64,000 bases of DNA from the NCBI GenBank assembly GCA_963727455.1, contig CAVSGG010000017.1, positions 128,001 through 192,000 on the forward strand. Direction: 5' to 3'. This document shows, one piece after another, positions 1-64,000 of this stretch (positions within the stretch are counted from its first letter, which is position 1; every line of letters begins with the position of its first letter). The position numbers and the translations under genes are program-made. This DNA is from Candidatus Krumholzibacteriota bacterium (lineage in GTDB: Bacteria > Krumholzibacteriota > Krumholzibacteriia > JAJRXK01). A model generated the notes under the pieces. It was given only the letters and a program-made list of their open reading frames with translations. It was not told where the DNA came from and did not search any database.

Positions 1-401
1 GATGACAGGTTGACCACACGAGGGTCCCGGGTACAGAGTACCGGCATCGGATGCCGGGAAGGCCATGGCTCCCGGACCGTCGTGGGAATGAAAAAGAGAA
101 CGTCCGCAGAAAAAGTTATCGGGCGATCGAGTATAACGAAGCCTTCCTGCCAGAGGACGGGAAGGTGGGGGCCGTGCAGGGAGCCGTATTGGCGCGCACC
201 CACGGCCAGAGAATCCTCAAGTGGATCGACGGGGTCGAGAAGGGCCCTGACGGATTGGCAATCGCGAACCAGGCATCGTCCTGTGTCCCCGCGTCGTTTG
301 CCCGCAGCCGCCCGCGCGTTCCGTCGGTCTTTCAGTGCGGTGCAAGGATCTGAGAACCATCTCGATTCCGCCGCCGGGAAAATCACAACCAGGACCCGTC
401 C

Positions 402-2660
402 GTGAGCAACGACCACCCAAAGGTGGCCTTGGGGGCGGCGAGCGAATCTGGGCTGAACCGGTACCACGAGCTGCTCGACAGGGAGATTCTTCCCTGTTTA
501 GAGCGCCCCGGTCGCTACATCGGACCCTTCGAGGTTCGAGGGTTCGCCACCGAAGGCGCTGAAGCCGAGCGCCTGTCCCTGCTCTGGCCTTCGCTGCCGG
601 AGAGCCATCACATCCCGCAAGATCTGGCGCCGATCCGCCAGGCGCTGGAGAACCGTCTGCGAACTCCTCTCGAATTCGCCTGCGTTCCGGCGCCGGAGTG
701 TGCCGCGCGCCTGGCCGCCTGTCGTCTGCCCTACTTCAGCCGTCCTCGCTGGCTTCCTCTCTCGCGCTTTTCTCAACTGGCAGTCTGGCTCGAGGATCCT
801 CTCCAAGTGTTTGGACTGTTGAGCATTCTGGAGGCGGCCGGACTGCCCCTGCGGAAAAAGGAACGCTCTCTGGCTCCTTCGGTCTGGGCGGGGGGACCCG
901 CGGTCCCCTATCTCACAGCTCTGCTCGAGCTCTGGGTGGACAACCAGATCTCCACGGCAGATCCCGAGGCCTACGCCGAGGCCCTGACACAGGCGCGGTC
1001 CGAGGGCTCGCAGAGCCCCGATCCCGATTTCTCCGCAGACTTGAGCCTGGCTTTGGACCCGAAGAACCCGCAGCGCTTTGAGTGCGGGGACGTGGGAGTG
1101 GGCAAAGCCAGAGCGCGTCCGGTCCTGGAAGCTCATCTGAGCCGCCCACTCTGTGAGGTGGAAGCTGGATTCGCCGGCGCACGGTCGACCAAGATGCATC
1201 TCTTCGCTGCGAGCAGCCGTCTGCGGGCTTCGCTCGGCCTGAGCGGAGACGAAGAGGTGCGCGCGGCCCTGCGCGAAGCCCTAGCCCACGAGTCGCGGCA
1301 GCTCACGCTGTATCTCGCGCTAGGCCTTCCTCAGGAGCGCGCGGAGGATCGCGCCGCGATCGGAGAGCTTTTGCGCCAGGTGGTGCGCATCGCGCCCCGC
1401 GGGGCCCGGCAAATCCAGCTGGTCCTGAGTCCCTATCTTGGATTGTCGCCGAAAGACCGCCGGTCACCCGCCGAACTCGCGCGCTGGTCCGCCGCGGTCG
1501 AGGATCGGGCGCGGTCTCTTCGACTCAAAGGCGACTTTCCCTGCGAGGCTGCTCTGCGCCTCGGTTCCGTGATCGTCCGAGGTGATGCGGAGGCCGCGGC
1601 AGAGGTAGAAGCGCTTCACGAGGCGGGACTGCGCCATGGTGACGAAGATGGCGTCCTGCATCGCTTCGTCCGCGGTTTCGATTTTTCACAGGACGGGCCA
1701 AGCGCGTCCGCTGCGGCGGAGGACACTGCTCTCGCTGCAGACGCGGAAACTGCCAGCTCGGTGGGGCTCGATTCCGCCGTAGCGGCACCCACCGGGTTGG
1801 AGACGCTCAGCCCCGTTTCACCTTCGCTGGACGCGAATGGCCATCCGCTTCGCAGCGATCAAAATCCCGAGGAACAGCAGAAAGCCGACCGCTGGCAGCG
1901 CTGGAATGCTCTGGTTCCGCGGGAATATCCCCTGCGTCTGATCTTCGAAAAGCGCGGACTTGCGCGCCATCTCTCGCATCGGGAGACGAGTGATCTTCTG
2001 GTGGAGGCCATGCAACGGGGCGGTCTACCTTTGGCCATTGCCGGTGTCGTCTCTCCCCGGCCGAAACTCTCTTTTGGTCCTTCTCTGCCCGTGGGCGTGA
2101 CGGGTCTTCATGAATTCGTGGACCTGAGCCTGACCCGCAAACCCACGGAGATTCTCTCCCCGATCAACGAGCATCTCCCCGAAGGGCTGCTGGCGCGCGC
2201 GGCGCGCTACCTCCCGCCGGGGGCTCGCAAGTCTCATCTCCCCGTCGAGCGGGCCCGCTACCGAGCCCTCATACCGCCACCGCAGGTGGATGCCGTGCGT
2301 GAAGGGCTGGAGCGGTTTTCTGCGGCGGCGAGTTGGGAGATTGAGCGCATCAAGGGAGAGAAGCTTATCCGAATCGAGCTGAAGGCTCAGGTGACGGACA
2401 TCGACCTGCGGATTGGCGATTCCAAAGCCTGTGAACTCCGCTTCGACCTCATGCTCGACACCGAGGGGGCAAGGCCGCGCGCGCGCGAGTTTCTCGCCTC
2501 TGTCCTGGGTGTCGCCTGCGACGATGTTCGCACGATAACTCTCAGTCGCGAATGCCTTCTCAGTCGCGGCGGTCAGGTTCTGGGATCGTGGAAAACTCCC
2601 CTGGAACTGGTCGACCTCGCGCTGAGGCGTTCGCGGCAGGCAATCAAACGAAACACATAG
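402..2660 (+). CDS. Degenerate TIGR03960-like radical SAM region fused to a TIGR03936/DUF2344 radical-SAM-linked domain
   Basis: N-terminal LERPGRYIG resembles the start of TIGR03960. C-terminal RLIFEKRGLARHLSHRE...PRPKLSFGPSLPVGVTGLHEFVD is DUF2344-like. It sits directly upstream of rne, the usual context. No CxxxCxxC motif. Confidence 0.75.
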   Translation: MSNDHPKVALGAASESGLNRYHELLDREILPCLERPGRYIGPFEVRGFATEGAEAERLSLLWPSLPESHHIPQDLAPIRQALENRLRTPLEFACVPAPECAARLAACRLPYFSRPRWLPLSRFSQLAVWLEDPLQVFGLLSILEAAGLPLRKKERSLAPSVWAGGPAVPYLTALLELWVDNQISTADPEAYAEALTQARSEGSQSPDPDFSADLSLALDPKNPQRFECGDVGVGKARARPVLEAHLSRPLCEVEAGFAGARSTKMHLFAASSRLRASLGLSGDEEVRAALREALAHESRQLTLYLALGLPQERAEDRAAIGELLRQVVRIAPRGARQIQLVLSPYLGLSPKDRRSPAELARWSAAVEDRARSLRLKGDFPCEAALRLGSVIVRGDAEAAAEVEALHEAGLRHGDEDGVLHRFVRGFDFSQDGPSASAAAEDTALAADAETASSVGLDSAVAAPTGLETLSPVSPSLDANGHPLRSDQNPEEQQKADRWQRWNALVPREYPLRLIFEKRGLARHLSHRETSDLLVEAMQRGGLPLAIAGVVSPRPKLSFGPSLPVGVTGLHEFVDLSLTRKPTEILSPINEHLPEGLLARAARYLPPGARKSHLPVERARYRALIPPPQVDAVREGLERFSAAASWEIERIKGEKLIRIELKAQVTDIDLRIGDSKACELRFDLMLDTEGARPRAREFLASVLGVACDDVRTITLSRECLLSRGGQVLGSWKTPLELVDLALRRSRQAIKRNT

Positions 2661-2672
2661 GTATATCTAGTC

Positions 2673-5288
2673 ATGCTCAAAGAAATCGTAGTCAATTCGA
2701 CTCCAAACGAGATTCGCATCGGGATCGTGGAAGATCGGGAGCTGGTCGAGCTGCTCAGCGAGAGCGCCGACGCAACGCGCATGGTGGGGAATCTCTACAA
2801 AGGGAAGGTGACCGCGGTGCGGCCCGGCTTGCAGGCCGCGTTCGTGGACATCGGATTCGACAAAGCCGGCTTTCTTCACGTCAGTGACCTCGTGCACGAG
2901 GAACCCGATGACGATGACGATCATCGCGGCGGCCGGCGCCGCAGCCGTGGACGGGAAGGAATGCGCCCCATCGAGCGCATGCTCCGCGAGGGGGACGAGA
3001 TTCTGGTCCAGGTCGTGAAGGAGCCTATCGGGACCAAGGGTCCGCGCCTCACCGCCGACGTCAGTTTACCGGGCCGATTCCTCGTACTCATGCCCAAAGG
3101 CTCCCACGTCGGTGTCAGCCGCAAAATCGCCGATCGCAAGGAGCGTTCGCGCTTGAAGGAGATGCTCTCGTCGGTGCGGCCCGGCGAAGGCGCCTACATC
3201 ATTCGAACCGCGGGAGAAGGCATCGACGAGAAGATGCTGCGCAAGGACGTCGAGTACCTCGCGAGTGCCTGGACCGACATCAAACAACGGATGACTCAGG
3301 TCAAGGCCCCCGCCGTGGTACACGAGGATGTCGGGCTCATCGTGGGGCTCATTCGCGACGTTCTCACCGAGGACGTCGATGCAGTTCACATCGACAACGA
3401 AGAGGACTACAACCGGCTCGCCAAGTATGTGAAGAACTTCGCGCCCCGTCTGCAGGATAGAATCAAGCTCTACCGCGGTGACATGGCGCTCTTCGACAAG
3501 TATGACATCGAAAGCGAGCTGAAGAAGAGCCTCGAGCGCAAAGTCTGGATGAAGAAGGGTGGGTACATCGTCATTGATCCCACCGAGGCGCTCGTGGCCA
3601 TCGACGTGAACACGGGTCGTTTCACCGGCAAAAGAAACCAGGAAGAGACCATTTTCAAGACCAACATGATCGCCGCTCGTGAGATTCCGCGGCAGCTGCG
3701 TCTGCGCGACATCGGCGGGATCATCATCATCGACTTCATCGACATGGAGAGCGAGGCCAATAAGCGCAAGGTCCTCAACGAGCTCCGCACCTATCTGAAG
3801 CGGGACCGAGCGCGCACCAAGACTTTCAACGTGAGCGACTTGGGACTGGTGGAAATGAGTCGTCAGCGCGTGCGGGAAAGTCTGCAGGCCAGGCTGAGCG
3901 ACGATTGCCCATTCTGCCATGCCACCGGTCACATTCTGTCGCTCGATACGCTCGCCAACAAGGTGGAGCGCCTTCTCTCCAAGTGCGGTCTGGTTACGCA
4001 GGAAAACGCGGTGCAGGTCCAGGCCAGCCCCAGTCTCGCGATCCATCTGCTCACCCATCGCGGCGAAGCGGTCGAGAAGATCGCGCGCGGCTTCAATATG
4101 AAGATCGATATTCTGGATGACGCGCGGATCCACCGTGAGGAATTCAAGATTGTCTCCCTGCGAAACCGAAAGGACCTCACGAGCCAGCTCGAAACGGCGG
4201 TGTGGAAAGGGACGGTCACCCGCCGACGCTCCTCCGCGGCGGTTGCTGCCGAGGGCCAATCCAGCGATCAACGGGAGCGCGGCGACCGCAACGCGGGTCA
4301 GAGCTCCCGCTCCTCGAGCTCGCGTCGCGGCAGCTCCAACCGCGACCGGCGCGGAGAGAGTGGAAGTGGAGAGAGCGGACGGGGTGGACGCTCGCGTCGC
4401 TCTCGTTCCTCCTCCTCGCAAGGAGGGGCACAGACGGACGACAGTCCCCGGCAGAGGCAGGAGTCGAGTTCCAGGGGATCTTCGAGCCGTCAGGATTCAC
4501 AACGCTCTGAGAACCGCGATTCCCGCCGTTCCGGCTCGCGGCGCGATGGACGAAGGTCCAGCTCCAACGCATCAGAACGCGATGCGCAGCGCCAGGAGAT
4601 TGCGGCGGCGGACGAGCGCGGAGCCCGCAACGCCCAGAGCTCGAGCGCTGAGGATCGCTCCCGCAGCGCGAGTTCCGAGGGCGAGACCAGTAAGCGCCCC
4701 CGCCGGCGCAGGAGAGGAAGGCGCGGTCGTGGCCGCGGCAGGGGCGCCGCGAAGGGCGCCGAGGGAAACGCGAACAGCGCGCAAGGAGCCGCGAAGAACG
4801 CGGAAGCCAAGGCGAAAGGTGCCCAGCCAAACGCGAAAGCCGCGGACAACGGTGCCAAGGGCCCAGAGGATGCCCCTGCTCGGCAATCCCAGCCGAGACC
4901 CCGTCCCGAGCAAACGAGCTCGAGATCCGCAGCGTCCAAGGATACCCCGCAGCGTGGTTCCCGGGAAGAGAGCGAGGAGAAATCCCGTCCCGCACGCGGC
5001 TCCCGTTCCCGGCGCGGGCGTGGCCGCAGGATGCAAAGCTCGGAATCAAGCTCTCAGAGCAAGGCAGCCGAGAATCAGCCGGCGGCCCAGAACCGGCAAG
5101 GCGAGAACGAGCCGGCGCGGAGCCAGCCCTCACAGAGCCGAGCCTCCCAATCGTCCCCGAACTCCAATTCCGCGACGAAGACTCAGAGCTCTGCCGAACC
5201 TCAGGAGTCAAAGAAGGAAGCGAGAGAGGAAAAACAGCCTTCCAAGCGTCGCCATCGACGGGTGCGCCGCTCGGGACGAAGTCACTAG
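2673..5288 (+). CDS. rne: Ribonuclease E/G family endoribonuclease with a long Arg/Ser-rich disordered C-terminus
   Basis: S1 region GNLYKGKV..V.PGLQAAFVDIG; KEPIGTKGPRLT; IDVNTG; LRLRDIGGIIIIDFIDM; Zn-link CPFCHATG; about 360 aa low-complexity tail. Confidence 0.93.
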   Translation: MLKEIVVNSTPNEIRIGIVEDRELVELLSESADATRMVGNLYKGKVTAVRPGLQAAFVDIGFDKAGFLHVSDLVHEEPDDDDDHRGGRRRSRGREGMRPIERMLREGDEILVQVVKEPIGTKGPRLTADVSLPGRFLVLMPKGSHVGVSRKIADRKERSRLKEMLSSVRPGEGAYIIRTAGEGIDEKMLRKDVEYLASAWTDIKQRMTQVKAPAVVHEDVGLIVGLIRDVLTEDVDAVHIDNEEDYNRLAKYVKNFAPRLQDRIKLYRGDMALFDKYDIESELKKSLERKVWMKKGGYIVIDPTEALVAIDVNTGRFTGKRNQEETIFKTNMIAAREIPRQLRLRDIGGIIIIDFIDMESEANKRKVLNELRTYLKRDRARTKTFNVSDLGLVEMSRQRVRESLQARLSDDCPFCHATGHILSLDTLANKVERLLSKCGLVTQENAVQVQASPSLAIHLLTHRGEAVEKIARGFNMKIDILDDARIHREEFKIVSLRNRKDLTSQLETAVWKGTVTRRRSSAAVAAEGQSSDQRERGDRNAGQSSRSSSSRRGSSNRDRRGESGSGESGRGGRSRRSRSSSSQGGAQTDDSPRQRQESSSRGSSSRQDSQRSENRDSRRSGSRRDGRRSSSNASERDAQRQEIAAADERGARNAQSSSAEDRSRSASSEGETSKRPRRRRRGRRGRGRGRGAAKGAEGNANSAQGAAKNAEAKAKGAQPNAKAADNGAKGPEDAPARQSQPRPRPEQTSSRSAASKDTPQRGSREESEEKSRPARGSRSRRGRGRRMQSSESSSQSKAAENQPAAQNRQGENEPARSQPSQSRASQSSPNSNSATKTQSSAEPQESKKEAREEKQPSKRRHRRVRRSGRSH

Positions 5289-6004
5289 TCGTGCTTCGTG
5301 AGGGCGTTCCTGCGCTCAGCTGAGCCGGCGGCCTGTGATAGGGGCGCGAAGAGGGGAAGTGTCTCCGGCTCGCTCATCGTTACCGCGTGGTGCCCGAGCC
5401 CCCTGTCCGGGACGGGCGTGCTTACCGCCGCCTCGAGTTTGCCTAACAGCTCCTGCGCATCGCGTGGGACTTTTCCCAGCACGCTCAGGCTTTCCATCGC
5501 CTCCAGGTAGCCTTCTGCGCGCTCGGGGCGAGCTGAGCGTTGCATCAATTCAGCGAATCGCGCGCCGTGGTTGGGCACTTTCAGGTGAATCAGTTCGTGC
5601 AGGAGGATGTGCTCCACCACCCAAACCGGGTGGCCTCGAAGCGCTTCGCTGATCCGAATGCTCCCGCTCTCTTGATGCGGATCGAAAGTGCACGAGCCCC
5701 AGCGGCTTCGTTGACGCTTGGAGAAGGCGACGGAAAAGGGCGGGAGCTTGAGATCACGCAAACGACTGCGCGCGATCTTCCGGGCCAGTTGCATGAGCCT
5801 GTCTTCATCGAAGACGCGCTTGCGCGCCAGATCGTCCCTAAGGCGTCGCCGTAGCTCGGGGAGAATTCTCTCCAATTCGCCTCTGCCAATCCGCCGTGGA
5901 ATGCGCGCTCTGAGCCGGCCCTCCTCCAGACGGAGTTCGACGGACCGTCGTCGCGATCGAATCAGCTCGATGGTACTGGGCAAAAAATCAGTGGCGGCTG
6001 GCAT
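5285..6004 (-). CDS. YgjP/DUF45-like M48 family metal-dependent hydrolase
   Basis: RSRRRSVEL, QRSRWGSC and HILLHELIHLKVPNHG..F motifs. Confidence 0.85.
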   Translation of the reverse strand: MPAATDFLPSTIELIRSRRRSVELRLEEGRLRARIPRRIGRGELERILPELRRRLRDDLARKRVFDEDRLMQLARKIARSRLRDLKLPPFSVAFSKRQRSRWGSCTFDPHQESGSIRISEALRGHPVWVVEHILLHELIHLKVPNHGARFAELMQRSARPERAEGYLEAMESLSVLGKVPRDAQELLGKLEAAVSTPVPDRGLGHHAVTMSEPETLPLFAPLSQAAGSAERRNALTKHD

Positions 6005-6827
6005 CGCGCAGAATCTCACGCTCCCTAGGAGTCAGACTCTCGATTCCATGCTCGGAGATCTTCTCGAGAATCTCGTCGACGCTGGCTTCGCCCGGACGCC
6101 GGGGACTCGACCAGCCGCTCTCCCTATACACTCTCTCCCCGTTTTGGTCCATCTTGCGACGAGCGAAGGTCGCCCGCATTTTGCGCACCACACCATTGAG
6201 TTGGGTGTCCAGGTTCAGGTACACCCAGCCGAAGAGCATTCCGCCCAGATGCGCGAAATGGGCCACCGTCGAGCCTCCTCGACCGAGGGCGCCGATGAGA
6301 TCGAGCAGCACCAATCCCACCACGAGGTACTTCATGCGGATGCCGATGAGTCCGTAGAGATAGACCACCTGATCGGGATACATCATTCCGTAGGCCAGGA
6401 GCAGGCCCATGATTGCGGCGCTCGCCCCGATGATGGGGATGTTGGCGCCGCCGAACGCGAGCCCCACCAGGGCCTGACAAATCCCGCCGCCGATGCCGCA
6501 GACGAAGTAGTAACGCAGGAAGAGCTGGCTGCCCCACGCGTACTCGATCGCGGTTCCGAACATCCACAGCATGAACATGTTGAAACCGATGTGTAGGATG
6601 CCCCCGTGCAGGAACATGTAGGTCACGAGGGTATAGAGCTTGTAGGGCCAGAGCTCGCCCGGAATCAGCGCGAAATTGGGAATCGGGTGCCAACCCGCCA
6701 GCCACTCGAGAATGAAGACCCCGATGTTGATGCCGAGCAGGAGGCGAACCATGGGGGGGACGGACGCTCCGGGACCGAAGCGGAACGAGGAGCGGCCGGT
6801 GAATCTCGAGAAGGGGTTGGTCTGCAT
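5988..6827 (-). CDS. Rhomboid family intramembrane serine protease with a short C-terminal helical domain (DUF6576-like)
   Basis: TYMFLHGGILHIGFNM, catalytic GASAA and AHFAHLGG, tail VDEILEKISEHGIESLT. Confidence 0.92.
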   Translation of the reverse strand: MQTNPFSRFTGRSSFRFGPGASVPPMVRLLLGINIGVFILEWLAGWHPIPNFALIPGELWPYKLYTLVTYMFLHGGILHIGFNMFMLWMFGTAIEYAWGSQLFLRYYFVCGIGGGICQALVGLAFGGANIPIIGASAAIMGLLLAYGMMYPDQVVYLYGLIGIRMKYLVVGLVLLDLIGALGRGGSTVAHFAHLGGMLFGWVYLNLDTQLNGVVRKMRATFARRKMDQNGERVYRESGWSSPRRPGEASVDEILEKISEHGIESLTPREREILRDASRH

Positions 6828-6963
6828 GATCCCTCTATCCGTGGGCAATAATCGCGAGTTCTCGGGCGTGCGTTCGCGGAGGTTTCCGGCTAGCATCCCT
6901 GGCAAAGCTAACACAGACTGGCCTCGATGCCCTCAATCGAGGTGGAAAGAGAGTGCACGAAGC

Positions 6964-7503
6964 ATGGTTTCCAGCCCGAAAGTGGTGGTCTTCGGCAGTT
7001 CGCGTTGCCCGGAGGGAAGCGCGGACCAGCAACAGGCCTATGAAGTGGGAAGCGTGGTGGGGTCGCGAAAACTCGTCCTCGTGAGCGGAGGTTACGGCGG
7101 TAGCATGGGAGCCGCCTCCAGGGGAGCCAAGGAGGCGGGGGGGAAGGTCCTGGGAATCACCACCGCGATCTTCGTGGATCGTCAGGCCAATCCCTGGCTG
7201 GATGAGCAGATCGACGAACCCGACTACCCGGCCCGCATGGCCCACATGATCCGGCTGGGAAACGCCTTCGTCGCGCTTCCGGGTGCTTTGGGAACTCTCT
7301 CGGAGTGGCTCTTGGCCTGGTGTCTTGCCAGCATCGATCAACTCGGTGGTCCGCTGTGGGCCTTTGCCGAACCGTGGCGCAAGATTCATGATCGTGTCCT
7401 GGAGCTCCCCGAGGTTACCGTAGACAAGCGGGAATGTGTCGGTTGGTTGCAGAAGCCAGCCGATCTGGCCGGTGAGCTGGACGCCTGGCTCGAGCGATCT
7501 TAG
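6964..7503 (+). CDS. LOG family nucleotide phosphoribohydrolase-like protein
   Basis: VVVFGSS, SGGYGGSMGAASRGA and ALPGALGTLSE (variant of PGGxGTxxE). Confidence 0.88.
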   Translation: MVSSPKVVVFGSSRCPEGSADQQQAYEVGSVVGSRKLVLVSGGYGGSMGAASRGAKEAGGKVLGITTAIFVDRQANPWLDEQIDEPDYPARMAHMIRLGNAFVALPGALGTLSEWLLAWCLASIDQLGGPLWAFAEPWRKIHDRVLELPEVTVDKRECVGWLQKPADLAGELDAWLERS

Positions 7504-7614
7504 TTTTTCCCAAGCCGGAGCAATACGGTCCTCGTGTGCTAGAATTGATGCGACGCGTTTCTCCATGGTGGAGAGGTTTTTCGTTCGCACCTGCATTCAA
7601 AGAGGTTGGAAGCA

Positions 7615-8682
7615 ATGGCCCGAATCAAGAACATCTTGGTGGTCGGAACGGGAACCATCGGCGAACCGCTGATCGGTCTCCTCACCACGCTTCGAAAGGA
7701 ACTCGGAATCGACGAAATCCGGTTTCACAAGAGGACCCCTCTGCTCACCGACCGCTCGAAGGTGAAGGACCTCATCCGTCGCGGCGCGTCGCTCGTCGCA
7801 GACGCCGATCGCCACGATGATTTCCGCGAAATCGGTCTGGAGCCGCAGCATCGCACTCGGGATGCCCTGGAGGATGCCTCGGTCGTCGTCGATTGCACGC
7901 CGGCGGGCAACAAGATGAAAGAGAAGTATTACAACGATCACGCGGGCAATACCGATCTCTTTATCGCGCAGGGTAGCGAATTCGGTTTCGGTAAGATGTA
8001 CGCTCGCGGCATCAACGACAGCGCTCTCGTCCCCGGAGAGGATCGATTCATCCAGGTTGTTTCCTGCAACACCCACAATCTCTCGGTGCTGGTTCAGGTC
8101 CTTGCGCTCAACGAAGGTGCGGACAACCTGGAGAATGGACGCTTCGTTTGTATCCGGCGGGCAAATGACCTGAGCCAGGACGACAAGTTCATTCCCTCGC
8201 CCGAGGTGGGGCGTCACAAGGACGAGCGCTTTGGCACCCATCACGCCCGGGACGCATTTCATCTCTTTCAGACCTTGGGTCACGATCTAAACCTCTATTC
8301 CTCGGCAATGAAGTTGAACACGCAGTTCATGCATGTCATTCACTTCAATTTGCGTCTAAAACGCGCCACGACACTGGAGAGAATCTGTCAGCACATCGAA
8401 GCCAACGACCGCGTGGCGACCACTTACAAGCACACCGCAAACTCCATCTTCTCCTTCGGGCGTGACCACGGATTCTTCGGCCGCATCCTGAACCAAACCG
8501 TCATTCCTCTGGACACGCTTGCCTTGAGTTCGGGAGGGCACGAGCTGGTGGGGTTCTGTTTCACGCCGCAGGATGGCAACTCGATTCTCTCGTCGATTGC
8601 CGCCAGCGCTTGGGGCCTGGATCCGGAGAACTACGAGAAGCGCATTCAGGCCCTCTCGCCCTACTTCTTCAACGAGGTTTGA
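7615..8682 (+). CDS. Class II (archaeal-type) glyceraldehyde-3-phosphate dehydrogenase-like protein
   Basis: GTGTIG Rossmann motif, VVDCTP, QG.E, catalytic VVSCNT, RRAND and THHARD match class II GAPDH motifs. AGAGG RBS before ATG 7615. Confidence 0.75.
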   Translation: MARIKNILVVGTGTIGEPLIGLLTTLRKELGIDEIRFHKRTPLLTDRSKVKDLIRRGASLVADADRHDDFREIGLEPQHRTRDALEDASVVVDCTPAGNKMKEKYYNDHAGNTDLFIAQGSEFGFGKMYARGINDSALVPGEDRFIQVVSCNTHNLSVLVQVLALNEGADNLENGRFVCIRRANDLSQDDKFIPSPEVGRHKDERFGTHHARDAFHLFQTLGHDLNLYSSAMKLNTQFMHVIHFNLRLKRATTLERICQHIEANDRVATTYKHTANSIFSFGRDHGFFGRILNQTVIPLDTLALSSGGHELVGFCFTPQDGNSILSSIAASAWGLDPENYEKRIQALSPYFFNEV

Positions 8683-8697
8683 TCGGGCCGGACGGAA

Positions 8698-10206
8698 TCA
8701 ACCGGCGGTCAGCTTCGCGTAGAGTTCTTTCGCGCGCTTCATCCCCGGATGATCCGCGTCGGCATGCCGCATCACCTGCATGTAGCGCGAGAGGTAGTTC
8801 AGCGCTTTTTCACTGTGTCCCAGCTTGTCCGAAGCCTCTGCCCCCAACAGAGTCATGAAGGGATAGTCGGGGATATCGGCTTCCAGGGCCGCTGCCTGCG
8901 CCAGGCTCTTGTCGTACTCTCCCCCCTTGTAGTAGACCCTCGCCAATACGCAGCGCCAGGAGGCCAGCTCGTGGGGCGGGAGGGGGGATGCGTCGAGTTT
9001 CTCGGCGAGAGAATCCGCCTCGTCCTCGAAGGCGCGTCCGCGCGCCTGGTCCAAGGAAGCATGGAGAAGGCCGCCGATGATCTCTCCCGTCATTTCCTGG
9101 CGGGCCTTGATGTCGCTTGGCGAGCTGTCCATCAGAGCCTTCCAGGCCGTCTCGGTGTCCTTCATCGTGCTTTCCGCCTCGTTCAGACGCTTCAGGCTGA
9201 TCAGGGAGAACGCGCGGAAGATGTTCACGTTGAGCAGCATGCTGTAGTAGGAGGGGCTGCTCTTGTCGAGACCCGCCAGAATCTCGTCCGTCATCTTCAA
9301 CACTTTCTCGAAGTTGTATCCCACTTCCTCGACCCGCAGCTTGTGCACCACCAGATAGCGCGTATTGATGCCCTGTTTCTCCATCGCGTCCTCGGCCTGC
9401 CCGAGGGTATAGCGCGCCCGCTCGATCTGTCCGGTGATCGCCAACGCAGAGGAGAGATGTACTGCGGAATGGTAGAACGACGGGCGAATCTCCAGAGCCT
9501 TCAGATACTCGCCGATTGCCTCGTCGTAGTGTCCGGCCGCCTCATACGCTTCCCCCAGCGAATCGTGAGGGTTGGGCTGATTTTCCGCGTAGTAGGCGTA
9601 ACGTCGTAGGTTCGCGATCGCGGAGGCGTAGTCGCCTTTCTGGAGATAAAGGTAGCCCAGCTGGTTGTGACACATCACCCGCGAGGGATCGATCTTGAGG
9701 GCATCCTCATAGAGTTGGATCGCGTCGTCGGAATTACCCGCTGCCCAGGCCCAGCGGGCGCGGACGAGAATGGAACGGATGTCGTCAGGGTACTTCTTGG
9801 CCATCTCCTTCAGAACCATATCCGATTTCTTGTAGTCCTTGGTCATGATGGCGTAGTGGTAGGTGATGTAGAGCTGTTCCATCTCGGTCACGTGATCGCG
9901 CAAGGAGTAGGCCTTTTCGATCGCCTTGTCGGCGCCCTCGGTGTCGTCGATGCTACGGCGGGCCATCGCCAACTCGACCCAGGCAGTGGCGAAGCTACTA
10001 TCCGCCTTCACCGCGTTTTCGAACTCGTCGGCGGCCTCCTTCCAGAAGAATTTCTCGCGACTGTCGATTCCCTTCTCGTACCAGTCGTAGGCCAGATCAC
10101 TGGAAGTGGTGACGTCGCGCTGGGGCTTGCGGTGATCGAGATAGAGCCAGGATCCCGCGGGCAGCACGACGAGAAGAAGGAAGAGAACGATCAGACGACG
10201 GTTCAT
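8698..10206 (-). CDS. Membrane-anchored tetratricopeptide repeat protein
   Basis: N-terminal TM/signal anchor followed by multiple TPR-like repeats (HNQLGYLYLQKGDYASAI; HDSLGEAYEAAGHYDEAI). Confidence 0.85.
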   Translation of the reverse strand: MNRRLIVLFLLLVVLPAGSWLYLDHRKPQRDVTTSSDLAYDWYEKGIDSREKFFWKEAADEFENAVKADSSFATAWVELAMARRSIDDTEGADKAIEKAYSLRDHVTEMEQLYITYHYAIMTKDYKKSDMVLKEMAKKYPDDIRSILVRARWAWAAGNSDDAIQLYEDALKIDPSRVMCHNQLGYLYLQKGDYASAIANLRRYAYYAENQPNPHDSLGEAYEAAGHYDEAIGEYLKALEIRPSFYHSAVHLSSALAITGQIERARYTLGQAEDAMEKQGINTRYLVVHKLRVEEVGYNFEKVLKMTDEILAGLDKSSPSYYSMLLNVNIFRAFSLISLKRLNEAESTMKDTETAWKALMDSSPSDIKARQEMTGEIIGGLLHASLDQARGRAFEDEADSLAEKLDASPLPPHELASWRCVLARVYYKGGEYDKSLAQAAALEADIPDYPFMTLLGAEASDKLGHSEKALNYLSRYMQVMRHADADHPGMKRAKELYAKLTAG

Positions 10207-10262
10207 ACGGTGCAACTCTCGGTTGTCCGCCGCGCGGCGAGAACAAAAGGAGAAAACAATGC

Positions 10263-12851
10263 TTACCCCCTAAGCTCGTTATCTACGGGCCGAAGCGCTT
10301 GCGGGTTGCGCGATTCCCGGGTCTTTTCGGCCGCATGGAGCACGATGACCGTCAGGTCATCCCCGGCGTTTTGCTCCGCCGCTGCCTGCTTGCCGCCGAT
10401 ATGGGCGAAAACCGAGCTGCGGATCTCCTGGGCCAGGGCCTCCGCCGAGGAGTTCGCGTGGCGGCAGACCACGTCCACCAGCCCTTTCGAGCCGAACTGG
10501 TTCTCCCCTTGGTCCTCGGCCTCGGTAACGCCGTCGGTGTAGAGCACAAGGGTATCGCCCTCCTCCAGCTGCACCGTACTCTCGGGATATTCCATGCCGG
10601 GGAAGGCCCCCAGAGGTGTCGCGCCATCTTCCAGCCACGCGCAGCTGCCGTCGGCCCGCCGCAGAAGGGGAGGATTGTGACCCGCGCTCGAGTACACGAT
10701 GCGGCGCCTCTCTGGCTCCAGGGCCGCGAAGAAGAGGGTGGCAAAACGATCGCTATCGGTGCTCTCGAAGAGCGAAGTATTCACCGCTTTCAGGATGGCG
10801 GCCGGGCTGGTGTGCATGGAGGAAAGAGCGCGCAGGGAAGCTTGGAGATTGCTCGCGAGCAGAGAAGCCCCCATTCCCTTTCCCGAGACGTCGCTGATGA
10901 CGAGGCTGAGACGTCCGTCGAGCAGAGAGACAAAATCGTAATAGTCGCCGCTGATCTGGCGTGAAGGCAGATTGATGGCCGCGATGTCATAGCCGGGAAT
11001 CGCTGGAACTCTCGAGGGGAGGAGCCGCTGCTGGATCGAGCGCGCCAGCGACAGTTCTTCCTCGAGCTGACGGCGTGAGATCGCTTCGTCATAGAGACGC
11101 GTGTTCTCCAGCTGCACCCCCAACTGTCCCGCCACGATCGTCAGGAGATCGAGCTCCGCGTTGTTGTAGTCCTCTTCACTGCGTTTTTGGCCCAAACACA
11201 TCGCTGCCACCAGACGATCGCCGGCCAGAGCCGGGACCACTACCTCGAAGCCGTTCTGGGTCAGTGTCCCCAGCTCGCTTTCCAGCTCCGCCCGCTGCTC
11301 GCTCGCGGTTAGGCTCGCCTCGGGCCTCAGCGGGACGTTCAATTGAGACTGGAGAACATCCAGGGTCAACGCGGAGTGCCGGCCGGTGAGATAGGTAGAA
11401 AATTCGCGCAACTGGCTCCCGCCCAGAGACTCCGGCATACTTAGCACCTCGTTACCCGCAAGCAAGATGGTGAAGGACTCGGGGTGGAAGAGGGTGGTGA
11501 TGCGGCTTCTCACCAGTTCGATCAGCGCACGGCGTTCGATGGTCCGCGGCAGGGCCAGGGCCAGCTCCTGCAGTGCGGCTTGCATGTCGTGCTTTTCGCG
11601 GAAGAAACGGCGCTCCAGAAAACTCTGAATGCGATCCCGCGCCGGAGCGAACGCGGCGGCTACGATCAGGGTGGCGATGATGGCCACGATCTGGTTGGTC
11701 TGCCCCGAGGCTTTGAGCAGGACGTTTCCCACCACGATGATGATGAGAAAATACGCCCCGACCAACAGACCGGTGAGGATGGCGTAGATCAGCGAACGCC
11801 GAATGATCACCTCGACGTCCATCAGACGGTAGCGCGCGATGGAATAGCCGAAGGAGACCGGAATGAGCACCAGCGGCACTGCTCCGAAGAGAGCGAAATC
11901 GCTGCGTCCCGTCCACGCTTCGAAGACCATGGTGAAGATCAGGTAGGGCAGAACTCCCAGGACCGTGCCCAGAGTGAGGATCTTCACTTTTTGCCTCATC
12001 TTGACGTCGGTGCTGCGCAGGTAGGTGGTGATGAGACTGCCCAGACCGATGGTGAAATAGAGTCCCAGCACCATCTGCTGGGATCCGGTGATTTGAGCAG
12101 GGCGTGAGCCATAGAACTGGTTGTAGGTGAAGCTGCCGTAGTAGAGCAGAGGAAGCAGGTAGATCAAGGGCACGATCCAGCGTCGCCGGTGCAGTACTTC
12201 ACGATATTGGGGGAAGATGAGGAAGAAGTGTAGAAAGAGCGGCGGCACCAGGAGGGAAGAGAGCGCGGCCATGTTTCGCGAGAACACCTGACTCCAGTAA
12301 TACTCGACCGTGCGTCCGCTGGAGGAAAAGAAGTAGAGCAGGAACACCACGCCGAGCAGAAAGAACACACGCGCTGGATTCTGCCAGGGGTTCTTCCAGA
12401 ACACGTAGAGTCCCACCAGGAAGAAGACGAGTCCTAACCCACAGTAGATGAGATAGGTCGTTACATCGGTGGTGCGTGTACTACCCAAACGTACCTGAAC
12501 TTCGAAGATGTCTCCGCTGCGGTTGACCATGTAGGGAATCACTTCGCCCACGCGGCGGTCACGCAACAGAACGGCAGCTTGCCTCGGAGAGAGAATGGGC
12601 TTGCGATCGATTCCCTCGATTACGTCGCCCACTTCAATGGGAAAGACCTGGCCGTCACGCATTGCCATTTGGGCCGGCCCGGCCGGCACCAGGCCCACGA
12701 TGCGGATCTCGTCCTGCCCGAGCTTCCATTCGGCGCCATCGGTGGGTTTGCGTTGGAGCGCATCGAACGCACAGAAGCCCGCGACCAGGAGGGCCAATAG
12801 TCCCACCAAGAGGTAGGCCAAGGGCGGATGTTGAGCCGTCGAATTGGGCAT
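10263..12851 (-). CDS. Membrane sensor with PDZ-like domain, multi-TM region, GAF-like region and SpoIIE/PP2C phosphatase
   Basis: AGPAQMA..IEVGDVIEGID (PDZ-like); about 9-10 TM helices; ISGDYYD, DVSGKG, SSAGHNPP, LYTDGVTE and GDDLTVI (PP2C). Confidence 0.9.
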   Translation of the reverse strand: MPNSTAQHPPLAYLLVGLLALLVAGFCAFDALQRKPTDGAEWKLGQDEIRIVGLVPAGPAQMAMRDGQVFPIEVGDVIEGIDRKPILSPRQAAVLLRDRRVGEVIPYMVNRSGDIFEVQVRLGSTRTTDVTTYLIYCGLGLVFFLVGLYVFWKNPWQNPARVFFLLGVVFLLYFFSSSGRTVEYYWSQVFSRNMAALSSLLVPPLFLHFFLIFPQYREVLHRRRWIVPLIYLLPLLYYGSFTYNQFYGSRPAQITGSQQMVLGLYFTIGLGSLITTYLRSTDVKMRQKVKILTLGTVLGVLPYLIFTMVFEAWTGRSDFALFGAVPLVLIPVSFGYSIARYRLMDVEVIIRRSLIYAILTGLLVGAYFLIIIVVGNVLLKASGQTNQIVAIIATLIVAAAFAPARDRIQSFLERRFFREKHDMQAALQELALALPRTIERRALIELVRSRITTLFHPESFTILLAGNEVLSMPESLGGSQLREFSTYLTGRHSALTLDVLQSQLNVPLRPEASLTASEQRAELESELGTLTQNGFEVVVPALAGDRLVAAMCLGQKRSEEDYNNAELDLLTIVAGQLGVQLENTRLYDEAISRRQLEEELSLARSIQQRLLPSRVPAIPGYDIAAINLPSRQISGDYYDFVSLLDGRLSLVISDVSGKGMGASLLASNLQASLRALSSMHTSPAAILKAVNTSLFESTDSDRFATLFFAALEPERRRIVYSSAGHNPPLLRRADGSCAWLEDGATPLGAFPGMEYPESTVQLEEGDTLVLYTDGVTEAEDQGENQFGSKGLVDVVCRHANSSAEALAQEIRSSVFAHIGGKQAAAEQNAGDDLTVIVLHAAEKTRESRNPQALRPVDNELRG

Positions 12852-13042
12852 GGTTGACGCGCGTTGAGTTTTGGGAACGCCGACCTGAGGTGACTATCGG
12901 CCTGTCATTCTACTCTGTAGCCGCGTTTCGCTCACCTTGATAATTGGACGCACGAGGGGCACCTCAGGTTGCCGCTCGCTCTCAGCTCGCCTAAAATCAA
13001 CGAATTCCGCCAGCCCGAGTGTAACCCGAGAGGACCAAATTC

Positions 13043-13885
13043 ATGGACAGCGCTCTCACGCCGCGATCCCTCCGCCTTTTCATTGCCAATGTACTGTGGG
13101 AAGTCTCCGAAAGCATCGCCAGCCAGTTCGGACACACAGGTCCCCTCACTTTCAAGTACGGTCGCGAAGCCATCACCAAAGTGGACCGTCAGGTTGAGGA
13201 CAAGATTGCCAAAGCCGTCCTGGCCCGCTTCCCGGGGCACCGTTTTGTGGGGGAGGAGGCCGGCGAACGCGGGGACGAGGGGGCCGAATGGAGCTGGCAG
13301 GTCGATCCCATCGACGGGACTTTGAACTACTCGGTGGGGATTCCAGTCTTTTCCAGCTCGGTGGCGGTTCTGCAGCACGGTGTACTGCAAGCAGGCGGAG
13401 TGCTCGATCCGCTCCGGCGCGAACTCTTCACCGCCGCGCGCGGGGAAGGGGCCTTCGTCAGCCGGAAGGATGGGGCAAACGAGCTGGGCGCCGAAGATCG
13501 CCTGAAGGTGAGCGAGCGCGAGCGCTTTGCCGAGGCGGTGGTGAGCACGCAGTTCGGCCGGCACTCGATGTTCGTGGACCACCCGCAGCTTCTGCAACAG
13601 ATGTTGCGCCACCCGCTCAAAACACGGCGGTTGGGCAGCATCGCCATCGAACTGGCCTGGTTGGCGGCCGGTAGGATCGACCTGCTCTTGGCCGGCAAGC
13701 GCTCACCGATCAACTTCTATGACATCGCGGCCGGAGCGATTCTGGTGGAGGAGGCCGGGGGGCGCATCACCGACGGCCGTGGCTCGGCGCTGGGCGACGA
13801 CTGCCGGGAGATCATTGCCTCCAACAGTCTTCTGCACGAGGAGCTAGTGGAGATTCTCCGTCCCTGGCTCAACGATCGGTGCTGA
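13043..13885 (+). CDS. suhB: Inositol monophosphatase family protein
   Basis: VGEE, VDPIDGTLNY, RRLGS and YDIAAG motifs. Confidence 0.88.
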   Translation: MDSALTPRSLRLFIANVLWEVSESIASQFGHTGPLTFKYGREAITKVDRQVEDKIAKAVLARFPGHRFVGEEAGERGDEGAEWSWQVDPIDGTLNYSVGIPVFSSSVAVLQHGVLQAGGVLDPLRRELFTAARGEGAFVSRKDGANELGAEDRLKVSERERFAEAVVSTQFGRHSMFVDHPQLLQQMLRHPLKTRRLGSIAIELAWLAAGRIDLLLAGKRSPINFYDIAAGAILVEEAGGRITDGRGSALGDDCREIIASNSLLHEELVEILRPWLNDRC

Positions 13886-14288
13886 GATTTTCCCGGCGAC
13901 GGCTCAAGTAGAGCACGGCTCGGGCGAGCTCCGGGTAGCGGGGACGCAGAGTGCGATGGATGGCGTGGTAGAGGACGAAGCGCCGCGAGCCCGCATCGCT
14001 CATCTGCTCGAGTTCGCGCAGGGCCCGTTGAATGGCGCCCCCCACGGGATGATCCGCGTCCTCCAAATAGCCCCAGGTATGTCCACGCAGGGTGTACGAG
14101 AGGCCGCCGCTCCCCCGCAGATAGGGGGATGCCCCCAGCTCCTTTCCCAGCTCGCTCATGCGTTGCTCGATTCGCTTGCGCAGCGTCGCATCCAGAGTCT
14201 CCTCGCCGCAGGAGGGGCAGCGCAGGGTTGAGGCCGCGAGTGCCCGGCCGCAGAGGTGGCAGAGGCCGATCGACGGATTTGCGTTCAC
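13869..14288 (-). CDS. Hypothetical protein with N-terminal zinc ribbon
   Basis: CHLCG...RCPSCG pair. Start uncertain (GTG 14288 chosen). Confidence 0.55.
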   Translation of the reverse strand: MNANPSIGLCHLCGRALAASTLRCPSCGEETLDATLRKRIEQRMSELGKELGASPYLRGSGGLSYTLRGHTWGYLEDADHPVGGAIQRALRELEQMSDAGSRRFVLYHAIHRTLRPRYPELARAVLYLSRRRENLSTDR

Positions 14289-14389
14289 TTCGCGCTGGCT
14301 CGCTTCCTCCCCGCTTGCTCGCGGGACGGGTTCGCCCCTACTTTCACAGGGCGCGGCAGATCCCCGCACGGCACTCCAGGACGGCGCCC

Positions 14390-15064
14390 ATGCCTTCAGA
14401 CCCTAGCACAGGAACTCATAGGCGAGCTATCTACGCCTGGCGCTGGGTGGGCGGCGTTCTGCTTTTTTCCCTTTTGGCGCTGCCGGCTCTCACGGCACTG
14501 CCGGTATTCTTGGCGCTGCCCGTCCTCGCCCGGCCGGCACGCGCTCAGGAGATCCAGAGCCCGCAGACCCCCTGGGTCGGTTGGGTCGGGCCATGGGCAG
14601 ACGGCATCATGGGCTTCCGCTTCGGCATGGATCCATCTTCGGTGCGCAAGGTGGCCTCCGGCAAGAAGCTGCATCCACTCACCGCGCGTTCGGGGACTCT
14701 GCGTTACGGGGGAAAGCTCGCCGGCCGCGAGGGCGAAATCGTACTGGAGTTCAGCACGCCCAAAGAGGGTCCTCAGCGAGGGGAGCTGAGCCGCATTCTC
14801 TTCAAATGGGACTCGATGAGCGGCGTCAGCTCCCACGCTACCCGGCTCTTCGAACTGCTCGACAAATTACTCGCGAAACGCTACGGCTCGCCGGTCTTCC
14901 GCCGCCAACCGGCTCTCTCCGAGATCTCCACCGGTTACAAGCAGGCGGTTCGCGTCTACCAGGGCCCGGAGATGCAGGCACGGCTCATCCTCATGGCCGC
15001 CTCGAACGATCTGCTCCGGGTGAACCTCATTCTGGTTTCGCCGCAGCTTCACCCCGGCTTCTGA
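14390..15064 (+). CDS. Hypothetical exported protein
   Basis: Hydrophobic signal ending ARA-Q, then GIMGFRFGM and LLAKRYGSP, typical of small secreted alpha/beta domains. Start uncertain. Confidence 0.6.
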   Translation: MPSDPSTGTHRRAIYAWRWVGGVLLFSLLALPALTALPVFLALPVLARPARAQEIQSPQTPWVGWVGPWADGIMGFRFGMDPSSVRKVASGKKLHPLTARSGTLRYGGKLAGREGEIVLEFSTPKEGPQRGELSRILFKWDSMSGVSSHATRLFELLDKLLAKRYGSPVFRRQPALSEISTGYKQAVRVYQGPEMQARLILMAASNDLLRVNLILVSPQLHPGF

Positions 15065-15146
15065 GGGCGCGACCGCGGCTCCCCGCTCTGGCCATTTCCC
15101 CCGTGATGCTCTAGGATGCCGCCTCGGTTTCAACGGAGGAGTGCAG

Positions 15147-16061
15147 GTGGCGAGTAAGACTCAGCTCAAGAGAAAAGGCGGCAAGGGCCGCGCGCAGAAG
15201 AAGAGCGGTTCCAAGAGCGCGCGACGCAAGGCGAACCGCGCCAAGGCCAAACGCGTCGACAGCGGCCCCAGTCTGGCGGCCAAGGCCGACAAGCACGAGC
15301 TCTACGAGCTGGCGGTGCAGGATCCCGAGCAGGACGTCGCCTTCTTGATGCAGGCCTACGAGTGCGTGCGGGGTCGCGCCCCGCGGCTCTTGCGTGAGGA
15401 CTTCTGCGGCACCGCCGCAGTTTGTGCCACCTGGGTGGCGCAAGGGGAGGAGTTCTCCGCCGAGGGTTTCGACCTCGACGAGGATACCCTGCAATGGGGA
15501 CGCGAGCGGCATCTCGCGCCTCTGGGTTCGGCTGCGCAACGCGTGACGCTGCACTGCAAGGACGTACGCGAACCGGGATTGGCCAAGCCGGACGTCACCT
15601 GCGCGCACAACTTCTCCTACCAGGTCTTTCAGACACGAGCGCTGATGCTGCAGTACTTCCAGTTCGTGCGCGACAGTTTGGCGACCGATGGCGTGTTCAT
15701 TCTCGATCTCTACGGAGGATGGGAGGCCACCGAAGAGCTCGAAGAGGATCGGCCCATCGAAGGGACCAAGGCTCTCTATGTGTGGGATCAGATACGCTAC
15801 TCACCGGTCACTGGAAGGCAGGACTGCGCGATTCACTTCCGCTTCAAGGACGGCAGCGAACTGCACAGGGCCTTTTATTACGAGTGGCGTTACTGGACCA
15901 TGCCCGAGTTGCAGGACATTCTGCAGGACGCGGGCTTTACCCGCATCGATTCCTGGTTCGAGGTGATGGACGAGGATGGCGATGGGACGGGAGTGTTCGA
16001 ACCCTCCGAGGAGGGTCTCAACTGCGAGAGCTGGTTGGGATACCTCGTGGCGTACAAGTAG
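15147..16061 (+). CDS. Class I SAM-dependent methyltransferase with basic N-terminal tail
   Basis: LREDFCGTA motif I variant, GFDLD, LATDGVFILDLYGG. GGAGGA RBS. Confidence 0.85.
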   Translation: MASKTQLKRKGGKGRAQKKSGSKSARRKANRAKAKRVDSGPSLAAKADKHELYELAVQDPEQDVAFLMQAYECVRGRAPRLLREDFCGTAAVCATWVAQGEEFSAEGFDLDEDTLQWGRERHLAPLGSAAQRVTLHCKDVREPGLAKPDVTCAHNFSYQVFQTRALMLQYFQFVRDSLATDGVFILDLYGGWEATEELEEDRPIEGTKALYVWDQIRYSPVTGRQDCAIHFRFKDGSELHRAFYYEWRYWTMPELQDILQDAGFTRIDSWFEVMDEDGDGTGVFEPSEEGLNCESWLGYLVAYK

Positions 16062-16304
16062 GGTCGGGCGCGCGTCCCGATTTTATAGCCGGCTAGAAAA
16101 TGTAAGCTGTTGTAGCGAACGCAGTTCTTGCCGGGGATTCTCGCAAAATCGCGCCATCGCAAAGCAGCGCCACAAAGCGCAGATTCCAGCGCCGCTGAGA
16201 CTTTTCCCTTCGCTGCACCGCTTTTTTGCCCTAAAGTTCGACGGCGTGTGTTCATCGCACCCCACCTTTTCGATCGAGTGATCGTATCATCAGGAGTCAC
16301 CGTA

Positions 16305-18239
16305 ATGCAGAAATCCACCCGTCTGAGAAGTGTGCTGAGCTTGACTGTCTTGCTCGCACTCGTGCTCGCGGCCGGCATGGCCCGGGCCATTCCCGACACC
16401 GATCAACGCGACAAGATCCCCGAGCAGTACAAGTGGAGAGTCACCGACATCTACCCCGATTGGGATGCCTGGGAGAAGGGCTACTCCGATCTGGAGGGCA
16501 TGATCAACGACTTCAAGAGCTTCAAGGGCACCCTGGCCGAGGGCCCGGAGTTTCTGCTCAAGTGCTACCAGCAGCAGGACAAGATGGGACAGATCGCCTA
16601 CAAGGTGTGGTCCTTCGCCAGCCTTCAGCACGATCAGGACCTGCGCGACACCAACATCGACAGCTATCGCCAGCGCGCGCAGACGCTGTTCGCCCAGTGG
16701 TCGCAAGCCACCTCTTGGTTCCAACCTGAGCTGCTGAAGATTCCCCATGAGACCATGGAGAAGTGGCTCGACGAAAACGATGACCTGGCTCTTTACCGCT
16801 TTGCGATCGAGGACTTGTACCGTCAGCAGGAGCATGTGCTCGACGAGCAGGGTGAGAAGCTGCTCGCTTACAGCTCGCAGTTCAACAGCAGTCCTTCCAA
16901 CATCTACGCCATGCTCTGTACCGCCGACGTGCAGTGGCCCACCGTCACTCTCAGCGACGGCGAGGATCTTACCGTCACCTCTGGCCAGTACTACGCGCGC
17001 ATGGAGAGTGAGCGGAAGCGCTCCGACCGCGAGTTGATCTGGCGCGCGTTCCTGGAAACTTTCAAGAAGGACATCAACACCTACACGGCCATTTACAGCG
17101 CGCTCTGCCAACGCGATTGGGGTCTAGCGCAGGCCCGCGGCTACCAGTCCACTCTGGATGCCGCTCTGGACAACAACAACATCCCGACCTCGGTAGTGGA
17201 GAACCTCATCGACGTGGCCAAGAAGGGCGCGGGCCCCTTGCAGCGCTACTACGCAGTGCGCCGCAAGCTTCTGCACGAGGACAAGGTCGCCATCTACGAT
17301 GGTTACGTCTCGCTCGTTCCGAACGAGAAGAAATATTCCTATGAGGAAGCCAAGAAGATGGTGCTCGCCTCAGTGAGGGTGCTGGGCGACGAGTACTACA
17401 ACACGATGAAGAAGGGATTCGAGAACCGTTGGATCGACGTGTACGAGAACGCGGGCAAGCGCAGCGGGGCCTATAGCTCGGGCGTGTACGGCGTGCATCC
17501 CTACATGTTGTTGAACTACACCGATGGTCTCAGTGATGTCTTCACCCTGGCACATGAGTTCGGGCACACCATGCACTCGGTTCTGGCGACAGAGCATCAG
17601 CCCTTCGTGTACAGCGACTACACCATCTTCGTGGCCGAGGTCGCTTCGACTCTGAACGAGGGCCTTCTGCTCGACTACTGGATGGCGCACACCAAGGATC
17701 CCTACGAGCGTATCAATCTGCTCCAGCACGCTATCGATCAGATCGCCCTGACCTTCTACCGGCAAACCTGTTTCGCCGACTGGGAGCTGCAGGCGCATCG
17801 CATGGTCGAAGAGGGCAAGCCGGTCACCAGCGACAACCTTAGCCAGCTCTATCTCGATCTACTGCGGCAGTATTACGGACCCGACACCGACATTGACGAA
17901 CTCTACGGAGCCACCTGGTCGCGGATTCCGCACTTCTTCCGTAGTCCCTACTACGTCTACCAGTACGCCACCTGCTTCGCTTCTTCGGCCGCACTGCTCA
18001 AGGACATCCGCAGCAAGGATCAGAAGGTGAGCAAGGCGGCGGTGAAGCGGCATCTGGCGCTGCTCTCCGCCGGGGGCAGCGATTATCCCATGAACGAGTT
18101 GAAGACGGCGGGAGTCGACCTGACTCAACGCCAGACTTTCCAGGCCGTCATCGATCAGATGGACCACCTGGTCACTTTGCTCGAACAGGAAGTCGCCAAG
18201 TTGCCGGAGAAGAAGGACGACAAGAACGGCAAGATGTAG
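16305..18239 (+). CDS. pepF: Oligoendopeptidase F (M3B) with N-terminal signal peptide
   Basis: KRSGAYS, LAHEFGHTMHS, FVAEVAST, WSRIPHFF and YYVYQYAT. AGGAG RBS. Signal MQKSTRLRSVLSLTVLLALVLAAGMARA. Confidence 0.95.
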   Translation: MQKSTRLRSVLSLTVLLALVLAAGMARAIPDTDQRDKIPEQYKWRVTDIYPDWDAWEKGYSDLEGMINDFKSFKGTLAEGPEFLLKCYQQQDKMGQIAYKVWSFASLQHDQDLRDTNIDSYRQRAQTLFAQWSQATSWFQPELLKIPHETMEKWLDENDDLALYRFAIEDLYRQQEHVLDEQGEKLLAYSSQFNSSPSNIYAMLCTADVQWPTVTLSDGEDLTVTSGQYYARMESERKRSDRELIWRAFLETFKKDINTYTAIYSALCQRDWGLAQARGYQSTLDAALDNNNIPTSVVENLIDVAKKGAGPLQRYYAVRRKLLHEDKVAIYDGYVSLVPNEKKYSYEEAKKMVLASVRVLGDEYYNTMKKGFENRWIDVYENAGKRSGAYSSGVYGVHPYMLLNYTDGLSDVFTLAHEFGHTMHSVLATEHQPFVYSDYTIFVAEVASTLNEGLLLDYWMAHTKDPYERINLLQHAIDQIALTFYRQTCFADWELQAHRMVEEGKPVTSDNLSQLYLDLLRQYYGPDTDIDELYGATWSRIPHFFRSPYYVYQYATCFASSAALLKDIRSKDQKVSKAAVKRHLALLSAGGSDYPMNELKTAGVDLTQRQTFQAVIDQMDHLVTLLEQEVAKLPEKKDDKNGKM

Positions 18240-18267
18240 CGCGGATTGCTTCAGAAGCGATCACGAA

Positions 18268-18305
18268 CGGCGCGCTGTCCGGAGGGGCGGCGCGCTGATT
18301 ATTTT
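18268..18305 (+). terminator. Intrinsic terminator between convergent pepF and glnA
   Basis: Stem CGGCGCGCTGTCC-GGAG-GGGCGGCGCGCTG (with G-U pairs) followed by ATTATTTT. Confidence 0.65.
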
Positions 18306-18343
18306 CCCTTGGAAAAGGGGAGAGAGAAGCGAAGAGTCGAAGA

Positions 18344-19753
18344 TCAGTCCGCGCCGCTGCGCAGTTGGGTTAGTAAGGACTTAATGAGGCCCGCGGGGAA
18401 AACCTCGCCTTCCTGCAGCGCGGGAGCGAACTCTTCCAGCGCCTGAGCGACCTGGGCAAAGTCCCGGGGCACAGAGGCGCCTACGCCGTCATCGTCGCCA
18501 GCCGCGCTGCCGCTCAAAATCATGTCCAGCTCGGGCAGATTCTTGCCGTGAATCATGGACTGCGCCGCGGCGGCGAGCAGCAAGTAGGGCTGCACCGATC
18601 CGTCCGCGAGGCGAAATTCGATGGTGGGGGGAGTGACCGCGCTGCCGTCCTCGCTCACCGCCTGAATGGGCAGACGCACCAGCGCGTGACGGTTGAACCG
18701 CCCCCAGGTGATGGACGAAGGGGCTTCCTTGCCCTGGCTAAGACGCAGGAAGGAGTCCTCGCTGCGGTTGCCGAAGGCCATCAATGCTCCGCCCATGGTC
18801 ACGAGTCCCCCGATGAGCCAGCGAGCTTCATCCGAGAGATTTCCCGCCTCATCCATTCCTCCAAGATGCTGCTTGTCCTTGAAGGGGGAGAAGTGGAAGT
18901 GCATGCCGCTCCCGGCGTGCCCTGCGCGCAGGATGGGATCGAAGGAGCAGGGCATGCCGTGTAGGCGCGCCAGATGGCGCAGCACCCACTGGGTGAGCAC
19001 GACTCCCTCGGCAGCATCGGGCAGAGGCCTCAGCGCCAGCTCGATCTCGTGCTGTTCCCAGATGTGACCGTCGGCTTCGCTGGCCTCGATGTAGCCCACC
19101 TCGCTGTGAGCGTACTTTACGCATACGCCGATCTCGGTGAGGATGGCCAAGGCTTCGCGGCGCAAGGCCTCTCCGAAGACGAAGGGAGCCGTGGCATGGT
19201 AGCCACGATCACGGCTGCCGTAGACGTCGCTCTCCTCGGCCCGCTTGCCCAGGAAGTACTCCACCTCGCCGAGGGCGAGCAGCTCCACTCCAGTGAGCTC
19301 TTTCACGCGCTCGAAAGCGCGCCGCACGATGGTGTCGGGCGACTGGGGCAGGGGACTGCCGTCGCGACCCATGTGCTCACAGAAGAAGGCCAGGGTGGGA
19401 TAGGGGCTGAAGGGATCGAAGAAGGCGCTGCCGATCCGCGGGCGCAACACGATGTCGCTGGCGCCCGCCTTGATTCCCGTGTCTGCGAAGAGCGAGGAGC
19501 CGTCAGCACGCTCACCGGCGGCTAGAATCTCACGGAGATGCTCCTGGCTGCGCGGAGCGAAGTCGAGGGTCTTCAAGCAGCCGTCGCTGCCCACGTGCAT
19601 GAGCGCAACAGTGCGCACTCCGCTGTCCTGCACCACGCGCACCATGTCGTGGATGGTCCACTGGCTGCGGGGCTTTCCCAAGAAGCGGCGAACACGACCG
19701 GCGGGGAGGGGAGTGAGATCCTGATCGATCCAGTGCCGGGTCGTGGAAGTCAT
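18344..19753 (-). CDS. glnA: Glutamine synthetase family protein (type I-like)
   Basis: DGSS, GEVEY, HSEVG, QHEIEL, GSGMHFHFS, RL..GKEAP, NRHALVRLP and IEFRLAD. Confidence 0.88.
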   Translation of the reverse strand: MTSTTRHWIDQDLTPLPAGRVRRFLGKPRSQWTIHDMVRVVQDSGVRTVALMHVGSDGCLKTLDFAPRSQEHLREILAAGERADGSSLFADTGIKAGASDIVLRPRIGSAFFDPFSPYPTLAFFCEHMGRDGSPLPQSPDTIVRRAFERVKELTGVELLALGEVEYFLGKRAEESDVYGSRDRGYHATAPFVFGEALRREALAILTEIGVCVKYAHSEVGYIEASEADGHIWEQHEIELALRPLPDAAEGVVLTQWVLRHLARLHGMPCSFDPILRAGHAGSGMHFHFSPFKDKQHLGGMDEAGNLSDEARWLIGGLVTMGGALMAFGNRSEDSFLRLSQGKEAPSSITWGRFNRHALVRLPIQAVSEDGSAVTPPTIEFRLADGSVQPYLLLAAAAQSMIHGKNLPELDMILSGSAAGDDDGVGASVPRDFAQVAQALEEFAPALQEGEVFPAGLIKSLLTQLRSGAD

Positions 19754-19824
19754 GGTCGAGCCTTTCGGAAACCAGCAGAACCGGCCCTGGGCTCCTGTGC
19801 TGTGGCCGAGTTCTGTGCCTTCGA

Positions 19825-19911
19825 TGGTGCCCGGAGGGAGACTCGAACTCCCACGAGGTTGCCCCCACTACGACCTGAACGTAGCGCGTCTGCCAATTCC
19901 GCCATCCGGGC
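19825..19911 (-). tRNA. tRNA-Leu (anticodon CAG)
   Basis: Reverse complement GCCCGGATGGCGGAATTGGCAGACGCGCTACGTT-CAG-GTCGTAG...GTTCGAGTC...CCGGGCACCA, with long variable arm and encoded CCA. Confidence 0.97.
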
Positions 19912-20058
19912 GCCCTTTCAGCACGAGGAACTTGGCTCCTCGGCGGGGAACGGAGAATAGTCAGGGCCCAAGCGGGTGTCAAGAAAGGGCCCGATCCCGC
20001 CGTTGCCCCAAGGGGCGCTGTCTGTTAGCTTGATTCTCCGCCGGGGGAGAGGACGGAA

Positions 20059-20562
20059 ATGGCAGGCAAGAAGCGCTCGACCAAGGCCCAGAGCGATGTC
20101 AAATTCATTGCTCGCAACCGTAAGGCGCGCTTCAACTTCGAATTCCTCGAGCGTTTTGAAGCTGGTCTGGTTCTTCAGGGCACGGAAGTCAAGAGCCTGC
20201 GCGCAGGTCAGTGCAATTTGGGGGACGCCTACGCGGAGATCCGCAAGGGAGAGCTCTGGCTCAAGAACCTGCACATTTCTCCGTACGAACAAGCCAGCCG
20301 CGAGAATCACGATCCCCTGCGGGCGAGGAAACTCCTCATGCACCGCAAGGAGATCAGGCGCCTGGAGGGAAAGGTCGCCGAGAGAGGGCTCACCCTGGTC
20401 GCGGTGAGCCTGTACTTCAAGAAGGGCAAGGCCAAGTGTGAGCTCGCGCTGGCGCGTGGAAAGAAGATGCACGACAAGCGAGCCAGTGCGGCGGACAAGG
20501 ACATGGAACGCAAGGTCCGCAATGCCATGCGAGGCGGGATGCGCCGCCGCGGACAGGAGTAG
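20059..20562 (+). CDS. smpB: SsrA-binding protein SmpB
   Basis: IARNRKARFNF, EAGLVLQGTEVKSLR, NHDPLRARKLLMH and GKKMHDKR. Confidence 0.98.
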   Translation: MAGKKRSTKAQSDVKFIARNRKARFNFEFLERFEAGLVLQGTEVKSLRAGQCNLGDAYAEIRKGELWLKNLHISPYEQASRENHDPLRARKLLMHRKEIRRLEGKVAERGLTLVAVSLYFKKGKAKCELALARGKKMHDKRASAADKDMERKVRNAMRGGMRRRGQE

Positions 20563-20567
20563 GGCGA

Positions 20568-22142
20568 GTGGCAGATAGACGGCGATCCACTCTGAAATCG
20601 GCCCTGGACGTGGGCTTGATTCTCACCCTGGGGCTTTTGTTGCTAGTCGCTTCGAGTTCCCGGCTCGCCGCCCAAGAATCCTCTCAAAAGCAATTCGCGG
20701 CGCGCTCCGCCCGGATCAATCCGGGTGAGGGACGCCCTTCCATGACGGTTACGCTCAAACAGCTCTCGCCTCCCAGCGAAGAGTGGTACATCGCGGGCAG
20801 CGATCTCGCCGATGCACTTCAGGTCGGGAGGTTTTGGCGGGCGGATGTCCGCAAGCTAGTGCTGCGCTTGCAGGACCTGCGCGTCACCTTCACCGCGGGC
20901 GCGCGCTCGGTGGTCAGTGAGAAAAGCACGATCCTCTTGCGCACTCCGGTGGTTTTCCACCAGGGCGAACCCTGGATTCCCATGGAATTCTTCACCTCCG
21001 TTCTGCCCCAGCTCAGTGACAAGTCGGTGCGTTGGAACGCGGACGACTTCACGCTGAATCTGGGTGTGCGCATCACCAACGTACAGGGACTCAGCTTCGA
21101 GCAGGGCGATCTCTACACCCAACTCGTGGTGAAACTGAATACTCCGCTGGCGTTTCGCGTGGACGACAGTCAGCCGCGACAACTCGTGGTCAAGCTCTAT
21201 GGGGCACGGATCTCCCCTGGGGCGCTCACCGTCACTCAACCGCGGGGTTTGGTCGACAACGTGGAAGCCAGGCAGTACAGCGACTACGCCCTGCTAACGG
21301 TACATCTCAGCGAGCTGGTGAGCCGCTACCAGTCCTTGAGCCGCGCTGACGGACGCGAGATCGTGCTGAAGGTGATGCAAGAACCCATCACCACCATCCC
21401 CGAACCGGTTCCGCGCGGGCCGAAGATCGTGCAGACTCTGCCGTCCACGGAAGTAGGCAGGAAGGTTACGGTGCGGCGCGTGATCATCGATGCGGGCCAC
21501 GGCGGCGCGGACGACGGGAAGAAGGGAGTCGGCGGCCTTTTGGAGAAGGACGTCACTCTGGCCATCGCTCTCGAGCTGAAGCGCGAGTTGCAGGGCAAGG
21601 ACGGTATCCAGGTCTTTCTCACTCGCGACGACGATTCGACGGTGGGACTCATCGAGCGCACGGAATTCGCCAATCAACAACGCGGCGACCTCTTCCTCTC
21701 GATTCATTGCAACGGTTGGTACGCTCCCGACGCCAAAGGGGTGGAGACCTATTTCTTATCTCCCGCGAAAACACAGTGGGACTCCACCGTCGCGCGCGAG
21801 GAAAATCTCACCACTGGTGTCGCCCAGGACGTCGACTTCATCGTTTGGGACTTGGTCCAGAACCAGTTCATCCAGGAGAGCGCGACTTTGGCCGAAGAGG
21901 TTCAACAGGGCCTTTCCAGCGATCTGAAGCTGGACAACCGCGGCGTGAAGCAGGCGGGATTCCGCGTTCTGGTCGGAGCATACATGCCGGCGATTTTGGT
22001 GGAAGTGGCGTTTCTCTCCAATCCGCAAGAAGCAAAGCTTTTGGCTTCCCGGGATTTTCACCGACGCGTGGCGCATTCCTTGGCGCAGGCGATCCTGAAA
22101 TTCCGTGATCGGATGGAAGCGGTGCGGGAGGAAAAGCCGTGA
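20568..22142 (+). CDS. N-acetylmuramoyl-L-alanine amidase (Amidase_3) with N-terminal accessory domains
   Basis: Signal peptide; IIDAGHGG, LEKDVTL, FLSIHCN and MPAILVEVAFLSN. Confidence 0.93.
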   Translation: MADRRRSTLKSALDVGLILTLGLLLLVASSSRLAAQESSQKQFAARSARINPGEGRPSMTVTLKQLSPPSEEWYIAGSDLADALQVGRFWRADVRKLVLRLQDLRVTFTAGARSVVSEKSTILLRTPVVFHQGEPWIPMEFFTSVLPQLSDKSVRWNADDFTLNLGVRITNVQGLSFEQGDLYTQLVVKLNTPLAFRVDDSQPRQLVVKLYGARISPGALTVTQPRGLVDNVEARQYSDYALLTVHLSELVSRYQSLSRADGREIVLKVMQEPITTIPEPVPRGPKIVQTLPSTEVGRKVTVRRVIIDAGHGGADDGKKGVGGLLEKDVTLAIALELKRELQGKDGIQVFLTRDDDSTVGLIERTEFANQQRGDLFLSIHCNGWYAPDAKGVETYFLSPAKTQWDSTVAREENLTTGVAQDVDFIVWDLVQNQFIQESATLAEEVQQGLSSDLKLDNRGVKQAGFRVLVGAYMPAILVEVAFLSNPQEAKLLASRDFHRRVAHSLAQAILKFRDRMEAVREEKP

Positions 22143-22699
22143 AGATCCCGCGCTGGTTGGTTGGAACGATCGCAGTGGTGCTGATCTTGGGGGGAGGAGT
22201 CTTTGTCTGGGAGGAATTTTTCCACCAAAAGCGCGCGCCGGAGGAGCTCGAGATCACCGAGCCCTTGGACGAGCAGGGAATGCGCAGTGTCACCCTCTAC
22301 TTCGGAGGGCGTAAGGCCGAGGGCTTCGTCAGCGAACGGCGCATCATTACCGCTTCCCTGCATCGCGATGAAGAAGTTCAGGAGGTAGTGAAGGAGCTGC
22401 TGAGGGGGCCCAAGAGCGCCAACGCCGTACGTACCTGGCCCGAAGGCACCGCGCTGCGCGACGTTTTCTACGACGACGATCTCCACCTGCTGTATCTCGA
22501 TTTCAATACTGCCTTGGTTTCCGGGGATACTGGTGGCAGTGCCATGGAAACCATGACGCTCGGCGCGCTATTGCGTACCATCGCCGTCGACTTCCCCGAA
22601 GTGGATGCGGTGCAGATCTTGGTGAATGGTCTCGAGGTCGAGACACTCGCCGGTCACATCGATTGCACCAAGCCCTTTCATCCACGCGAGTGGCTCTAG
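22139..22699 (+). CDS. GerMN domain-containing protein
   Basis: TM anchor, VTLYF, ELLRGP and VQILVNG...ETLAGHID. Typical position between amidase and murI. Confidence 0.88.
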   Translation: MKIPRWLVGTIAVVLILGGGVFVWEEFFHQKRAPEELEITEPLDEQGMRSVTLYFGGRKAEGFVSERRIITASLHRDEEVQEVVKELLRGPKSANAVRTWPEGTALRDVFYDDDLHLLYLDFNTALVSGDTGGSAMETMTLGALLRTIAVDFPEVDAVQILVNGLEVETLAGHIDCTKPFHPREWL

Positions 22700-22740
22700 A
22701 CTCCAATCCGGCGCGGGGATGATCCGCGCACAGCACACCC

Positions 22741-23610
22741 ATGGACCCAAGACCTATCGGGGTATTCGACAGCGGCGTCGGCGGACTTACCGTCTTGCGG
22801 GCGCTTCGCGAGCGCCTGCCCAAAGAGAGCTTCGTGTATCTGGGAGATACCGCCCGCGTGCCCTACGGCACCAAGGGTGTGGCCACCATTCGCCGTTTCG
22901 CACTGCAAGCTGCCCGCTATCTGGAGTCGCGCGGGGTGAAACGTTTGGTGGTCGCGTGTAACACCGCCAGTTCCTACGCCATCGACATCCTGCGCGAGAA
23001 ATGCTCGGTACCGGTGGAGGGCGTGGTGGAGCCGGGAGTGGAGGCAGCGCTGCGGGTGAGCCAGGGGCACGTCGGGGTCATCGGAACTCCGGCTACCATT
23101 GCCAGTGATCGCTACGGCGAACTCTTGCGCGCGGCCAAACCGGAGATGCGCGTGGAAAGCCAGCACTGCCCTCTCTTCGTGCCTCTGGCCGAGGAAGGTT
23201 GGACGGACGATGCCATCGCCCTCAGCGTGGCCGAACGCTATCTCGCCGGTCTGCGGCGCGCCGGGATTGACACCCTCATTCTAGGCTGCACGCACTATCC
23301 ACTGCTCAAACATGCCATCGCGCAGGTGATGGGGGAGAAGGTGACACTGGTCGATTCGGCTCTGGTGCTGGCGGAGGCGGTGGAAAAAGACCTGCGGAAG
23401 GGTGACGCCCTCTCGGACGGACCGGGGAGCGTGCAACTCGTGGTCAGCGACCTCCCCCAGCGCTTCGCCGAGATCAGCCGGCGCTTCCTGCTCACCGAGG
23501 TGCCCGAAGTGGAAGTGGTGGATCTCGAGTTGGTGCCGGCTTCGACTCAGGCGGCAGCGAAAAGCGCGAGTAAAGACAAGAGTCAACCCGCGGGAAAGGA
23601 TCCCTCATGA
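22741..23610 (+). CDS. murI: Glutamate racemase
   Basis: IGVFDSGVGGLTV, GDTARVPYG, VACNTAS and LGCTHYP. Confidence 0.98.
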   Translation: MDPRPIGVFDSGVGGLTVLRALRERLPKESFVYLGDTARVPYGTKGVATIRRFALQAARYLESRGVKRLVVACNTASSYAIDILREKCSVPVEGVVEPGVEAALRVSQGHVGVIGTPATIASDRYGELLRAAKPEMRVESQHCPLFVPLAEEGWTDDAIALSVAERYLAGLRRAGIDTLILGCTHYPLLKHAIAQVMGEKVTLVDSALVLAEAVEKDLRKGDALSDGPGSVQLVVSDLPQRFAEISRRFLLTEVPEVEVVDLELVPASTQAAAKSASKDKSQPAGKDPS

Positions 23611-24350
23611 GCCGTCCCAAGGACCGTAAGCCGCACGCATTGCGATCGGTGAAGATCACACCTCACTACTTGCGTCACGCCGAGGGCTCCGCGCTCATCG
23701 AAATGGGCGAGACCAAGGTGGTGTGCGCCGCATCCATCGCTCCGGGAGTTCCGCGCTGGCGCAGAGACAGCGGCTTGGGTTGGGTGACCTCCGAGTACGG
23801 GATGCTCCCGCGCGCCACCAACGAACGCACCATGCGCGAGCGTGGCCACGTGGGGGGGCGCACCAGCGAAATCCAACGGCTCATTGGACGCAGTTTGCGC
23901 TCGGTGACCGACATGGGGATTTTCGGCGAGTTCACATTGACTGTCGACTGCGACGTGATCGAGGCCGACGGCGGCACCCGGACGGCGAGTATCACCGGGG
24001 GCAGCGTCGCGCTGTGGATCGCGCTGGAGCGCATGAGGCGCAAGCTGCGTCTGAGCCAGCATCCCATGGCCTGCCATGTGGGCGCGGTCAGCGTGGGCAT
24101 CGTCGAAAACGAGATCGTGCTGGATCTGGAGTACGTCGAGGACTCCATGGCCGAGGTGGACATGAACGTGGTGATGACGGGTAAGGGGAAGTTCGTGGAG
24201 ATCCAGGGCACGGCCGAAGGAGAAAACGCGGCTTTCGACGACGCGCAGCTGCAAGCCATGCTGAATCTGGCGCGCGGTGGAATTCAACTTCTGGGAAAGA
24301 TCCAATCCCAGGCCTGCGAGATCGCCATGAAGACGATGGAGGAGCGTTGA
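23607..24350 (+). CDS. rph: Ribonuclease PH
   Basis: EYGMLPRAT, GRTSEIQRLIGRSLR, ADGGTRTASITG and EIQGTAEG. Confidence 0.98.
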   Translation: MSRPKDRKPHALRSVKITPHYLRHAEGSALIEMGETKVVCAASIAPGVPRWRRDSGLGWVTSEYGMLPRATNERTMRERGHVGGRTSEIQRLIGRSLRSVTDMGIFGEFTLTVDCDVIEADGGTRTASITGGSVALWIALERMRRKLRLSQHPMACHVGAVSVGIVENEIVLDLEYVEDSMAEVDMNVVMTGKGKFVEIQGTAEGENAAFDDAQLQAMLNLARGGIQLLGKIQSQACEIAMKTMEER

Positions 24351-25000
24351 TGGGGAAGGCCCGGGTACTCGTCCTCGCCACGCGCAACCGCGACAAGCTG
24401 AGCGAGATGCGGCGGCTCTTCGCCGATCTTCCTCTGGAGGATCTGCGCTGTGCTCTCGACTTTCCGCAGCTGGAGGAGGTCGAGGAGACGGGAACGACCC
24501 TGGCGGAAAACGCACTGCTGAAAGCGCACGCGGTGGCACAAGCTACCGGCTTGATGAGCGTGGGTGACGACACCGGACTCTTCGTGGATGCACTCGCGGG
24601 TGCGCCCGGCATCTACGCCGCGCGCTACGCGGGCGAGGGTTGCACCTACTCCGACAACCGCGAGAAACTGCTGCGCGAGTTGGCTTCCGCTCCCGCACCG
24701 CGGCGAGCGCGCTTCAAGACCGTTATGGCTCTGGTGGATCCGCAGGGTGAAAATGGCGCAGGCGAGCACGTGGTGGAAGGGGTGCTCGAGGGGGAGATCA
24801 TCCGCGAGATGCGCGGCGACGGCGGCTTCGGATACGATCCCGTATTCCTTTTGCCGGCGGAGGGCCGCACCCTGGCGGAAATGTCGCTGGAGGAGAAGAA
24901 TCGCATCAGCCACCGGGCCCAGGCGGCGGCGGCGATGCACGAGTATTTGCGAGAGTATCTGGCGAAAAACTCTCAGCGCGGCGCGCGAGGCTCGGCGTGA
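24347..25000 (+). CDS. rdgB: Non-canonical purine NTP pyrophosphatase RdgB/HAM1
   Basis: LATRN..K, ENALLKA, DDTGL, GFGYDPVF and KNRISHR. Confidence 0.96.
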   Translation: MMGKARVLVLATRNRDKLSEMRRLFADLPLEDLRCALDFPQLEEVEETGTTLAENALLKAHAVAQATGLMSVGDDTGLFVDALAGAPGIYAARYAGEGCTYSDNREKLLRELASAPAPRRARFKTVMALVDPQGENGAGEHVVEGVLEGEIIREMRGDGGFGYDPVFLLPAEGRTLAEMSLEEKNRISHRAQAAAAMHEYLREYLAKNSQRGARGSA

Positions 25001-25075
25001 GGGAGCTGCCGCGGGCGGGACTCAGCTTGACGGAAGGCCGATTTGTGGCGAGATTCTCCGTCCCCTTCGAACGGT

Positions 25076-25152
<77 letters not shown>

Positions 25153-25181
25153 AGTTTGCCTCTCCGCATTGATGGTTACGC

Positions 25182-25213
25182 AAAAACAAGCCCCGCTTCA
25201 TGCGACGCGGGGC
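25182..25213 (-). terminator. Probable intrinsic terminator for the convergent gene at 25246-25893
   Basis: GCCCCGC/GCGGGGC stem followed on the minus strand by TTGTTTTT. Confidence 0.55.
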
Positions 25214-25245
25214 CCGTTTCGTTCGTTCGAACGTACTCCTCGCGA

Positions 25246-25893
25246 CTAGTAACGAGCCTTCATCGCGCCCCAGCTGTTGATGCTGGTGGGAACCGGCTGT
25301 AGACAGTTGCTGTCCAGCGAGCCGTTGGCTTCGCCCGGCGTGATGCAGCGCGGACTGAAGTCCACGTTGTTCTGATCCGTATCCACGCCATCGGGATAGC
25401 GCGAAATGCCGAGGTAATCGATGCTAGGATCGTCGACCAATCCGACTCCCGAGCCTTCGGTGTACGGAGCATCGGTATCACCCTCGTAGCTGACGGCGTC
25501 GACGAGAATGTTGTTCGCGTCGCGCAACCCCACCGCATCGGGGGCACCGTTCTGGATGAGATTGGTGTCCGGGGTGATATCGAGATCGCAGTGAATGGTA
25601 TTGGCGGTGTTTGCGCAGATGACGTAGTAATCCCCGGCTGCCAGGGAGTAGGCCGGCAGAGTGATGCTTTGATACACCGTAGCGGTGCTACCGTTCACCA
25701 GCTCCACGACCCATCCGTCCAAATCGACGGCGCTCCCACTGACGTTCTTCAATTCGAGGAACTCGGCGGTATCGGTTCCGCTCTGGTCGTAGTCGATCTC
25801 GTTGATGACGATCTGGGCCATGACCAGCGTGGCGCTGAGAAGAAGAATGAGGGCTGCCATCGAGCCCGTGAGGGCCATTCGCGTAAGTCTCAT
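25246..25893 (-). CDS. Secreted lamin-tail-domain (LTD) protein ending in an SWGxxKxxY tail
   Basis: Signal peptide; IVINEIDYD...EFLELKN..GSAVDLDGW...DAVSY...TPGEAN; ends PVPTSINSWGAMKARY. Confidence 0.88.
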   Translation of the reverse strand: MRLTRMALTGSMAALILLLSATLVMAQIVINEIDYDQSGTDTAEFLELKNVSGSAVDLDGWVVELVNGSTATVYQSITLPAYSLAAGDYYVICANTANTIHCDLDITPDTNLIQNGAPDAVGLRDANNILVDAVSYEGDTDAPYTEGSGVGLVDDPSIDYLGISRYPDGVDTDQNNVDFSPRCITPGEANGSLDSNCLQPVPTSINSWGAMKARY

Positions 25894-26145
25894 GGAGGCT
25901 TCCTTTCGTTGGGCTTTTTCGGGAGGCGAAGCCACGTCGGGACCATTCCTGGCTTCCTTGGTCAGGATCTTTATCAATGAGAAGGACCTATTCGTGCAAT
26001 GCCCCCGAAGCTGGATCTAAGAGTCTCTTCGTGAGCATACACTAGGAGAGCGAGCGAAGTCGATGCGCTTCGCGGAATCCGGGCGCCCGCCCGTGCGAAC
26101 GCGCGCTCAACCCTAGGTCTACCATGGAGTTCGAGAAGCCGCGAA

Positions 26146-26916
26146 TTATTGCTGGAACAAGCTCTTGATCATGCCCCAGCTCTTGCCATCGGTCCCCACG
26201 TAGGGTTCGCAACATTCCGCAGAAGCTCGAAAGACGAGGTTGCCCGGGAAATGGGCGACAGGGTCAGTGACGAGGTCGATGTCCTGTCCGCCGGCGAAGT
26301 CCCAACTCGTACAGGCCGTTGGGTTGTTGTCGGTGACGAGGCGGGCCAGGAGAACTCCCCCAGTCGGCAACGAAGCGTCGACGAGGTGGATCCCGATAGC
26401 GTAGAGATAGCTTTTGTCCGCGCAGACACAGTCCAGCGGCAAGCCAATGGTCGTAGTTACTCGGTCGGCTGCACCGGGAAGGACGCGGTGATAGGTGGCG
26501 GCCACGCAGTGCTCCTGGGTGACGTTGTAGCAGCCTGGAGTGGTCTCCTCGGCCTCTGCAAAGGACGCCTGCACGTCGAATCGCAGCTGTCTCCGGCTGC
26601 AACCGACATGAGAAACCGGAGCTGGGTTACCTGGAAACCAGTGGGACAGACCCCACATCCCTGGGTGGGATCGAAGATGAGGTAGTAGTCTTCGGGAGGA
26701 AGAAGCCAATTCTCGATCGAAAAGTTGCCGGCATTAGTAATTCCCAGTCGACGCAGCTCCACCGGAGGCAGGGAGACTTTGCCAGGCTCCACCTGGAGCG
26801 CGTTCTCCCAGTTATCGATCCGTTTCACGATCGCCTTGCGCTGCGCGAGAGCAGCTCTGCGTGACGAAACAGAGAAGAAGCAGCAGGGAGAGTACGGACA
26901 CGGCGCGTGACTTCAT
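26146..26916 (-). pseudogene. Secreted Cys-containing protein with SWGxxKxxF tail, broken by frameshifts (pseudogene or sequencing indels)
   Basis: RBS+ATG 26916 with signal-like start MKSRAVSVLSLLLLLCF. Coding sense continues in ORFs 26457-26828 and 26146-26709. Ends YVGTDGKSWGMIKSLFQQ. Confidence 0.65.
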
Positions 26917-27073
26917 GACGACCTCGCGGAGACCCGAAAATGATGCGCTGTCCAGTCGCGGCAGTCGCATCACGTTCAGAGACCAGGGTTTCTAGCGGTA
27001 GTAGCGCCTCGTGTGCCGCATCTTGTCAAGCCCCAATCGCCCACGCTGGCGGAGAGCGTGGGATTGCTGCGCG

Positions 27074-29403
27074 TCAGGGCGCATCGCCCGGTCGCTGGAA
27101 GGTCTCGATCCGAATCGGATGGTACAGGCGATCGAGGTAGGCTTGAAGCCCGTCCAGAATCCAGATCGCCGAATCACCTCGCGGATAGATGACCACGGCC
27201 AGCCGATCATCGAGCGGATTGAAGGAGGGGAGGCCAGTCGAATCATACGACTTGCTCAACTGCAGACAGCGGCCAGACTGCGTGTCGAGCAGGTAGAGGG
27301 CCTTGTTGACCGGTCCCTGCGCGGTGACGGCCAGGCAGCGGCCGTCGCGGTTCCACGCCGGCCGGTAGAACACTTCCTGCGGCACCGCGAAACGCGATCG
27401 CTTTCCAGCTACTCAGCTCCAGCAACTGTACCCCATCCTTCTCTCGCGTCCATGCCAGGCGATCCCCCGAGGGCGAAAAGGCGGGAAAGTGATTGCCACC
27501 GTCTTGGCTCAGCTGCTCCAGCTCTCCGCTATCCAGATGCTCGAGCCAGATCTCGTCCGATCCACTGCGCTGCGAAGAGAAGGCGATGGTCTTTCCATTC
27601 GGAGACCAGTTGGGTGAAGAATCAGTCGCGGGGTCGGTGATGATCCTGGTGAGCGAATCCTGCTCGAAATCAAGGATGGCGATGTCCACGTTCTGGCCGT
27701 CGAGCACGGAGACAGCAAGCGCCTTGCTATCGGGCGACCAGGAGACCTCATCGAGGATATTCAGCCCTGAGTGAGTACCGTCCTTTCGACCCCCCCCGAC
27801 TCCCGAATGCAGATGCGGCTTTGCGCTTGTCCGAATCCGCCACACGATAGGCCAGCGATGCGCCCATCGGGCGACCAGCTCGGACTCACGTACTGCTGCT
27901 CGCCCGTGGGTGTAACCGCGTCTTCGTGAGTGGATCGCTTGCGCGATTTCGCCGATAGAGGATTCCCACTTCGGGTCGAAGGTAGACCTGGCTGAACCTG
28001 AGCTCTCCGTTGATGGCTGCTCGGTCGTACAGGAGCGGACGCAGGGCCGGCCGCAGCGAGTGGATGACGGACTTCTCGAGCATGAGATAGCGTACGTTTT
28101 CGTGCGCGAGGAAGGCCATCGACGTCCTCATAGCCGGCTATCGGAATCTCCAGATACCGCGCTCCAGCATAAAATGCGAAGTAGGGTTTGCGGTCTGCGA
28201 TGAGATCGCCGGCGTGGATGAGGTCCCGCGATTTCAGCTCCGCGTGCCGCTCGTCGGCTGAACTCGAATCGGTGCGCCGTGGAGCTCGTCAGCATGGAGT
28301 GATTGAGCCAGACCCCGACGGCGCCCGCCAGAAGCAGCGCCGAAATCACGGTCAGGCGCACGCGCCTTCTTCGCAGCATTTCGACCGTCATCAGGGCATA
28401 GAGGACGAGAATCGGCAAATAGGGCAGAACGAAGCGGGCCTCACTTCGCGGAGTGAATGCCGGATAGGCCAGGAATGGAAACAGAGCAGCTGCCAAGTAT
28501 CCGCGTCGTTTCCAGAGTCCGTACAGAGCCAGGAGAAAGGCGACAGGTAAGAGGTTGCGATTGAGGAGCAGAATCTCAGAGGGCAATCTCTTGAGATAAT
28601 CGATGGTGACATTGGTGTCCTTGACTCTGTCCTCGAGTGCTTTCTTGACAACTTGGGAGCTACTGTTGTCGATCAATGACTCGCGCTTCTGCCAGGCTTG
28701 CGCACTCAAGCCGAAATTTCCCGACTTGCTCAGCCACTGCACTTGCCCAACGGAGACCGAAAGCGCAGCCATTCCCAGAAGGTAGATCACTGCGAAGCTT
28801 CCCAGAATGCGCAGCAGGCGTCGTGGTCGCCGCAGTTGGAGAAAACTCAAAATCGCGACGATCCCGATGGCTTCCGGCCGGGTGATCGCGGCCATCCCCA
28901 GGCAGAGCCCCCCCTCGCCGAAGCGCTCGTGGCTGAGGCGAAGCAGGGCCAGCAATACCCAGAACAAATAGAGAGACTCGGACATGGTCATGAGCGAGTA
29001 CTGGATGAAGAGGGGAGTCGCGGCCAAGAGCACGGCTCCCACCAGCGCTAGTTCACGCCGGACGAAGCGAGTACACAAAAGATAAAAAACGCAGAGTGAG
29101 CCCATGGCGGCGAGCAAGGAAACGGCTTGGGCCGCGCGCACTCCGTTGTGAATGATCGGCATGAAGAGAGCAATGAATGCGGGATAGCCGATGGGAAAGG
29201 CGCTGACCGCCTGCCCCGAAAGGAGAGTCTTGGCCTGATTGATGTAGTAGGTACCGTCGTAGGAGACCAATTCGAAGAATTTCAGGAAGGGAATACGAGC
29301 GAGGAGGCTCAGGACGATCAGCCCCGCGCAGACGTAACGATCCCTAAGGAATTTGCGGTCAGTGCTCTGTTTCGCTCGCGGAAGTACCCTTACGCTTGCT
29401 CAA
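27074..29403 (-). pseudogene. GT-C (ArnT/PMT-like) membrane protein fused to a TolB/PD40 beta-propeller, with multiple frameshifts
   Basis: SYDGTYY...PIGYPAF...MSESLY...TRPE (GT-C-like) runs across frame changes into SPSWSPDG, VSWSPDS, PNWSPNG, PAFSPSG and PAWNRDG repeats. Confidence 0.7.
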
Positions 29404-31300
29404 TTCCCGCTATCCTCTAGAACTTCGCTTACCTTCCGAGCCAGCATTTCGATTCCGAACGGCTTTGGAATGAAGTGCACTCCCTGATCCAAAACGCCCT
29501 GTCTGGAGATCGTGTCCGCAGTATAGCCCGACATGAAGAGGGTCTTGAGATTTGGGTTTCTTCTTTAAGCAGGTTATGCAGCTCCTTGCCGCTCAGCTTG
29601 GGCATGACCACGTCGGTGATCAATAGATCGATTTCGTCCTGGCTTTCCTCGAAAAGCACCTGCGCGGCTTTCGCGGAATCCGCGATGAGAACAGTATATC
29701 CGATTTCCTTCAGAACCGTGGCGACGAGATCGCGGACCATGGCGATCATCTTCGACCAGGAGAACCTTCTCGGTGACTTTTTCATGGTGGAAGTGGCGCG
29801 TACTGCTCTCTTGGGACTGAGCCCCTCGTCGCAGCTGGGAAAATTTAGCGCGAATGCCGAGCCCTTACCCGGCTCGCTGGAAACTCGAATGAACCCCCCG
29901 TACTGCGTGACGACGCTTTTCACCGTGGCCAAACCCAGTCCCGTGCTCGTTGCCTCGTCTTTGGTGGTGAAGAAGGGCTCGAAGATGTGGTCTCTTACGG
30001 CGGGAGCGATTCCTCCGCCGGTATCGCTCACCATGATCTGCACGAAGTCTCCGGGGCTGACGCCGGGCACTCGGGAGGCCTCCTCTTGGAGACCTTCAAG
30101 TTTTTGGTCTCGATCCGAAGATGTCCGCCCTGGGGCATCGCATCCCGTGCATTGGCTGCCAGATTGGCGAGGATGTGATCGAGTTGGGAGGAGTCGATCT
30201 TGATGCGCCAGAGATCGGGATCGGGCTTGAAGATGAGTTCGATGTCCTCGCCTATCAAGCGGCTCAGAGTCGTTTGCATTCTCTCCACTGCCGGATTCAA
30301 TTCGATGCAGCGCGGACTGATGATCTGCTTTCGTGAGAAGGCGAGCAGCTGACGAGTGAGATCGGCCGAACGCCTTGCCGCCTTGTCGATCTCCTGAATC
30401 TCCTCCACCAGCTCCGCGTCCAGGCCCGTGCGCGATAAGATGAGTTCCGTGTATCCGAGAATGACGTTGAGCATGTTATTGAAGTCATGGGCAACTCCGC
30501 CCGCCAATCTCCCGATGGCTTCCATCTTTTGAGACTGCCGCAACTGTTCTTCGACTGACCGCATTTTCGTAACGTCTTCTACTAGAGACAATACTCCAAG
30601 TACTTCGCCATCCGTTCCGATCAATGGTGCGTTGTACCACTCACAGAGGATCGTTTTTCCGTCCTTGGTCACGTTTTCGTTCGTACTTCGTTTGCCTCCC
30701 GTCAACTTCATGAGATCTTGCCAAATCTTGTCTACATGTTCGCGTTCAGCCTCGGGAACGATGAACACTGCGTGACGACCGATTGCTTCCTCTCTCGCGT
30801 GCCCGAAAATGCGCTCGGCGGCCAGGTTCCACTGCGTCGCCCGAAATTCGGTATCCCAAGTAATGATGGCCATGGGGGATTGTTGGACGATGAGGTCCAG
30901 GCTCTCGCGATACTCCTGGTACTGTTTCGCTCTCTTCTTGCGCTGGGTGATGTCGCGGATGATCGCGATGAGAACCGGCTGAGAATCATAGGAGGAGTAC
31001 ACGCCGTGAATCTCCGCCAGATATTTCGTGCCGTTTTTGCGGTATCCCCTGACGCTCGAGCGGGTCACTGCGCGCGCCTTGGGCTTGATTCAAGAAGCGA
31101 GGCAGGTCCTCGATGGGGTCGAGGTCTAGGATCTCACCCACGGCCTTGCCGATGAGTTCCTCTCGGGAATAGCCGGACAGGTCGCTGAAGGCGGGGTTAG
31201 CGTTGAGGACGGCCGCATTGGCGTCAATCACACAAATGCCATCGAGAATACTCTCGTAAATGGCGAGCAGTTCGTCGAACGAAGGAACGGTGTGGCGCAC
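29400..31300 (-). pseudogene. PAS-PAS hybrid histidine kinase/receiver, frameshifted
   Basis: Two PAS domains; QSQKMEAIGRLAGGVAHDFNN; NARDAMPQGG; IFEPFFTTK; TGLGL; LLITDVVMP; FMSGY...KPF. Split over at least four ORF segments. Confidence 0.85.
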
Positions 31301-31488
31301 GGATAACCCCTTGGATGGACCGATCGCAGGGAATCCTTCGGGCAATTTTCAGGGGATAGTGCCGCCAAGTCAAGGAGATATGGGAATCAGCGGGGTTTTG
31401 GAACGAGTGAGACTTGTGAAATGATGCCGTCGAGCATACGCTATCGGGGTTCAGAATAACCCAATCGCAACAGTAAAGAAGCCTCGAC

Positions 31489-32322
31489 GTGCGGCACTCC
31501 TCTCCCCTCGAACTCTCCGTGGTCATTCCCGTGCATGACGAGGAGGCAAACGTCTGTCCTTTGGCTGACGAGACCGAAGACGCCTTGAAAAATCTGCACT
31601 GGGAGTGCATCTGGGTGGATGACGCTTCCACTGACCACACTCTTGCAAGACTTCGCGAACTGGAAGCGCGCTCCGAGAGCCACCATCGCGTGCTGCGGTT
31701 CGACGAGCAACGCGGGCAGAGCGCGGCTCTTATCGCCGGCTTCAAGGCAGCGCTCGGTGGATTCGTAGCCAGTCTCGATGGGGATGGGCAGAATGATCCC
31801 GCAGATTTGCCGCGCCTCTTGGCCATTGCTCGCAGCCAAGAGCTGGATATGGTGAACGGTGTCAGAGTGCGGCGGCATGACGACTGGATTCGAATTTTGT
31901 CCTCGCGCATCGGAAACGGTTTCCGCAATTTGGTCACGGGGGACCACATCACCGATGTCGGCTGCTCCACCCGCGTATTCAAAAGGGAATACGTCGATGC
32001 CATTCCCCACTTCAACGGAATGCACCGCTTTTTGCCGACTTTCGTCCGTGCGATGGGGGGGAAGATTGGGGAGGCTCCGGTGAGCCATCGCCCACGGGCT
32101 AAAGGACTGACCAAGTACGGAGTGGGTAACCGGCTCTTCAGGGGGCTCGCTGATACCTTTGGCGTGCGTTGGTACGCGCGCCGCGCAGTGAAGGTCGACG
32201 CCTGGCCGGTACAGGAGGAAGAGGCGGTAGTGTTGGAACCGAGAGCTGCACGCATGAACTCTTCACAGTCGGACCCCGAATTTACTCTCTCTCGCGGAAT
32301 CGATAGCGGGGCATCGCAGTGA
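31489..32322 (+). CDS. GT2 polyprenyl-phosphate glycosyltransferase (ArnC/DPM-synthase-like)
   Basis: LSVVIPVHDEEAN, VDDASTD, GQSAAL, LDGDGQNDP and HRFLP. Confidence 0.92.
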   Translation: MRHSSPLELSVVIPVHDEEANVCPLADETEDALKNLHWECIWVDDASTDHTLARLRELEARSESHHRVLRFDEQRGQSAALIAGFKAALGGFVASLDGDGQNDPADLPRLLAIARSQELDMVNGVRVRRHDDWIRILSSRIGNGFRNLVTGDHITDVGCSTRVFKREYVDAIPHFNGMHRFLPTFVRAMGGKIGEAPVSHRPRAKGLTKYGVGNRLFRGLADTFGVRWYARRAVKVDAWPVQEEEAVVLEPRAARMNSSQSDPEFTLSRGIDSGASQ

Positions 32323-32600
32323 TCGAACGCATCTGGATCGCGGTAGGACTCTTGGCCCAAGGAATGTTCATGGGGCGTTTTCTGGTGCAGTGGATCATCA
32401 GCGAGCGCAAGGGTGAGAGCACGATACCCGTCGCTTTCTGGTATTTGAGCATCGCGGGAGGCATCCTGCTCTTTGCCTACGCTTGCTGGCGTCGTGATCC
32501 GGTCTTCATTCTGGGTCAGAGCACGGGCCTCATCGTCTACACCCGCAACCTCGTGCTTCTCAAACGCAGTCGCAAAAAAGCACTCCAGGCGGATGTGTAG
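32319..32600 (+). CDS. Lipid A biosynthesis N-terminal domain (LAB_N) small membrane protein
   Basis: RFLVQWIISERKGESTIPVAFWYLS...DPVFILGQ..YTRN. Confidence 0.92.
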   Translation: MIERIWIAVGLLAQGMFMGRFLVQWIISERKGESTIPVAFWYLSIAGGILLFAYACWRRDPVFILGQSTGLIVYTRNLVLLKRSRKKALQADV

Positions 32601-32618
32601 GCGCACCGCAGGTAAGCG

Positions 32619-34163
32619 ATGTCCATTCCATCTCCTTCGTCGCAACAGCAATTCCCCTTGCCAATGAGAAGGTCCTATCTTTCGTGGACAGGGCTCGTTC
32701 TCTTGGCAGCCTTGGTGTCGTTTGGCTTCCAAGGTACGCGTGGCCTGAGCGATCCTGATGAGGGACGATATTGCGAAGTCGCGCGGGAGATGCTCGCCAG
32801 TGGTGATTTTCTCCATCCCCAGCTCGAGGGGTACCCGCACTATTCGAAACCTCCCATGACCTACTGGTCGATTGCGGTCTCACTGGACGCATTGGGACAC
32901 GGGGAATGGGCCTGCCGCATCTTCCAGTCCGTAGCTTACCTGGCCACCATTCTGCTGGTGGCAATGTGTGGTGTGGCGCTCTTCGGACAGGCATGCGGCG
33001 TGCTGGCGGGCATCGTGTACGCGAGCATGGCGCTTCCCTTCGTGGCCACCAACATCATCACCACCGATACCCTCCTCACTCTGTGGGAAGCTCTCGCGGT
33101 GTTCGCGTTCTTGCGCGGTCGTTCGTCGAAGCGGCGCTTCTGGCCGGCTCTGACTGGCCTCGCCTTTGGGCTGGCGTTCTTCACCAAGGGTCCGCCCGGG
33201 CTGCTCTTTTTGCCCGCACTTTGGATCTACACTCGCCTGCCGGTCGCAAAAAAACGGGAATCAGCGCCGCTCTTGGATCGGGCGGGCGCCATCCTCCTTC
33301 TGGTGGTGGGACTGTGGTGGTTTCTCTACTTGATTCTCACCACGAAGGGCATTCTCTCCTATTTTCTTGGCGACGAAGTGGTGGGGAGACTTGCGGGTGA
33401 GCATCACCGGAATGCCGGCCTATGGGGCGCCGTCAAAGTGTACCTGCCCATTCTCACCCTGGGCACGCTGCCCTGGTCGTTGAGTTGGATTGCGGCATGG
33501 AGACGGCTGCGCGCTCGCGGTTCCAAGAGCACGCGCCTCTGGCGTGCTTGGAGCGAGCGCCCCGCGCTCACTCTGCTCCTTCTTCTGATCCTGCTTCCCC
33601 TTGCGGTCTTCGTCCTCTCGCGCTCTCGGTTGCCACTCTACGTTCTGCCGCTCTTCATTCCCATCTCGCTCGCCAGCGCGCGCGCGTTTCAGCTCGCCTT
33701 CGAGGAACCCGCGGCCGATTTCCTTCTCTTCCGCCTGCGTTCGCGCGCTTGGGCCTTCTTGGGTGGATGGCTCGTCTTTCTTCTGTGTCTCCGCCTGGTC
33801 TATGCCTACTGGCCCAACGAGGCCGACGCGCGCGCCCTTCATTCAAGGCTTCCCGTGGCCCAGGCGAACGAACTCGTGGTCACCGATGGCGTTCGTTCCG
33901 TGCACGGTTTGGCCTTCTACGACGGACGAGTTCTGCGCTACGCGGCGTGGTCTAGGGACAGAGCGAAGGAAAAGGGTTGGGACACCCTGGACGAGATCCT
34001 CGGTGAGCTGCGCGATGATCCCGCGCTCCGCTATCTCATCTTGGTAAAACCCGAGGCAGTGGCAGAGCTGCAGGAGAGGGCGGCGTCTCACGGTCTGAGG
34101 ATCGAGAGCACGGTGAAGGGGAAGAAGATCGTGGCGCTCTTGTGTGACGCAGAGCTGTTCTAG
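32619..34163 (+). CDS. ArnT-like GT-C glycosyltransferase
   Basis: DPDEGRY..VAREML, KPP..YW, FFTKGP and multiple TM helices. Confidence 0.9.
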   Translation: MSIPSPSSQQQFPLPMRRSYLSWTGLVLLAALVSFGFQGTRGLSDPDEGRYCEVAREMLASGDFLHPQLEGYPHYSKPPMTYWSIAVSLDALGHGEWACRIFQSVAYLATILLVAMCGVALFGQACGVLAGIVYASMALPFVATNIITTDTLLTLWEALAVFAFLRGRSSKRRFWPALTGLAFGLAFFTKGPPGLLFLPALWIYTRLPVAKKRESAPLLDRAGAILLLVVGLWWFLYLILTTKGILSYFLGDEVVGRLAGEHHRNAGLWGAVKVYLPILTLGTLPWSLSWIAAWRRLRARGSKSTRLWRAWSERPALTLLLLLILLPLAVFVLSRSRLPLYVLPLFIPISLASARAFQLAFEEPAADFLLFRLRSRAWAFLGGWLVFLLCLRLVYAYWPNEADARALHSRLPVAQANELVVTDGVRSVHGLAFYDGRVLRYAAWSRDRAKEKGWDTLDEILGELRDDPALRYLILVKPEAVAELQERAASHGLRIESTVKGKKIVALLCDAELF

Positions 34164-34849
34164 CCCAAACTTCCCAGGTGCTCGCACCCCACGACATACT
34201 TGCTGTTCTTGGACACCAAGAGGGGGAGACCCTCGAGCACGCGGCGGACCTGAATCGTTCTGTCGCGGTGCGCCTTGACTTCCACCACCAGCGTGCCGGG
34301 AGGTTGTGTGGCGAAGCTCAGATTGGGAGTGGCGCTACCCCACTGGCTCCAGTAGCTCTGGCGGATGTCGACCGTGACACGCACTGCGCGGTCCGCGGTT
34401 CGCAAGTAACTGCGAAGATAGCGGTTGATCATCACTGGCTGATCAAGATCACGCGAAGCGATGAGAATGTCCTGCGGCAGAGAAGCGCGGAGTACATCGA
34501 GAAATGCGCTCCAACTCGTGGCGCGCAGGTCGACGGCGGAGTGCAAGGGAAAGCTCCGCTTCCATCCCAACTTGCCGTGCTTGAGTTTGAACTCGATGTG
34601 ACCGCCTCTGCCATCCAAGTCCTCGCCGTACCAACGGTAACGCAGCTTGCTGCGATCATTCACCCCGGCGTAGTTTTGGTTGAGACGGGAAAGGTCGCGG
34701 GAATCGAAATAGACGTTGTTCACCCAGCGATCGGGATAGAGCTTGCGCAGTCCCATCGGGTGCACGCGTAACTCGGCCAAGAGTCGCGGTAAGTAAGTCT
34801 CCGGCGCAGCCATTTTGATCTCGTAGCGCAGGTCTTCCGCCGGAATCAT
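34160..34849 (-). CDS. VTC (polyphosphate polymerase-like) domain protein
   Basis: RYEIK, NNVYFD, RSKLRYRWY, IEFKLK, RVTVD, VVEVK and SKY. Confidence 0.88.
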   Translation of the reverse strand: MIPAEDLRYEIKMAAPETYLPRLLAELRVHPMGLRKLYPDRWVNNVYFDSRDLSRLNQNYAGVNDRSKLRYRWYGEDLDGRGGHIEFKLKHGKLGWKRSFPLHSAVDLRATSWSAFLDVLRASLPQDILIASRDLDQPVMINRYLRSYLRTADRAVRVTVDIRQSYWSQWGSATPNLSFATQPPGTLVVEVKAHRDRTIQVRRVLEGLPLLVSKNSKYVVGCEHLGSLG

Positions 34850-34852
34850 GAT

Positions 34853-37438
34853 TTAGTTCCCCAAAACGTGAGAAGCATAGAGCTTCGCTACGTCGAAATC
34901 GCTCGTTTCCAGGAGACGTCCATCCAGGGTGACGGTACACCCGGTCTGTACCAGCGCGATTTTTTTGGCGCCAGGCAGGCTCAGATGGGTCGCCTCGAGA
35001 GAGGCGGGGCCGTAGACCGGTTTCTTGACATAAGCCGCCAGGCCGATCTTGGTGTTGCGGAATTCGCCATCTTGTAGAATTACCCGCGAGAGGTCCTTGC
35101 TGGCCGCCCCGATGCTAGCGTTTTCGACCCGCAGCTCACTCGCCCGCAGATTGGTTTCTTCCCCAGCCGAGATGGCCTTGTCGCTGATGCGCACGGCCTC
35201 GAAGCGGCGTACGTCGAGGACACTCCCGCTCAAGTCGAGCGCGTCACCCCCCACGTCGTGAAAGGAACAGTCCAGCACGGTTCCCCGCACGAAGTCTCCG
35301 TCGAGCGCATCGGAATGACAGTCCCCGATCACGCTGTTCTTCATGCTGAAGTCGCAGCGCACAAGATGGAGAGCGTCCTCGCCGCGATGCCCTTCGAAGC
35401 GGCAATCGCTAATAGCCACTGGGCTTTCGTACACCGTTACCCCGCCGCTCAGATCCCAACCCGGCCGGGCGACCCCAGTGGTAGCTTGGACCAGAAGGTG
35501 GCTCCACGAACTCAGCGAGTCCGCCCCCGAGAGGATCAGGCCTCCCCAATCCTCGGCTTGAGGCAGCAGTCGTACCGGTGCATTCTCAGTACCGGCGAGG
35601 TCGAGACGGGCGCGGGCCAGGATGACGGCGCCGTGCTTCATCTTCAGAGTTACTCCCGGCATGAAGCACGTAGGGACCGCGGGCAGGATCAGATCGTCCT
35701 CGAGCTGCCACTCTCCGGGTAACACGAGTAGTTCCTCAGACTTTGCATCCCATCGTAGCCATGGTTTGGTCCCGGCGAAGACCACGGGATCGGCGGGAGC
35801 CTCGGGGAGAATTGCGGGCTGCTCGAAACTCTCGGCTGCCGGACGAGCCGTACACTCACGCCGCGTGGCCGGCAGAGCGAAGCTCTGGAAGACGAGCTTC
35901 ACCGTATCTCCCGCTGTCGGCAGCGGCAATGGCACGCGGAAGCTCTGCGAACGCAGAGCCTGCGTCTTCTCGTGGGCTGGAACGAAGAGCGGTGTCGGCA
36001 ACTCCCAGCTTTCATCACCAACCTTCACGCCCAGGATTTCACTGGGGACGTCACACACCGAGTCGAGGCGAAGCTCGAGACTGTCGTCTGCGGCCTGGTA
36101 CTCCGAGCTGAGTGCGACAAGAATCTTCAACTTTCCCCGGAAGAAGCGCTGTCCGTCGAGCAGTGCGGGAACCGGACTCTGAAGCTCTGGCCACTCGAGG
36201 TGCAGGGCCAAAAGCCGGTCGTGAAGACCCCTGCCATACTCGTCCATCAGGGAACTCGACCAGGTGGGATCGGAGTACTCCCACAGGGCCTTCATGTACT
36301 CGCGCAGGGCCTCTTCTTGCGCCAAGAACCGGCGCACCCAGGGATACCAGCCGCCGCGATTCATGGAAAACTGCTGCCCCGCAAAGAGATCGGAGCGCAT
36401 CTTGTCCTCCTGCGACCAGCCCCAGGGTTCACCGTCGAAGGCGATCGGTTCCAGACGCGCCGTCACCGGATTGTAGTAGAAGCGGAGGTTGTGCCAGATG
36501 AGCGAGTGGTCTGCGCCCCAGATGCGGCACAGCGCGATGTAGTGCGCCATGAGCTTGACGTCGAACACCTCGCTGGGTTTCAGCTCGCCTCTCTGAAAGC
36601 CCTGGAGCAGGTGACGTGCCGCCTCCATCTGATTGCGCAAAATGGGGTCCTTCTCGAGCTTCGCCTGTTGGAAAAAGCTCACCTTCGCGGTCTCGAAATC
36701 GAGATGATCGAGATCGAACCAACCGAGCTGAAGTTCATCGTGCGCAATGCGGCGCTGCTCCCAGTGGGGGTCCTCGTCGAACTTGGCGATGGGGGCTTCG
36801 GCACGGTCCTGGCTCTCCAGCAGCTCTTTGCTAAAGTGCTCTTCGACCGCATAGATCCCCTTGGACTTTCCGTTGAAACTGAGCCTGACGAAATCGTAGC
36901 GCGGAGCGAGGATTCCCTCGCGGCGGACACTGTTCAAGAACAGCCACTCGCCGAGATACTGCCGCACCCAGGGCGCTTGCACCGAGAAGCGACGCATCCC
37001 GTGGTATTGTGTGCCCTTCTTCGTCTTCACTCTGAAGGACCACTTGTCGGTTTCGAAGTGGTCGGGCCAGTCTCCCTTGAGCCGCATTTTCACCGGGATT
37101 GTCTCGCCGTCGGCCTCCAACTCGGCCGGCACTTCGTCCTCGTCGGTGCTGAAGAGGAGCCCCACCCGCAGTGCTTCCTCGCGCTTGGCCAGGATCTTTT
37201 CGTAGTTCTTGAACTTCATGTGGAAGTGAATCTCATCCAACGGGGGCGCGTGCAGGCGGGCATGAATCAGGGATTTGGGCGCGTCGAGGAGCATGCCCTT
37301 GGGATCGTGCTTGACTCGCCGCAGGAAGTCCGGCTGCAAGAGTCCCAGACCGGCCGTGATGACCAGCAGCGCGAAGAGCAAAAGGAGTAGACGCGCGGGC
37401 CAGCGCAGTTTTCGCTCGCCCGTATCGAGGATCTTCAT
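34853..37438 (-). CDS. CotH kinase family protein with C-terminal right-handed beta-helix
   Basis: RLKGD...KWSFRVK, GIYAVEEHF and WHNLRFYYNP....EPIAFD; tail repeats DALDGDF/DALDLSG/DKAISAGE. Confidence 0.85.
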   Translation of the reverse strand: MKILDTGERKLRWPARLLLLLFALLVITAGLGLLQPDFLRRVKHDPKGMLLDAPKSLIHARLHAPPLDEIHFHMKFKNYEKILAKREEALRVGLLFSTDEDEVPAELEADGETIPVKMRLKGDWPDHFETDKWSFRVKTKKGTQYHGMRRFSVQAPWVRQYLGEWLFLNSVRREGILAPRYDFVRLSFNGKSKGIYAVEEHFSKELLESQDRAEAPIAKFDEDPHWEQRRIAHDELQLGWFDLDHLDFETAKVSFFQQAKLEKDPILRNQMEAARHLLQGFQRGELKPSEVFDVKLMAHYIALCRIWGADHSLIWHNLRFYYNPVTARLEPIAFDGEPWGWSQEDKMRSDLFAGQQFSMNRGGWYPWVRRFLAQEEALREYMKALWEYSDPTWSSSLMDEYGRGLHDRLLALHLEWPELQSPVPALLDGQRFFRGKLKILVALSSEYQAADDSLELRLDSVCDVPSEILGVKVGDESWELPTPLFVPAHEKTQALRSQSFRVPLPLPTAGDTVKLVFQSFALPATRRECTARPAAESFEQPAILPEAPADPVVFAGTKPWLRWDAKSEELLVLPGEWQLEDDLILPAVPTCFMPGVTLKMKHGAVILARARLDLAGTENAPVRLLPQAEDWGGLILSGADSLSSWSHLLVQATTGVARPGWDLSGGVTVYESPVAISDCRFEGHRGEDALHLVRCDFSMKNSVIGDCHSDALDGDFVRGTVLDCSFHDVGGDALDLSGSVLDVRRFEAVRISDKAISAGEETNLRASELRVENASIGAASKDLSRVILQDGEFRNTKIGLAAYVKKPVYGPASLEATHLSLPGAKKIALVQTGCTVTLDGRLLETSDFDVAKLYASHVLGN

Positions 37439-37444
37439 CGCGAA

Positions 37445-38125
37445 TCAACCACCCAGGAAGTTCTGCTGTTCGACGAAGGTCACCCGCGCCCCGGGAAACG
37501 CGCTGCGTAGATGATCCATGCCGGCGATGAGTTCCTTGTCACCGCGGCAACGCACCAGATAACTCGCCTGAAGTTCGCCGTCGGCCACGTCCATGCGCCG
37601 CATGTCCGCGTAGCTGAGGTGTTCGGCGAGGACTCTGTGGATGGCCTCGAAGGTGGCGCGGCCGTCCTCCGAAGTGGGAACCACGATGTTCAGGAAGAGG
37701 TTTTCGTCCTTGCGACTGTTGCCGCTGCGCGCTACCAGCGCTCCCACAATGAGGATTACTGGTGCTGCAGCCAGGGCGGAGTATCGCTGGTCCGCTCCCA
37801 AGGCCAAACCCGCTGCGATACACAGGAAGAGGTAGGCCAGCTCTTCGGGCTCTTTGATCGGAGTGCGAAAGCGCACGATGGACAGGGCACCCACCAGCCC
37901 CAAGGACAAGGCCAGGGAGGATTTCACCACGCTGATGATCAGAATCGTGGTCAGAACGATGAAGGGGAAAGTCTTGGCCAGGGCCACTCGGTTGGAGAGG
38001 CTGCGGCCGAATCGAACATAGTGCCAGGCGAAGAGCAGCGACAGAATGATCCCCAGCCCCAGGTTCAAGAGCAGATCGCTGAGCGAGAGGGGGGTCGCCG
38101 CCAACTGGGTAATGCTATTGGGCAT
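37445..38125 (-). CDS. DUF4956 membrane protein
   Basis: SSLALSLGLVGALSIVRFRTPIKEPEE signature. GGAGG RBS. Confidence 0.92.
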   Translation of the reverse strand: MPNSITQLAATPLSLSDLLLNLGLGIILSLLFAWHYVRFGRSLSNRVALAKTFPFIVLTTILIISVVKSSLALSLGLVGALSIVRFRTPIKEPEELAYLFLCIAAGLALGADQRYSALAAAPVILIVGALVARSGNSRKDENLFLNIVVPTSEDGRATFEAIHRVLAEHLSYADMRRMDVADGELQASYLVRCRGDKELIAGMDHLRSAFPGARVTFVEQQNFLGG

Positions 38126-38203
38126 CGTTCCTCCTAGGATCCCGACGAGATTGCGCGAAAAGACTAGCAGAGGGCAGGCCAGGTGGCGATCCGCTTCCGC
38201 CCC

Positions 38204-38253
38204 TTGACAGGAAAGCGGGCTCAGAACATACTTTGATCGGTATCCGTACAAAG
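38204..38253 (+). promoter_or_regulatory. Sigma70-like promoter with overlapping 23-bp palindromic operator (site 1)
   Basis: TTGACA(38204)-N17-CATACT; CTTTGATCGGTATCCGTACAAAG at 38231-38253. Confidence 0.75.
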
Positions 38254-38329
38254 GGTGACCTTTGTTTCCAGCCGCAGACACTCATCTTTGGGAGTGGATC
38301 CTAGCTCGCATCTCTTCGGAGGTCCTCGC

Positions 38330-39718
38330 GTGAAGCAGCTCGTCGCGTTCTTGTTCGTCCTGTCGGTTCTCGCCCCTCAGTTGGGGTGCAGCGGTCGCGA
38401 CCCCATGGACTTGGAGGTCTCCCGGGCCAAGATCGATCCCGTGGTCTTCGACGATGACTACAGCCCCGACGTCTACTTCCAGGCTTTTGCCCAGACAAAC
38501 GTGGTCGCGGTCCAGCTGGATTCCGTCTACGCCTACAACGGTTACGCGCCCGACGGCGCCCGCTCCCTCAAGATCAACATCGCGCCCGGCGGATCGGCGC
38601 TGGGATCCTACTCCGGAGGAGTCTTGACCTCGGTGGCCAGCCGCGATTTCCTCGACTACAACGCGCTGAGCTTCTGGGCGCGCGCCGATCGAGACATCTC
38701 GCTGGATTTGGCGGGCTTTGGCAATGACAACACCGGCACTTCGCTCTACGAAGCGAGCCGGTCGGGTATCCCGCTCACGCGAGACTGGCAGCACATCATC
38801 GTCCCCATACCCAACCCTTCCAAGCTCATCGCCGAACGCGGGCTCTTCACCTTCGCAGAAGGATTGGAGGAACAGTATCCGGACGGGTACGACATCTGGG
38901 TCGACGAGATCCGTTTCGTCAAGGTCGATAGCCTCACCGTCTTTCGTCCCACCCTACGCTCGGTGAATCGTCAGTACTTTGTGGGCTCCACCGTGAATCT
39001 GGACGGGGCCTCCACCGTCTTCCAGCTGGGCAACACCTTCCTGCCGGTCAATCACTCGCCTAACTACTTCGATTTCGAATCCTCCGATCCTTCTGTGGCC
39101 AAAGTGATCCGGGGCAGGGTCCAGGTGAGCGGCGTGGGAAAGGCGACGATCACCGCGACCTTGCAGGGCTATCCCGCCATCGGCAGCGTGTCGGTTGCCG
39201 GCTACGAGCCTCCTCGTGCGGCACCTCCCACGCCCACGCTTCCGGCTTCCGACGTGATTTCCTTGTGGAGCGACACCTATCCCAACGTCACGGTCGATAC
39301 CTGGAGGGCCGATTGGGGGGGCGTCACCACGCAGGTCGAGGACTACACGGTGGGCAATCGCCACATGAAATTGTATTCCTCGCTGAATTGGGTGGGCATC
39401 GATTTTCTGAACAAGAAGATCGATGCCAGCAGCATGACCCATCTGCACGTGGACGTCTATGCACCGGCTGGTACCAACTTCAAGCTCAAGGTGGTCTCGT
39501 TTCCCTCCCAGCTCACGCATTCGGTGGAAACGCAGGAGAAGATCTTCAACGCCACCTCCACGCCGGCGTTTCATCCCGGCTCGTGGTCCTCGTTGGAGAT
39601 TCCGCTGACGGATTTCCAGTTGCCTACCGATTGGGACTGGAGTCGCATAGGCGAGCTGGTACTCGCTTCGACAGACGCACAACTCGTGCTTGTGGACAAT
39701 CTCTACTGGCACAAATAA
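38330..39718 (+). CDS. Lipoprotein with carbohydrate-binding-like beta-sandwich domains and an Ig-like (Big_2) domain
   Basis: Lipobox LGC; DYNALSFWARA...WVDEIRF; FESSDPSVAKV..G.ATITAT; MTHLHVDVY...WSSLEIPLTDF...VDNLYW. Confidence 0.75.
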   Translation: MKQLVAFLFVLSVLAPQLGCSGRDPMDLEVSRAKIDPVVFDDDYSPDVYFQAFAQTNVVAVQLDSVYAYNGYAPDGARSLKINIAPGGSALGSYSGGVLTSVASRDFLDYNALSFWARADRDISLDLAGFGNDNTGTSLYEASRSGIPLTRDWQHIIVPIPNPSKLIAERGLFTFAEGLEEQYPDGYDIWVDEIRFVKVDSLTVFRPTLRSVNRQYFVGSTVNLDGASTVFQLGNTFLPVNHSPNYFDFESSDPSVAKVIRGRVQVSGVGKATITATLQGYPAIGSVSVAGYEPPRAAPPTPTLPASDVISLWSDTYPNVTVDTWRADWGGVTTQVEDYTVGNRHMKLYSSLNWVGIDFLNKKIDASSMTHLHVDVYAPAGTNFKLKVVSFPSQLTHSVETQEKIFNATSTPAFHPGSWSSLEIPLTDFQLPTDWDWSRIGELVLASTDAQLVLVDNLYWHK

Positions 39719-39761
39719 GATCAGCCTCGCTGAGCCAGCGCCTCTCACGAAGTTGGGCGGG

Positions 39762-41027
39762 ATGCAAAACCACAACCTGAATCGCAGGGGTCTGCGGCGT
39801 ACCGATGCTGACGGTCCGCGCCCCTTGGCCGATGCCGTCCTACGGCTCATCTGGCAGGAACGCCGGATCTCCCGCGCGGAGATCGCGCGGAACGCCAAGC
39901 TCTCCCGTTCTACCGTCTCGGAAATCGTCAATGAGATTCTTCCCATGGGACTCATCGCTGAAATCGGGGAGGGCCCATCCCGTGGCGGCCGACCGCCCAT
40001 CGTGCTGGAGTTCCGGGACGATGCCTGCGTCATTCTGGGGGTGGAGATGGGCGCGACCCACGTGGTGGTCACCCTCATCGATCTGCGTGGGAAGGTGCTG
40101 AGCTGGGAATCGCGTGAGCACCCCGTCCGCAGCGATCCCGCCGGAACCCGTAGACTCATCGCCGAGCTGTGCAAGGCCTGCCTCTTGGCCTCCGCGGTGG
40201 GAGATCGTCCCCTGGTGGGAATCGGAGTCGCGGTGCCATGTCCGGTTGACCCTTTCGGAAACCACCGTCTTTCCACCGTCGTGCTCCCCAAGTGGGAGGG
40301 CGAACTGGGACTCGAGGAACTCGCCAAACAGTACGAGGTCCCTCTGATGGTCGACAATGACGCCAACCTGGGGGCGCTGGCCGAGCACTGGTGGGGTGTG
40401 GGGCGTGGAGTGGACGACATCGCCTACATCAAGGTCGCGACCGGGATCGGTTCGGGTCACGTGGTTGGAGGCGAAATCTACCGGGGTGCCACGGGCGTGG
40501 CGGGGGAGATCGGTCACATTGCGATCGACCCGCAAGGAAAGCCCTGTATCTGTGGGCTGCGCGGGTGCTTGGTCACCCTGATCGGGGGGCAGGCTTTGCT
40601 GGAGCGGGCGGCGGAACTGCGCAGCGAGTACCCGCGGAGCACCCTGGCGAAAGGGGAACCCAGCGTGCGGGAGATCGAGGATGCAGCGCTGGCCGGCGAT
40701 CCTCTGGCCCTGCATGTCGCGCAGGAAGCGGCCAACTACTTGGGTCGAGCCGTGGCCAGTCTCTTGAATCTCATGAACCCCTCGCTCGTGATCGTGGGGG
40801 GAGATCTGGCCAGGCTGGGGGACCTGCTCATCCACCCCCTGCGCGATACGGTGGAGAAGAGAACCTTGGTCAGTTCGGTTGCAGCGGCTCAGATTCGCGC
40901 CAGTGAGCTGGGCTTTCGTTCCACCGCGATCGGCGCAGCGACCCTGGTTCTCAAGGCTGCCCTGGCCGACTCCCGGCTATTCCCGCGCGTCCCCGCTCCT
41001 AAATCGCCAGCTGCACATAGGTCCTGA
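39762..41027 (+). CDS. ROK family transcriptional repressor (XylR/NagC-like)
   Basis: HTH ISRAEIARNAKLSRSTVSEIV, SRGGRPP, DNDANLGALAE and GEIGH...CICGLRGCL. Confidence 0.95.
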   Translation: MQNHNLNRRGLRRTDADGPRPLADAVLRLIWQERRISRAEIARNAKLSRSTVSEIVNEILPMGLIAEIGEGPSRGGRPPIVLEFRDDACVILGVEMGATHVVVTLIDLRGKVLSWESREHPVRSDPAGTRRLIAELCKACLLASAVGDRPLVGIGVAVPCPVDPFGNHRLSTVVLPKWEGELGLEELAKQYEVPLMVDNDANLGALAEHWWGVGRGVDDIAYIKVATGIGSGHVVGGEIYRGATGVAGEIGHIAIDPQGKPCICGLRGCLVTLIGGQALLERAAELRSEYPRSTLAKGEPSVREIEDAALAGDPLALHVAQEAANYLGRAVASLLNLMNPSLVIVGGDLARLGDLLIHPLRDTVEKRTLVSSVAAAQIRASELGFRSTAIGAATLVLKAALADSRLFPRVPAPKSPAAHRS

Positions 41028-44000
41028 TCTCCCATTCGCGTCCCAGGGGCAGGCCCTCTGGATAGAGTGAGCCTTCGGCCGGTGCCGTCGCGCCCTCTGG
41101 TTGGTAGCGATTGGAGTAGCGATTCAGGGTACGGAAGGTGCCCTGAACTCCGATACGGGTCTGCGGAAGATCGAACCAGCGCGGCGTACCCAGAGTGAAC
41201 GAGACATCCGCCATCAGCTGCAACGGGAAGGTCAGGTTGTGGTCGTGGTGGTAGTCGTACGGTCCGTAGTCGTGGACCTTCACGAAGCCGGCCAGGGAGA
41301 TGGATGGCCAGACGATTCGACTGTCCACACCGACCCGGTGTACGAGACGTGGATTGTCTCCGTTGGGCTCGGCCGTCCCGTAGTAGAAGTGACTGATCAT
41401 GCGAACCCGCGAACTCAGGCGATGGATCGTCCTGCCGTGCAGCTCCCAAAGGTCGCGCGCGGGCGTGGCTCCGGGGAACGCTAGAATGGTGTTGTCGGCG
41501 GAAATGAACAGACCGGCGTCCGCCGTGGTGTGATGACGCTTGAGGCTGAAGCCCAGGCTCGCCGCGAACTTGGCGTCCTCGCGAAGGTCGCTGTCCCAAG
41601 CCCACATCCAGGTCGCGGGAGTGGGGTCGTAGGTGATCATCAACTCACCGCCGGTGGTCTCGCGGTTGGCGCGAACTGCGAAGGGGTCGTCCAGGACGTT
41701 GCGGGGACGTCCCGTGGTGCCGGCCAGATCGCTCGAGTTCGGCATCGGACCCACGATGGGTTTTTGCCAGAGAAAGTTTGGTCCGATCTGCCAGTTGCCC
41801 ATCGTGACCGCTACCCCCGAGAGCGCGTTGACCTGGTTGCCCATTCCGCTATCTCTGAGATCCCAACCGGTGAAGGTGGGAATAGCGGTCGGGCCTGCTT
41901 CGGCCACGAGGCCCATGTAGGCACCCTCACCGTACCAGTGCCAGCGTCCGTGCTCCCAGGTGAGCTTGCCCTTGAAACCGAAAGTGTCCTCGGGCTTGAT
42001 CTTGTCCTGGCGAACGTCTTCCGGTGCTACGGGGCCGCCAGCGTCGACGATTTTCTCGTCCACGAGCTGGAAGGTCTCCCCCACGCGCGGTTGTCCCGAC
42101 CAGAGGAGGCCGCCCTCGAAACCGAAGGGTCCCAGGCCGGTCTGCATTTGCAGCGAGGCTTTCCGCGTAGAACGAATCGGAATCGCGATCGAGCTGGTCG
42201 CCTGCGTACGCTGGGTGAAATCCTCCTGGTACATTCCGGTCCATTCGATTCCGGCCAGCTTGCGGTCGTACTTGAGGAAGACGGCGGGGTTGGCTCCCCA
42301 CCACAACTGCGGTCCCATAGCCAGCTTGAAGCCGTTGAAGAACTTCTTGCCCGCGATCTCGAAGCCGATCGGCGCTTCTCCATTGTAGATGTCCAGGTTC
42401 TCTCCGTAGAAGGCGTCGCGATACAGTCCGAAGAAATCGCCCTCGTACTGCCAGTGCAGATGGCCGGTGCGATAGAAGCTGTCGAGCTTGAACCAGCGAT
42501 CATCCCAGCTGAGATCGGCCTGATAGACCTTTACGCGCTCGAGCGACTGCACCTCGACCGGATTGCCGTTCTCGTCGAGGAAGGTCTGAGGGCGTCCGCG
42601 GTTTTCGTAGAAGATCTCGTCGATGGGATTCTGGGGAACGTTGCCCAGAACGTTGAGCGAGAGCCTGCCGATGACGCCTTCGTTGGGCTTGGCTTCGATC
42701 TCGGCGAAGAACGACTCCCCGTGGTCGAAGCCCAGGAAGGAGGGATAGGAATCCTGTGGATTCGTACTTTTTGGGGTCGAGATGTTCTTTCCGCCCGTGC
42801 TGTAGCTCTCGAATTCCATCCGCAAGCCCGACACGCGCACTTTCTTGAGCAGATCCGCCTCGTAACTCGCGGCATCTCCGCGGGCCTTCAAGACTTCCGC
42901 CATCGGTTCGATCGCGCGGAAGTGCTTGCGGATCGTCTGCAAGTCGGTGGTCGAGGCGTAGGGGTCGAGCACGAACGCGTCGCGGAGAGCGTAGTACGCC
43001 GCGCGCGGATAGACCTCGTAGAAGCCCTGCGCGTCGGGGAATCCCTTCGCGGTGATGCCCCACCACTCCTCGTTCATGTTGTTGTCGCCCTCACGGTAGT
43101 CGGTCGGGTAACCGCCGTTGGGCCAGGAGGCGTTGGTGTCATGGATGTCCAGCCGGCTGTCCTGACCGAACTTCCACCAACCGTCGCTCCACTGGAAGAT
43201 CAAGCCTCCGATCGCGTTGTTGGCCTGACCCTTTCCCGCCGACTGCTCGTAGATCTCTTCCCACTGTCCGAGCAGGTAGTAGGCCTGGGAGGCCTGGTCT
43301 TCCTTCATGGTGATCGCGTTGAAGGCATCCGCTCCGAATTCCGTGAAGAGGGCGGGGATACCGAGCTTGTCGTGAACTACCTGGAAGAAGTCGCGCGCGG
43401 AAACACCGCGATACACGTTCGAACCGAAGACATCGAGGCCCGGGCATTCTTGGGCGATGATATCGATGTACTGCACGTCACCGTTCGCGATCGCCACCGG
43501 ATGATCGGGGTCACGCTTCTTGATGTCCTGGATGATCTCTCCGAAGAGGGAGTAGAGAAATCGCGCGCGGGCCGCATTCTGTTCCCCTTTGGGCAGGGCC
43601 TCGATTTCGAACGAGGACCAGGATAGACCGTAATTGTTCTCGTTTCCCAAGAGCCACATGAGAACGCCCGGAGTTCCCTTGTAACGATCGACCTCCGCCG
43701 CCAACCGTTCCTTGAGGAACGCCCGCACCTTGGGGTCGCTGTAATCGGTTGTGGGATACCAGACACCGTCGATGGTCACTCCATAGCGGCCGACCGTATC
43801 GTTGAGGATGGTGTAGATCCCGTAGTTCCTCCACATGTACTCGATCCAACGCGGCTGCATGCCCGGCGCCTGTCGGATGGTGTTGATCCCCATGGACTTG
43901 AGCAGGGGCATTTCGCGGGCGAGGACCGCCACGATGAAATCGTCCGGCTGCCCCCAGAAGTCGTAGCTGTAGTTCTGCCCGATGGGTAGGTAGCCCCAGT

Positions 44001-44202
44001 TCATCCCGAAGACCATGAAGTCCTGGCCGTCCACCTGGAGCCGGCTGCCCTCCGCGTCGTTCACGACCGTGATGGAAGGCAACTCGGTGCCGCTCGCCCG
44101 CGCGCTGCCGGCGGCAAGCAGTAGGGGCAGAACCAGGATCATCCTCCAACTCACCCGGAGCAGACGGAGTCGTAAGGAGTTGCTACTTGGGATCGGTTTC
44201 AC
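40999..44202 (-). CDS. Clan GH-A glycoside hydrolase (GH2-TIM/GH158-like) fused to a ~600-aa probable outer-membrane beta-barrel
   Basis: Signal peptide; GINTIR, LLGNENNY (acid/base) and FTEFGAD (nucleophile). C-terminal half rich in amphipathic beta-strands, ending WEIRTYVQLAI. GTG start after GAGGGG. Confidence 0.75.
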   Translation of the reverse strand: MKPIPSSNSLRLRLLRVSWRMILVLPLLLAAGSARASGTELPSITVVNDAEGSRLQVDGQDFMVFGMNWGYLPIGQNYSYDFWGQPDDFIVAVLAREMPLLKSMGINTIRQAPGMQPRWIEYMWRNYGIYTILNDTVGRYGVTIDGVWYPTTDYSDPKVRAFLKERLAAEVDRYKGTPGVLMWLLGNENNYGLSWSSFEIEALPKGEQNAARARFLYSLFGEIIQDIKKRDPDHPVAIANGDVQYIDIIAQECPGLDVFGSNVYRGVSARDFFQVVHDKLGIPALFTEFGADAFNAITMKEDQASQAYYLLGQWEEIYEQSAGKGQANNAIGGLIFQWSDGWWKFGQDSRLDIHDTNASWPNGGYPTDYREGDNNMNEEWWGITAKGFPDAQGFYEVYPRAAYYALRDAFVLDPYASTTDLQTIRKHFRAIEPMAEVLKARGDAASYEADLLKKVRVSGLRMEFESYSTGGKNISTPKSTNPQDSYPSFLGFDHGESFFAEIEAKPNEGVIGRLSLNVLGNVPQNPIDEIFYENRGRPQTFLDENGNPVEVQSLERVKVYQADLSWDDRWFKLDSFYRTGHLHWQYEGDFFGLYRDAFYGENLDIYNGEAPIGFEIAGKKFFNGFKLAMGPQLWWGANPAVFLKYDRKLAGIEWTGMYQEDFTQRTQATSSIAIPIRSTRKASLQMQTGLGPFGFEGGLLWSGQPRVGETFQLVDEKIVDAGGPVAPEDVRQDKIKPEDTFGFKGKLTWEHGRWHWYGEGAYMGLVAEAGPTAIPTFTGWDLRDSGMGNQVNALSGVAVTMGNWQIGPNFLWQKPIVGPMPNSSDLAGTTGRPRNVLDDPFAVRANRETTGGELMITYDPTPATWMWAWDSDLREDAKFAASLGFSLKRHHTTADAGLFISADNTILAFPGATPARDLWELHGRTIHRLSSRVRMISHFYYGTAEPNGDNPRLVHRVGVDSRIVWPSISLAGFVKVHDYGPYDYHHDHNLTFPLQLMADVSFTLGTPRWFDLPQTRIGVQGTFRTLNRYSNRYQPEGATAPAEGSLYPEGLPLGREWEIRTYVQLAI

Positions 44203-45613
44203 GGGATTCCCCTCGAGTCTGGGTGGAAGTGGAGGCCGCGGCGAGTTTCGCCGGGATCTCGACGACAGCATTCGCGGAAACGACCTCTTTGTAGTAGTGG
44301 GCGCTGTCTTTGGGCAGTCGCTGTTGGGAGTCGAAGTCGACGGAGAAGATGCCGAACTTCTTCTTGTAGCCAAAGCCCCACTCGAAATTGTCCAGCAGCG
44401 ACCACAAGAAATACCCTTTCAGTGGCACGCCGTCCTCGATGGCGCGGTGAGCTTCTGAGAGGTGCGCGCGCAGGTATTCGATTCGCTTGGTGTCGGCAAT
44501 GCGATCCAGGGAATCGACGGAGTAGTCGTAGGCGGCGCCGTTCTCGGTGATGTAGATCTCGCGCGGTCCGTAATCCCGGTGGACACGAAGCAAGCTCTCG
44601 TAGAGCCCTTGAGGGTAGACCTCCCAGCCCATGTCGGTCAGCTCATGAGGTGGGGCCACCTTCAGGTCCTTGGGACGCCCATCCGCTCCGCCCTTCATTA
44701 CGACTCGGCTGTAGTAGTTCAGTCCCAGAAAATCCAGGGGGGCGGCGATGGCCAGCATGTCGCCATCCTGCACAAAGGGCAGCTTGGGACCTTTCAGGTG
44801 ACCCGCGCGAATCCTGTCCTCCACCGCATCGGGGGGATAGGAGCCCAGGAACAGGGGGTCGAGGTACCAACGGTGGAAAAAGCCGTCGAACCAGCGCGAC
44901 GCGTCGCGGTCCCTCGCGCTGGAACTGGCCGGATGCGCCGGGCAATGGATGATGACGATGCCCAGTTTCACGCGCGGCGACTCGTCACGCATGACTTTAC
45001 AGGCCCAGCCGTGGGAGAGCAGTAGATGGTGGGCCACACGGAGCGCCTCGGAAGGATCGGTGTGTCCGGGCGCGTGATGCCCCTCCTCGTGTCCCAGAGT
45101 CGTCACGCACCACGGTTCGTTGTGGGTCACCCAGCGATCGACGCGATCCCCCAGCCGGCGGACCACTGCCTGGCTGTATTCGACGAAAGCCTTGGCCGTG
45201 TCGCGCTTGCTCCAGCCACCGCGTTCCTGGAGCGCCTGCGGCAGGTCCCAGTGATAGAGGGTGGGGAAGGGCTCGATGCCGGCTTGCAGCAACGCGTCCA
45301 CCAGGGCGTCGTAGAAGTCGAGTCCGGAGCCATTGAGCTGCCCGTAACCGCGCGGAAAAACTCGCGGCCAGGAAATGGAGAAACGGTACGCCCCGAGGCC
45401 AAGCCACTTCATCAGCGCCAGGTCTTCCCGCCAGCGGTGGTAATGGTCACAGGCGATATCGGGGGTGGAGGCGTCCTCGATGGCCCCCGGCCGGGCCGCA
45501 AAGCGATCCCAGATGGAATCGCCGCGGCCACCTTCGTGCCGGCCGCCCTCGATCTGCTGGGCGGAGGTAGCGACCCCCCATACGAAGTCCTTCGGGAACT
45601 CCAAATTGGCCAT
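44183..45613 (-). CDS. GH1 beta-glucosidase (cytoplasmic)
   Basis: FPKDFVWGVATSAQQIEG, YRFSISWPR, TLYHWDLP, THNEP, YITENG and WSLLDNFEW. Confidence 0.97.
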   Translation of the reverse strand: MANLEFPKDFVWGVATSAQQIEGGRHEGGRGDSIWDRFAARPGAIEDASTPDIACDHYHRWREDLALMKWLGLGAYRFSISWPRVFPRGYGQLNGSGLDFYDALVDALLQAGIEPFPTLYHWDLPQALQERGGWSKRDTAKAFVEYSQAVVRRLGDRVDRWVTHNEPWCVTTLGHEEGHHAPGHTDPSEALRVAHHLLLSHGWACKVMRDESPRVKLGIVIIHCPAHPASSSARDRDASRWFDGFFHRWYLDPLFLGSYPPDAVEDRIRAGHLKGPKLPFVQDGDMLAIAAPLDFLGLNYYSRVVMKGGADGRPKDLKVAPPHELTDMGWEVYPQGLYESLLRVHRDYGPREIYITENGAAYDYSVDSLDRIADTKRIEYLRAHLSEAHRAIEDGVPLKGYFLWSLLDNFEWGFGYKKKFGIFSVDFDSQQRLPKDSAHYYKEVVSANAVVEIPAKLAAASTSTQTRGESRETDPK

Positions 45614-45696
45614 GCTGCTCCGACTCTTCCCGGGTGCCGCCTCAGGGACGGGAGTCCTTCCCCGGGGCTGGTCCGGCGAATTCCCTGAAAAAGAAT

Positions 45697-45744
45697 CTTT
45701 GTTCGGACTCCGAACATAGTGTATGATAGCAAGGGCGGTGTCAA
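45697..45744 (-). promoter_or_regulatory. Sigma70-like promoter for GH1 operon with palindromic operator (site 2)
   Basis: Minus-strand TTGACA (45744-45739)-N17-CACTAT; CTTTGTTCGGACTCCGAACATAG at 45697-45719. Confidence 0.75.
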
Positions 45745-45787
45745 GCCCGCTCTTCCTCTGAGTTTCTCCGAAAGAGAGGTCACTACA

Positions 45788-46765
45788 ATGCGAAATCTGG
45801 TCATCGCCGTCCTGGCCGTCACGGCGCTTCTCTACCCACTCGCGACCCTCGCGCAGCCTTTGGCTTCGTATACACAGAATTTCGAGAGCCTGGTCCAGAG
45901 CGACGCCAACGCTCTGACCAACGACGGTTGGCTGGTTTACGGAAACGTCTATGACACCGACGGTACCACCTATCTGTACGGTTACGGTTCCTACCCGGCG
46001 CCCAACAACGGCGCTGCATTCTGTCAGATCGCCATTGGCGAAGGTGGATTGGAGCAGGGCGCACAGCAGCTCGTCGTGTTCAGCGACTACGAGAACACCG
46101 ATCACGCTTTGGGCTACTACATCGAGTCCAACGTCTTTCAGGAGCAGCCGATCGGCAGCGATGATGTCGGGAACACTTGGGTCTTCGAGTTCGACGCGAA
46201 GCTCGGCAATTTGGAACTCCTTTCTACCGCCTTGGCCTTCATCAAGACCATCGATCCGAACAACGGCTATGCGACCACCAACTTCATCACTTCGGACATG
46301 ACGAGCATTCCCTCGACATGGAATCACTACTCGCTGTCCATCACGATCGACGCGGGCCTGGTCGGCCAGTTGTGTCAGTTCGGTTTCTCGAACACCGCAA
46401 CCCTGTACCAGGGTTCGGGGGTCTTCTACGACAACATCAGCTTCCATCTGCAGGACGTGACGGGGACCACTCCAGTTCGTGCCTCAGTCGATGCGATCCT
46501 GCACCAAAACTACCCGAATCCCTTCAATCCCAGCACGAGCATCGAGTTCACCCTGAACAAGTCGCAGAGCGTCGAGCTTTCAGTCTTCGACATCGCGGGC
46601 CGTCGCGTGACCACTCTGCTGAAGGGCACCCTGGGCGAAGGTGATCATACGGTGCGTTGGAACGGACGGAGCGAGAATGGCGCTTCTGTGGCTTCAGGAC
46701 GCTACAGCTACGTCTTGCGGACGCAGAGCGGAGAGCTGTCGGGAAACATGATTCTCTTGAAGTAG
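45788..46765 (+). CDS. Secreted beta-sandwich protein with C-terminal FlgD-Ig/T9SS-CTD-like domain
   Basis: Signal peptide; C-terminal LHQNYPNPFNPSTSIEF...VFDIAGRRVTTL...WNGR...ASGRY. Core is paralogous to 52069-52800. Confidence 0.85.
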   Translation: MRNLVIAVLAVTALLYPLATLAQPLASYTQNFESLVQSDANALTNDGWLVYGNVYDTDGTTYLYGYGSYPAPNNGAAFCQIAIGEGGLEQGAQQLVVFSDYENTDHALGYYIESNVFQEQPIGSDDVGNTWVFEFDAKLGNLELLSTALAFIKTIDPNNGYATTNFITSDMTSIPSTWNHYSLSITIDAGLVGQLCQFGFSNTATLYQGSGVFYDNISFHLQDVTGTTPVRASVDAILHQNYPNPFNPSTSIEFTLNKSQSVELSVFDIAGRRVTTLLKGTLGEGDHTVRWNGRSENGASVASGRYSYVLRTQSGELSGNMILLK

Positions 46766-46784
46766 AAACCCCTTGCCGCGAGAG

Positions 46785-49700
46785 ATGGCGATGAAGACCA
46801 AGTCCAATCCCACGCCGGAAGTGCGCCCTGGGGAGATCCTCGGGGAATTCCCCAAAGGAGAATTCGTTCGTTTGGACGGGGAGATGTACTACCGGATCGC
46901 GGCGTACGACCTTCTCGAGCCCTTCCTGATGAGCGTGCCGAGCAACACGGACCTCTGGATGTTCGTTGCCTCGGGTGGTGGGTTAACAGCCGGTCGCGTC
47001 GACGCCGACGGAAGTCTGTTTCCCTACCGAACGGTGGACAAACTGCACGATGCCCATTATCACACGGGTCCTCTCAGCTCGATACAGCTCGAGGGAGCCG
47101 AAGGAAGGGTCCTACGCTGGGATCCGTTCGCGAGCGATGCGCTGCACAGTGCCGCGATCGAGAGGAACCTCTACAAAAATCCCTTCGGCAATCGGCTGGT
47201 GTTCGAAGAGATCCATCACGAACTCGGTCTTGCGTTTCGCTATCGCTGGGCGGCTTGTGATGAATTCGGTTGGGTGCGGACGGTCACTCTCGAGAACCGC
47301 TCCGAACGATTGGCGCGGATCACAGTGCTGGATGGACTCAGAAACATCCTTCCCTACGGTGCTCCACTCTCACTCTATCAGCAGGCGAGCAACTTGATTG
47401 ACGCCTACAAGCGATCCGAGGTAGATCGAGAGACCGGACTCGGCATTTTCTCGCTCACCTCCTGTATTACCGACCGGGCAGAAGCTCTGGAGATGCTCAA
47501 GGCGAACACCGTCTGGTGTTGCGGTCTGCAGAGATTCAAGGTCCATCTTTCGCTGGATGTGGCGAAGGACTTCCATGCACGGAAGGTATTGGGCGAAGAC
47601 AAAGTGCTGAGCGGTGCCCGCGGCAACTATCTGGTAAGCGCGCCCTTGGAAGTGAAACCGGGGGAGGTCGCTCGCTGGCACATCGTGGGCGATACCGGTT
47701 CGGATCAGGTTCGAATCGCCGCTCTCCGGCGGAAACTCCTCGAGGAAGATGATCTCAGCGCAGTCGTGGAAGAGAAGCTTCGCGAGGCGGAGAGAGATTT
47801 GCGACGTAACGTGGGAAGCGCGGACGGCCTGCAGCTAACCGCGCACCCGGAAAACTGGGTGCATCATTTCACGAATGTTCTGTTCAACAACATGCGCGGA
47901 GGAGTGTTTTTCAACAACTACTCCGTTCCTATCGGGGACTTCCGGGATTTTCTGCAGGTACGAAATCGTGAGGTTGCGAAGCGGCGCGCGTCGACCCTCG
48001 AGTCGTTGTCGAATTTCTCCGAGATCGAGGAAATTCAAGCCGTGGCACGGGCCTCGCACGATCGCAACTTCGAACGCCTGAGCTACGAGTATCTGCCTCT
48101 CTACTTCGGACGCCGTCACGGTGATCCCAGCCGTCCCTGGAATAGCTTCTCCATTCGAACCAAGAACGAAGCGGGCGTGAAGATTCTGAATTACCAGGGC
48201 AACTGGCGCGACATCTTCCAGAATTGGGAAGCACTAGGCGCGTCCTTTCCGGGATTCCTTCCCAGCATGGTAGCCAAGTTCGTCAATGCCTCCACGGTGG
48301 ACGGGTTCAACCCCTACCGCATCACGCGCGACGGAGTGGACTGGGAAATCGCGGAAGCAGATGACCCCTGGAGCAACATCGGCTATTGGGGCGATCATCA
48401 GATCATCTACCTCTTGAAGCTTCTGGAGAACCTGGATCGCCATCAACCGGAAGCGCTGGGCAAACTGCTAGGTCAGGAGATCTTCAGTTACACCGAAGTT
48501 CCCTACCGAATCCGTCCCTACGAGCAAATTCTGAAGAATCCGCGTCAGACCATCGACTTCGATCATGCCCTCGCGGCGCGCATCGAGCAGAGAGTCAAGT
48601 GCCTGGGAACCGACGGGAAACTTCTGTCAGCGGCCGATGGCTCCACCTACCATGCGAATCTCTTCGAGAAGCTGTTGGTGCCGGCCCTCTCCAAGCTGTC
48701 GAATTTCATCCTCGATGCCGGCATCTGGATGAACACTCAGCGCCCTGAATGGAACGATGCGAACAACGTGCTGGGGGGCGGGGGCGTCTCGGTGGTCACC
48801 CTTTGTCACCTCAGGCGCTACCTGGCGTTCATCGGGGAGCGATTCGAGCGATCGACGCAGGCCGAATTCCCCGTCGCGGGCGAGATCATCGATTGGTTGG
48901 ACGGCATCGAAGTCACTCTTCGCGAGGAGCACGAGCGACTCTCGGGCGAAGAATTGGGCGCGGTCGATCGCAAGCGCATGATGGACGCTCTGGGGAGCAT
49001 CTTTTCGCGATACCGCGATCAGGTCTACGCGAACGGATTCTCGAAAAAGCGCAGCCTAGAGGCGTCCAGGGCCGCCGCACTCTGTCGGCTCGCTCTCGCG
49101 CTTATCGATCGGGCGATCGACGCCAACCGCCGCGAGGACGGGCTCTACCACACCTACAATCTGCTGGAGATCGACGAGGTCCAGGGAACGGCCGAAGTGA
49201 TCCACTTACAGGTCATGCTGGAAGGCCAGGTCGCCGCGCTCAGTTCGGGGCACCTGTCTCCCGAAGAGGCGCTGGAGATTCTGCAGCGGCTCTTCAGCAG
49301 TTCGCTCTACCAGGCACAGCAACGCAGTTTCCTGCTCTATCCCGATCGGGAACTCCCGGGCTTCATGGCCCGGAACGTCATTCCGAGCGGGCGGGTGCAA
49401 TCCATCCCACTCCTCGTCGATCTCCTCGCGCGGGGCAATCGTTCGATCGTGGCGCGTGACGCGGAAGGAATGTTCCGTTTCCACGGGGAGTTCAAGTGCG
49501 CGCACGACTTGGCCCTTGCGCTGGAAGTTCTCGAGGAGCAGGAGGAATGGCAGAGCGGGGTCCGCCGGGACCGCGAGCAGGTTCTCGATCTCTTCGAAGA
49601 AGTCTTTGCCCACAAATCTTATACCGGGCGCTCCGGAGTCATGTTCGGCTACGAGGGCCTGGGCTGCATCTACTGGCACATGGTGGCCAAGCTGTTGCTG

Positions 49701-50291
49701 GCCGTGCAGGAGAACTTCCTGCGGGCGGAGGAGATCGGTGCATCGGCGTCGGTGCGCGAGGACCTGGCCAGCATGTATTTCAGGGTGCGTGCTGGGATCG
49801 GCTACGAGAAGTCCGTCGAGGAATACGGCGCTTTTCCCACTGATCCCTACTCTCATACCCCGGCCAGCGGAGGAGCGAAACAGCCGGGCATGACCGGTCA
49901 GGTCAAAGAGGAGATTCTCACGAGGCGCGGCGAGCTGGGCGTGAAGGTCCAGGAGGGCTGCCTGCGTTTTCATCCCCAACTTCTGAGCCAGCAAGAGCTT
50001 CTCGAGCAGCCCGAGGTTTTCCATTATTTCGACCTGGCCGGAGAAGAGCAGACCCTCGCCTTGTCCGAGGGCAGTCTGGTATTCACCTTGTGTCAGGTAC
50101 CGGTGGTCTTCCGGCGCGCGGCGGCGAAGCCGTGCATGCTGCTCGAGTTTGTCGATGGCAACTCGAGACTGGTGCCCGGCGATACCCTTCCGCCCGAGTT
50201 GAGCAGCGAGCTCTTCTCGCGCAGCGGCCGCATCCAGAAGATCACGGTGGACCTTGCAATAGGCAGCTTCCGCTCGAACAACCGGAGATGA
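46785..50291 (+). CDS. GH149-like beta-1,3-glucan phosphorylase
   Basis: About 1170 aa with no signal peptide; RRHGDPSRPWN, GNWRDIFQNWE, WMNTQRPEWNDANN, YEGLGCIYWHM and PTDPYSHTP...QPGMTGQVKE. Flanked by GH16/GH17. Confidence 0.82.
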   Translation: MAMKTKSNPTPEVRPGEILGEFPKGEFVRLDGEMYYRIAAYDLLEPFLMSVPSNTDLWMFVASGGGLTAGRVDADGSLFPYRTVDKLHDAHYHTGPLSSIQLEGAEGRVLRWDPFASDALHSAAIERNLYKNPFGNRLVFEEIHHELGLAFRYRWAACDEFGWVRTVTLENRSERLARITVLDGLRNILPYGAPLSLYQQASNLIDAYKRSEVDRETGLGIFSLTSCITDRAEALEMLKANTVWCCGLQRFKVHLSLDVAKDFHARKVLGEDKVLSGARGNYLVSAPLEVKPGEVARWHIVGDTGSDQVRIAALRRKLLEEDDLSAVVEEKLREAERDLRRNVGSADGLQLTAHPENWVHHFTNVLFNNMRGGVFFNNYSVPIGDFRDFLQVRNREVAKRRASTLESLSNFSEIEEIQAVARASHDRNFERLSYEYLPLYFGRRHGDPSRPWNSFSIRTKNEAGVKILNYQGNWRDIFQNWEALGASFPGFLPSMVAKFVNASTVDGFNPYRITRDGVDWEIAEADDPWSNIGYWGDHQIIYLLKLLENLDRHQPEALGKLLGQEIFSYTEVPYRIRPYEQILKNPRQTIDFDHALAARIEQRVKCLGTDGKLLSAADGSTYHANLFEKLLVPALSKLSNFILDAGIWMNTQRPEWNDANNVLGGGGVSVVTLCHLRRYLAFIGERFERSTQAEFPVAGEIIDWLDGIEVTLREEHERLSGEELGAVDRKRMMDALGSIFSRYRDQVYANGFSKKRSLEASRAAALCRLALALIDRAIDANRREDGLYHTYNLLEIDEVQGTAEVIHLQVMLEGQVAALSSGHLSPEEALEILQRLFSSSLYQAQQRSFLLYPDRELPGFMARNVIPSGRVQSIPLLVDLLARGNRSIVARDAEGMFRFHGEFKCAHDLALALEVLEEQEEWQSGVRRDREQVLDLFEEVFAHKSYTGRSGVMFGYEGLGCIYWHMVAKLLLAVQENFLRAEEIGASASVREDLASMYFRVRAGIGYEKSVEEYGAFPTDPYSHTPASGGAKQPGMTGQVKEEILTRRGELGVKVQEGCLRFHPQLLSQQELLEQPEVFHYFDLAGEEQTLALSEGSLVFTLCQVPVVFRRAAAKPCMLLEFVDGNSRLVPGDTLPPELSSELFSRSGRIQKITVDLAIGSFRSNNRR

Positions 50292-51907
50292 CGATGCACC
50301 TGAAAAAGCTCTGCTACGCGCTGGTGATTCTGATTTGTCTGGCCACGGTTCCCTTCGGCCAGGCGCGGGCACAGTGCATTCTTGCCAATCCCAGCTTCGA
50401 GCTGTCCGGATCGGGGGGGCATACCTTTGGCGGCTGGGAGCAGTTCGGCGCGGTAGGTTCCGTGACCGTCGCATCGCACGGTGCCAAAGCTGCGCGCGTC
50501 TCGGGTCCGAACTACGGAGGTTGGGACGTGTCCGCCTATTGGCAAAGCCAGGATTGCTCGGTGGGCGAGCAGTGGAAGGTCACGGGGCACGTCCTGGTGC
50601 CCTCCAGCAAGCCTCTGGTGGGAGATTGCATTGCACTGGTGAACGTCGAGTGGCGCGATTCGGGGGGCAACCTCATCGACTATGATTCCTTCACCGTGGC
50701 CGATGCCGGCTCTCCGACCGATACCTACCTGGATTTCGATGTGACGAGCGGTCCGGCGCCTTTGGGCACGGTCTCCGCCCGTCTGTTGCTGGGGGTTCTG
50801 CAGAGCCCCAGCGATCCGAGCCCTGACGTCTACTACGACCAGGTCACCTTCTTTTCGACTTCCTATCCGACGATCGACGATGTGCAGTGGAACGACTTTC
50901 CCGGCGGGAAAACCGTGAGCTTCGGCGGGTACACCTGGCGCGTCAAAGGGCCCGGATTCTACGGTCCCGGAGCCAATCTCTTCTGCGACTCGTCGGACTG
51001 CGTTTGGGTGGATGCGAGCGACCAACTTCATATCACGCTCAAGAACCGCAGCGGTTCCTGGTACAGCACCGAGGTCGTGAATGAACAGGCATTGGGCTAC
51101 GGGGACTACATTCTGACTACGGTGGGCCGTCTGGACCTCATCGATCCGCAGGCCGTGCTAGGGATCTTTTTGTGGCAGTACGGTCCCTGCTGGGATGAGG
51201 GCTATCTGTGGTGGAATCCCTTCAACGAAATCGACATCGAATACAGCCGCTGGCAGAACCCCTCAGCCGACATCGCCCAGTTCGTCGCGCAGCCTTTCGA
51301 CTATCCCGGCAACATTACGCGCTTCGACGCTAGCTTCACGGCAAATGAGGTCACCAGTCATGCGATGCGCTGGTTGCCCGACCGCGTAGAGTACCGCGTA
51401 TGGCGCGGAGGCCCACAGGACGAATCTCCGGCGAACCTTATCGCCTCGTGGACCTACACGGGGCCGCACATTCCCCGTCCGGAGCAGCCCCGCATGCACC
51501 TGAACCTGTGGAGAATCGACGGCACGCCGGCCTCGAACCAGGAAGTGATCTTCCAGGATTTCACTTTCATTCCCGAGGGGGGCGCCACCGCGGTGGAGGA
51601 GGGGACCTCCCGTTCGATTCCCTCGCACGCGGCAGCTCGTCTCTATCCCGCGGTTCCCAATCCTTTCAACCCCCAAACGACCCTGCGCTTCGAGCTGGCA
51701 AAGGACGGGCAGGTACAGCTGCAGGTCTTCGACCGCAGCGGCCGCCATGTGCGGACTCTGGAAAATCGCTACCTCACGGCGGGTGCGCACTGGGCCGTGT
51801 GGAACGGGAAGGACGATCAGGGCAGGGCGGTGGCTTCAGGGGTGTACTTCCTGCGCTTGAGCGGTGAGGGCTTTCAGGAGAGCCAGAGGGTGGCGCTGGT
51901 GAAGTAG
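50288..51907 (+). CDS. Secreted GH16-like endo-glucanase with N-terminal CBM-like domain and C-terminal FlgD-Ig-like domain
   Basis: Signal peptide; LANPSFE...YYDQVTF (CBM4-like); catalytic EIDIE; tail PNPFNPQTTLRF...WNGKD..G..VASGVYF. Confidence 0.85.
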   Translation: MTMHLKKLCYALVILICLATVPFGQARAQCILANPSFELSGSGGHTFGGWEQFGAVGSVTVASHGAKAARVSGPNYGGWDVSAYWQSQDCSVGEQWKVTGHVLVPSSKPLVGDCIALVNVEWRDSGGNLIDYDSFTVADAGSPTDTYLDFDVTSGPAPLGTVSARLLLGVLQSPSDPSPDVYYDQVTFFSTSYPTIDDVQWNDFPGGKTVSFGGYTWRVKGPGFYGPGANLFCDSSDCVWVDASDQLHITLKNRSGSWYSTEVVNEQALGYGDYILTTVGRLDLIDPQAVLGIFLWQYGPCWDEGYLWWNPFNEIDIEYSRWQNPSADIAQFVAQPFDYPGNITRFDASFTANEVTSHAMRWLPDRVEYRVWRGGPQDESPANLIASWTYTGPHIPRPEQPRMHLNLWRIDGTPASNQEVIFQDFTFIPEGGATAVEEGTSRSIPSHAAARLYPAVPNPFNPQTTLRFELAKDGQVQLQVFDRSGRHVRTLENRYLTAGAHWAVWNGKDDQGRAVASGVYFLRLSGEGFQESQRVALVK

Positions 51908-52000
51908 GGTCCTTGGCCAGGCCCTGCGGGGTGAGGGCTCTCCGGACAGTTCATGATCTCAAGGACAGAACCGACCCCACGATCTCAAGAGCAGAATAGA

Positions 52001-52039
52001 AAGGAAGAGGGGCCCGGAGATTCCGGACCCCTCTTTCTT
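52001..52039. terminator. Likely bidirectional intrinsic terminator
   Basis: AAGAGGGGCCCGGA-GAT-TCCGGACCCCTCTT hairpin between convergent genes, with purine- and pyrimidine-rich flanks. Confidence 0.7.
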
Positions 52040-52068
52040 CGCTGGAAACTCGATTCCAAATTTCAGGC

Positions 52069-52800
52069 TTAGCGATACAGCGCCTTGACCTTGCCCCAGC
52101 TGGAAGCCTGGGTGGGAATTGCACCGTTCATGTAGAAGCTCAGGTTATCGTAGAATATCCCCGAAGGTTCGTAGTTCGCGGCGCGGTTCGAGAAGCCGAA
52201 CTGCAGAACCTGGCCGGCCAGAGCCGGGTCGATCGCGATCGAAAGAGCGTAATCGCCCCAGGTGGTGGGAATACTGGTCATGTCGACCGTGATGTAATTC
52301 GTGGTCGCATAGCCGGCGCCCGGATCCAGGGTCTTGATGAAGGCCAGGGCAGTGGAAGCGCCGGCCAGATCTCCATGCTTGGCCTGGAAAGTGAAGTACC
52401 AGGTTTGGCCGACGTCGCCAGCACCGATTGTCTGCTCATGGAACACGTTGGATTCGATGATGTTGCCATTGGCGTGATCGCCATTGTTGTAGTCGCTGAA
52501 CACGGACAACTGCTGGACGCCCTGGGCAGCGCCACCCTGACCGTCCGCGATCGTGCAGAACGCGTAGGGGGGGCCACTGTTGGGGGCGGGATAGACACCG
52601 TAGCCGTAGAGGTAGCTGACACCGTCGGGGGCGAAGACGTTACCGAAGACCAGCCAGCCGTCGGCAGCAAGCGCGCCGGTATCGGTCAGACCGAGGCCCT
52701 CGAAATCTTGGCTGTAGCCCACCAGCTGAGCGCTCGCCAGCACCGGCACCAGGCAGATCAGCAACACGGCCGCGAAAATAGCAGTAGCTCGATTGATCAT
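52069..52800 (-). CDS. Secreted beta-sandwich protein (paralogue of 45788-46765) ending in SWGKVKALYR
   Basis: Signal peptide; YSQDFE...DGWLVFGNV...YLYGYG.YPAPN...FSDY.N.DHA...FYDN.SF shared with the paralogue. Confidence 0.88.
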   Translation of the reverse strand: MINRATAIFAAVLLICLVPVLASAQLVGYSQDFEGLGLTDTGALAADGWLVFGNVFAPDGVSYLYGYGVYPAPNSGPPYAFCTIADGQGGAAQGVQQLSVFSDYNNGDHANGNIIESNVFHEQTIGAGDVGQTWYFTFQAKHGDLAGASTALAFIKTLDPGAGYATTNYITVDMTSIPTTWGDYALSIAIDPALAGQVLQFGFSNRAANYEPSGIFYDNLSFYMNGAIPTQASSWGKVKALYR

Positions 52801-52914
52801 CTCGATATCCTCTCGTTAATGCGATCCTGTTTTCTTGCTACCGAAAGGCACTTGGAATCGGCGCAGTCTCCCCACAGCGGCAGTAGTGGCTGATTCCCGT
52901 ACCTCTAGTCTATA

Positions 52915-52937
52915 CTATGTTCGGTGACCGAATCAAG
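52915..52937. promoter_or_regulatory. Palindromic operator (site 3)
   Basis: CTATGTTCGGTGACCGAATCAAG, overlapping a possible minus-strand TTGATT-N18-TAGACT promoter. Confidence 0.65.
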
Positions 52938-52988
52938 TCGAAGATTGACCCGGAGCAGCAAAATCACGCAAACTGGCCCAAAATTCTG

Positions 52989-53036
52989 TTGACCGCTTCG
53001 CCGGCGAGGGGTACTTTGTTCGTATGTCGAACAAAG
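52989..53036 (+). promoter_or_regulatory. Sigma70-like promoter with perfect palindromic operator (site 4)
   Basis: TTGACC(52989)-N17-TACTTT; CTTTGTTCG-TATGT-CGAACAAAG at 53014-53036. Confidence 0.8.
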
Positions 53037-53092
53037 AAGCCGCTTCCCAAGCCTAGCCTCGGCAAGCCCAAGTTCCCCAACGAGATGGCGCC

Positions 53093-54565
53093 ATGAACCC
53101 AGCCGTGCACGCCAAGACAGCTCCGGAGGACCGGGTTCCTTTCCTGCAGCGACTGGCCTACGGCTCAGGCGCCTTCGTCAACAACCTGCTGGCCGCGGCG
53201 AGCGGCGGCATGATGATCGTGCTGAATCTGGGCTTGGGGATGAATCCCGGCCTGGTCGGCCTGCTAGGGGCTCTGCCTCGTCTCACCGACGCCTTTACCG
53301 ATCCCCTCATGGGATACATTTCGGACAACACCCACACCCGCTGGGGACGGCGGCGGCCCTATATTTTCAGCGGCGCCATCGCGGCGGGGGTGATCTTCGC
53401 TCTCCTATGGCAGTTGCCGCGGGGACAGAGCGAGACCTTCTACTTCGTCTTTTTCCTCGTCGGTTCGATTCTCTTCTACGCCGGCTACACGGTCTTCGCT
53501 ACCCCCTGGGTCGCTCTGGGCTACGAACTCACGCCGGACTACAATGAGCGCACGCGCCTCATGGGAACCCAGAATTTCATCGGTCAGCTCGCGTACGTCG
53601 TCTCGCCCTGGTTTCTGTGGATCATGAACTCCGGCAGGTTCTTCCCGGATCAGGTCTCTGGAGCGGCCGGACTGGCCATCATCGTCGCCGTGGTTGCCAT
53701 CGGCTTGGGAATTCTGCCGGCGATCTTTCTGCGGGAACGCATGAAGCAGGTGGCGGCGGAGGAAATGGACCTCAAGTCGGAGCCCGGGGCCAGCGGTCTC
53801 CTGCACAACATCAAGGAATTTTTGAGAGGTTCGAAGGTCACGCTTTCCAACGGGCCCTTCCTCAAGTTGTGTATGGCTACCTTTCTCGTCTTCAACGGTT
53901 TCATGCTCATCGCCTCCTTTCAGTATTACGTGATCATCTACTACGTCTGCGGTGGTGACCAGACCGCGGGCGCCAAGTACGCCGGCCTGGCCGGTACGGT
54001 GGGCGCGGTGTGCACTTTCGCCGTCGTGGCATTCGTCACCTGGCTCGGCACGCGGATCGGAAAGCGGCACACCTTCTTCCTTGCGATCGGACTCTCCATC
54101 ATCGGTTATGGTCTGAAGTGGGTTTGCTACAACCCCCAGATGCCTCTTCTGGTGGTTCTCCCCGCACCCCTGATGGCCTTCGGCTTGGGCGGGCTGTTCA
54201 CGCTGGTTCCCTCCATGATCGCCGACGTGGTCGACACCGATGAACTCACGACCCACGAACGACGCGAAGGGATGTTTGGCTCCATTTTCTGGTGGATGGT
54301 GAAACTGGGCATGGCCGCGGCGCTGGCGGGCGGCGGCTATCTCCTGAACGCCACCGGTTTCAACGTCGATCTGGGGGGAAATCAAGCCGCGCGGTCCATC
54401 ATCCTCTTGCGGCTGTGCGACGCGGGAATTCCCATGCTGACTTCGGCCCTGGCAATCTGGGCTGTGTCACGCTTCCCCATCTCCGAGGAGAAGGCCCTTC
54501 AAGTGCGCCAGGAGTTGGAACGTCGCCGAGGACGCGCGCCGGTGGTCGAGGCTCTGAAGGGATAG
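53093..54565 (+). CDS. MFS glycoside-pentoside-hexuronide (GPH) sugar:cation symporter
   Basis: DAFTDPLMGYISDNTHTRWGRRRPY, ELTPDYNERT and SMIADVVD.DE...RREG; about 12 TM. Confidence 0.93.
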   Translation: MNPAVHAKTAPEDRVPFLQRLAYGSGAFVNNLLAAASGGMMIVLNLGLGMNPGLVGLLGALPRLTDAFTDPLMGYISDNTHTRWGRRRPYIFSGAIAAGVIFALLWQLPRGQSETFYFVFFLVGSILFYAGYTVFATPWVALGYELTPDYNERTRLMGTQNFIGQLAYVVSPWFLWIMNSGRFFPDQVSGAAGLAIIVAVVAIGLGILPAIFLRERMKQVAAEEMDLKSEPGASGLLHNIKEFLRGSKVTLSNGPFLKLCMATFLVFNGFMLIASFQYYVIIYYVCGGDQTAGAKYAGLAGTVGAVCTFAVVAFVTWLGTRIGKRHTFFLAIGLSIIGYGLKWVCYNPQMPLLVVLPAPLMAFGLGGLFTLVPSMIADVVDTDELTTHERREGMFGSIFWWMVKLGMAAALAGGGYLLNATGFNVDLGGNQAARSIILLRLCDAGIPMLTSALAIWAVSRFPISEEKALQVRQELERRRGRAPVVEALKG

Positions 54566-54569
54566 GATC

Positions 54570-55565
54570 ATGCAGTTGCGCGGCGCAGTGCTTATCCTGC
54601 TCTTAGTCCTCTTCGCTGCTGGTCCCGTGGAGGCTACCCGCGGCGGAGCCGTGACCGGTTCACTTTCCCCAGGAGGAGAACCGTTTTCCATGCGCCCACT
54701 TCAGCTGAATCTACAGGGCATCTGGATCGGCAACGCGATCTGCTATAGCCCCTATCGCGACGGGCAGAACCCCGACGGCGCTTCCCCCAGCTCCGCGCAG
54801 CTTCGCGAGGATTTGCAGCTGATGCTGCCTCACTGGAATCTGCTGCGCACCTACGGGTCCTCGGGTTACGTCGAAGAGCTTCTCTCAATCATCCGAGAGG
54901 AAGAATTGCCCATGCGAGTCATGCTGGGGGTTTGGCTCACGCCGCGGGATTCAACGGCGAACGTGCGAGAGATCGACGAGTCGATTCGCCTGGCCAATGC
55001 GTTTCCTACGATTGTCATCGCGGTATGCGTGGGGAACGAAACGCGCGTCGCTTGGTCGGACCACCGTCTACCGGTGGAAGTTCTCGTTGATGCGATTCGT
55101 CGCGTGCGGGGAAGGGTCGAGGTCCCGGTGACCACCGCCGACGATTTCAAGTACTGGAATCAGGAGGAGAGTCGGAAAGTCGCGGGCGAGATCGATTTCC
55201 TCACCATGCACGCGCACCCTCTGTGGAATGGCATTCAACTTGAGGATGCTCTTCCGTGGCTGGAGCGCCAAGTGGACGCGGTGCAGGCGATACATCCCGA
55301 GAGCGTGATCGTGCTCGGGGAGACGGGGTGGGCCACCGACCACTCCGAAGAGGGGGAGCAGGGTGAACTGATCAAGGGCCAAACGGGGGCACGCCAACAG
55401 AAGCAGTTCTATGAAGCCACTCGTGACTGGGCCAAGCGCAAGACGATCCCGACCTTCATCTTCGAGGCCTTCGACGAGAACTGGAAGGGGGGCGATGATC
55501 CCCAGGAGGTAGAGAAGCATTGGGGTCTCTTCCGCGCGGATCGCACGCCAAAGAGCGAATTCTAG
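54570..55565 (+). CDS. GH17 beta-1,3-glucanase/glucosidase
   Basis: Signal peptide; ICYSPYR, LRTY, VGNE, LGETGW and FEAFDENWK...EKHWGLF. Confidence 0.9.
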   Translation: MQLRGAVLILLLVLFAAGPVEATRGGAVTGSLSPGGEPFSMRPLQLNLQGIWIGNAICYSPYRDGQNPDGASPSSAQLREDLQLMLPHWNLLRTYGSSGYVEELLSIIREEELPMRVMLGVWLTPRDSTANVREIDESIRLANAFPTIVIAVCVGNETRVAWSDHRLPVEVLVDAIRRVRGRVEVPVTTADDFKYWNQEESRKVAGEIDFLTMHAHPLWNGIQLEDALPWLERQVDAVQAIHPESVIVLGETGWATDHSEEGEQGELIKGQTGARQQKQFYEATRDWAKRKTIPTFIFEAFDENWKGGDDPQEVEKHWGLFRADRTPKSEF

Positions 55566-55710
55566 ATCCATCCAGGGCAGGTACGCCTCCTCGAGCGGGA
55601 AAACGCGCGCCTCGACCCTTCAGGGTGGATACTTAGTATCGATAGTAGTTTTCGCGACATTTTGGTCTCGTGTTCTTAACTAGTTCCAGAACTCCTTGTC
55701 GATGATAGAG

Positions 55711-55754
55711 TTGACAGATCGTCCGGAATCCTTTATTCCTTACTCTTCAAAGTA
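55711..55754 (+). promoter_or_regulatory. Putative promoter of the MarR-led operon
   Basis: TTGACA at 55711, weak -10 (TATTCC/T) about 17 nt downstream, in an AT-rich intergenic region with a TACT/AGTA-type pseudo-palindrome. Confidence 0.5.
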
Positions 55755-55833
55755 CTTAAGCCGGTCGCGCCCTCCTTTGGCCCTTGGCCGGGGGCGCGAG
55801 TGAGCGGGCCCCGACCTTCGAGAGAGCCGTCAG

Positions 55834-56391
55834 ATGTTGGACCTGAATCTGGAGGATCGGATCGTCGCGGCTCTCCGTCAGATCATGCGTGCGGTGGATT
55901 TGCACTCGCGGCGGCTGGTGGAGGTCTGTGGACTGACCGGCCCCCAGCTGGCGGTTCTGCAAGAAGCCAGGCGTTTGGGGCCGGTTTCGGCTACCACCCT
56001 GGCCCGTGCCGTTCATCTCAGCCTGCCCACCCTGGTGGGAATTTTGGGTCGGCTTGAATCGCGTGGACTCGTGCGACGTTCGCGCGATGCGACGGATCGC
56101 CGCTCGAAGAGCGTCAACATCACCGATGCGGGGCGCGATACGCTCGAGAAAGCGCCCTCGCTCCTGCAAGATCGCTTCCGCGCCGAGCTGGGACGTCTCG
56201 AGGAGTGGGAACGGTATCTGATGCTCAGCAATCTTCAGCGGATCGCCACCATCATGGGGGCGGAGAGCCTGGAGGCGGCTCCCCACCTGGTAGCGGACGG
56301 GCGCAGTCTGGATGCCGCTGCACACAAAGGTGAGGCTCCAGGCAACGCGATGCCACACGACGGAGACCTCAACTCGGAAAGAAGTCAATGA
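55834..56391 (+). CDS. MarR family regulator, CosR/EctR (osmolyte regulator)-like
   Basis: ALRQIMRAVDLHSRRL...GLTGPQL, DRR, APSLLQDRF...LEEWE and LQRIA.IM.AE.LEAAP closely follow the CosR/EctR pattern as recalled. Confidence 0.88.
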   Translation: MLDLNLEDRIVAALRQIMRAVDLHSRRLVEVCGLTGPQLAVLQEARRLGPVSATTLARAVHLSLPTLVGILGRLESRGLVRRSRDATDRRSKSVNITDAGRDTLEKAPSLLQDRFRAELGRLEEWERYLMLSNLQRIATIMGAESLEAAPHLVADGRSLDAAAHKGEAPGNAMPHDGDLNSERSQ

Positions 56392-57161
56392 TGGAAACAG
56401 CTGCAGGTCTAACGGCGGAGATGCAACCAGTCGCCCCGCCCGTTGCAATCCCCAAAACCCTGCGCGCTCCCCAGGACGGCGAGTACGTGGTTGCCAAACT
56501 CGATGGCCATTGGGAGGAAATCCGGATTCAGGATTACGCTCGCCTCTTCGAGGTTCCGGGACTCTACGAGCAGGTCGTATATGAAGCGCTCGAGTGCAGT
56601 TCGCCGCAGACGATCTCCTCACTGCTCGTGGAACGTCTGGAGGCCGACGGACGCTCCATGGAACAACTGAAGGTGCTCGATCTCGGCGCCGGGAACGGTT
56701 GCGTGGCCGAGGAACTGAGGGACCACGGTGCTCGTGAGTTTCTGGCGATCGACATCTGCCCCGAAGCGAAGGAAGCGGCCGACCGCGATCGGCCCGGCCT
56801 GTACGATTCTTATGTCATCGACGACTTGACCGCACCTCGGCCGTCCACCGTGACGACGCTGAAGCAGGCTCAGCCCAATTGCCTGTGTTGCGTGGCCGCC
56901 TTGGGCTTTCATGACATTCCCGCCGATGCTTTTGCCAACGCCCTCGATTTCGTGGAACCAGATGGATGGGTCGCATTCACGATCAAGTCCGATTTCGTCC
57001 AGAATGGCGACGCTTCGGGCTTCCGGCGACTCATTACGAAACTCATCGATACCGGCGAACTCGAGGTTGAACGGCGCCGGACCTACACGCATCGGCTCGC
57101 TACCGATGGGCGTCCGCTCGAGTATCTCGCCTACGTTGCTCGCAAGAGGGTCAACCCCTAG
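56388..57161 (+). CDS. Class I SAM-dependent methyltransferase
   Basis: KVLDLGAGNG, AIDI. ATGA overlap with the MarR gene. Confidence 0.88.
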   Translation: MMETAAGLTAEMQPVAPPVAIPKTLRAPQDGEYVVAKLDGHWEEIRIQDYARLFEVPGLYEQVVYEALECSSPQTISSLLVERLEADGRSMEQLKVLDLGAGNGCVAEELRDHGAREFLAIDICPEAKEAADRDRPGLYDSYVIDDLTAPRPSTVTTLKQAQPNCLCCVAALGFHDIPADAFANALDFVEPDGWVAFTIKSDFVQNGDASGFRRLITKLIDTGELEVERRRTYTHRLATDGRPLEYLAYVARKRVNP

Positions 57162-57224
57162 CAGTGGTCTCTTGGCGCAAGCCCAAGTCGGGAGTGATTC
57201 TCCATCGATTTTCACCGTGGCATA

Positions 57225-57668
57225 TTGCCTCTGTCGATCCTGTTGTGTCTCTGCTCGGCCCTCTCTGCGTTGGCCGCACAGGCGCCGCAGTTCGAAGAGT
57301 CCGAGATGAGTTCCGCTGAGGGCTACGCGATGATCCGCTGGGATCATCCTGACGAGTCCCTCGATGCACAGTTCCAACTGGTCGTCTTGGGTCCCGATAG
57401 TTTACGAATGACCTACGAAACGCCGGAGCAGAGCACCTTCCTTTCCGGGCTCTCCAATGGAGATTATGAATTGCGAGTGCGTCACCGCTCCGACTCCTCG
57501 GACGAGTGGGAGCAGTGGTCGCAGCCCATGACTTTGGAAGTCGAGCATCATCCTTTGGGGCTTGCCTTCGCCCTCTTCGTCGCGGGCGCCATCATGTTTC
57601 TTTCGATCGTCATCTTCCTGATTCGCCACGCCAACGACGCTCTGGAAGTCGAGAACGGAGCCGTCTGA
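57225..57668 (+). CDS. Small exported FN3-like domain protein with C-terminal TM helix
   Basis: IRW...FLSGLSNGDYELRVR...WS (FN3-like), then HHPLGLAFALFVAGAIMFLSIVIFLI. Start uncertain. Confidence 0.7.
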   Translation: MPLSILLCLCSALSALAAQAPQFEESEMSSAEGYAMIRWDHPDESLDAQFQLVVLGPDSLRMTYETPEQSTFLSGLSNGDYELRVRHRSDSSDEWEQWSQPMTLEVEHHPLGLAFALFVAGAIMFLSIVIFLIRHANDALEVENGAV

Positions 57669-59101
57669 TGATCATTCTGAGCACTACCCACGGCTGGCTG
57701 CTGTTGGCCGGTTTGGCCCTCTTATGGGTCGTCTTGGGCATCTATTGGGGACGCCGGGCCAAGTCGCTGGAAGGCTTCATGCTCGCCAACCGCAACGTGG
57801 GGCTCGCTCTGGGGACTGCCACCGCCGTCGCCACCTGGATCACTTCCAACACCACCATGCTGGCGCCGCAATTCGCGCTGCAGCTGGGGCTGTGGGGAAT
57901 CCTGGCTTACTGCACCGCCTCCATCGGCCTCTTTCTCTTTGCGCCCATGGCGCGGCGCATTCGCGAACTCATGCCGCATGGCTTCACCAGCACCGAGTTC
58001 GTTCGTCTCCGCTACGGGAAGACGGCATGGATCGTCTTCCTCATCATCTCCCTCTTCTATGCCATCACCTGGATGGTCAGCATGGGGATGGCGGGAGGAA
58101 TCCTGCTGGAATCTCTGGCTGGAATTCCCTATGCACAGGGCATGAGCGTAATTCTGGGGGTGTGTGTGTTGTACACGCTCTTCGGAGGGCTTTACGCCGT
58201 CATTGGTACGGACTTCATCCAGAGCCTCATCATCCTGGTGGGTACGGTGGCAGTGGCGATCACCGTGATTCAGCGCGTTCCCCTGCACGGCGTGTACGAC
58301 AATCTCGAGGCCCATCGCCCCGAGCTTCTGCGCGTTCTGTTTCCCGCGGCCATCATGGCGGTGTTCAACAATCTGCTCTTCGGTCTCGGCGAGGTGTTTC
58401 ACAGTAATGTCTGGTGGAGCCGCGCCTTTGCCATGCGCAAGGGTGTGGGGAAGAAGGCATACATCCTGGCCGGTTTGCTCTGGCTTCCCGTACCCATCGT
58501 GGCGGGTTTCTTGGGTCTCGCCGCGCCGGCTCTCGATATCGCGATTCCGCGTCCGGACATGGTGGGGCCGGTAGTCGCCGCGACCATTTTGGGCTACGCC
58601 GGCGCGGTCCTGGTGTTCGTGGTCGTGTTCTGTTCTTTGGCTTCGAGCATCGACAGTCTGCTGGCCGCGACTTCGGATCTGGTGACGAAGGACCTGGTCC
58701 AACCCATTTTCATGCCTGAGGCCGATGAGCGAAGGCTTCGAAGTGTCTCCACTTGGGTCGTCGTCGCGGTGGGCGCAATCACCTGGCTATTGTGCCTACC
58801 CAAGATGGGCACTCTGGCCAGCGTGCTCTTCTTCGCCGGACCGATGGTGGCGAGTACGATCTGGCCCATCCTCTATGGCCTGTATCGGCGCGATGCAACC
58901 GGCAAGGGCGCGGTGGCCGCGATGTCAGGGGGCACGATCGTCGGACTGGTAGCCTACTTCACTCTGGGCTGGTATACCGCCTCGCTCATCGGCACCGCGG
59001 TCTCCTTCACTCTCTTGGTGACGATCACCAAATTCGCACCCAGTCGCTTCGACTGGCGCAAACTCGACGCACGGCCCGAAAACGCGATGGAGGTGAGCTA
59101 G
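57668..59101 (+). CDS. Sodium:solute symporter (SSS) family transporter
   Basis: FMLANRNVG, ATWI, EFVRLRYG, YTLFGGLYAVIGTDFIQ and ASSIDSLL; about 13 TM; TGATG coupling. Confidence 0.92.
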   Translation: MIILSTTHGWLLLAGLALLWVVLGIYWGRRAKSLEGFMLANRNVGLALGTATAVATWITSNTTMLAPQFALQLGLWGILAYCTASIGLFLFAPMARRIRELMPHGFTSTEFVRLRYGKTAWIVFLIISLFYAITWMVSMGMAGGILLESLAGIPYAQGMSVILGVCVLYTLFGGLYAVIGTDFIQSLIILVGTVAVAITVIQRVPLHGVYDNLEAHRPELLRVLFPAAIMAVFNNLLFGLGEVFHSNVWWSRAFAMRKGVGKKAYILAGLLWLPVPIVAGFLGLAAPALDIAIPRPDMVGPVVAATILGYAGAVLVFVVVFCSLASSIDSLLAATSDLVTKDLVQPIFMPEADERRLRSVSTWVVVAVGAITWLLCLPKMGTLASVLFFAGPMVASTIWPILYGLYRRDATGKGAVAAMSGGTIVGLVAYFTLGWYTASLIGTAVSFTLLVTITKFAPSRFDWRKLDARPENAMEVS

Positions 59102-59222
59102 GTGTTCTCACTCGTGTTTTTCAGCGTTCTGTATTGGATCGGAATCGTCTTGACCAGTGTTGGGCATTCTCACTCTCATCGTTCTCTTCTTGATCGATGC
59201 TGGAAGGAAGAAGCTATGGTAA
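59102..59222 (+). CDS. 39-aa single-TM protein obscured by one extra base
   Basis: Removing one G from the GGG run at 59162-59164 gives MFSLVFFSVLYWIGIVLTSVGILTLIVLFLIDAGRKKLW*. Its TAA overlaps the next ATG (TAATG). GGAGG RBS upstream. Confidence 0.6.
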
Positions 59223-60333
59223 TGGCGCCGGATTCAATTTCCCAAAAGTCCGCTAACGATCTCTCGAGAGCCAAGCCTGGACTCAATTCCAAGGGAGGAG
59301 TGCTCGATCCGGGCAAGCTCCTCGAGGCACACGGGCAGACCATAGACTTCGAGCGTCTGCATTCCCTCAGTGGAAAGTCGATCCTCGGCGTTGAACAACT
59401 CAGTCGCGAATCGGTCATCGAGCTGTGCAAATTCAGCGCTCTCTTGGAACGCACCGAAATCGCCAGCCACCACCCGTTGGACGGGAAGATCTGTATCACC
59501 GCGTTCTTTGAGGCGAGTACGCGCACGCGTCTTTCCTTCGAGAGTGCCGTTCTGCGACTCGACGGAAAGATGCTGAGCGTGCCCGACGGGCGAGTCACGG
59601 GCGTGGCCAAGGGAGAATCGCTGGAGGACATCGGCGAGATGTTCAACAGCCTATGGCGATCTGGTCGTCATGCGACACCCCGAAACTGATGCCGTCGAGC
59701 GGATCTCCAGAAATCTCACCCTTCCGCTTGATCAATGCGGGCAACGGCTCGGGGCAGCATCCCACGCAGGCCCTGCTCGATTGGTACGCCCTCTTGAAAT
59801 GGCGGCCCGAGCTCGTCTGGCGCGAGGTCAAGCCCGAGAAGAAGATCCATCTCGGAATCATCGGTACCCCGGGCAGCATGCGCGCGGTCAAGAGTTTCCT
59901 GCGAATGTCCCTGTTGTTCCACCATGCTATCGACCGCATCACCGTGGTCTCCGAAATGCGAGATCCATTGGGTCCGCGGCTGAGAGAACTCACGAAGAAC
60001 TCGTCTGTCGAGCTGAAGTGTACCGACGACGTTTCCAAGATCTTGCCCGAGCTGGATGTCATTTATATGAACTCCATCGCCTTTCTCGGAGATAGTTATC
60101 GACAAATGGACTCGCGCTTCAGCCTGAGCCACAAGAGTTCCCTGAAGAAGGGTGCGGTGGTGCTCCATCCTCTCGCACGCCGGCAGGAACTCTCGGAGTC
60201 CCTCGACGCCAGTCAGCACAACCTCTACTTCGCACAGGCCTCCGGGGCGGTTTTCATGCGTCAGGCTTTACTCATCACCATTCTGGATCGCATTCGCGCG
60301 CTGCCCAAGAGCGTGCTCTATCTTGTCAGCTGA
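59222..60333 (+). CDS. Aspartate carbamoyltransferase-like paralogue (about 369 aa) interrupted by two +1 frameshifts near 59648 and 59728
   Basis: FFEASTRTRLSFESA and KGESLED, then +1 frame YGDLVVMRHP, then +2 frame LINAGNGSGQHPTQALLD and HPLARR. 1112 nt minus 2 equals 370 codons. Confidence 0.85.
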
Positions 60334-60353
60334 GAAGAAGGGAAGGGACCACC

Positions 60354-62321
60354 GTGTGCGGGATCGTCGGAACTTGGAAACTCGATAAGGTAGAGGATGC
60401 CGAGCGCGCTGCACTCGAAGACGCCATGGAGCTCCTGAAGCACCGGGGGCCGGACGGCAGGGGCCGGCACATCGATGAGGATCGTGGCTTGGCCATGGGC
60501 CACACGAGACTCTCCATCATCGACCTCAAGACGGGGGACCAGCCCTTGATCGACTCCGTCACCAAAAATGTGCTCACGGTCAACGGCGAGTTTTATGATT
60601 ACAAGACCATACGCGCCCAACTCGCCACGAAGGGACATCGCTTCCAAACCAAGTCGGACAGTGAGATCGCGCTGCATCTGTTGCGTGTTCACGGACTCGA
60701 CTTCGTTCACCATCTGCGTGGCGAGTTTGCCTTCGCGCTCTATGATCGGGCGGAAGACCGCCTCCTTTTGGTTCGGGACCGCTTCGGAATCAAACCACTG
60801 TACTACCATTTCAGCGAAGATCGCATCGTCTACGCTTCTGAAGTCAAGGCCATCCTGGCCATGCCGAACCTGCCGCGAGTACTGTCCCGTCAGGCCGCGC
60901 TCAACCAGCTCATGCACGTCATGGTTCCGGGCACCACCGCTTTTGAGGGAGTGAAGGCCGTGAAGCCCGGTCACATGCTCTCGATTCGCAAGCGCAACGG
61001 CCGCCTGGAGTTGAAGGAGATAAAGTACTGGGACATGGAGTTTCCCGAGTCGAAGGCGTACAAGCGCAAGCGTGACCCCAATCTCTTCATCGAGGAGGTG
61101 CGAGAGGGTCTCATTGACGCGGTTCGAACTCGTCTGGAGGCCGACGTTCCGGTGGGTTGCTATCTCTCGGGCGGAATCGACAGCTGCTCCATGCTCGGCT
61201 TGGCCACTCCAATGCAGCAGAGTCCGGTCAAGGCATTCACGATCAGCTTCGACCACGCCGACTACGACGAATCCAAGATCGCGGCGGAGATGGCTGAACG
61301 AACGGGAGCCGATCAGGTCGTACTCCGACTGAAGGGTGAGGATCTTTACGGCGGTCCCTACGTCCGCGCGGTGTGGCACGCGGAGAGAACTTTCTACAAC
61401 ACCCTCGGAGTGGCGAAGTGGCACATGAGCCGCCGCGTGCACGATTGTGGATTCAAGGTGGTGGTGACGGGCGAGGGTTCCGACGAACTCTTCGCCGGCT
61501 ATCCCTTCTTCAAACGCGACTATTTCCAGCAGGATCCCAAGGCGAGCAAGAGCAAGAGAGAGTCTGCTGCCTCGGACGCTCTCTTCCAGGGCGCCATTCT
61601 GGCTGAGGAGCAATCCCATCACCCCGCGTTCGATGATCTGTGCGGTTTCACTCCGTCCTGGATTCAGCCCTGGCTGCTCACACTGAAGGAAATTCAGCCG
61701 CTCCTCACGGCTGGAATGCGCGAAGAACTCTCAGATTACGATCCGGTGGCAGCGATCGCCGAGCAAATCGATCCGAAAATGCTGCGCGGGCGACATCCAC
61801 TGGACAAGGCGCAGTACACCTGGATCAAGACCATGCTCGAGGGACAGATCCTGAGCTGGGGGGGAGACAGGGTCGACATGGCCAACTCAATGGAGAGTCG
61901 ACCCGCATTTTTGGACCATCATCTCGCCGAGCTGGCGACGACGATTCCTCCGGAACTGAGAATCAGGAACGGGGTAGAGAAATGGGTGTTGCGCGAAGCA
62001 ATGAAGGGCGTGCTCCCGAAGACTCTCTACGAGCGGCCGAAATTTGCGTTCATGGCGCCGCCCAGTCGCACCAACCAGGGCAATCGCCGCGCGGTGGAAC
62101 CTCTCCTGCGCTTGCTCTTGAATCGCGAATCTGTCGAACAGGCCGAGCTTCTCGATCCTGGCGCCGTGGATTCGTTCTTGAAAGAATGGCGCGGTCAACG
62201 CGACGCGGCGCGTTCCCGCCGCCTCGACATCATTCTGAATCACATTTTGGGCTTACAAATTCTCCACAGCGAGTTCGTGGAGGCGAAACCGGGCGCGTCG
62301 CTCGCGCGTGCTTACGCGTAA
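60354..62321 (+). CDS. asnB: Asparagine synthase (glutamine-hydrolysing) family amidotransferase
   Basis: N-terminal MCGI (Ntn Cys), HRGPD, RLSIID, NGEFY, RDRFGIKPLY, YLSGGIDS, TGEGSDE and EKWVLREAM. Confidence 0.93.
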   Translation: MCGIVGTWKLDKVEDAERAALEDAMELLKHRGPDGRGRHIDEDRGLAMGHTRLSIIDLKTGDQPLIDSVTKNVLTVNGEFYDYKTIRAQLATKGHRFQTKSDSEIALHLLRVHGLDFVHHLRGEFAFALYDRAEDRLLLVRDRFGIKPLYYHFSEDRIVYASEVKAILAMPNLPRVLSRQAALNQLMHVMVPGTTAFEGVKAVKPGHMLSIRKRNGRLELKEIKYWDMEFPESKAYKRKRDPNLFIEEVREGLIDAVRTRLEADVPVGCYLSGGIDSCSMLGLATPMQQSPVKAFTISFDHADYDESKIAAEMAERTGADQVVLRLKGEDLYGGPYVRAVWHAERTFYNTLGVAKWHMSRRVHDCGFKVVVTGEGSDELFAGYPFFKRDYFQQDPKASKSKRESAASDALFQGAILAEEQSHHPAFDDLCGFTPSWIQPWLLTLKEIQPLLTAGMREELSDYDPVAAIAEQIDPKMLRGRHPLDKAQYTWIKTMLEGQILSWGGDRVDMANSMESRPAFLDHHLAELATTIPPELRIRNGVEKWVLREAMKGVLPKTLYERPKFAFMAPPSRTNQGNRRAVEPLLRLLLNRESVEQAELLDPGAVDSFLKEWRGQRDAARSRRLDIILNHILGLQILHSEFVEAKPGASLARAYA

Positions 62322-62365
62322 ACGACTCGCCCGGAGTGTCATGCCGTGAGGCTACGATTGGATCG

Positions 62366-62773
62366 TCAGCGGATCGGAATCATGGGGCATTCGAAACGCT
62401 TCACCACGTCGCCAATCGAAATCTGACCGGCATCTACCGCGTCATGGATCTCTTCCGCGTTGGTGAATTGCTTCGGAGAGATCGTCAGCCAATTGATGGG
62501 ACGGACCTTCCAGCGGCCACCATTGAAGTCCATGTCCCCGGGCGCCGCGTCCGCGACGTTGGCCAGTTCACCGCCCAAGACATAGATGGTATCAAACTTC
62601 CCGTGGTCAGGGAGAGCCGTCGGGGTCCCGATTGTTTTGAACTGCTGGTCGTGAGCATAGATCACCCCATCCGGGGGGCCGCCCTTGGCAAAGGCGACGG
62701 ATCCGAAAGTGAGGCTCATGGCCAGAGCCATAACAAGAGCTGTGAGGAAAAATGAAGTTCTACGCGTTCTCAT
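62366..62773 (-). CDS. Small secreted hypothetical protein
   Basis: AGAGGAG RBS, signal ending AFA-K, then VADAAPGDMDFNGGRW...FECPMIP. Confidence 0.75.
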   Translation of the reverse strand: MRTRRTSFFLTALVMALAMSLTFGSVAFAKGGPPDGVIYAHDQQFKTIGTPTALPDHGKFDTIYVLGGELANVADAAPGDMDFNGGRWKVRPINWLTISPKQFTNAEEIHDAVDAGQISIGDVVKRFECPMIPIR

Positions 62774-63605
62774 GAACGAATCTCCTCTGATGTGAGTGAA
62801 GTGCGCCACTGGCCAAAGCCACGCTGGCGCTCTTTGGTCTCCGGTGGGATCGGTGGAGGACTTACGGCTCGGTCGTCGGGATGTGACCGAACCACCGTGC
62901 GAAGATCGGCGGCACACCTTTTCTGCCTTGGGACGCGAGGGGCTTGAATTGAGAGATTCCGGATCTTTTGCTCGTGATGGTCCACGAGGATTGCCACGCC
63001 AGTCACAGCTTCGATTCAAGAAGGCAACCATGCGCTGCTTTGGCGCCCCGCTCGCGCTGTGCTCGGCGTGCGCGCTCTTTGCTTGCTCGAACACCAGCAG
63101 GTCCAATTTCATGGTGCAGTTCCACTGAGTCTCGCTCACCTTGGTGTGCGGCGGCACCTTCCGTGCGAAGACCTTGGACGCAGTGAACTGCGTGTGGCCG
63201 TCGAATCCCGACGACTGTTTCACGGCGGCCTTCATGTTGCTGGGCGGTTCTTTCACTGGAGAGTCGGGCCGGTCATTGGTATTCAGGGTCAGCGATGCCG
63301 GCGAACTGGAAGGTGTGCTCGACACGGTCCGATTCGGATTGGTCGACCCCTCCTAAGAGCCGGTCCGCGACAGCTTCGAAGGAGGTCCGGGCGGAGACTT
63401 TCCCACAATACCAGCCTGTCTGGGCTCACGGCGTTCCGCCTTGGACAGCGGCGAAGTGGTCGTTAATGCGCCCCCGGAGTTGTCGCGAAACACAGAGGAG
63501 TCCGTTGCCTCGGGCTCGGTGAGCCCGAGATTGCCGTGCTGTGCCCGGTCCTGATAGAATGGATCGGTCCCCTCCCCGCCCATTCCCCAGGACCAGGAAG
63601 AAGCC

Positions 63606-64000
63606 ATGGATGCCAGTCCCGCGCGTCGCGCACTTTCGTTCCTTTTCCCTGCTTTCCTTTTACTTCTCACTTCAGGCGTTTCCTACGCGGATACGATCCT
63701 GCAAAACGACGGCTACACTTCGGGTGCGAATGTCGGTTTTCAGGGGGGGTTCGTCACTGGAGAAATCGGTGCATCGCGCTTCCTTTTGCCGGGATCCAAT
63801 CCCGTGCAGCTCAAGAGCGTCATCTTACTGCTGGGTGGAGCCTCGACTCAGGTCACCATTACGCTGCACGTTTGGGATGACTCGTCCTTGGGCAACGATC
63901 CTGGCAGCGAGCTGTACAGCGGCGACTACCAACTCATAGGCTCGGACAACAACCTGCAGCAGATCGATTTGAGCGGGCAGAGCATCTTCGTATCCGCTCC
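63606..64000 (+). CDS. Secreted hypothetical protein, truncated by the window end
   Basis: AGGAAG then ATG 63606; MDASPARRALSFLFPAFLLLLTSGVSYA-DTILQNDG... stays open to 64000 (absent from the ORF track because it has no stop). Confidence 0.75.
   Translation, partial: MDASPARRALSFLFPAFLLLLTSGVSYADTILQNDGYTSGANVGFQGGFVTGEIGASRFLLPGSNPVQLKSVILLLGGASTQVTITLHVWDDSSLGNDPGSELYSGDYQLIGSDNNLQQIDLSGQSIFVSA

Follow-up and report, generated by a model that had tools for sequence, protein, structure and literature searches.

A gene in the window, that is, the whole stretch of 64,000 nucleotides that was analysed, encodes one polypeptide in which a glycoside hydrolase of clan GH-A is followed by a predicted outer-membrane beta-barrel of about 24 strands. 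We give about an even chance to the proposal that this fusion is a TonB-independent beta-1,3-glucan channel with a GH158-like glucanase on its periplasmic side, that it is part of a ROK regulon, and that it plays the role of SusC/SusD. In laminarin-feeding gene clusters that are without the usual SusC/SusD, it is probably the gate through which sugar enters. The parts of the gene are as follows:

40999..44202, minus strand: whole fusion gene, comprising signal peptide, GH158-like glucanase, helical linker and 24-strand barrel
44095..44202, minus strand: Sec-type signal peptide, read from the sequence; homologues have signal peptides as well
42943..44085, minus strand: clan GH-A (beta/alpha)8 catalytic domain, GH158-like (Pfam, phmmer, Foldseek, VIA)
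43639..43641, minus strand: predicted acid/base Glu of the GNENN motif, aligned with the LGNES Glu of GH158(Pro)
43339..43341, minus strand: predicted nucleophile Glu of the TEFG motif, aligned with the TEFG Glu of GH158(Pro)
42847..42942, minus strand: helical linker of two helices, the second of about 20 residues (DSSP of the full-length model)
41002..42846, minus strand: predicted outer-membrane beta-barrel of about 24 strands (AF2, Foldseek, VIA), without a Pfam or NCBIfam model
41566..41625, minus strand: DPTPATWMWAWDSDLREDAK (residues 407-426 of the barrel), the best-conserved element in the barrel family, with a mean column identity of 0.66
41002..41034, minus strand: last strand with the beta-signal-like motif WEIRTYVQLAI (sequence, AF2 model, homologue termini)

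Frame analysis of the window gives an open frame at 40999..44373 on the minus strand, and the plus-strand translation of 40999..44202 is interrupted by many stops. The product has 1067 aa when counted from a GTG at 44202 and 1047 aa from an ATG at 44142, at which the public gene call P0002 (100% identical to the fusion; 1047 aa) begins. The GTG start is plausible because a GAGGGG box lies 6 nt upstream of it and because it lengthens the signal peptide by an Arg-rich n-region. Besides this n-region, the signal peptide has the h-region ILVLPLLLAAG and a cleavage motif with the cut between ARA and SG; a lipobox Cys was not seen in it. The fusion is matched at E<=0.001 by 5438 protein clusters (90% identity) out of the 8000 candidates that were scored, and the best 120 of the matches are mostly full-length, at about 1060 aa. 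This number of homologue clusters rules out chance, so that the open reading frame of the preliminary description, 40999..44202 on the minus strand, is a real gene.

The N-terminal domain is probably an endo-beta-1,3-glucanase. It is matched by the Pfam model GH2_C TIM (E=1.1e-5), and its top Foldseek matches are GH158, GH157 and BuGH158, the first being 9p26 (GH158, E 1.7e-12). Among the matches listed, its closest solved relatives are thus the GH158 and GH157 laminarinases. In VIA, the domain aligns with GH158(Pro) 9oro_A at Z 23.1 (rmsd 3.4, 278 residues), and many further GH-A families reach similar scores (GH5 Z 24.4, GH2 Z 23.9). The phmmer alignment to 9oro (E 2.3e-6), which is confined to residues 133-271 (139 residues), pairs LLGNENN with LGNES and TEFG with TEFG; with an offset of +8, the two glutamates correspond to Glu143 and Glu229, which a passage of PMC13195107 gives as the catalytic residues of GH158(Pro). 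Both motifs are invariant in 49/49 aligned homologues, and the clan-A TIM barrel with two catalytic Glu motifs that had been proposed from the letters of the DNA is upheld by these alignments and nearest folds. In the family profile search, 9oro (E 0.0013) and 6pal (E 0.0055) are found, and GH2 beta-galactosidases score better. Because the GH158 sequence similarity is weak (E 2e-6, 139 residues) and about equal to that of GH2, the assignment of beta-1,3 specificity leans largely on gene context. Between the TIM barrel and strand 1, the full-length model, which is of moderate quality (pLDDT 73, pTM 0.53), has helices at 401-432, and then the barrel follows.

For the C-terminal ~615 aa, AF2 with a diverse 51-sequence alignment predicts an antiparallel, presumably closed barrel whose strands are joined by short turns at one end and by long loops at the opposite end (pLDDT 91.0, pTM 0.87; all five models pLDDT 88.8-91.0). 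The Foldseek PDB matches listed for this part are all outer-membrane barrels (E ~1e-12), at low TM-scores of 0.35-0.40, and 50/50 VIA-align rows are membrane barrels. The strand count in the AF2 model is 24, an even number; in VIA, 18-strand porins align up to residue ~476 (strand 18), 22-strand TBDTs up to residue ~550 (strand 22), and the 24-strand ushers FimD and PapC over barrel residues 2-615 (Z 12.5 and 11.9). The long hairpins have alternating hydrophobic faces, and the stretches that the preliminary description had quoted as strand-like all map to strands of this confident model: FGFKGKLTWEHGRWHWYGEGAYMG makes up strands 12-13 as a hairpin, GGELMITYD corresponds to strand 16, and QLMADVSFTLG to strand 22. 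The suggestion of a C-terminal beta-barrel is therefore borne out. The same description had named AlphaFold and Foldseek as the check, with soluble beta-sandwiches as the contrary outcome; these were not found, and the soluble reading fails because the barrel fold is confident and the structural matches are exclusively membrane barrels. We infer that this part is located in the outer membrane; the host genome encodes Omp85/BamA, with Omp85 matches above cut-off.

The final strand ends in Y-V-Q-L-A-I, and WEIRTYVQLAI, described earlier as a beta-signal-like end, is indeed the last strand and the C-terminus in the AF2 model. Its terminal Ile is atypical when compared with the classical aromatic residue. 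Close homologues share this habit (106/120 end in I/L/M), while 24 of the 54 divergent homologues of at least 560 aa end in F/Y/W and 21 in I/L/V/M. The most conserved element, DPTPATWMWAWDSDLREDAK, is assigned in the model to the long turn that connects strands 16 and 17 on the periplasmic side, and its D407, W417, E423 and A425 are nearly invariant to invariant in fused and stand-alone members alike. The long loops of the barrel are aromatic-rich and highly conserved as well. None of the 51 barrel-family members examined has a Pfam match, and we found no paper describing the glycosidase–barrel fusion; the barrel appears to be previously undescribed.

By the topology of loops and turns, the enzyme most likely sits at the periplasmic mouth of the barrel, because the strand count is even, tight turns of 2-6 residues share a side with both barrel termini, and the long loops are opposite. 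The loop side holds 285 residues versus 58 in the turns; its occupancy is lower, and most insertions fall there. Strand 1 of the barrel-only homologues begins a few residues past the signal-peptide cleavage site. It speaks against this placement that BuGH158 of Bacteroides is a surface enzyme.

The fusion gene is surrounded by the following elements:

39690..41027, plus strand: NagC/Mlc-like regulator of the ROK family, with an HTH, in convergent orientation to the fusion gene
44183..45613, minus strand: GH1 beta-glucosidase without signal peptide, directly upstream of the fusion
45700..45716: exact palindrome TGTTCG-N5-CGAACA, within the region of divergent promoters that separates the GH1–fusion operon from the T9SS-protein–GH149 operon
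46773..50291, plus strand: GH149 beta-1,3-glucan phosphorylase (NCBIfam NF058639, 1493 bits)
50288-51907: T9SS protein, a weak lead for a possible surface endo-enzyme
53017..53033: the other exact copy of this palindrome, ahead of MFS–GH17
53093..54565, plus strand: MFS_2 sugar:cation symporter, inner-membrane importer
54570..55565, plus strand: GH17 with signal peptide, periplasmic beta-1,3-glucan enzyme

The GH1 stop overlaps the GTG start of the fusion by 20 nt on the same strand, so the two genes are probably in the same operon; the MFS and GH17 genes are adjacent, 4 nt apart. Beyond its two exact copies, which compare with 0 in 100 shuffles, the palindrome recurs with 2 mismatches at 52918-52934, and it is, from its sequence and position, a probable ROK operator. 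The fusion would accordingly share one ROK-controlled laminarin regulon with GH1, GH149, MFS and GH17. GH16 above cut-off was not found in this genome, and PMT_2 and GT87-like transferases lie 7-12 kb off. The home locus has no TonB-dependent, SusC or SusD gene, and 5 TonB-dependent receptor matches lie elsewhere in the genome, outside the window.

At least 597 species genomes, spread over many diderm phyla, carry the fusion, and every named carrier is of a diderm lineage. At least one of GH1, GH149, MFS and GH17 accompanies it in 40/44 related loci of at least 18 kb, and its neighbours across phyla are catabolic or import genes: GH149, GH1, MFS, ABC importers and ROK/LacI/GntR regulators. TonB_dep_Rec, Plug or SusD was found in 0/218 neighbouring ORFs of 23 related loci, with no TBDT within 10 kb of the fusion. 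Of the 12 Bacteroidota loci, 10 have a predicted Y_Y_Y/Reg_prop regulator upstream of the fusion, and all 12 have an uncharacterised protein and, next, GH16 downstream of it; in a classical locus, the slot between regulator and GH16 is the SusC position. The earlier thought that the fusion possibly replaces SusC fits this context. Barrel-only homologues of about 590 aa, with signal peptides of their own, are found next to GH16, and in the six such loci examined, Opp-type ABC importers adjoin in 5, LacI in 4, and GH1 or glucokinase in 3. Because these enzyme-free, signal-peptide-bearing homologues adjoin GH16, GH1 and Opp-type ABC importers, the evidence points to a channel rather than a mere anchor. 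One relative, P0269, bears an N-terminal CBM4/9, a module more typical of extracellular enzymes.

In the mechanism that we propose, Sec would export the protein and BAM would assemble its last 615 residues in the outer membrane into a barrel of about 24 strands. This barrel may be a channel that works without TonB and is specific for its substrate, beta-1,3-gluco-oligosaccharides or laminarin chains. A GH158-like retaining endo-beta-1,3-glucanase, with the Glu of GNENN as putative acid/base and that of TEFG as putative nucleophile, would stay attached through the helical linker and lie at the periplasmic mouth, where it could trim entering chains to small oligosaccharides, which would keep the gradient directed inward, and these would pass to the periplasmic GH17, the MFS importer, and the cytoplasmic GH149 phosphorylase and GH1. 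The fusion would in this way fill the role that SusC/SusD have in classical loci.

The same enzyme–channel fusion may instead display its glycosidase on the cell surface, the linker helix running through the pore or the domain being exported through its own barrel, so that chains are cut outside and the products enter the attached channel; we regard this as possible but distinctly less likely. A helix of about 20 residues immediately precedes strand 1 in the full-length model, as a helix does directly before barrel strand 1 in type Va autotransporters, endo-glucanases act best on polymer outside the cell, relative P0269 has its CBM4/9 at the N-terminus, and without a GH16 above cut-off the genome would otherwise miss a surface endo-enzyme, unless the T9SS protein at 50288-51907 fills that role. 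However, we know of no barrel of about 24 strands that exports an N-terminal passenger, and the large barrels LptD, ushers, BcsC and PgaA keep their N-terminal domains in the periplasm. A single helix would also leave the lumen of 24 strands unfilled, these bacteria already rely on T9SS for surface display in the same locus, and the barrel-only homologues fold, and presumably work, without a passenger. We prefer a periplasmic glucanase at the mouth of a channel. It is unlikely that the barrel merely anchors this enzyme while sugars enter by other porins or by TonB-dependent transporters encoded elsewhere. The 5 receptor matches outside the window would allow for that, but 24 strands and 285 conserved, aromatic-rich loop residues far exceed the needs of an anchor, enzyme-free barrels occur in beta-glucan loci beside GH16 and, in 5/6 examined, ABC importers, and the 23 loci have no TBDT within 10 kb.

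That the protein serves to export or remodel a beta-1,3-glucan made by the cell itself, rather than to take up nutrients, seems very improbable to us. Such a function would resemble the hydrolase and porin pairs of cellulose, alginate and PNAG systems, as exopolysaccharide systems have an outer-membrane barrel that is accompanied by a hydrolase in the periplasm; the alginate exporter AlgE is the best VIA match among those listed (Z 14.3), and the PMT_2 and GT87-like transferases are 7-12 kb away. Yet AlgE aligns over a part only, namely 303 residues at rmsd 6.7 and 7% identity, the operon has no glucan synthase, and the neighbours across phyla serve catabolism or import. Least credible of all is that the C-terminal part consists of soluble beta-rich modules or is an AlphaFold artefact: the low TM-scores would agree with it, but against it stand five models of pLDDT 88.8-91.0, listed matches that are exclusively membrane barrels, hairpins with alternating hydrophobic faces, a signal peptide and beta-signal, and a family restricted to diderms.

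Compared with known systems, the fusion resembles GH158 (BuGH158 6PAL; GH158(Pro) 9ORO) in its clan GH-A TIM barrel and, residue for residue, in the NE acid/base and TEFG nucleophile motifs, but identity is only about 16-23%, with significant similarity over 139 residues only, and the fusion carries some 50 inserted residues (NNMNEEWWG) that are invariant. Where GH158 has an Ig-like domain at its C-terminus, as a passage of PMC13195107 sets out, the fusion has two helices and a 615-residue barrel; this Ig-like domain, present in both solved members, is a feature of architecture and not a CAZy criterion. GH158 occurs in laminarin loci with GH16, GH17, GH30 and GH149, according to part of the report 10.64898/2026.01.10.698779.

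With SusC/SusD, the fusion shares its place in the locus and presumably the job of outer-membrane glycan entry, and its first 22 barrel strands superpose on those of 22-strand transporters. It differs in that it has no plug or TonB box, its barrel is larger (about 24 strands against 22), and its N-terminus is an enzyme where those transporters carry a plug; transport is for these reasons presumably passive. Pfam and NCBIfam searches at E<=0.01 gave no match to TonB_dep_Rec, Plug or CarboxypepD_reg, and on these grounds of plug, Pfam match, N-terminus and strand number a TonB-dependent transporter or SusC is ruled out. FimD and PapC are, among the matches listed, the sole solved barrels that align over all 615 residues (357-362 residues), and they too have 24 strands; but identity is 7-9%, the fusion has neither the usher plug nor the N- and C-terminal usher domains, Pfam Usher does not match it, and the function is unrelated. 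A type Va autotransporter was likewise rejected (no Pfam Autotransporter match, about 24 strands and not 12, AIDA-I barrel Z 8.4 only).

The sugar porins LamB, ScrY, ChiP and CymA are similar in being outer-membrane channels with matching catabolic or import genes and conserved aromatic-rich loops, and the barrel aligns with ChiP, LamB and ScrY at VIA Z 10.3-11.6. They differ in having no sequence relation to it, 14-18 strands rather than about 24, and no covalently linked glycosidase. The LamB/ScrY family forms an 18-strand trimeric barrel; membership of the LamB family was rejected, with no Pfam match and LamB aligning only to residues 3-474 (Z 11.0). A covalent union of a laminarin enzyme with a transporter is also seen in the GH17–MFS protein of Formosa, a transporter–CAZyme fusion that a passage in Unfried et al. 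2018 (PMC6246565) calls not described before; that transporter is alpha-helical and lies in the inner membrane, whereas the fusion reported here is predicted to be a beta-barrel of the outer membrane.

The open frame noted in the preliminary description is real; it runs on the minus strand over 40999..44373, and translation of the plus strand is riddled with stops. From a GTG start at 44202, preceded by a GAGGGG box 6 nt 5' of it, the fusion protein has 1067 aa and a classical signal peptide (Arg-rich n-region, ILVLPLLLAAG, ARA/SG cleavage site). The identical public gene call, P0002, whose residue numbers are used here, takes an ATG at 44142 and gives 1047 aa. Long open frames antisense to the gene, such as one of 698 aa at 41530-43626 on the plus strand, are the usual high-GC artefact.

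Both catalytic motifs that had been read in the N-terminal domain are present, GNENN with Glu168 (codon 43639-43641, minus strand) and TEFG with Glu268 (codon 43339-43341, minus strand), and both are invariant in 49/49 aligned homologues. Pfam recognizes here a weak GH2-type TIM barrel alone (E 1.1e-5). The top PDB sequence match is the solved endo-beta-1,3-glucanase GH158(Pro) (9ORO; E 2.3e-6, residues 133-271), in which LGNES lies opposite LLGNENN and TEFG opposite TEFG. Foldseek with the full-length model puts GH158, GH157, and BuGH158, the Bacteroides relative, at the top; VIA-align to 9ORO gives a Z of 23.1, level with GH5 and GH2 enzymes, and family-profile similarity places GH158 (E 0.0013) below GH2 galactosidases. 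Because the Pfam and PDB matches are weak, GH5 and GH2 tie in structure, and GH2 is stronger by profile, we call the domain GH158-like and do not claim proven membership of GH158. Passages of PMC13195107 describe an Ig-like domain after the catalytic barrel in solved GH158 enzymes; the fusion lacks it, and its full-length model has a pair of helices (401-432) between the catalytic domain and the C-terminal part. An insertion in the TIM barrel (318-365; window ~43048-43191, minus strand) with the invariant pattern WWK...HDT...NNMNEEWWG is better conserved than any other part of the enzyme domain, yet its AlphaFold pLDDT is <50; it could be a lid or docking element. Variant architectures were also seen, with two tandem GH domains ahead of the barrel (P0127, 1351 aa) or an N-terminal CBM4/9 followed by GH and barrel (P0269, 1218 aa). 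In some loci, the fusion is accompanied by a free protein of ~600 aa that shows this weak TIM-barrel signature of GH2_C type as well (L129:12320-14101, L139:12346-14169, L142:12343-14139, L151:14106-15911, and L062:18669-20408), which may be a soluble GH158-like paralogue acting in another compartment.

The full-length model is of moderate quality (pLDDT 73, pTM 0.53), with a run of long hairpins already visible. Since the TIM barrel swamped whole-protein fold searches, the C-terminal barrel was modelled separately. A search with its 615 residues against 1.84 billion cluster representatives returned 450 matches, most of them fusions 1020-1100 aa long and some of them proteins of 570-615 aa. 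With a diverse alignment of 51 sequences (22-85% identity) as input, AlphaFold gave a pLDDT of 91.0 and a pTM of 0.87, and all five models reached at least 88.8 pLDDT. Among the Foldseek matches listed there were outer-membrane barrels only (PfeA, BtuB, FepA, MOMP, OmpF, AlgE; E down to 1.5e-12, TM 0.2-0.4), and membrane barrels filled 50/50 VIA-align rows listed, led by AlgE (Z 14.3); none of the listed matches is a close relative, with identities of 4-14%. The DSSP string of the model contains 24 long strands, many with one hydrophobic face. The VIA-align ranges agree with this count: 18-strand porins end at ~476, which is strand 18, 22-strand TonB-dependent transporters align to ~550, which is strand 22, and the 24-strand ushers FimD and PapC are the only higher-scoring rows that cover 2-615. 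No Pfam or NCBIfam family falls on the barrel in the fusion itself, nor does any Pfam family fall on the barrel region in 51/51 alignment members. The ESM Atlas returned unnamed clusters labelled 'hypothetical protein', besides a lead to DUF6029 at 0.94; that lead was rejected after the Pfam scan of all 51 aligned members gave no DUF6029. We rate the fusion as a predicted substrate-specific outer-membrane channel that belongs to a new barrel family and is linked covalently to its enzyme. The host genome (3.46 Mb, 88.85% complete) holds one copy of this family.

The surroundings of the fusion in the window are as follows.

39690-41027, convergent with the fusion: ROK regulator
44183-45613, minus: signal-less GH1 beta-glucosidase, 5' of the fusion with a 20-nt overlap
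45700-45716: exact palindrome TGTTCG-N5-CGAACA, between the divergent GH1-fusion and T9SS-GH149 operons
45788-46765, plus: T9SS-tailed protein, divergent from the GH1-fusion operon
46773-50291, plus: GH149 beta-1,3-glucan phosphorylase (1493 bits)
50288-51907, plus: second T9SS-tailed protein, its ATG overlapping the GH149 stop (ATGA)
52918-52934: copy of the palindrome with 2 mismatches, in the promoter region of MFS-GH17
53017-53033: exact palindrome TGTTCG-N5-CGAACA, upstream of MFS-GH17
53093-54565, plus: MFS_2
54570-55565, plus: GH17 with signal peptide

The exact palindrome occurs twice, against 0 copies in 100 shuffles, and probably serves the ROK regulator as its operator. No TonB-dependent receptor is encoded within the window; the five matches in the host genome all lie outside it, and SusD was not found in that genome. 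Against PDB sequences, both T9SS proteins match FlgD-like sorting domains and nothing else. The second T9SS protein (50288-51907) has a CBM-like N-terminal stretch and an EIDIE motif, which we take to be reminiscent of GH16, although Pfam and PDB detect the sorting domain alone. A GH16/beta-glucanase lead from the Atlas for residues 262-512 of its 605-aa ORF (0.89-0.90) was too weak to name the protein. As the host genome has no GH16 above the cut-off, this protein is a candidate for, and may be, the missing surface endo-laminarinase. The other T9SS protein (45788-46765), a conserved neighbour of the fusion gene in loci of Krumholzibacteria type (L001-L008, L011, L012, and L014), could be a surface glycan-binding protein. 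MFS_2 and GH17 are separate genes with a gap of 4 nt; in Formosa, according to passages of PMC6246565, they are fused in one protein.

When each species was represented by a single genome, a pattern scan confirmed relatives of the fusion in at least 597 species genomes, and the best 80 loci were retained. Grouped by record title, these 80 comprise Bacteroidota (23), Gemmatimonadota-type (22), loci without a group in the title (11), Krumholzibacteria, Ignavibacteria-type, and Myxococcota/delta (5 each), Eisenbacteria (4), and Rhodothermales, Calditrichota, Fibrobacteraceae, Delongbacteria, and 'proteobacterium' (1 each). Cultured carriers among the Bacteroidota include Flavobacterium terrisoli PT-3 (L071), Sediminicola luteus (L069), and Flavilitoribacter nigricans DSM 23189 (L045). 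Among 44 loci with a length of 18 kb or more, tblastn with the window's proteins (E<=1e-10, at least 40% coverage) detected MFS_2 in 27, GH149 and GH17 in 20 each, ROK in 18, and GH1 in 9, and 40/44 carried at least one of GH1, GH149, MFS, and GH17. Pfam detected no TonB_dep_Rec, Plug, CarboxypepD_reg, or SusD in 74 ORFs from 7 loci (a subset of 153 ORFs), in 85 ORFs of at least 200 aa from 9 Bacteroidota loci, or in 59 ORFs of at least 230 aa from 7 metagenome loci; the ORFs were chosen greedily by length, so that small genes may escape but SusC- or SusD-sized genes would not.

In 12/12 Bacteroidota loci a protein of 460-1400 aa and then GH16 come directly after the fusion, and in 10/12 a Y_Y_Y/Reg_prop regulator lies upstream; GH149, GH17, GH30, GH3, and MFS genes come farther downstream, or upstream in two loci. 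On account of this regulator and this downstream order, the fusion occupies the position of SusC, which it had been suggested to replace. The 460-1400-aa gene (L071:13059-15008, L066:13116-15104, L029:13148-15082, L055:13136-15064, L024:13071-15056, and others) has no Pfam family or merely Big-like or CIA30 matches, and it fills the slot expected for SusD or a surface glycan-binding protein. A gene of this size also sits directly 3' of the fusion in several loci of other phyla; in Gemmatimonadota L033, GH3 stands there. The 460-1400-aa gene is absent from the window, and the ~650-aa protein 3' of the Flavobacterium fusion (L071), considered as kin of the window's T9SS protein, is unrelated to it.

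With a confident model and membrane barrels alone among the listed structural matches, the barrel proposed in the preliminary description holds, and the C-terminal region is not predicted to fold as soluble beta-sandwiches; that it is something other than a membrane barrel is hardly credible. Its last residue is I, L, or M in 106/120 close homologues; among the more divergent members, 54 representatives with a length of 560 aa or more, it is F, Y, or W in 24 and I, L, V, or M in 21, and the remainder appear truncated. Stand-alone barrels (P0204, P0223, and P0243 among others) have their own signal peptides, with strand 1 beginning within a few residues of the cleavage site, and Omp85/BamA is present in the host genome. 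The C-terminus of known bacterial outer-membrane barrels is periplasmic, and connections were assigned by counting from it. The periplasmic side then has 58 connecting residues, mainly turns of 2-6 residues, against 285 loop residues on the opposite side, where most insertions fall (alignment occupancy 0.86 versus 0.96 on the periplasmic side). As the strands number 24, strand 1 would start on the periplasmic side and the enzyme linker would lie there as well; on this basis we predict a periplasmic glucanase. Display of the enzyme outside the cell is in our view unlikely, though it deserves to be kept in mind. Under the same assignment, the modelled linker helix may alternatively thread the pore. 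Complex prediction between the barrel (433-1047) and the GH domain (22-400) gave a top score of 0.23, below the mark of 0.32, and zero contacts.

It is quite improbable that the barrel is only an anchor for the enzyme. Its conserved aromatic-rich loops (126-159, LWWGANP, 312-337, 363-396, and GPYDYHHDHNL) and a 20-residue turn, DPTPATWMWAWDSDLREDAK, likewise strikingly conserved and aromatic-rich, agree with a specific constriction and not with an inert anchor. Moreover, when an alignment of stand-alone barrels was used to scan metagenomes, 80 loci were obtained, and complete barrel-only frames of ~585-620 aa with a signal peptide and an upstream stop occur in L082, L083, L086, L087, L095, L098, L100-L105, L107, L114, and L116. 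Six barrel-only loci were scanned: an Opp-type ABC solute-binding protein is present in five, with permeases and ATPases in the three of these scanned for them too, and LacI occurs in four, GH16 in four, glucokinase in two, and GH1 in one; tblastn adds a GH1 in L082. The barrel thus stays tied to beta-glucan use without a fused enzyme, which argues for a channel in its own right. In the sixth locus, L100, a GH16 is adjacent, and genes of efflux type (OEP, ABC exporter, HlyD) are present.

The reading we prefer, and hold with an even balance of confidence and doubt, is a passive channel specific for laminari-oligosaccharides with a tethered periplasmic endo-glucanase, feeding ROK-controlled catabolism. 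After Sec export, BAM would insert the channel, and the tethered endo-glucanase would act as a sink at its periplasmic exit; the products would pass to GH17, the MFS importer, GH149, and GH1, all under ROK control. That the fusion protein instead exports or remodels the cell's own glucan is very improbable. A bolder proposal, which we regard as rather improbable, is that the fusion is a hydrolysis-driven, TonB-independent ratchet, in which intact laminarin threads the 24-strand barrel and a processive GH158-type enzyme, fixed at the periplasmic exit, cuts the emerging chain. The direction of uptake would then be set by chain scission instead of proton-motive force.

Laminarin is among the most abundant marine glycans, and its uptake by bacteria is currently ascribed to SusC/SusD or other TonB-dependent transporters, the genes through which laminarin loci are often predicted. 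If the fusion is the entry gate, a large proportion of the loci for beta-glucan use would have an unrecognised energy-independent uptake and would escape SusCD-based surveys, and the new barrel family, fused and stand-alone, would gain a function. If the ratchet is true, it would be a third principle of outer-membrane glycan uptake beside general/specific porins and SusCD/TonB transporters, in hundreds of species of Gemmatimonadota, Bacteroidota, Krumholzibacteriota, Ignavibacteriota, Myxococcota, and others. A covalent enzyme-channel unit would also be attractive for engineered oligosaccharide uptake. Neither the fusion nor the barrel family turned up in a search of the open-access literature on GH158 and laminarin, and passages of papers listing GH158 in laminarin loci do not mention a barrel; supplementary PUL figures and tables (e.g., 10.1101/2024.06.04.597336) could contain the fusion gene uncommented. 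The closest published concept found, from passages of PMC6246565, is the GH17-MFS fusion in the inner membrane of Formosa. The fusion resembles sugar porins in its presumed mode of action and SusC in its position in the locus, but it belongs to neither family.

What the first reader, a model, noticed from the sequence alone, without database searches (positions are those of the whole stretch)
55834..62321. Candidate undescribed osmolyte pathway: CosR/EctR-like regulator, Na+ symporter, altered carbamoyltransferase and AsnB amidotransferase
Seen: seven co-oriented, mostly tightly coupled genes (ATGA, TGATG and TAATG overlaps): MarR, methyltransferase, FN3-TM protein, SSS symporter, 39-aa TM protein, ATCase paralogue and AsnB. 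No other pyr genes are nearby. Known: CosR/EctR regulate compatible-solute genes. The osmolyte NAGGN is made by an N-acylating enzyme plus an asparagine-synthetase-like amidotransferase (Ngg/AsnO). N-alpha-carbamoyl-L-glutamine 1-amide (NCGA) is a reported osmolyte of Ectothiorhodospira marismortui, and I know of no genes assigned to it. Inference: the transcarbamylase N-carbamoylates Gln/Glu and AsnB amidates the free carboxyl(s), giving NCGA or a related neutral solute. The symporter would scavenge the solute or its precursor.
Basis: partly seen in the sequence, partly recalled or inferred. Interest (0 to 1): 0.9.

Follow-up and report, generated by a model that had tools for sequence, protein, structure and literature searches.

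The report
Candidate carbamoyl-amino-acid-amide solute gene cluster
A regulator, a three-part sodium symporter, an aspartate-carbamoyltransferase look-alike that has lost its aspartate-binding residues and an asparagine-synthetase-like amidotransferase form a gene cluster found in hundreds of mostly marine and salt-lake bacteria, including the one bacterium known to make the orphan salt-protectant carbamoyl-glutamine amide.

Summary
Window 55834-62321 carries co-oriented, tightly packed genes: MarR, methyltransferase, FN3-fold/TM protein, SSS symporter, 39-aa TM microprotein, ATCase paralogue and AsnB-like amidotransferase. A canonical pyrB lies on another contig. Three single-base insertions break the microprotein and ATCase-like frames in this MAG. 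Short-read contigs of public runs lack all three, so they are probably consensus errors.

The pair ATCase-like + AsnB-like is adjacent in 241 of 243 de-duplicated loci from about ten phyla. The symporter lies upstream in 222 of 238. No member keeps ATCase's Arg229 or Gln231 (0 of 286). Many loci add an N-carbamoyl-amino-acid-amidohydrolase-type M20 enzyme and an isochorismatase-type amidase. Several lineages also place glycine-betaine synthesis and BCCT genes alongside. Named hosts are mostly marine, halophilic or soda-lake bacteria. The genome of Ectothiorhodospira marismortui DSM 4180, the described producer of N-carbamoyl-glutamine amide (NCGA), carries MarR-M20-amidase-ATCase-like-AsnB-like.

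Best reading (about 0.5): synthesis, recapture and turnover of a neutral N-carbamoyl amino-acid amide, most likely NCGA. Nothing is biochemically shown. Rhodopirellula baltica has the cluster, yet no such solute was reported for it. I found no paper that assigns these genes.

The parts
55834..56391 (+). MarR-family regulator (185 aa)
   Evidence: PF01047 50 bits. No NCBIfam model reaches its cut-off. Homologues at 51-63% identity lie near the cluster in Planctomycetota and related loci, and at 29-51% directly upstream in Gammaproteobacteria.
56388..57161 (+). Class-I SAM methyltransferase (257 aa), accessory
   Evidence: Methyltransf_23 36 bits. A homologue is seen in only 9 of 268 loci of 7 kb or more. 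ATGA overlap with MarR.
57225..57668 (+). FN3-fold protein with N-terminal signal/TM helix and C-terminal TM helix (147 aa)
   Evidence: AlphaFold pLDDT 93.4. Foldseek best hits are FN3 domains, E 4.7e-5. tblastn hit in 144 of 268 loci of 7 kb or more.
57665..59101 (+). Sodium:solute symporter (SSS) family transporter (478 aa)
   Evidence: PF00474 93.6 bits; TIGR00813 131 bits, below its cut-off; no specific subfamily. Upstream of the ATCase-like gene on the same strand in 222 of 238 loci with room.
59102..59222 (+). 39-aa single-TM microprotein, frame broken here by one extra base near 59159/59160
   Evidence: Intact in G003 and G008. A like ORF lies in 214 of 257 loci. Asp32 and the C-terminal Trp39 are invariant in 44 sequences. 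The complex model with the SSS scores ipSAE 0.82 against a best control of 0.00. Contigs of runs X1 and X2 lack the extra base.
59222..60333 (+). ATCase paralogue (about 370 aa when read through), two extra bases at about 59650 and 59726
   Evidence: OTCace_N and OTCace hits on the pieces. Below the TIGR00670 cut-off. Intact in G008 (P0001). Contigs of X1, X2 and X4 lack the extra bases. S and A stand at the ATCase R229 and Q231 positions.
60354..62321 (+). AsnB-like glutamine-dependent amidotransferase (655 aa, starts MCG)
   Evidence: TIGR01536 433.4 bits over the 267.1 cut-off; NAGGN amidotransferase TIGR03104 303 bits, under its 570 cut-off. Cys2 in 264 of 266 homologues. Directly downstream of the ATCase-like gene in 241 of 243 loci.

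Best explanation
[quoted passage not shown] Inferred steps: (1) the ATCase paralogue transfers the carbamoyl group of carbamoyl phosphate to the alpha-amino group of an amino acid other than aspartate (Gln or Glu); (2) the AsnB-like enzyme adenylates a free carboxylate and amidates it with ammonia taken from glutamine by its N-terminal Cys domain; (3) the SSS symporter, working with the FN3/TM protein and the 39-aa microprotein, takes up or recaptures the solute or its precursor; (4) where present, the isochorismatase-type amidase and the M20 carbamoylase take the solute apart again; (5) the MarR protein controls expression. Shown here: the gene content, its conservation, the altered active-site residues, the host range and the presence in the NCGA producer. 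Inferred: every catalytic step, the substrate and the link to salt. In this MAG the ATCase-like and microprotein genes carry single-base insertions that are more likely consensus errors (about 70:30) than real inactivation.
For: The pair is invariant: AsnB-like lies directly downstream of ATCase-like in 241 of 243 de-duplicated loci with room, and SSS lies upstream in 222 of 238 (all loci were ascertained through the ATCase-like gene). The carbamoyl-phosphate motifs (STRTR, MRHP, HPTQ), K84 and R167 are kept, while R229 and Q231 are replaced in 286 of 286 members (position 229: S 162, A 116, T 7, K 1). The family is one clade (SH-aLRT 99), sister to true pyrB. It is an extra copy beside canonical pyrB in G000 and in 5 of 5 other genomes. 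AsnB-like keeps Cys2 in 264 of 266. An M20 gene (143 of 268 loci of 7 kb or more) scores 537.8 bits to the carbamoylase/allantoate-amidohydrolase subfamily, and its next best named model is ErtE, N-carbamyl-L-glutamate amidohydrolase (371 bits, below cut-off). An isochorismatase-family amidase is present in 100 of 268. These two hydrolases are what one would need to undo an N-carbamoyl group and a carboxamide. GSMT + SDMT (+ BCCT) sit beside the cluster in 14 of 268 loci from Planctomycetota, Alpha- and Gammaproteobacteria and an Oligoflexales MAG. Named hosts include Idiomarina, Kangiella, Alteromonas, Kordiimonas, Rhodopirellula, Enhygromyxa, Nitrosomonas halophila, Thioalkalivibrio and soda-lake MAGs. 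49 of 55 genomes of the family that holds E. marismortui have the gene, against 6 of 151 sampled genomes in the family of Nitrosomonas halophila. E. marismortui DSM 4180 (FOUO..., L335) has MarR-M20-amidase-ATCase-like-AsnB-like, and NCGA is its reported solute. G000 has neither hydrolase, and Ectothiorhodospira has no SSS. So the two enzymes are the core, and they work without import.
Against: No enzyme assay, metabolite or expression datum exists for any member. In passages of PMC3694870, R. baltica, which carries the full cluster (L035/L110), accumulates sucrose, glutamate, trehalose and mannosylglucosylglycerate; 'carbamoyl' and 'amide' have no occurrence in that text. In many Gammaproteobacteria the two hydrolases are co-oriented and interleaved with the synthetic genes. 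Without post-translational control that would be a futile cycle. Some hosts are not saline by name (Sphingobacterium faecale, a chicken-gut Sphingobacterium MAG, sludge and soil MAGs), and the window itself comes from material labelled wetland. In the review passage I saw, NCGA is named for one species, whereas the cluster is in hundreds. The MarR is only 34% identical to an ect-linked MarR. Substrate identity rests on lost residues, not on gained ones.
Confidence: 0.5

Rival explanations
1. Uptake and assimilation of an external nitrogen-rich ureido or amide compound. The symporter imports it, the amidase and M20 enzyme hydrolyse it, and the ATCase paralogue runs phosphorolytically to save the carbamoyl group as carbamoyl phosphate.
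For: The symporter is the first gene of the conserved core. The M20 gene passes the 'allantoate amidohydrolase' subfamily cut-off, and the amidase weakly resembles biuret amidohydrolase and RutB. Hydrolases and transporter are co-oriented in Gammaproteobacteria. Catabolic transcarbamylases are known (recalled: putrescine and catabolic ornithine carbamoyltransferases).
Against: An ATP-consuming, glutamine-hydrolysing AsnB-like enzyme with an intact Cys2 (264 of 266) has no place in such a route, yet it is the most constant partner (241 of 243). G000 has no hydrolase of either type (genome 88.9% complete). Ectothiorhodospira clusters have no symporter. No carbamate kinase was among the conserved neighbours.
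Confidence: 0.13
2. The carbamoyl group is a transient protecting group, like N-acetyl in arginine synthesis. The ATCase-like enzyme blocks the amine, the AsnB-like enzyme amidates the alpha-carboxylate, and the M20 enzyme then removes the carbamoyl group. The product would be a free amino-acid alpha-amide.
For: M20 follows AsnB-like on the same strand in most Planctomycetota loci (35 of 40). The chemistry is feasible (inference).
Against: M20 is missing from about half of the loci of 7 kb or more (143 of 268) and from the whole G000 assembly. No such product is known as a solute (recalled).
Confidence: 0.08
3. In this particular genome the cluster is a decaying relic: the frameshifts in the ATCase-like and microprotein genes are real.
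For: Three unpaired 1-nt insertions lie within 570 nt of the window. The same-genus genome G003 has its own frame breaks in the ATCase-like 3' part and many in AsnB. With this query, only 1 of 4 other same-genus genomes has the gene.
Against: Contigs of independent short-read runs lack the extra base at 59159 (2 of 2 runs that cover it), at 59650 (2 of 2) and at 59726 (3 of 3). The other five genes are intact. The insertions lie in a stretch dense in strain differences, as expected of a mixed consensus.
Confidence: 0.3
4. The pair makes a different small molecule, for example a guanidino compound by amination of the ureido carbon, or a secondary metabolite or signal unrelated to osmotic balance.
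For: The AsnB-like C-domain belongs to the same ATP-pyrophosphatase superfamily as argininosuccinate synthetase (recalled). Its best solved relative is a hydroxyamidotransferase of natural-product synthesis (7ylz, 163 bits).
Against: The neighbouring hydrolases are of carbamoylase and amidase type, not amidinohydrolases. No other biosynthetic genes are conserved nearby. Betaine genes are the recurrent neighbours.
Confidence: 0.08

Closest known systems
NAGGN pathway (Ngg + AsnO, with a hydrolase in the same 'trio'; TIGR03103/03104/03106)
   Same: An N-blocking enzyme plus an asparagine-synthetase-like, glutamine-dependent amidotransferase makes a neutral glutamine-derived amide solute, with a hydrolase gene in the cluster (trio composition recalled). 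The AsnB-like protein here scores 303 bits to the NAGGN amidotransferase model.
   Different: The score is below that model's cut-off (570). The N-blocking enzyme is a transcarbamylase, not a GNAT/ATP-grasp enzyme. No dipeptide-forming enzyme is among the genes. A dedicated three-part SSS transporter is present.
Aspartate carbamoyltransferase catalytic chain (PyrB)
   Same: Same fold family and closest solved relatives (E. coli ATCase, E 1.6e-38, about 135 bits). Carbamoyl-phosphate site, K84 and R167 are kept. Sister clade in the tree.
   Different: R229 and Q231 are replaced in all 286 members examined. HPLPR is changed to HPLAR. There is a roughly 45-residue N-terminal extension. Scores fall below the TIGR00670 cut-off (180-206 bits in intact members). 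It is always an extra copy beside a true pyrB. No pyrI or pyrC lies in the examined 50-64 kb of the window or among the conserved neighbours.
Ectoine clusters of Planctomycetota with EctR (MarR) and the SSS importer EctI (PMC13342039, passages seen)
   Same: The same architecture of MarR regulator + SSS transporter + solute-synthesis genes, in the same phyla.
   Different: No ect genes are here, and no ectC hit was found in G000. The MarR is 34% identical to the one ect-linked MarR found. Relation of this SSS to EctI was not tested, because no EctI sequence was at hand.
SSS transporters with small membrane subunits (e.g. VC_2705 family large/small pair, ActP/YjcH; recalled)
   Same: A small single-TM protein is encoded next to an SSS carrier and is predicted to pack against it.
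   Different: The microprotein (about 40 aa, invariant Asp and C-terminal Trp) matches no Pfam family (best E 0.013), and a second FN3-fold partner is present.

Membership tests
Aspartate carbamoyltransferase (PyrB, TIGR00670) | Whole-protein score at or above the curated cut-off (236.95 bits) | tested here: not met
   The window pieces score 53.9 and 75.5 bits. Intact members score 179.7-206.2 bits in 5 genomes, each of which also has a true pyrB at 300-310 bits.
Aspartate carbamoyltransferase (PyrB, TIGR00670) | Carbamoyl-phosphate binding motifs (S-T-R-T-R, R105 in MRHP, H134/Q137 in HPTQ) | tested here: met
   Alignment to E. coli ATCase and family consensus. Clade 2 has LRES/LRD in place of MRHP but keeps the Arg.
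Aspartate carbamoyltransferase (PyrB, TIGR00670) | Aspartate-binding Arg229 and Gln231 (roles recalled from the ATCase-PALA literature) | tested here: not met
   0 of 286 members have Arg or Gln at these positions; the window reads N-S-I-A.
Asparagine synthase, glutamine-hydrolysing (TIGR01536) | Score above cut-off and N-terminal Cys nucleophile | tested here: met
   433.4 bits against a 267.1 cut-off. Starts MCG. Cys2 in 264 of 266 homologues. Passing the model does not show that the substrate is aspartate.
NAGGN amidotransferase AsnO (TIGR03104) | Score above cut-off (570.1) and a neighbouring Ngg gene | tested here: not met
   303.4 bits. None of the seven genes, and no conserved neighbour, is a GNAT/ATP-grasp enzyme.
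Sodium:solute symporter family (PF00474) | Pfam gathering score | tested here: met
   93.6 bits against 22.8. No equivalog model (PutP, PanF, ActP) reaches its cut-off.
EctR/CosR subgroup of MarR regulators | Orthology to regulators encoded beside ect or bet genes | tested here: inconclusive
   34% identity over 155 aa to a MarR near ectC in 1 of 4 Pirellulaceae ect loci, one weaker hit and none in the other two. MarRs 54-59% identical to the window's lie beside GSMT/SDMT/BCCT. Public names are generic. No reference EctR or CosR sequence was at hand.
Fibronectin type III fold | Seven-strand beta sandwich matching solved FN3 domains | tested here: met
   pLDDT 93.4. 43 PDB matches at E <= 0.001; the top ten are mostly FN3 or cytokine-receptor domains. 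The sequence model alone fails (fn3 E 0.1).
NCGA biosynthesis genes (none described) | Presence in the genome of the described producer | tested here: met
   L335 = NZ_FOUO01000006.1. FOUO00000000 is Ect. marismortui DSM 4180T (PMC8877833 table text). This is necessary, not sufficient: 49 of 55 genomes of that family have the gene.

The most novel reading that the evidence does not exclude
[quoted passage not shown] If so, this solute (or a close N-carbamoyl amino-acid amide) is not a curiosity of one purple sulfur bacterium. It would be a widespread, overlooked osmolyte of marine, saline and soda-lake bacteria in about ten phyla, spread by gene transfer. It would be served by a new three-part Na+ symporter whose about 40-aa subunit has an invariant Asp and C-terminal Trp.
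Probability: 0.35. Interest if true: 0.85.

Novelty: new variant of a known kind. Interest (0 to 1): 0.8.

Why it matters
As far as I could find, NCGA has had no genes since its description in 1991 (citation seen in PMC1224877). A 2020 genome survey of phototrophs lists it only as a 'possible candidate' solute for species without betaine or ectoine genes (PMC7824335, passages). A concrete two-enzyme candidate, present in the type strain and cloneable from many cultured, harmless marine bacteria, makes that question directly testable. If confirmed, thousands of genes now named 'aspartate carbamoyltransferase' and 'asparagine synthase' would need re-annotation. Nitrogen-rich carbamoyl amides would enter marine osmolyte and nitrogen budgets. 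A new transcarbamylase specificity and a microprotein-dependent SSS transporter would also be defined.

Tried and rejected

The ectC search (PF06339) found nothing in G000 or in five named cluster-bearing genomes. The family rang in no control genome, so these blanks show little. It did ring in 19 of 101 genomes of the Pirellulaceae sample.

My first tree is invalid. My script picked wrong-frame ORFs in high-GC loci (rows of 700-800 aa). It was rebuilt from tblastn-anchored frames.

The promoter, terminator and inverted-repeat scans of the window gave no more than shuffles.

The ESM Atlas only returned clusters auto-named 'aspartate carbamoyltransferase', commonest phylum Pseudomonadota.

Names in the protein collection gave no functional lead for the MarR or the ATCase-like protein.

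Literature searches for genes of NCGA, or for this gene combination, found nothing relevant.

The R. baltica salt-shock paper does not mention asparagine, carbamoyl, symporter, MarR or pyrB in its main text. Its supplementary tables, which I could not see, may hold expression values for these genes.

Considered and dropped: glutathione-amide synthesis (the host range is far wider than that of purple sulfur bacteria), and allantoin or oxalurate catabolism (no other ureide genes are conserved, and AsnB would be unexplained).

Parts of the stretch without contig cover in runs X3 and X4 are not used as evidence.

Full report
WHAT IS IN THE WINDOW. Between 55834 and 62321, all on the + strand, lie the following genes:
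- a MarR regulator (55834-56391);
- a class-I methyltransferase (56388-57161, ATGA overlap);
- a 147-aa membrane protein (57225-57668);
- an SSS-family symporter (ATG 57665-59101, ATGA overlap);
- a small TM reading frame (59102-59222);
- an aspartate/ornithine-carbamoyltransferase-family gene (59222-60333, TAATG overlap);
- an asparagine-synthase-type amidotransferase (60354-62321).

The flanks are unrelated: an MFS_2 sugar carrier and a GH17 hydrolase upstream, and an unassigned 319-aa ORF downstream. The window is G000:C17:128001-192000 of a MAG (3.46 Mb, 18 contigs, 88.9% complete, 6.7% contamination). The closest named record (L134) has proteins 95-98% identical for MarR, methyltransferase, FN3 protein and SSS. 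It is titled a Candidatus Krumholzibacteriota MAG.

FRAME BREAKS. The carbamoyltransferase gene runs through three frames. Compared with the same-genus genome G003, the window has one extra C at about 59650 and one extra G at about 59726. A third extra base near 59159/59160 splits the small TM frame.

Five public runs labelled wetland metagenome hold the stretch. I laid four of them. Their contigs lack the base at 59159 (X1, X2), at 59650 (X1, X2) and at 59726 (X1, X2, X4). That is every run that covers each place. The contigs differ from the window at other letters too: the X1 contig has 14 other letters over the 1,106 bases it covers. They may therefore be a sister strain.

G003 has its own breaks in the 3' part of this gene and many single-base insertions in AsnB. 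I read the window's breaks as consensus errors (about 70%) rather than decay. Only raw reads would settle it.

THE CLUSTER IS WIDESPREAD. The intact homologue of G008 (P0001, 364 aa) found 69 loci. Two motif scans and one further protein scan of the species-representative genome collection followed. The protein scan found 316 relatives and kept 80.

After de-duplication, 302 loci remain. All were found through the carbamoyltransferase gene, so the counts below are conditional on it:
- AsnB-like directly downstream on the same strand: 241 of 243 loci with at least 1.5 kb of room.
- SSS upstream on the same strand: 222 of 238 with room.
- Among the 268 loci of 7 kb or more: FN3 protein 144, M20 hydrolase 143, isochorismatase-family hydrolase 100, MarR 69, GSMT 14, SDMT 14, BCCT 14, methyltransferase 9. 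Most of these loci are only 8 kb long, so the counts are lower bounds.

No other gene is widely conserved nearby.

Titles name Planctomycetota, Verrucomicrobiota, Bacteroidota, Myxococcota, Alpha-, Beta- and Gammaproteobacteria, Cyanobacteria (Cyanobium), Leptospirales, Calditrichia, KSB1 and Krumholzibacteriota.

THE TRANSCARBAMYLASE. The best solved relatives are E. coli ATCase chains (E 1.6e-38, about 135 bits). In that alignment STRTR, K84, R105, H134/Q137 and R167 are kept. The M-T-R-V-Q segment (R229, Q231) reads M-N-S-I-A, and HPLPR reads HPLAR. That R229 and Q231 hold aspartate's carboxylates is recalled from the ATCase-PALA literature.

The change is family-wide. Position 229 is S 162, A 116, T 7, K 1. 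Position 231 is A 234, S 30, V 12, T 8, C 1, N 1, out of 286 (consensus of 54 sequences).

In a 31-row tree, the 18 family members form one clade (SH-aLRT 99), sister to six canonical pyrB sequences, with OTCases outside. There are two subclades, and their branching does not follow the host phyla, for example Cyanobium with Kangiella and Idiomarina.

G000 and 5 of 5 other genomes each have a true pyrB over the cut-off plus this paralogue below it. G000 has carB, so carbamoyl phosphate is available.

THE AMIDOTRANSFERASE. It passes the generic asparagine-synthase model (433 bits) but not the NAGGN, EPS or AsnB-equivalog models. Its best solved relative is a hydroxyamidotransferase (7ylz, 163 bits), followed by E. 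coli AsnB. Cys2, the glutaminase nucleophile, is kept in 264 of 266. The two exceptions (Ser) are Sphingobacterium.

THE TRANSPORT MODULE. The 147-aa protein folds with high confidence (pLDDT 93.4) into a 7-strand sandwich between an N-terminal helix and a long C-terminal TM helix. Its PDB neighbours are FN3 domains.

Between the SSS and the carbamoyltransferase gene, 214 of 257 loci have a hydrophobic ORF of about 40 aa. In 44 aligned copies from many phyla, Asp32 and the C-terminal Trp39 are invariant.

A complex model of SSS and microprotein gave ipSAE 0.82 (median of three runs), with a best control of 0.00. That mark was reached by 58 of 80 solved complexes and 2 of 110 mismatched pairs in the tool's calibration. 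The runs agree in at least 99% of contacts, and the partner's pLDDT is at least 86. The model supports binding but does not show it.

THE REGULATOR. It is a MarR without a specific family, and public names are generic. MarRs 51-63% identical sit near the cluster in Planctomycetota and related loci, next to betaine genes where these are present. MarRs 29-51% identical sit directly upstream in Gammaproteobacteria. Of four Pirellulaceae ect loci fetched, one has a neighbouring MarR 34% identical over 155 aa (E 2.5e-18), one has a weaker hit, and two have none. 'EctR/CosR-like' is therefore a likeness of role and context, not shown orthology.

LINK TO OSMOLYTES AND TO NCGA.
- The M20 gene passes the carbamoylase/allantoate-amidohydrolase subfamily model (537.8 bits). 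Its next named model is ErtE, N-carbamyl-L-glutamate amidohydrolase (371 bits, below cut-off). The other hydrolase is an isochorismatase-family enzyme with weak likeness to biuret amidohydrolase, RutB and nicotinamidase. One enzyme class removes N-carbamoyl groups and the other cleaves amides, which fits a compound carrying both.
- GSMT (496 bits, over cut-off), SDMT and BCCT genes adjoin the cluster in several unrelated lineages.
- The host names are overwhelmingly marine, halophilic or soda-lake.
- 49 of 55 genomes of the family that contains E. marismortui carry the gene, against 6 of 151 sampled in the family of Nitrosomonas halophila.
- L335, contig NZ_FOUO01000006.1, carries MarR-M20-amidase-ATCase-like-AsnB-like. 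PMC8877833 lists FOUO00000000 as Ect. marismortui DSM 4180T. PMC1224877 states that NCGA is accumulated by E. marismortui, citing Galinski and Oren 1991. For both papers I saw passages only.

AGAINST.
- Nothing is measured.
- R. baltica has the full cluster, but the NMR study of its solutes names only sucrose, glutamate, trehalose and mannosylglucosylglycerate. 'Carbamoyl' and 'amide' do not occur in that text (passages).
- In many Gammaproteobacteria the order is MarR-FN3-M20-amidase-SSS-microprotein-ATCase-like-AsnB-like on one strand. Synthesis and breakdown would then be co-transcribed.
- The Ectothiorhodospira clusters lack the SSS and FN3 genes.
- Some hosts are not saline by name.
- Thiorhodospira sibirica (L347) showed only the ATCase-like gene.

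MECHANISM AND RIVALS. The invariant pair, the lost aspartate residues, the retained alpha-carboxylate Arg167 and the active glutaminase domain point to N-carbamoylation of a non-aspartate amino acid followed by carboxylate amidation. The two enzymes suffice on their own: G000 has neither hydrolase, and Ectothiorhodospira has no importer. This argues against a purely catabolic or import-dependent route and against a protecting-group route that needs M20. I put 0.5 on a carbamoyl amino-acid amide solute system. Within that, I put about 0.35 overall on NCGA itself.

NOVELTY. Searches of the held library for NCGA genes or for this gene combination found none. Imhoff's 2020 survey mentions NCGA only as a possible solute, without genes. 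NCBIfam (June 2026) has no specific model for either enzyme. Public names are 'aspartate carbamoyltransferase', 'aspartate/ornithine carbamoyltransferase family protein' or 'hypothetical protein'; at least 1807 clusters score E <= 1e-60 among the 8000 candidates scored. Subscription-journal papers are outside the library, so prior description cannot be excluded.

Noticed in passing
L011 (G003) 8560-10300, matching window 60354-62321: The same-genus genome has at least ten unpaired single-base insertions in its AsnB-like gene and a shifted stretch in the 3' part of its ATCase-like gene. This is either error-prone consensus or real decay of the cluster in this genus. With this query, only 1 of 4 other same-genus genomes has the gene at all.
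   Followed up: partly
L322, L324, L325, L329, L332, L334, L335, L336, L341: All Ectothiorhodospira loci have MarR-M20-amidase-ATCase-like-AsnB-like but no SSS, FN3 or microprotein genes. Thioalkalivibrio, in the same family, keeps them.
   Followed up: partly
L117 1857-3809 (-) and L124: In the two Sphingobacterium loci the AsnB-like protein starts MSG instead of MCG. The glutaminase nucleophile is lost, so the enzyme may use free ammonia or be inactive.
   Followed up: no
L205, L270, L300, L370, L372, L390, L392: In Leptospirales/Spirochaetes-type loci the M20 and amidase genes are inserted between the ATCase-like and AsnB-like genes, a different gene order with the same parts.
   Followed up: no
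tree: The branching inside the ATCase-like family cuts across phyla (Cyanobium with Gammaproteobacteria; Enhygromyxa and Krumholzibacteriota with Planctomycetota; Leptospiraceae with Saprospiraceae and Calditrichia). This suggests repeated transfer of the whole cluster.
   Followed up: partly
L347 (Thiorhodospira sibirica) 7001-8023: Only the ATCase-like gene was found, with no AsnB-like, SSS or hydrolase hits within 15 kb. [quoted passage not shown]
   Followed up: no
window 46773-51907: Two long + strand ORFs (46773-50291 and 50090-51907) overlap by about 200 nt in different frames. This may be another single-base frame break of this assembly.
   Followed up: no
window 56388-57161: The methyltransferase between MarR and the FN3 gene occurs in only a few loci (Krumholzibacteriota, some Phycisphaerae and others; 9 of 268). 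It could modify the product in these lineages or be unrelated.
   Followed up: no

Follow-up and report, generated by a model that had tools for sequence, protein, structure and literature searches.

An aspartate transcarbamoylase-like gene with a remodeled side-chain pocket in a conserved transporter-amidotransferase cassette of a Krumholzibacteriota genome

Organization of the locus

We analyzed a stretch of 64,000 nucleotides of a Candidatus Krumholzibacteriota genome, referred to here as the window, in which a gene resembling that for aspartate transcarbamoylase (ATCase) lies between genes for a sodium:solute symporter and an AsnB-type amidotransferase. The features of the region are as follows; counts out of 80 refer to the best 80 of 222 related loci described below, X1 to X3 are wetland metagenome runs, and G003 and G008 are related genomes.

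55834..56388, + strand: MarR-family regulator (Pfam MarR, 2.7e-13); homologue near the cassette in 17/80 loci
56388..57158, + strand: SAM-dependent methyltransferase-like gene (Pfam Methyltransf_23/11/25); an occasional neighbor, with a homologue in only 6/80 loci
57225..57668, + strand: small protein; signal-like stretch at the N terminus, hydrophobic helix at the C terminus, stop codon overlapping the transporter ATG at 57665
57665..59101, + strand: sodium:solute symporter, SSS family (Pfam SSF, 1.6e-26)
59216..59650, + strand: ATCase-like gene, piece 1, frame 2; N-terminal extension, STRTR and KGES (Pfam OTCace_N, 2.8e-16)
59650..59651, + strand: first frameshift, one extra C; base missing in G003, G008 and the contigs of X1 and X2
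59652..59725, + strand: ATCase-like gene, piece 2, frame 0; YGDLVVMRHPE and following residues, with the Arg105 equivalent; matches intact orthologues
59726..59726, + strand: second frameshift, one extra G; base missing in G003, G008 and the contigs of X1, X2 and X3
59728..60333, + strand: ATCase-like gene, piece 3, frame 1; INAGNG, HPTQ, MRAVKS, YMNSIAFLG and HPLAR, stop at 60331-60333 (Pfam OTCace, 5.7e-10)
59814..59821, + strand: compensating indel pair relative to population contigs (ELVWRE in the window, EFSLRE in G003)
60354..62321, + strand: AsnB-type glutamine-dependent amidotransferase, 655 amino acids, with an N-terminal Cys and an SGGIDS loop; begins 21 nucleotides past the ATCase-like stop

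The small protein matched no Pfam or NCBIfam family, and the NCBIfam PanF and PutP models matched the symporter far below their cut-offs. The AsnB-like protein was recognized by Pfam Asn_synthase (4.5e-88) and GATase_7 (3.3e-41) and by TIGR01536 (433 bits; cut-off, 267), its best solved relative scored 163 bits, and TIGR03104 scored 303 bits (cut-off, 570); judged by sequence, it shows no particular affinity to an amidotransferase whose substrate is known. A promoter and terminator scan of positions 55500-63500 returned sites no commoner than in shuffled sequence, and an Rfam riboswitch search of 11 loci detected no family at gathering score; in positions 52000-64000 of the window, it gave chance-level matches only.

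Reading frames of the ATCase-like gene

The first-pass annotation had treated 59222..60333 as one protein. The motifs that it named are present, but the interval is not a single open reading frame: the ORF list gives three overlapping pieces (59102-59689, 59670-60095 and 59653-60333), and the full ATCase-like reading requires two +1 frameshifts, which had been missed, to be crossed at the extra C (59650/59651) and the extra G (59726). The gene likely starts at the ATG at 59216, two codons 5' of 59222 and following a purine-rich stretch. The Pfam scores for the first and last pieces indicate that the resemblance is not due to chance.

At the first insertion site, all of the assembled depth in X1 and X2 lacks the extra base, and the same is true of the second site in the runs that cover it (X1, X2 and X3). 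Because the metagenome contigs and the two related genomes are free of the insertions, the population is taken to carry an intact gene. Wetland metagenomes are the source of the near-identical contigs; a salt-marsh run makes up a small share, matching only positions 58900-59038, 5' of the ATCase-like gene. We consider local assembly or strain artifacts a more likely source of the insertions than old decay. A histidine kinase gene elsewhere in the window (29432-31068) is similarly split, which points to assembly quality.

Whatever its function, the gene in this strain may instead be a genuine, recently inactivated pseudogene with insertions that are present in the cell, a possibility that we take seriously but regard as somewhat doubtful. 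The two frameshifts, the compensating indel pair and an intergenic indel all fall within about 700 bases of the window, and 14 substitutions separate it from the population contig over 1119 bases whereas 138 and 322 flanking bases are identical; neither insertion lies in a long homopolymer, and G003, of the same genus, carries frameshifts of its own in both the ATCase-like gene and asnB. These features would suit recent inactivation, but the insertions have no assembled-depth support at either site in any covering run, and the 14 codon changes, 8 synonymous and 6 conservative, resemble the product of purifying selection.

Active-site motifs and their conservation

The window DNA encodes STRTR and KGES in frame 2, MRHP in frame 0, and HPTQ, GSMRAVKS, YMNSIAFLG and HPLAR in frame 1, so that STRT, KGE, MRH and HPTQ all lie where the first-pass annotation had placed them, spread over three frames. 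In ATCase, Arg229 and Gln231 bind the beta-carboxylate of aspartate and Arg167 and Lys84 hold its alpha-carboxylate, and the source that sets out these roles states that RxQxER is present in all known ATCases (Shi et al. 2015, PMC4581275). When the protein was aligned with solved ATCases by phmmer, YMNSIA, a three-residue gap and FLG paired with Plasmodium YMTRIQKERF, GTPGSMRAVKS with GDLKNGRTVHS, and LHPLAR with LHPLPR; the alignment therefore puts Ser at the Arg229 position and Ala at the Gln231 position, removes three loop residues and replaces Pro268 with Ala. The earlier proposals that YMTRVQKER had given way to YMNSIAFLG and HPLP to HPLA, that neither Arg nor Gln remained at positions 229 and 231, and that the Arg167 equivalent was kept in GSMRAVKS were all borne out.

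Conservation was counted over 200 members of the cassette clade. The S, R and T of STRT, K-G-E, the R of MRH, the H and Q of HPTQ and the M-R-x-V-x-S containing the Arg167 equivalent occur in every member, and 199 have the second T of STRT. The 240s loop reads Y-[MVI]-N-S-I-A-[FL]-L-G-D, with N, S and I invariant (200/200), the Ala of HPLA-R is found in 199 of the 200, and RxQxER is absent throughout. The residues that mark a transcarbamylase (SxRT, HPxQ, the Arg105 equivalent and the 80s-loop Lys) are invariant in the members and present in the window over three frames.

Separation from housekeeping transcarbamylases

Core, divergent and subB members formed one clade (SH-aLRT, 100), with a support of 99 for the core clade, and this well-supported group lay inside the ATCase branch. 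The AF2 model of an intact orthologue of 364 amino acids (pLDDT, 91.5) had ATCases as its best Foldseek matches, with TM scores of up to 0.89 at about 30% identity. A canonical pyrB next to pyrC (a DHOase-like gene), together with argF, is found elsewhere in the host genome. The sister clade subB has lost carbamoyl-phosphate residues, and its neighbors are unrelated housekeeping genes and are uninformative for the cassette. Ornithine transcarbamylase (OTCase) was rejected as an identity: the DxxxSMG loop and HCLP are absent from the window protein, as had been claimed, and OTCase models score at most 75 bits against cut-offs of at least 280.

The available evidence supports assignment of the window gene to a separate, strongly conserved lineage and not to PyrB. 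Public databases name members of the family "aspartate carbamoyltransferase (catalytic subunit)," and the fold and carbamoyl-phosphate site are of the ATCase type, but a second, ordinary ATCase is exceedingly improbable given the loss of RxQxER from all 200 members, the presence of the true pyrB-pyrC pair elsewhere in the genome and the failure of the intact orthologue L007 to reach the cut-off of any ATCase equivalog model (TIGR00670, 169.1 against 236.95; NF002032, 162.4 against 263; NF006046, 148 against 512). With the carbamoyl-phosphate site intact, the alpha-carboxylate clamp retained and the side-chain pocket remodeled, in a genome with its own pyrB, a different second substrate is the natural reading.

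A conserved cassette

A genome scan with a five-sequence alignment located 222 cassette loci in at least nine phyla, and the best 80 of these were examined. Their gene order is small membrane protein, SSS transporter, ATCase-like gene and AsnB-type amidotransferase, maintained at 55 to 65% identity across the phyla. The transporter is 5' of the ATCase-like gene in 77 of the 80 loci, the other three of which begin at the ATCase-like gene, and the AsnB-like gene is 3' of it in 79, the sole exception ending right behind the ATCase-like gene. A homologue of the small protein was detected by tblastn in 39 loci, and 71 have an ORF cluster at its position, always on the + strand and directly 5' of the transporter. 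A gene for an M20 N-carbamoyl-amino-acid hydrolase is found in 58 of the 80 loci (49 of 61 among the loci that extend 1.5 kb or more past AsnB) and one for an isochorismatase-like amidase in 35. The M20 protein scores 359 bits against TIGR01879 (hydantoinase/carbamoylase family; cut-off, 204), and its second-best match is the N-carbamyl-L-glutamate amidohydrolase ErtE. An M20/HyuC-like gene is absent from the window, and M20 and isochorismatase queries against the window's own genome, a metagenome-assembled genome (MAG) that is 88.9% complete, returned nothing convincing, the M20/HyuC-like query giving only a partial match of 25.6 bits. A carbamate kinase cluster, allantoinase and purine-catabolic genes are not among the recurrent neighbors of the 80 loci.

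Hosts of the cassette include Rhodopirellula baltica, Flexithrix dorotheae and Pelagicoccus, and many related loci come from marine or soda-lake taxa, as judged by their titles. The best 120 of 3431 and best 120 of 1465 homologues from two queries named only Planctomycetota, Myxococcota, Bacteroidota and Gemmatimonadota; no Ectothiorhodospira member was among them, which is not evidence of absence. For ten divergent members, the one name that a cluster look-up returned was an Actinophytocola sp.

The family and its gene context are not new, having been described by Barba et al. in 2013 (PMC4016543), whose account gives both this motif pattern (STRT, HPTQ and HPLA, with SIA replacing RxQ) and this gene context. 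Their Table 1 gives the pseudo-ATCase motif set as STRT, HPTQ and HPLA with SIA, AIA or AIS at R230-Q232; the HPLA/SIA motifs stand in the row "pseudo-ATCase 1," whereas the text assigns the gene context, an Na+ symporter on one side and a gene annotated as "asparaginase" on the other, to "Subgroup 3," a group characterized by marine hosts, with R. baltica SH1 (RB13301/Q7UHC6), Nitrosococcus oceani, Synechococcus WH8102 and Kangiella koreensis as hosts (PMC4016543). By its motifs and neighbors, the window gene is this genome's copy of pseudo-ATCase subgroup 3. The first-pass annotation had proposed a transcarbamylase of new specificity; a different second substrate is the natural reading, but the claim to novelty falls to the 2013 description. 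In literature searches, "pseudo-ATCase," RB13301 and Q7UHC6 were found in Barba et al. alone, the gene names of the cassette taken together returned nothing, and the main text of an R. baltica salt-shift microarray paper and of Synechococcus salinity papers does not mention the cassette genes.

Proposed function and alternatives

We tentatively favor, while stopping short of calling it probable, an active transcarbamylase that has turned from aspartate to an uncharged alpha-amino acid, with the AsnB-like enzyme amidating its product. The equivalents of Ser52, Thr53, Arg54, Thr55, Arg105, His134 and Gln137, together with Lys84 of the neighboring chain, would bind carbamoyl phosphate in the manner of ATCase. 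The Arg167 and Lys84 equivalents, which in ATCase hold the alpha-carboxylate of the substrate, are kept, and a shorter, invariant Y-x-N-S-I-A loop takes the place of the clamp for the beta-carboxylate of aspartate, formed by Arg229 and Gln231 in the RxQxER loop. The substrate may be an amino acid whose side chain bears no charge, carbamoylated at its alpha-amino group; the candidates are Gln, Asn and small neutral residues, none of them preferred. The co-transcribed amidotransferase might convert a carboxylate of the product to an amide at the expense of ATP and glutamine, yielding an amide of an N-carbamoyl amino acid; where the M20 hydrolase and isochorismatase-like amidase adjoin the cassette, as in most other genomes, they would reverse both modifications, and the SSS transporter with its small membrane partner could import the product or a precursor. 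Several observations sit less easily with this scheme: an importer within the operon is more typical of catabolism, the only pseudo-ATCase characterized according to Barba et al. is catabolic (PMC4016543), the queries used turned up no M20 or isochorismatase gene in the MAG to which the window belongs, the AsnB-like protein has no specific kinship to an amidotransferase with an established substrate, the solutes published for R. baltica SH1 (see below) include no carbamoyl compound, and the window copy, taken as assembled, has its frameshifts.

The main alternative is catabolic. An imported ureido compound would be cleaved with phosphate to carbamoyl phosphate and an amino acid, as by ureidoglycine carbamoyltransferase (UGTCase), catabolic OTCase and PTCase, while the M20 and isochorismatase-like hydrolases strip further ureido or amide groups, freeing nitrogen. 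The nearest characterized relative, Rubrobacter UGTCase, phosphorolyses allantoate, and members occur in the autotrophs Synechococcus WH8102 and N. oceani (PMC4016543), where scavenging of organic nitrogen would be plausible; moreover, an importer heads the cassette in 77 of the 80 loci, usually with two flanking hydrolases of ureido-compound families. We nevertheless think this reading rather unlikely, since the recurrent neighbors include no carbamate kinase cluster of the kind that accompanies UGTCase genes, HPLA stands in place of the UGTCase signature H(T/S)LP, and an amidotransferase that consumes ATP and glutamine, present in 79 of the 80 loci, has no obvious degradative role. A noncatalytic pseudoenzyme, for instance, a regulatory or scaffold partner of the AsnB-like enzyme or the transporter, would accord with the name "pseudo-ATCases" given by Barba et al. 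(PMC4016543) and with the loss of carbamoyl-phosphate residues in subB, but it is very unlikely: these residues are invariant in 200 of 200 cassette-clade members, which is hard to explain without catalysis, and one pseudo-ATCase subgroup is a proven enzyme (PMC4016543).

An extension of our favored biosynthetic reading, which we advance as speculation and think improbable, is that the cassette supplies the genes, so far missing, by which N-carbamoyl amino-acid amides are made and recycled. On that reading, each of the two capping groups of the molecule would have exactly one enzyme to install it and one to remove it, which accounts for all four enzymes. Ectothiorhodospira marismortui/mobilis is the known producer of N-carbamoyl-glutamine amide (C6H12N4O3, about 188.2 Da). 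Our literature searches found no biosynthetic gene named for these amides and no link between N-carbamoyl-glutamine amide and genes. The solutes listed for R. baltica SH1 in one published account are sucrose, glutamate, trehalose and mannosylglucosylglycerate, with no carbamoyl compound among those listed (PMC3694870); as this strain has the subgroup 3 gene RB13301, the product is not a major osmolyte there.

The label "aspartate carbamoyltransferase," which thousands of proteins of this family bear in public databases, is almost certainly wrong. Identification of the substrate would define a new transcarbamylase specificity and probably also a new pathway in marine and saline bacteria for a nitrogen-rich small metabolite. 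The family and its gene neighborhood have been on record since 2013 (PMC4016543), and the functional question is now easy to test, the cassette being found in tractable or well-studied hosts such as R. baltica, F. dorotheae and Pelagicoccus and, according to Barba et al., Synechococcus WH8102 and N. oceani.

Comparison with known systems

The family shares with PyrB (E. coli 1d09, Trypanosoma cruzi 6jkt and Plasmodium falciparum 5ilq) its fold (TM, 0.85 to 0.89; about 30% identity), its carbamoyl-phosphate site and the Arg167 and Lys84 equivalents. It differs in lacking RxQxER, in a 240s loop that is three residues shorter, in HPLA where ATCase has HP[LG]P, in an N-terminal extension, conserved and some 45 residues long, and in its location away from pyrC and pyrI.

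UGTCase (Rubrobacter xylanophilus Rxyl_2847) is likewise a paralogue within the ATCase branch that retains the carbamoyl-phosphate site and has lost the RxQ clamp, and its own substrate has a neutral side chain. Its genes adjoin those for carbamate kinase, allantoinase and purine catabolism (PMC4016543), and its signature motif is H(T/S)LP (PMC4581275), whereas the window family has HPLA and other loop residues. No cluster of carbamate kinase, allantoinase and purine-catabolic genes adjoins the window gene or recurs among the neighbors in the 80 loci. UGTCase is ruled out as the identity of the window protein by motif and gene context.

In the gene trio for N-acetylglutaminylglutamine amide (NAGGN), an AsnO-type amidotransferase accompanies an N-acylating enzyme. 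The likeness is one of analogy only: both systems pair the gene for an AsnB-type amidotransferase with one for an amino-group-capping enzyme, which would give an uncharged, capped amino-acid amide. The window AsnB-like protein matches TIGR03104, but at 303 bits against a cut-off of 570, and the capping enzyme would here be a transcarbamylase where that of the NAGGN system is an acetyltransferase.

The closest correspondence is with pseudo-ATCase subgroup 3. The window matches its motifs (STRT, HPTQ, HPLA and SIA for RxQ) and its synteny, with the SSS gene at 57665-59101 and the AsnB-like gene at 60354-62321, and both are placed in the ATCase II part of the tree; the window copy differs in being frameshifted and in belonging to a genome with no detectable HyuC-like neighbor. 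Where the 2013 description names four species, 222 loci in at least nine phyla (best 80 examined) can now be assigned to the cassette.

RESULTS

The ATCase-like gene lies in a cassette on the + strand, and the ORFs that cover it fall in three frames, as follows.

Features of the window cassette and ORFs of the ATCase-like gene
57225-57668, + strand: small protein
57665-59101, + strand: SSS transporter
59216-60333, + strand: ATCase-like gene
60354-62321, + strand: AsnB-like gene
59102-59689, + strand: ORF in frame 2
59670-60095, + strand: ORF in frame 0
59653-60333, + strand: ORF in frame 1

No single frame in the ORF list spans the whole of 59222-60333, and three-frame translation revealed that the ATCase-like protein crosses all three frames, which implies two +1 shifts between the pieces. 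The frame 2 piece starts at an ATG at 59216 (or 59222), carries STRTR and KGES, and runs to GEMFNS; the frame 0 piece comprises 25 codons (YGDLVVMRHPETDAVERISRNLTLP); and the frame 1 piece, L-INAGNGSGQHPTQ, extends to the stop at 60331-60333. Pfam OTCace_N matched the first piece (2.8e-16), and the last piece matched the tail of OTCace_N together with OTCace (5.7e-10). The first-pass annotation had described an ATCase paralogue with an intact carbamoyl-phosphate site and altered aspartate side-chain residues; every motif that it cited is real, but MRH shares its frame neither with STRT/KGE nor with HPTQ. The protein it presented is a stitched reconstruction, and the description, although correct as an observation, was incomplete because the frame is broken.

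When the DNA was aligned with a same-genus genome (G003) and a same-family genome (G008), the window proved to carry just two single-base insertions of its own: an extra C in AACAG[C]CTATGG and an extra G in CCTTCC[G]CTTGATC. Logan contigs from four public runs were compared with positions 58900-60500: those of two wetland metagenomes (X1 and X2) have one base fewer at 59650 and one fewer at 59726, a third run (X3) that covers the second site only also lacks the base there, and the match to a salt marsh run (X5) is limited to 58900-59038, 5' of the gene. In the runs covering these sites, all of the assembled depth at both insertions is without the extra base. The window further differs from the population contigs by one intergenic indel at 59159 and by a compensating indel pair at 59814 and 59819/59821, which leaves the frame unbroken and alters two to three residues (ELVWRE in the window, EFSLRE in G003). 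Over 1119 bases there are 14 substitutions, with 138 and 322 flanking bases identical; 8 of the 14 are synonymous and the remainder are six conservative codon changes (M/V, R/K, V/I, R/K, L/F, and K/N), a pattern of purifying selection and not that of an old pseudogene. We conclude that the population carries an intact gene and that the breaks in the window are probably local consensus errors, very recent strain-specific inactivation being the less probable, though still appreciable, alternative.

Other frame breaks were observed. A hybrid histidine kinase (29432-31068, - strand) appears split, a second frameshift-like break within the window: an ORF encoding PAS and HisKA domains (30031-31068, - strand) overlaps by 40 nt the next ORF (29432-30070, - strand), which matches HATPase_c from model position 35 and then a partial receiver domain. 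The orthologous cassette of G003 (L006) has its own breaks near the ATCase-like C terminus and inside asnB, which points either to error-prone assembly in both genomes or to decay of the cassette within the genus. Elsewhere in the window, adjacent genes encode a VTC domain, a CotH kinase domain, and DUF4956 (34163-38281, - strand).

The window's genome (G000), a MAG of 18 contigs that is 88.9% complete, contains four OTCace-family genes.

OTCace-family genes of the window's genome
PyrB, 317 aa: canonical loop and HPGP; adjoins a DHOase-like ORF
ArgF, 307 aa: SMG and HCLP
YgeW-like knotted carbamoyltransferase, 403 aa (locus L003, contig C11): 377 bits against the NF005538 cut-off of 453
59216-60333, + strand: ATCase-like gene

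A housekeeping-ATCase identity was rejected, since a canonical pyrB is present elsewhere in the genome and the intact 364-aa orthologue from G008 (L007) falls under the curated cut-off of every NCBIfam ATCase or OTCase model. The YgeW-like protein, below its own model's cut-off, is a second transcarbamylase without a known substrate in the same genome. Four strong AsnB-type paralogues with open frames of ~630-740 aa were also found (contigs C10, C5 at two places, and C17), making it unlikely that the cassette AsnB-like protein is the housekeeping enzyme.

The C-terminal piece, used as query in an exhaustive HMMER search, returned 15 representatives at E <= 1e-30, followed by a gap down to ordinary ATCases, and a word-indexed search with the G008 orthologue returned 3431 clusters at the same threshold (8000 scored candidates); where names were given among the matches listed, they were "aspartate carbamoyltransferase" or "aspartate/ornithine carbamoyltransferase family protein." Conservation was assessed in 200 full-length members, of which the genome loci contributed 80 and the protein search 120. 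All 200 keep S, R, and T of STRT (the second T in 199), K-G-E, the Arg105 equivalent, H and Q of HPTQ, and the Arg167 equivalent in M-R-A-V-K-S. The 240s loop reads Y-[MVI]-N-S-I-A-[FL]-L-G-D, its Asn, Ser, and Ile each being present in 200/200, and HPLA replaces HPLP in 199/200. In ATCase, Arg229 and Gln231 hold the beta-carboxylate, and Arg167 and Lys84 of the neighboring chain position the alpha-carboxylate (Shi et al., PMC4581275); against these roles, the family keeps all that is needed for carbamoyl phosphate and an alpha-carboxylate. The predicted side-chain clamp is exchanged for a different loop that is equally conserved, uncharged, and shorter, bearing out the earlier observation that Arg167 is retained while the Arg229/Gln231 pair is replaced.

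In a tree of 102 sequences (quick IQ-TREE search under LG+G4, with the ArgF and YgeW-like proteins of the window's genome as the root), the family forms one clade (SH-aLRT 100) on a long stem within the ATCase branch, and the cassette clade has a support of 99. Its sister clade, subB (P0016-P0047; loci L097-L099), has lost KGE, varies at the STRT and HPLA positions, and lies outside the cassette, among genes for RF3, BolA, Uma2, SCO1, MutL, and RibBA; its carbamoyl-phosphate residues are degenerate, and it may be a true pseudoenzyme. The AlphaFold2 model of the G008 orthologue (pLDDT 91.5, pTM 0.91) is confident, including the N-terminal extension, and less sure in the loop around residues 281-290; its best Foldseek matches are ligand-bound ATCases (TM reaching 0.89, ~30% identity). 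This extension of ~45 residues (residues 1-50 of the orthologue; window 59216-59370) is found in the whole clade and not in ordinary ATCases, carries conserved Pro26, Leu29, and Leu42, and is modeled confidently from residue 21.

With each species represented by one genome, the scan yielded 222 loci encoding a relative, and the best 80 of these were kept (Planctomycetota, 31; Verrucomicrobiota, 20; Bacteroidota, 11; Myxococcota, 7; Calditrichota, 2; Pseudomonadota, 2; Gemmatimonadota, Spirochaetota, and Ignavibacteriota, 1 each; no phylum given, 4). Twelve have titles without a MAG or isolate-bin flag, e.g., Rhodopirellula, Flexithrix dorotheae, Flavilitoribacter nigricans, and Pelagicoccus, although one of them, Rhodopirellula sp. 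JB055 (L028), is labeled a MAG in the scan listing. An AsnB-like homologue lies directly downstream of the ATCase-like gene in 79/80 loci and an SSS homologue directly upstream in 77/80, the exceptions being loci that end there. By ORF clustering, a small protein with a signal-like N terminus and a C-terminal helix precedes the transporter in 71/80 loci; it matched no known family. An M20 hydrolase of the hydantoinase/carbamoylase family, with N-carbamyl-L-glutamate amidohydrolase ErtE as second-best model, occurs in 58/80 loci (49/61 where the locus has room), and an isochorismatase-family protein, weakly nearest to biuret hydrolase and RutB, occurs in 35/80. The M20 and isochorismatase genes travel together, placed behind asnB in the same orientation, convergent to it, or divergently upstream. 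With the queries used, neither gene was found in the window's 88.9% complete MAG. MarR and methyltransferase genes upstream of the window cassette are neighbors in 17/80 and 6/80 loci, respectively. Across phyla, cassette proteins share 52-75% identity; their branches in the tree are short and the tree groups cut across phylum boundaries, which suggests that the block as a whole has been transferred horizontally more than once.

DISCUSSION

Our comparisons show a family in which the predicted carbamoyl-phosphate site is complete, the alpha-carboxylate clamp is retained, and an invariant side-chain loop is remodeled. The family is obligatorily linked to a sodium symporter and to a PP-loop amidotransferase that depends on glutamine. 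We suggest that the ATCase-like enzyme would carbamoylate the alpha-amino group of an uncharged amino acid and that the AsnB-like enzyme would next amidate a carboxylate of the carbamoylated product; the M20 and isochorismatase-like hydrolases would reverse carbamoylation and amidation, so that together these enzymes would supply one maker and one breaker each for the ureido group and the amide. N-carbamoyl-glutamine amide is a compatible solute of Ectothiorhodospira marismortui (PMC1224877, PMC7824335); the available portions of both papers name no genes for it, and none was found in the literature searched.

Alternatively, the cassette may have a catabolic role, as the catabolic nature of the closest characterized relative and the importer at the operon head would argue, both counting against carbamoylation and amidation. 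Opposed to catabolism are the constant presence of an amidotransferase that consumes ATP and glutamine and the absence of carbamate kinase from the recurrent neighbors of the 80 loci. A carbamoyl-amide product is also disfavored by R. baltica SH1, which has the gene yet whose reported solutes, in the available text of PMC3694870, are only sucrose, glutamate, trehalose, and mannosylglucosylglycerate. No riboswitch able to name a ligand was found. Should the substrate tie the cassette to an orphan metabolite, interest would be high; otherwise, it would be moderate.

The altered specificity proposed by the first-pass annotation is a reasonable reading but not a new one, having been printed as an open question by Barba et al. 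(PMC4016543); besides that paper, the literature searched gave none on "pseudo-ATCase," RB13301, or Q7UHC6. Among its subgroups, as far as the available text goes, the sole assayed enzyme is that of Rubrobacter, in another subgroup, a ureidoglycine carbamoyltransferase (UGTCase) that phosphorolyses allantoate; the UGTCase signature H(T/S)LP (Shi et al., PMC4581275) is absent from the cassette family. In Table 1 of Barba et al., one type combines STRT, HPTQ, and HPLA with AIA/AIS/SIA at the RxQ position. Their text assigns Subgroup 3 to marine bacteria (R. baltica SH1 RB13301, Nitrosococcus oceani, Synechococcus WH8102, and Kangiella koreensis), whose gene is flanked within a conserved block by a Na+ symporter and, on its other side, by a "putative asparaginase." The table row and the text subgroup are numbered differently. 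From this description, the window cassette is the Subgroup 3 block, and the ATCase-like gene belongs to an already described, uncharacterized family.
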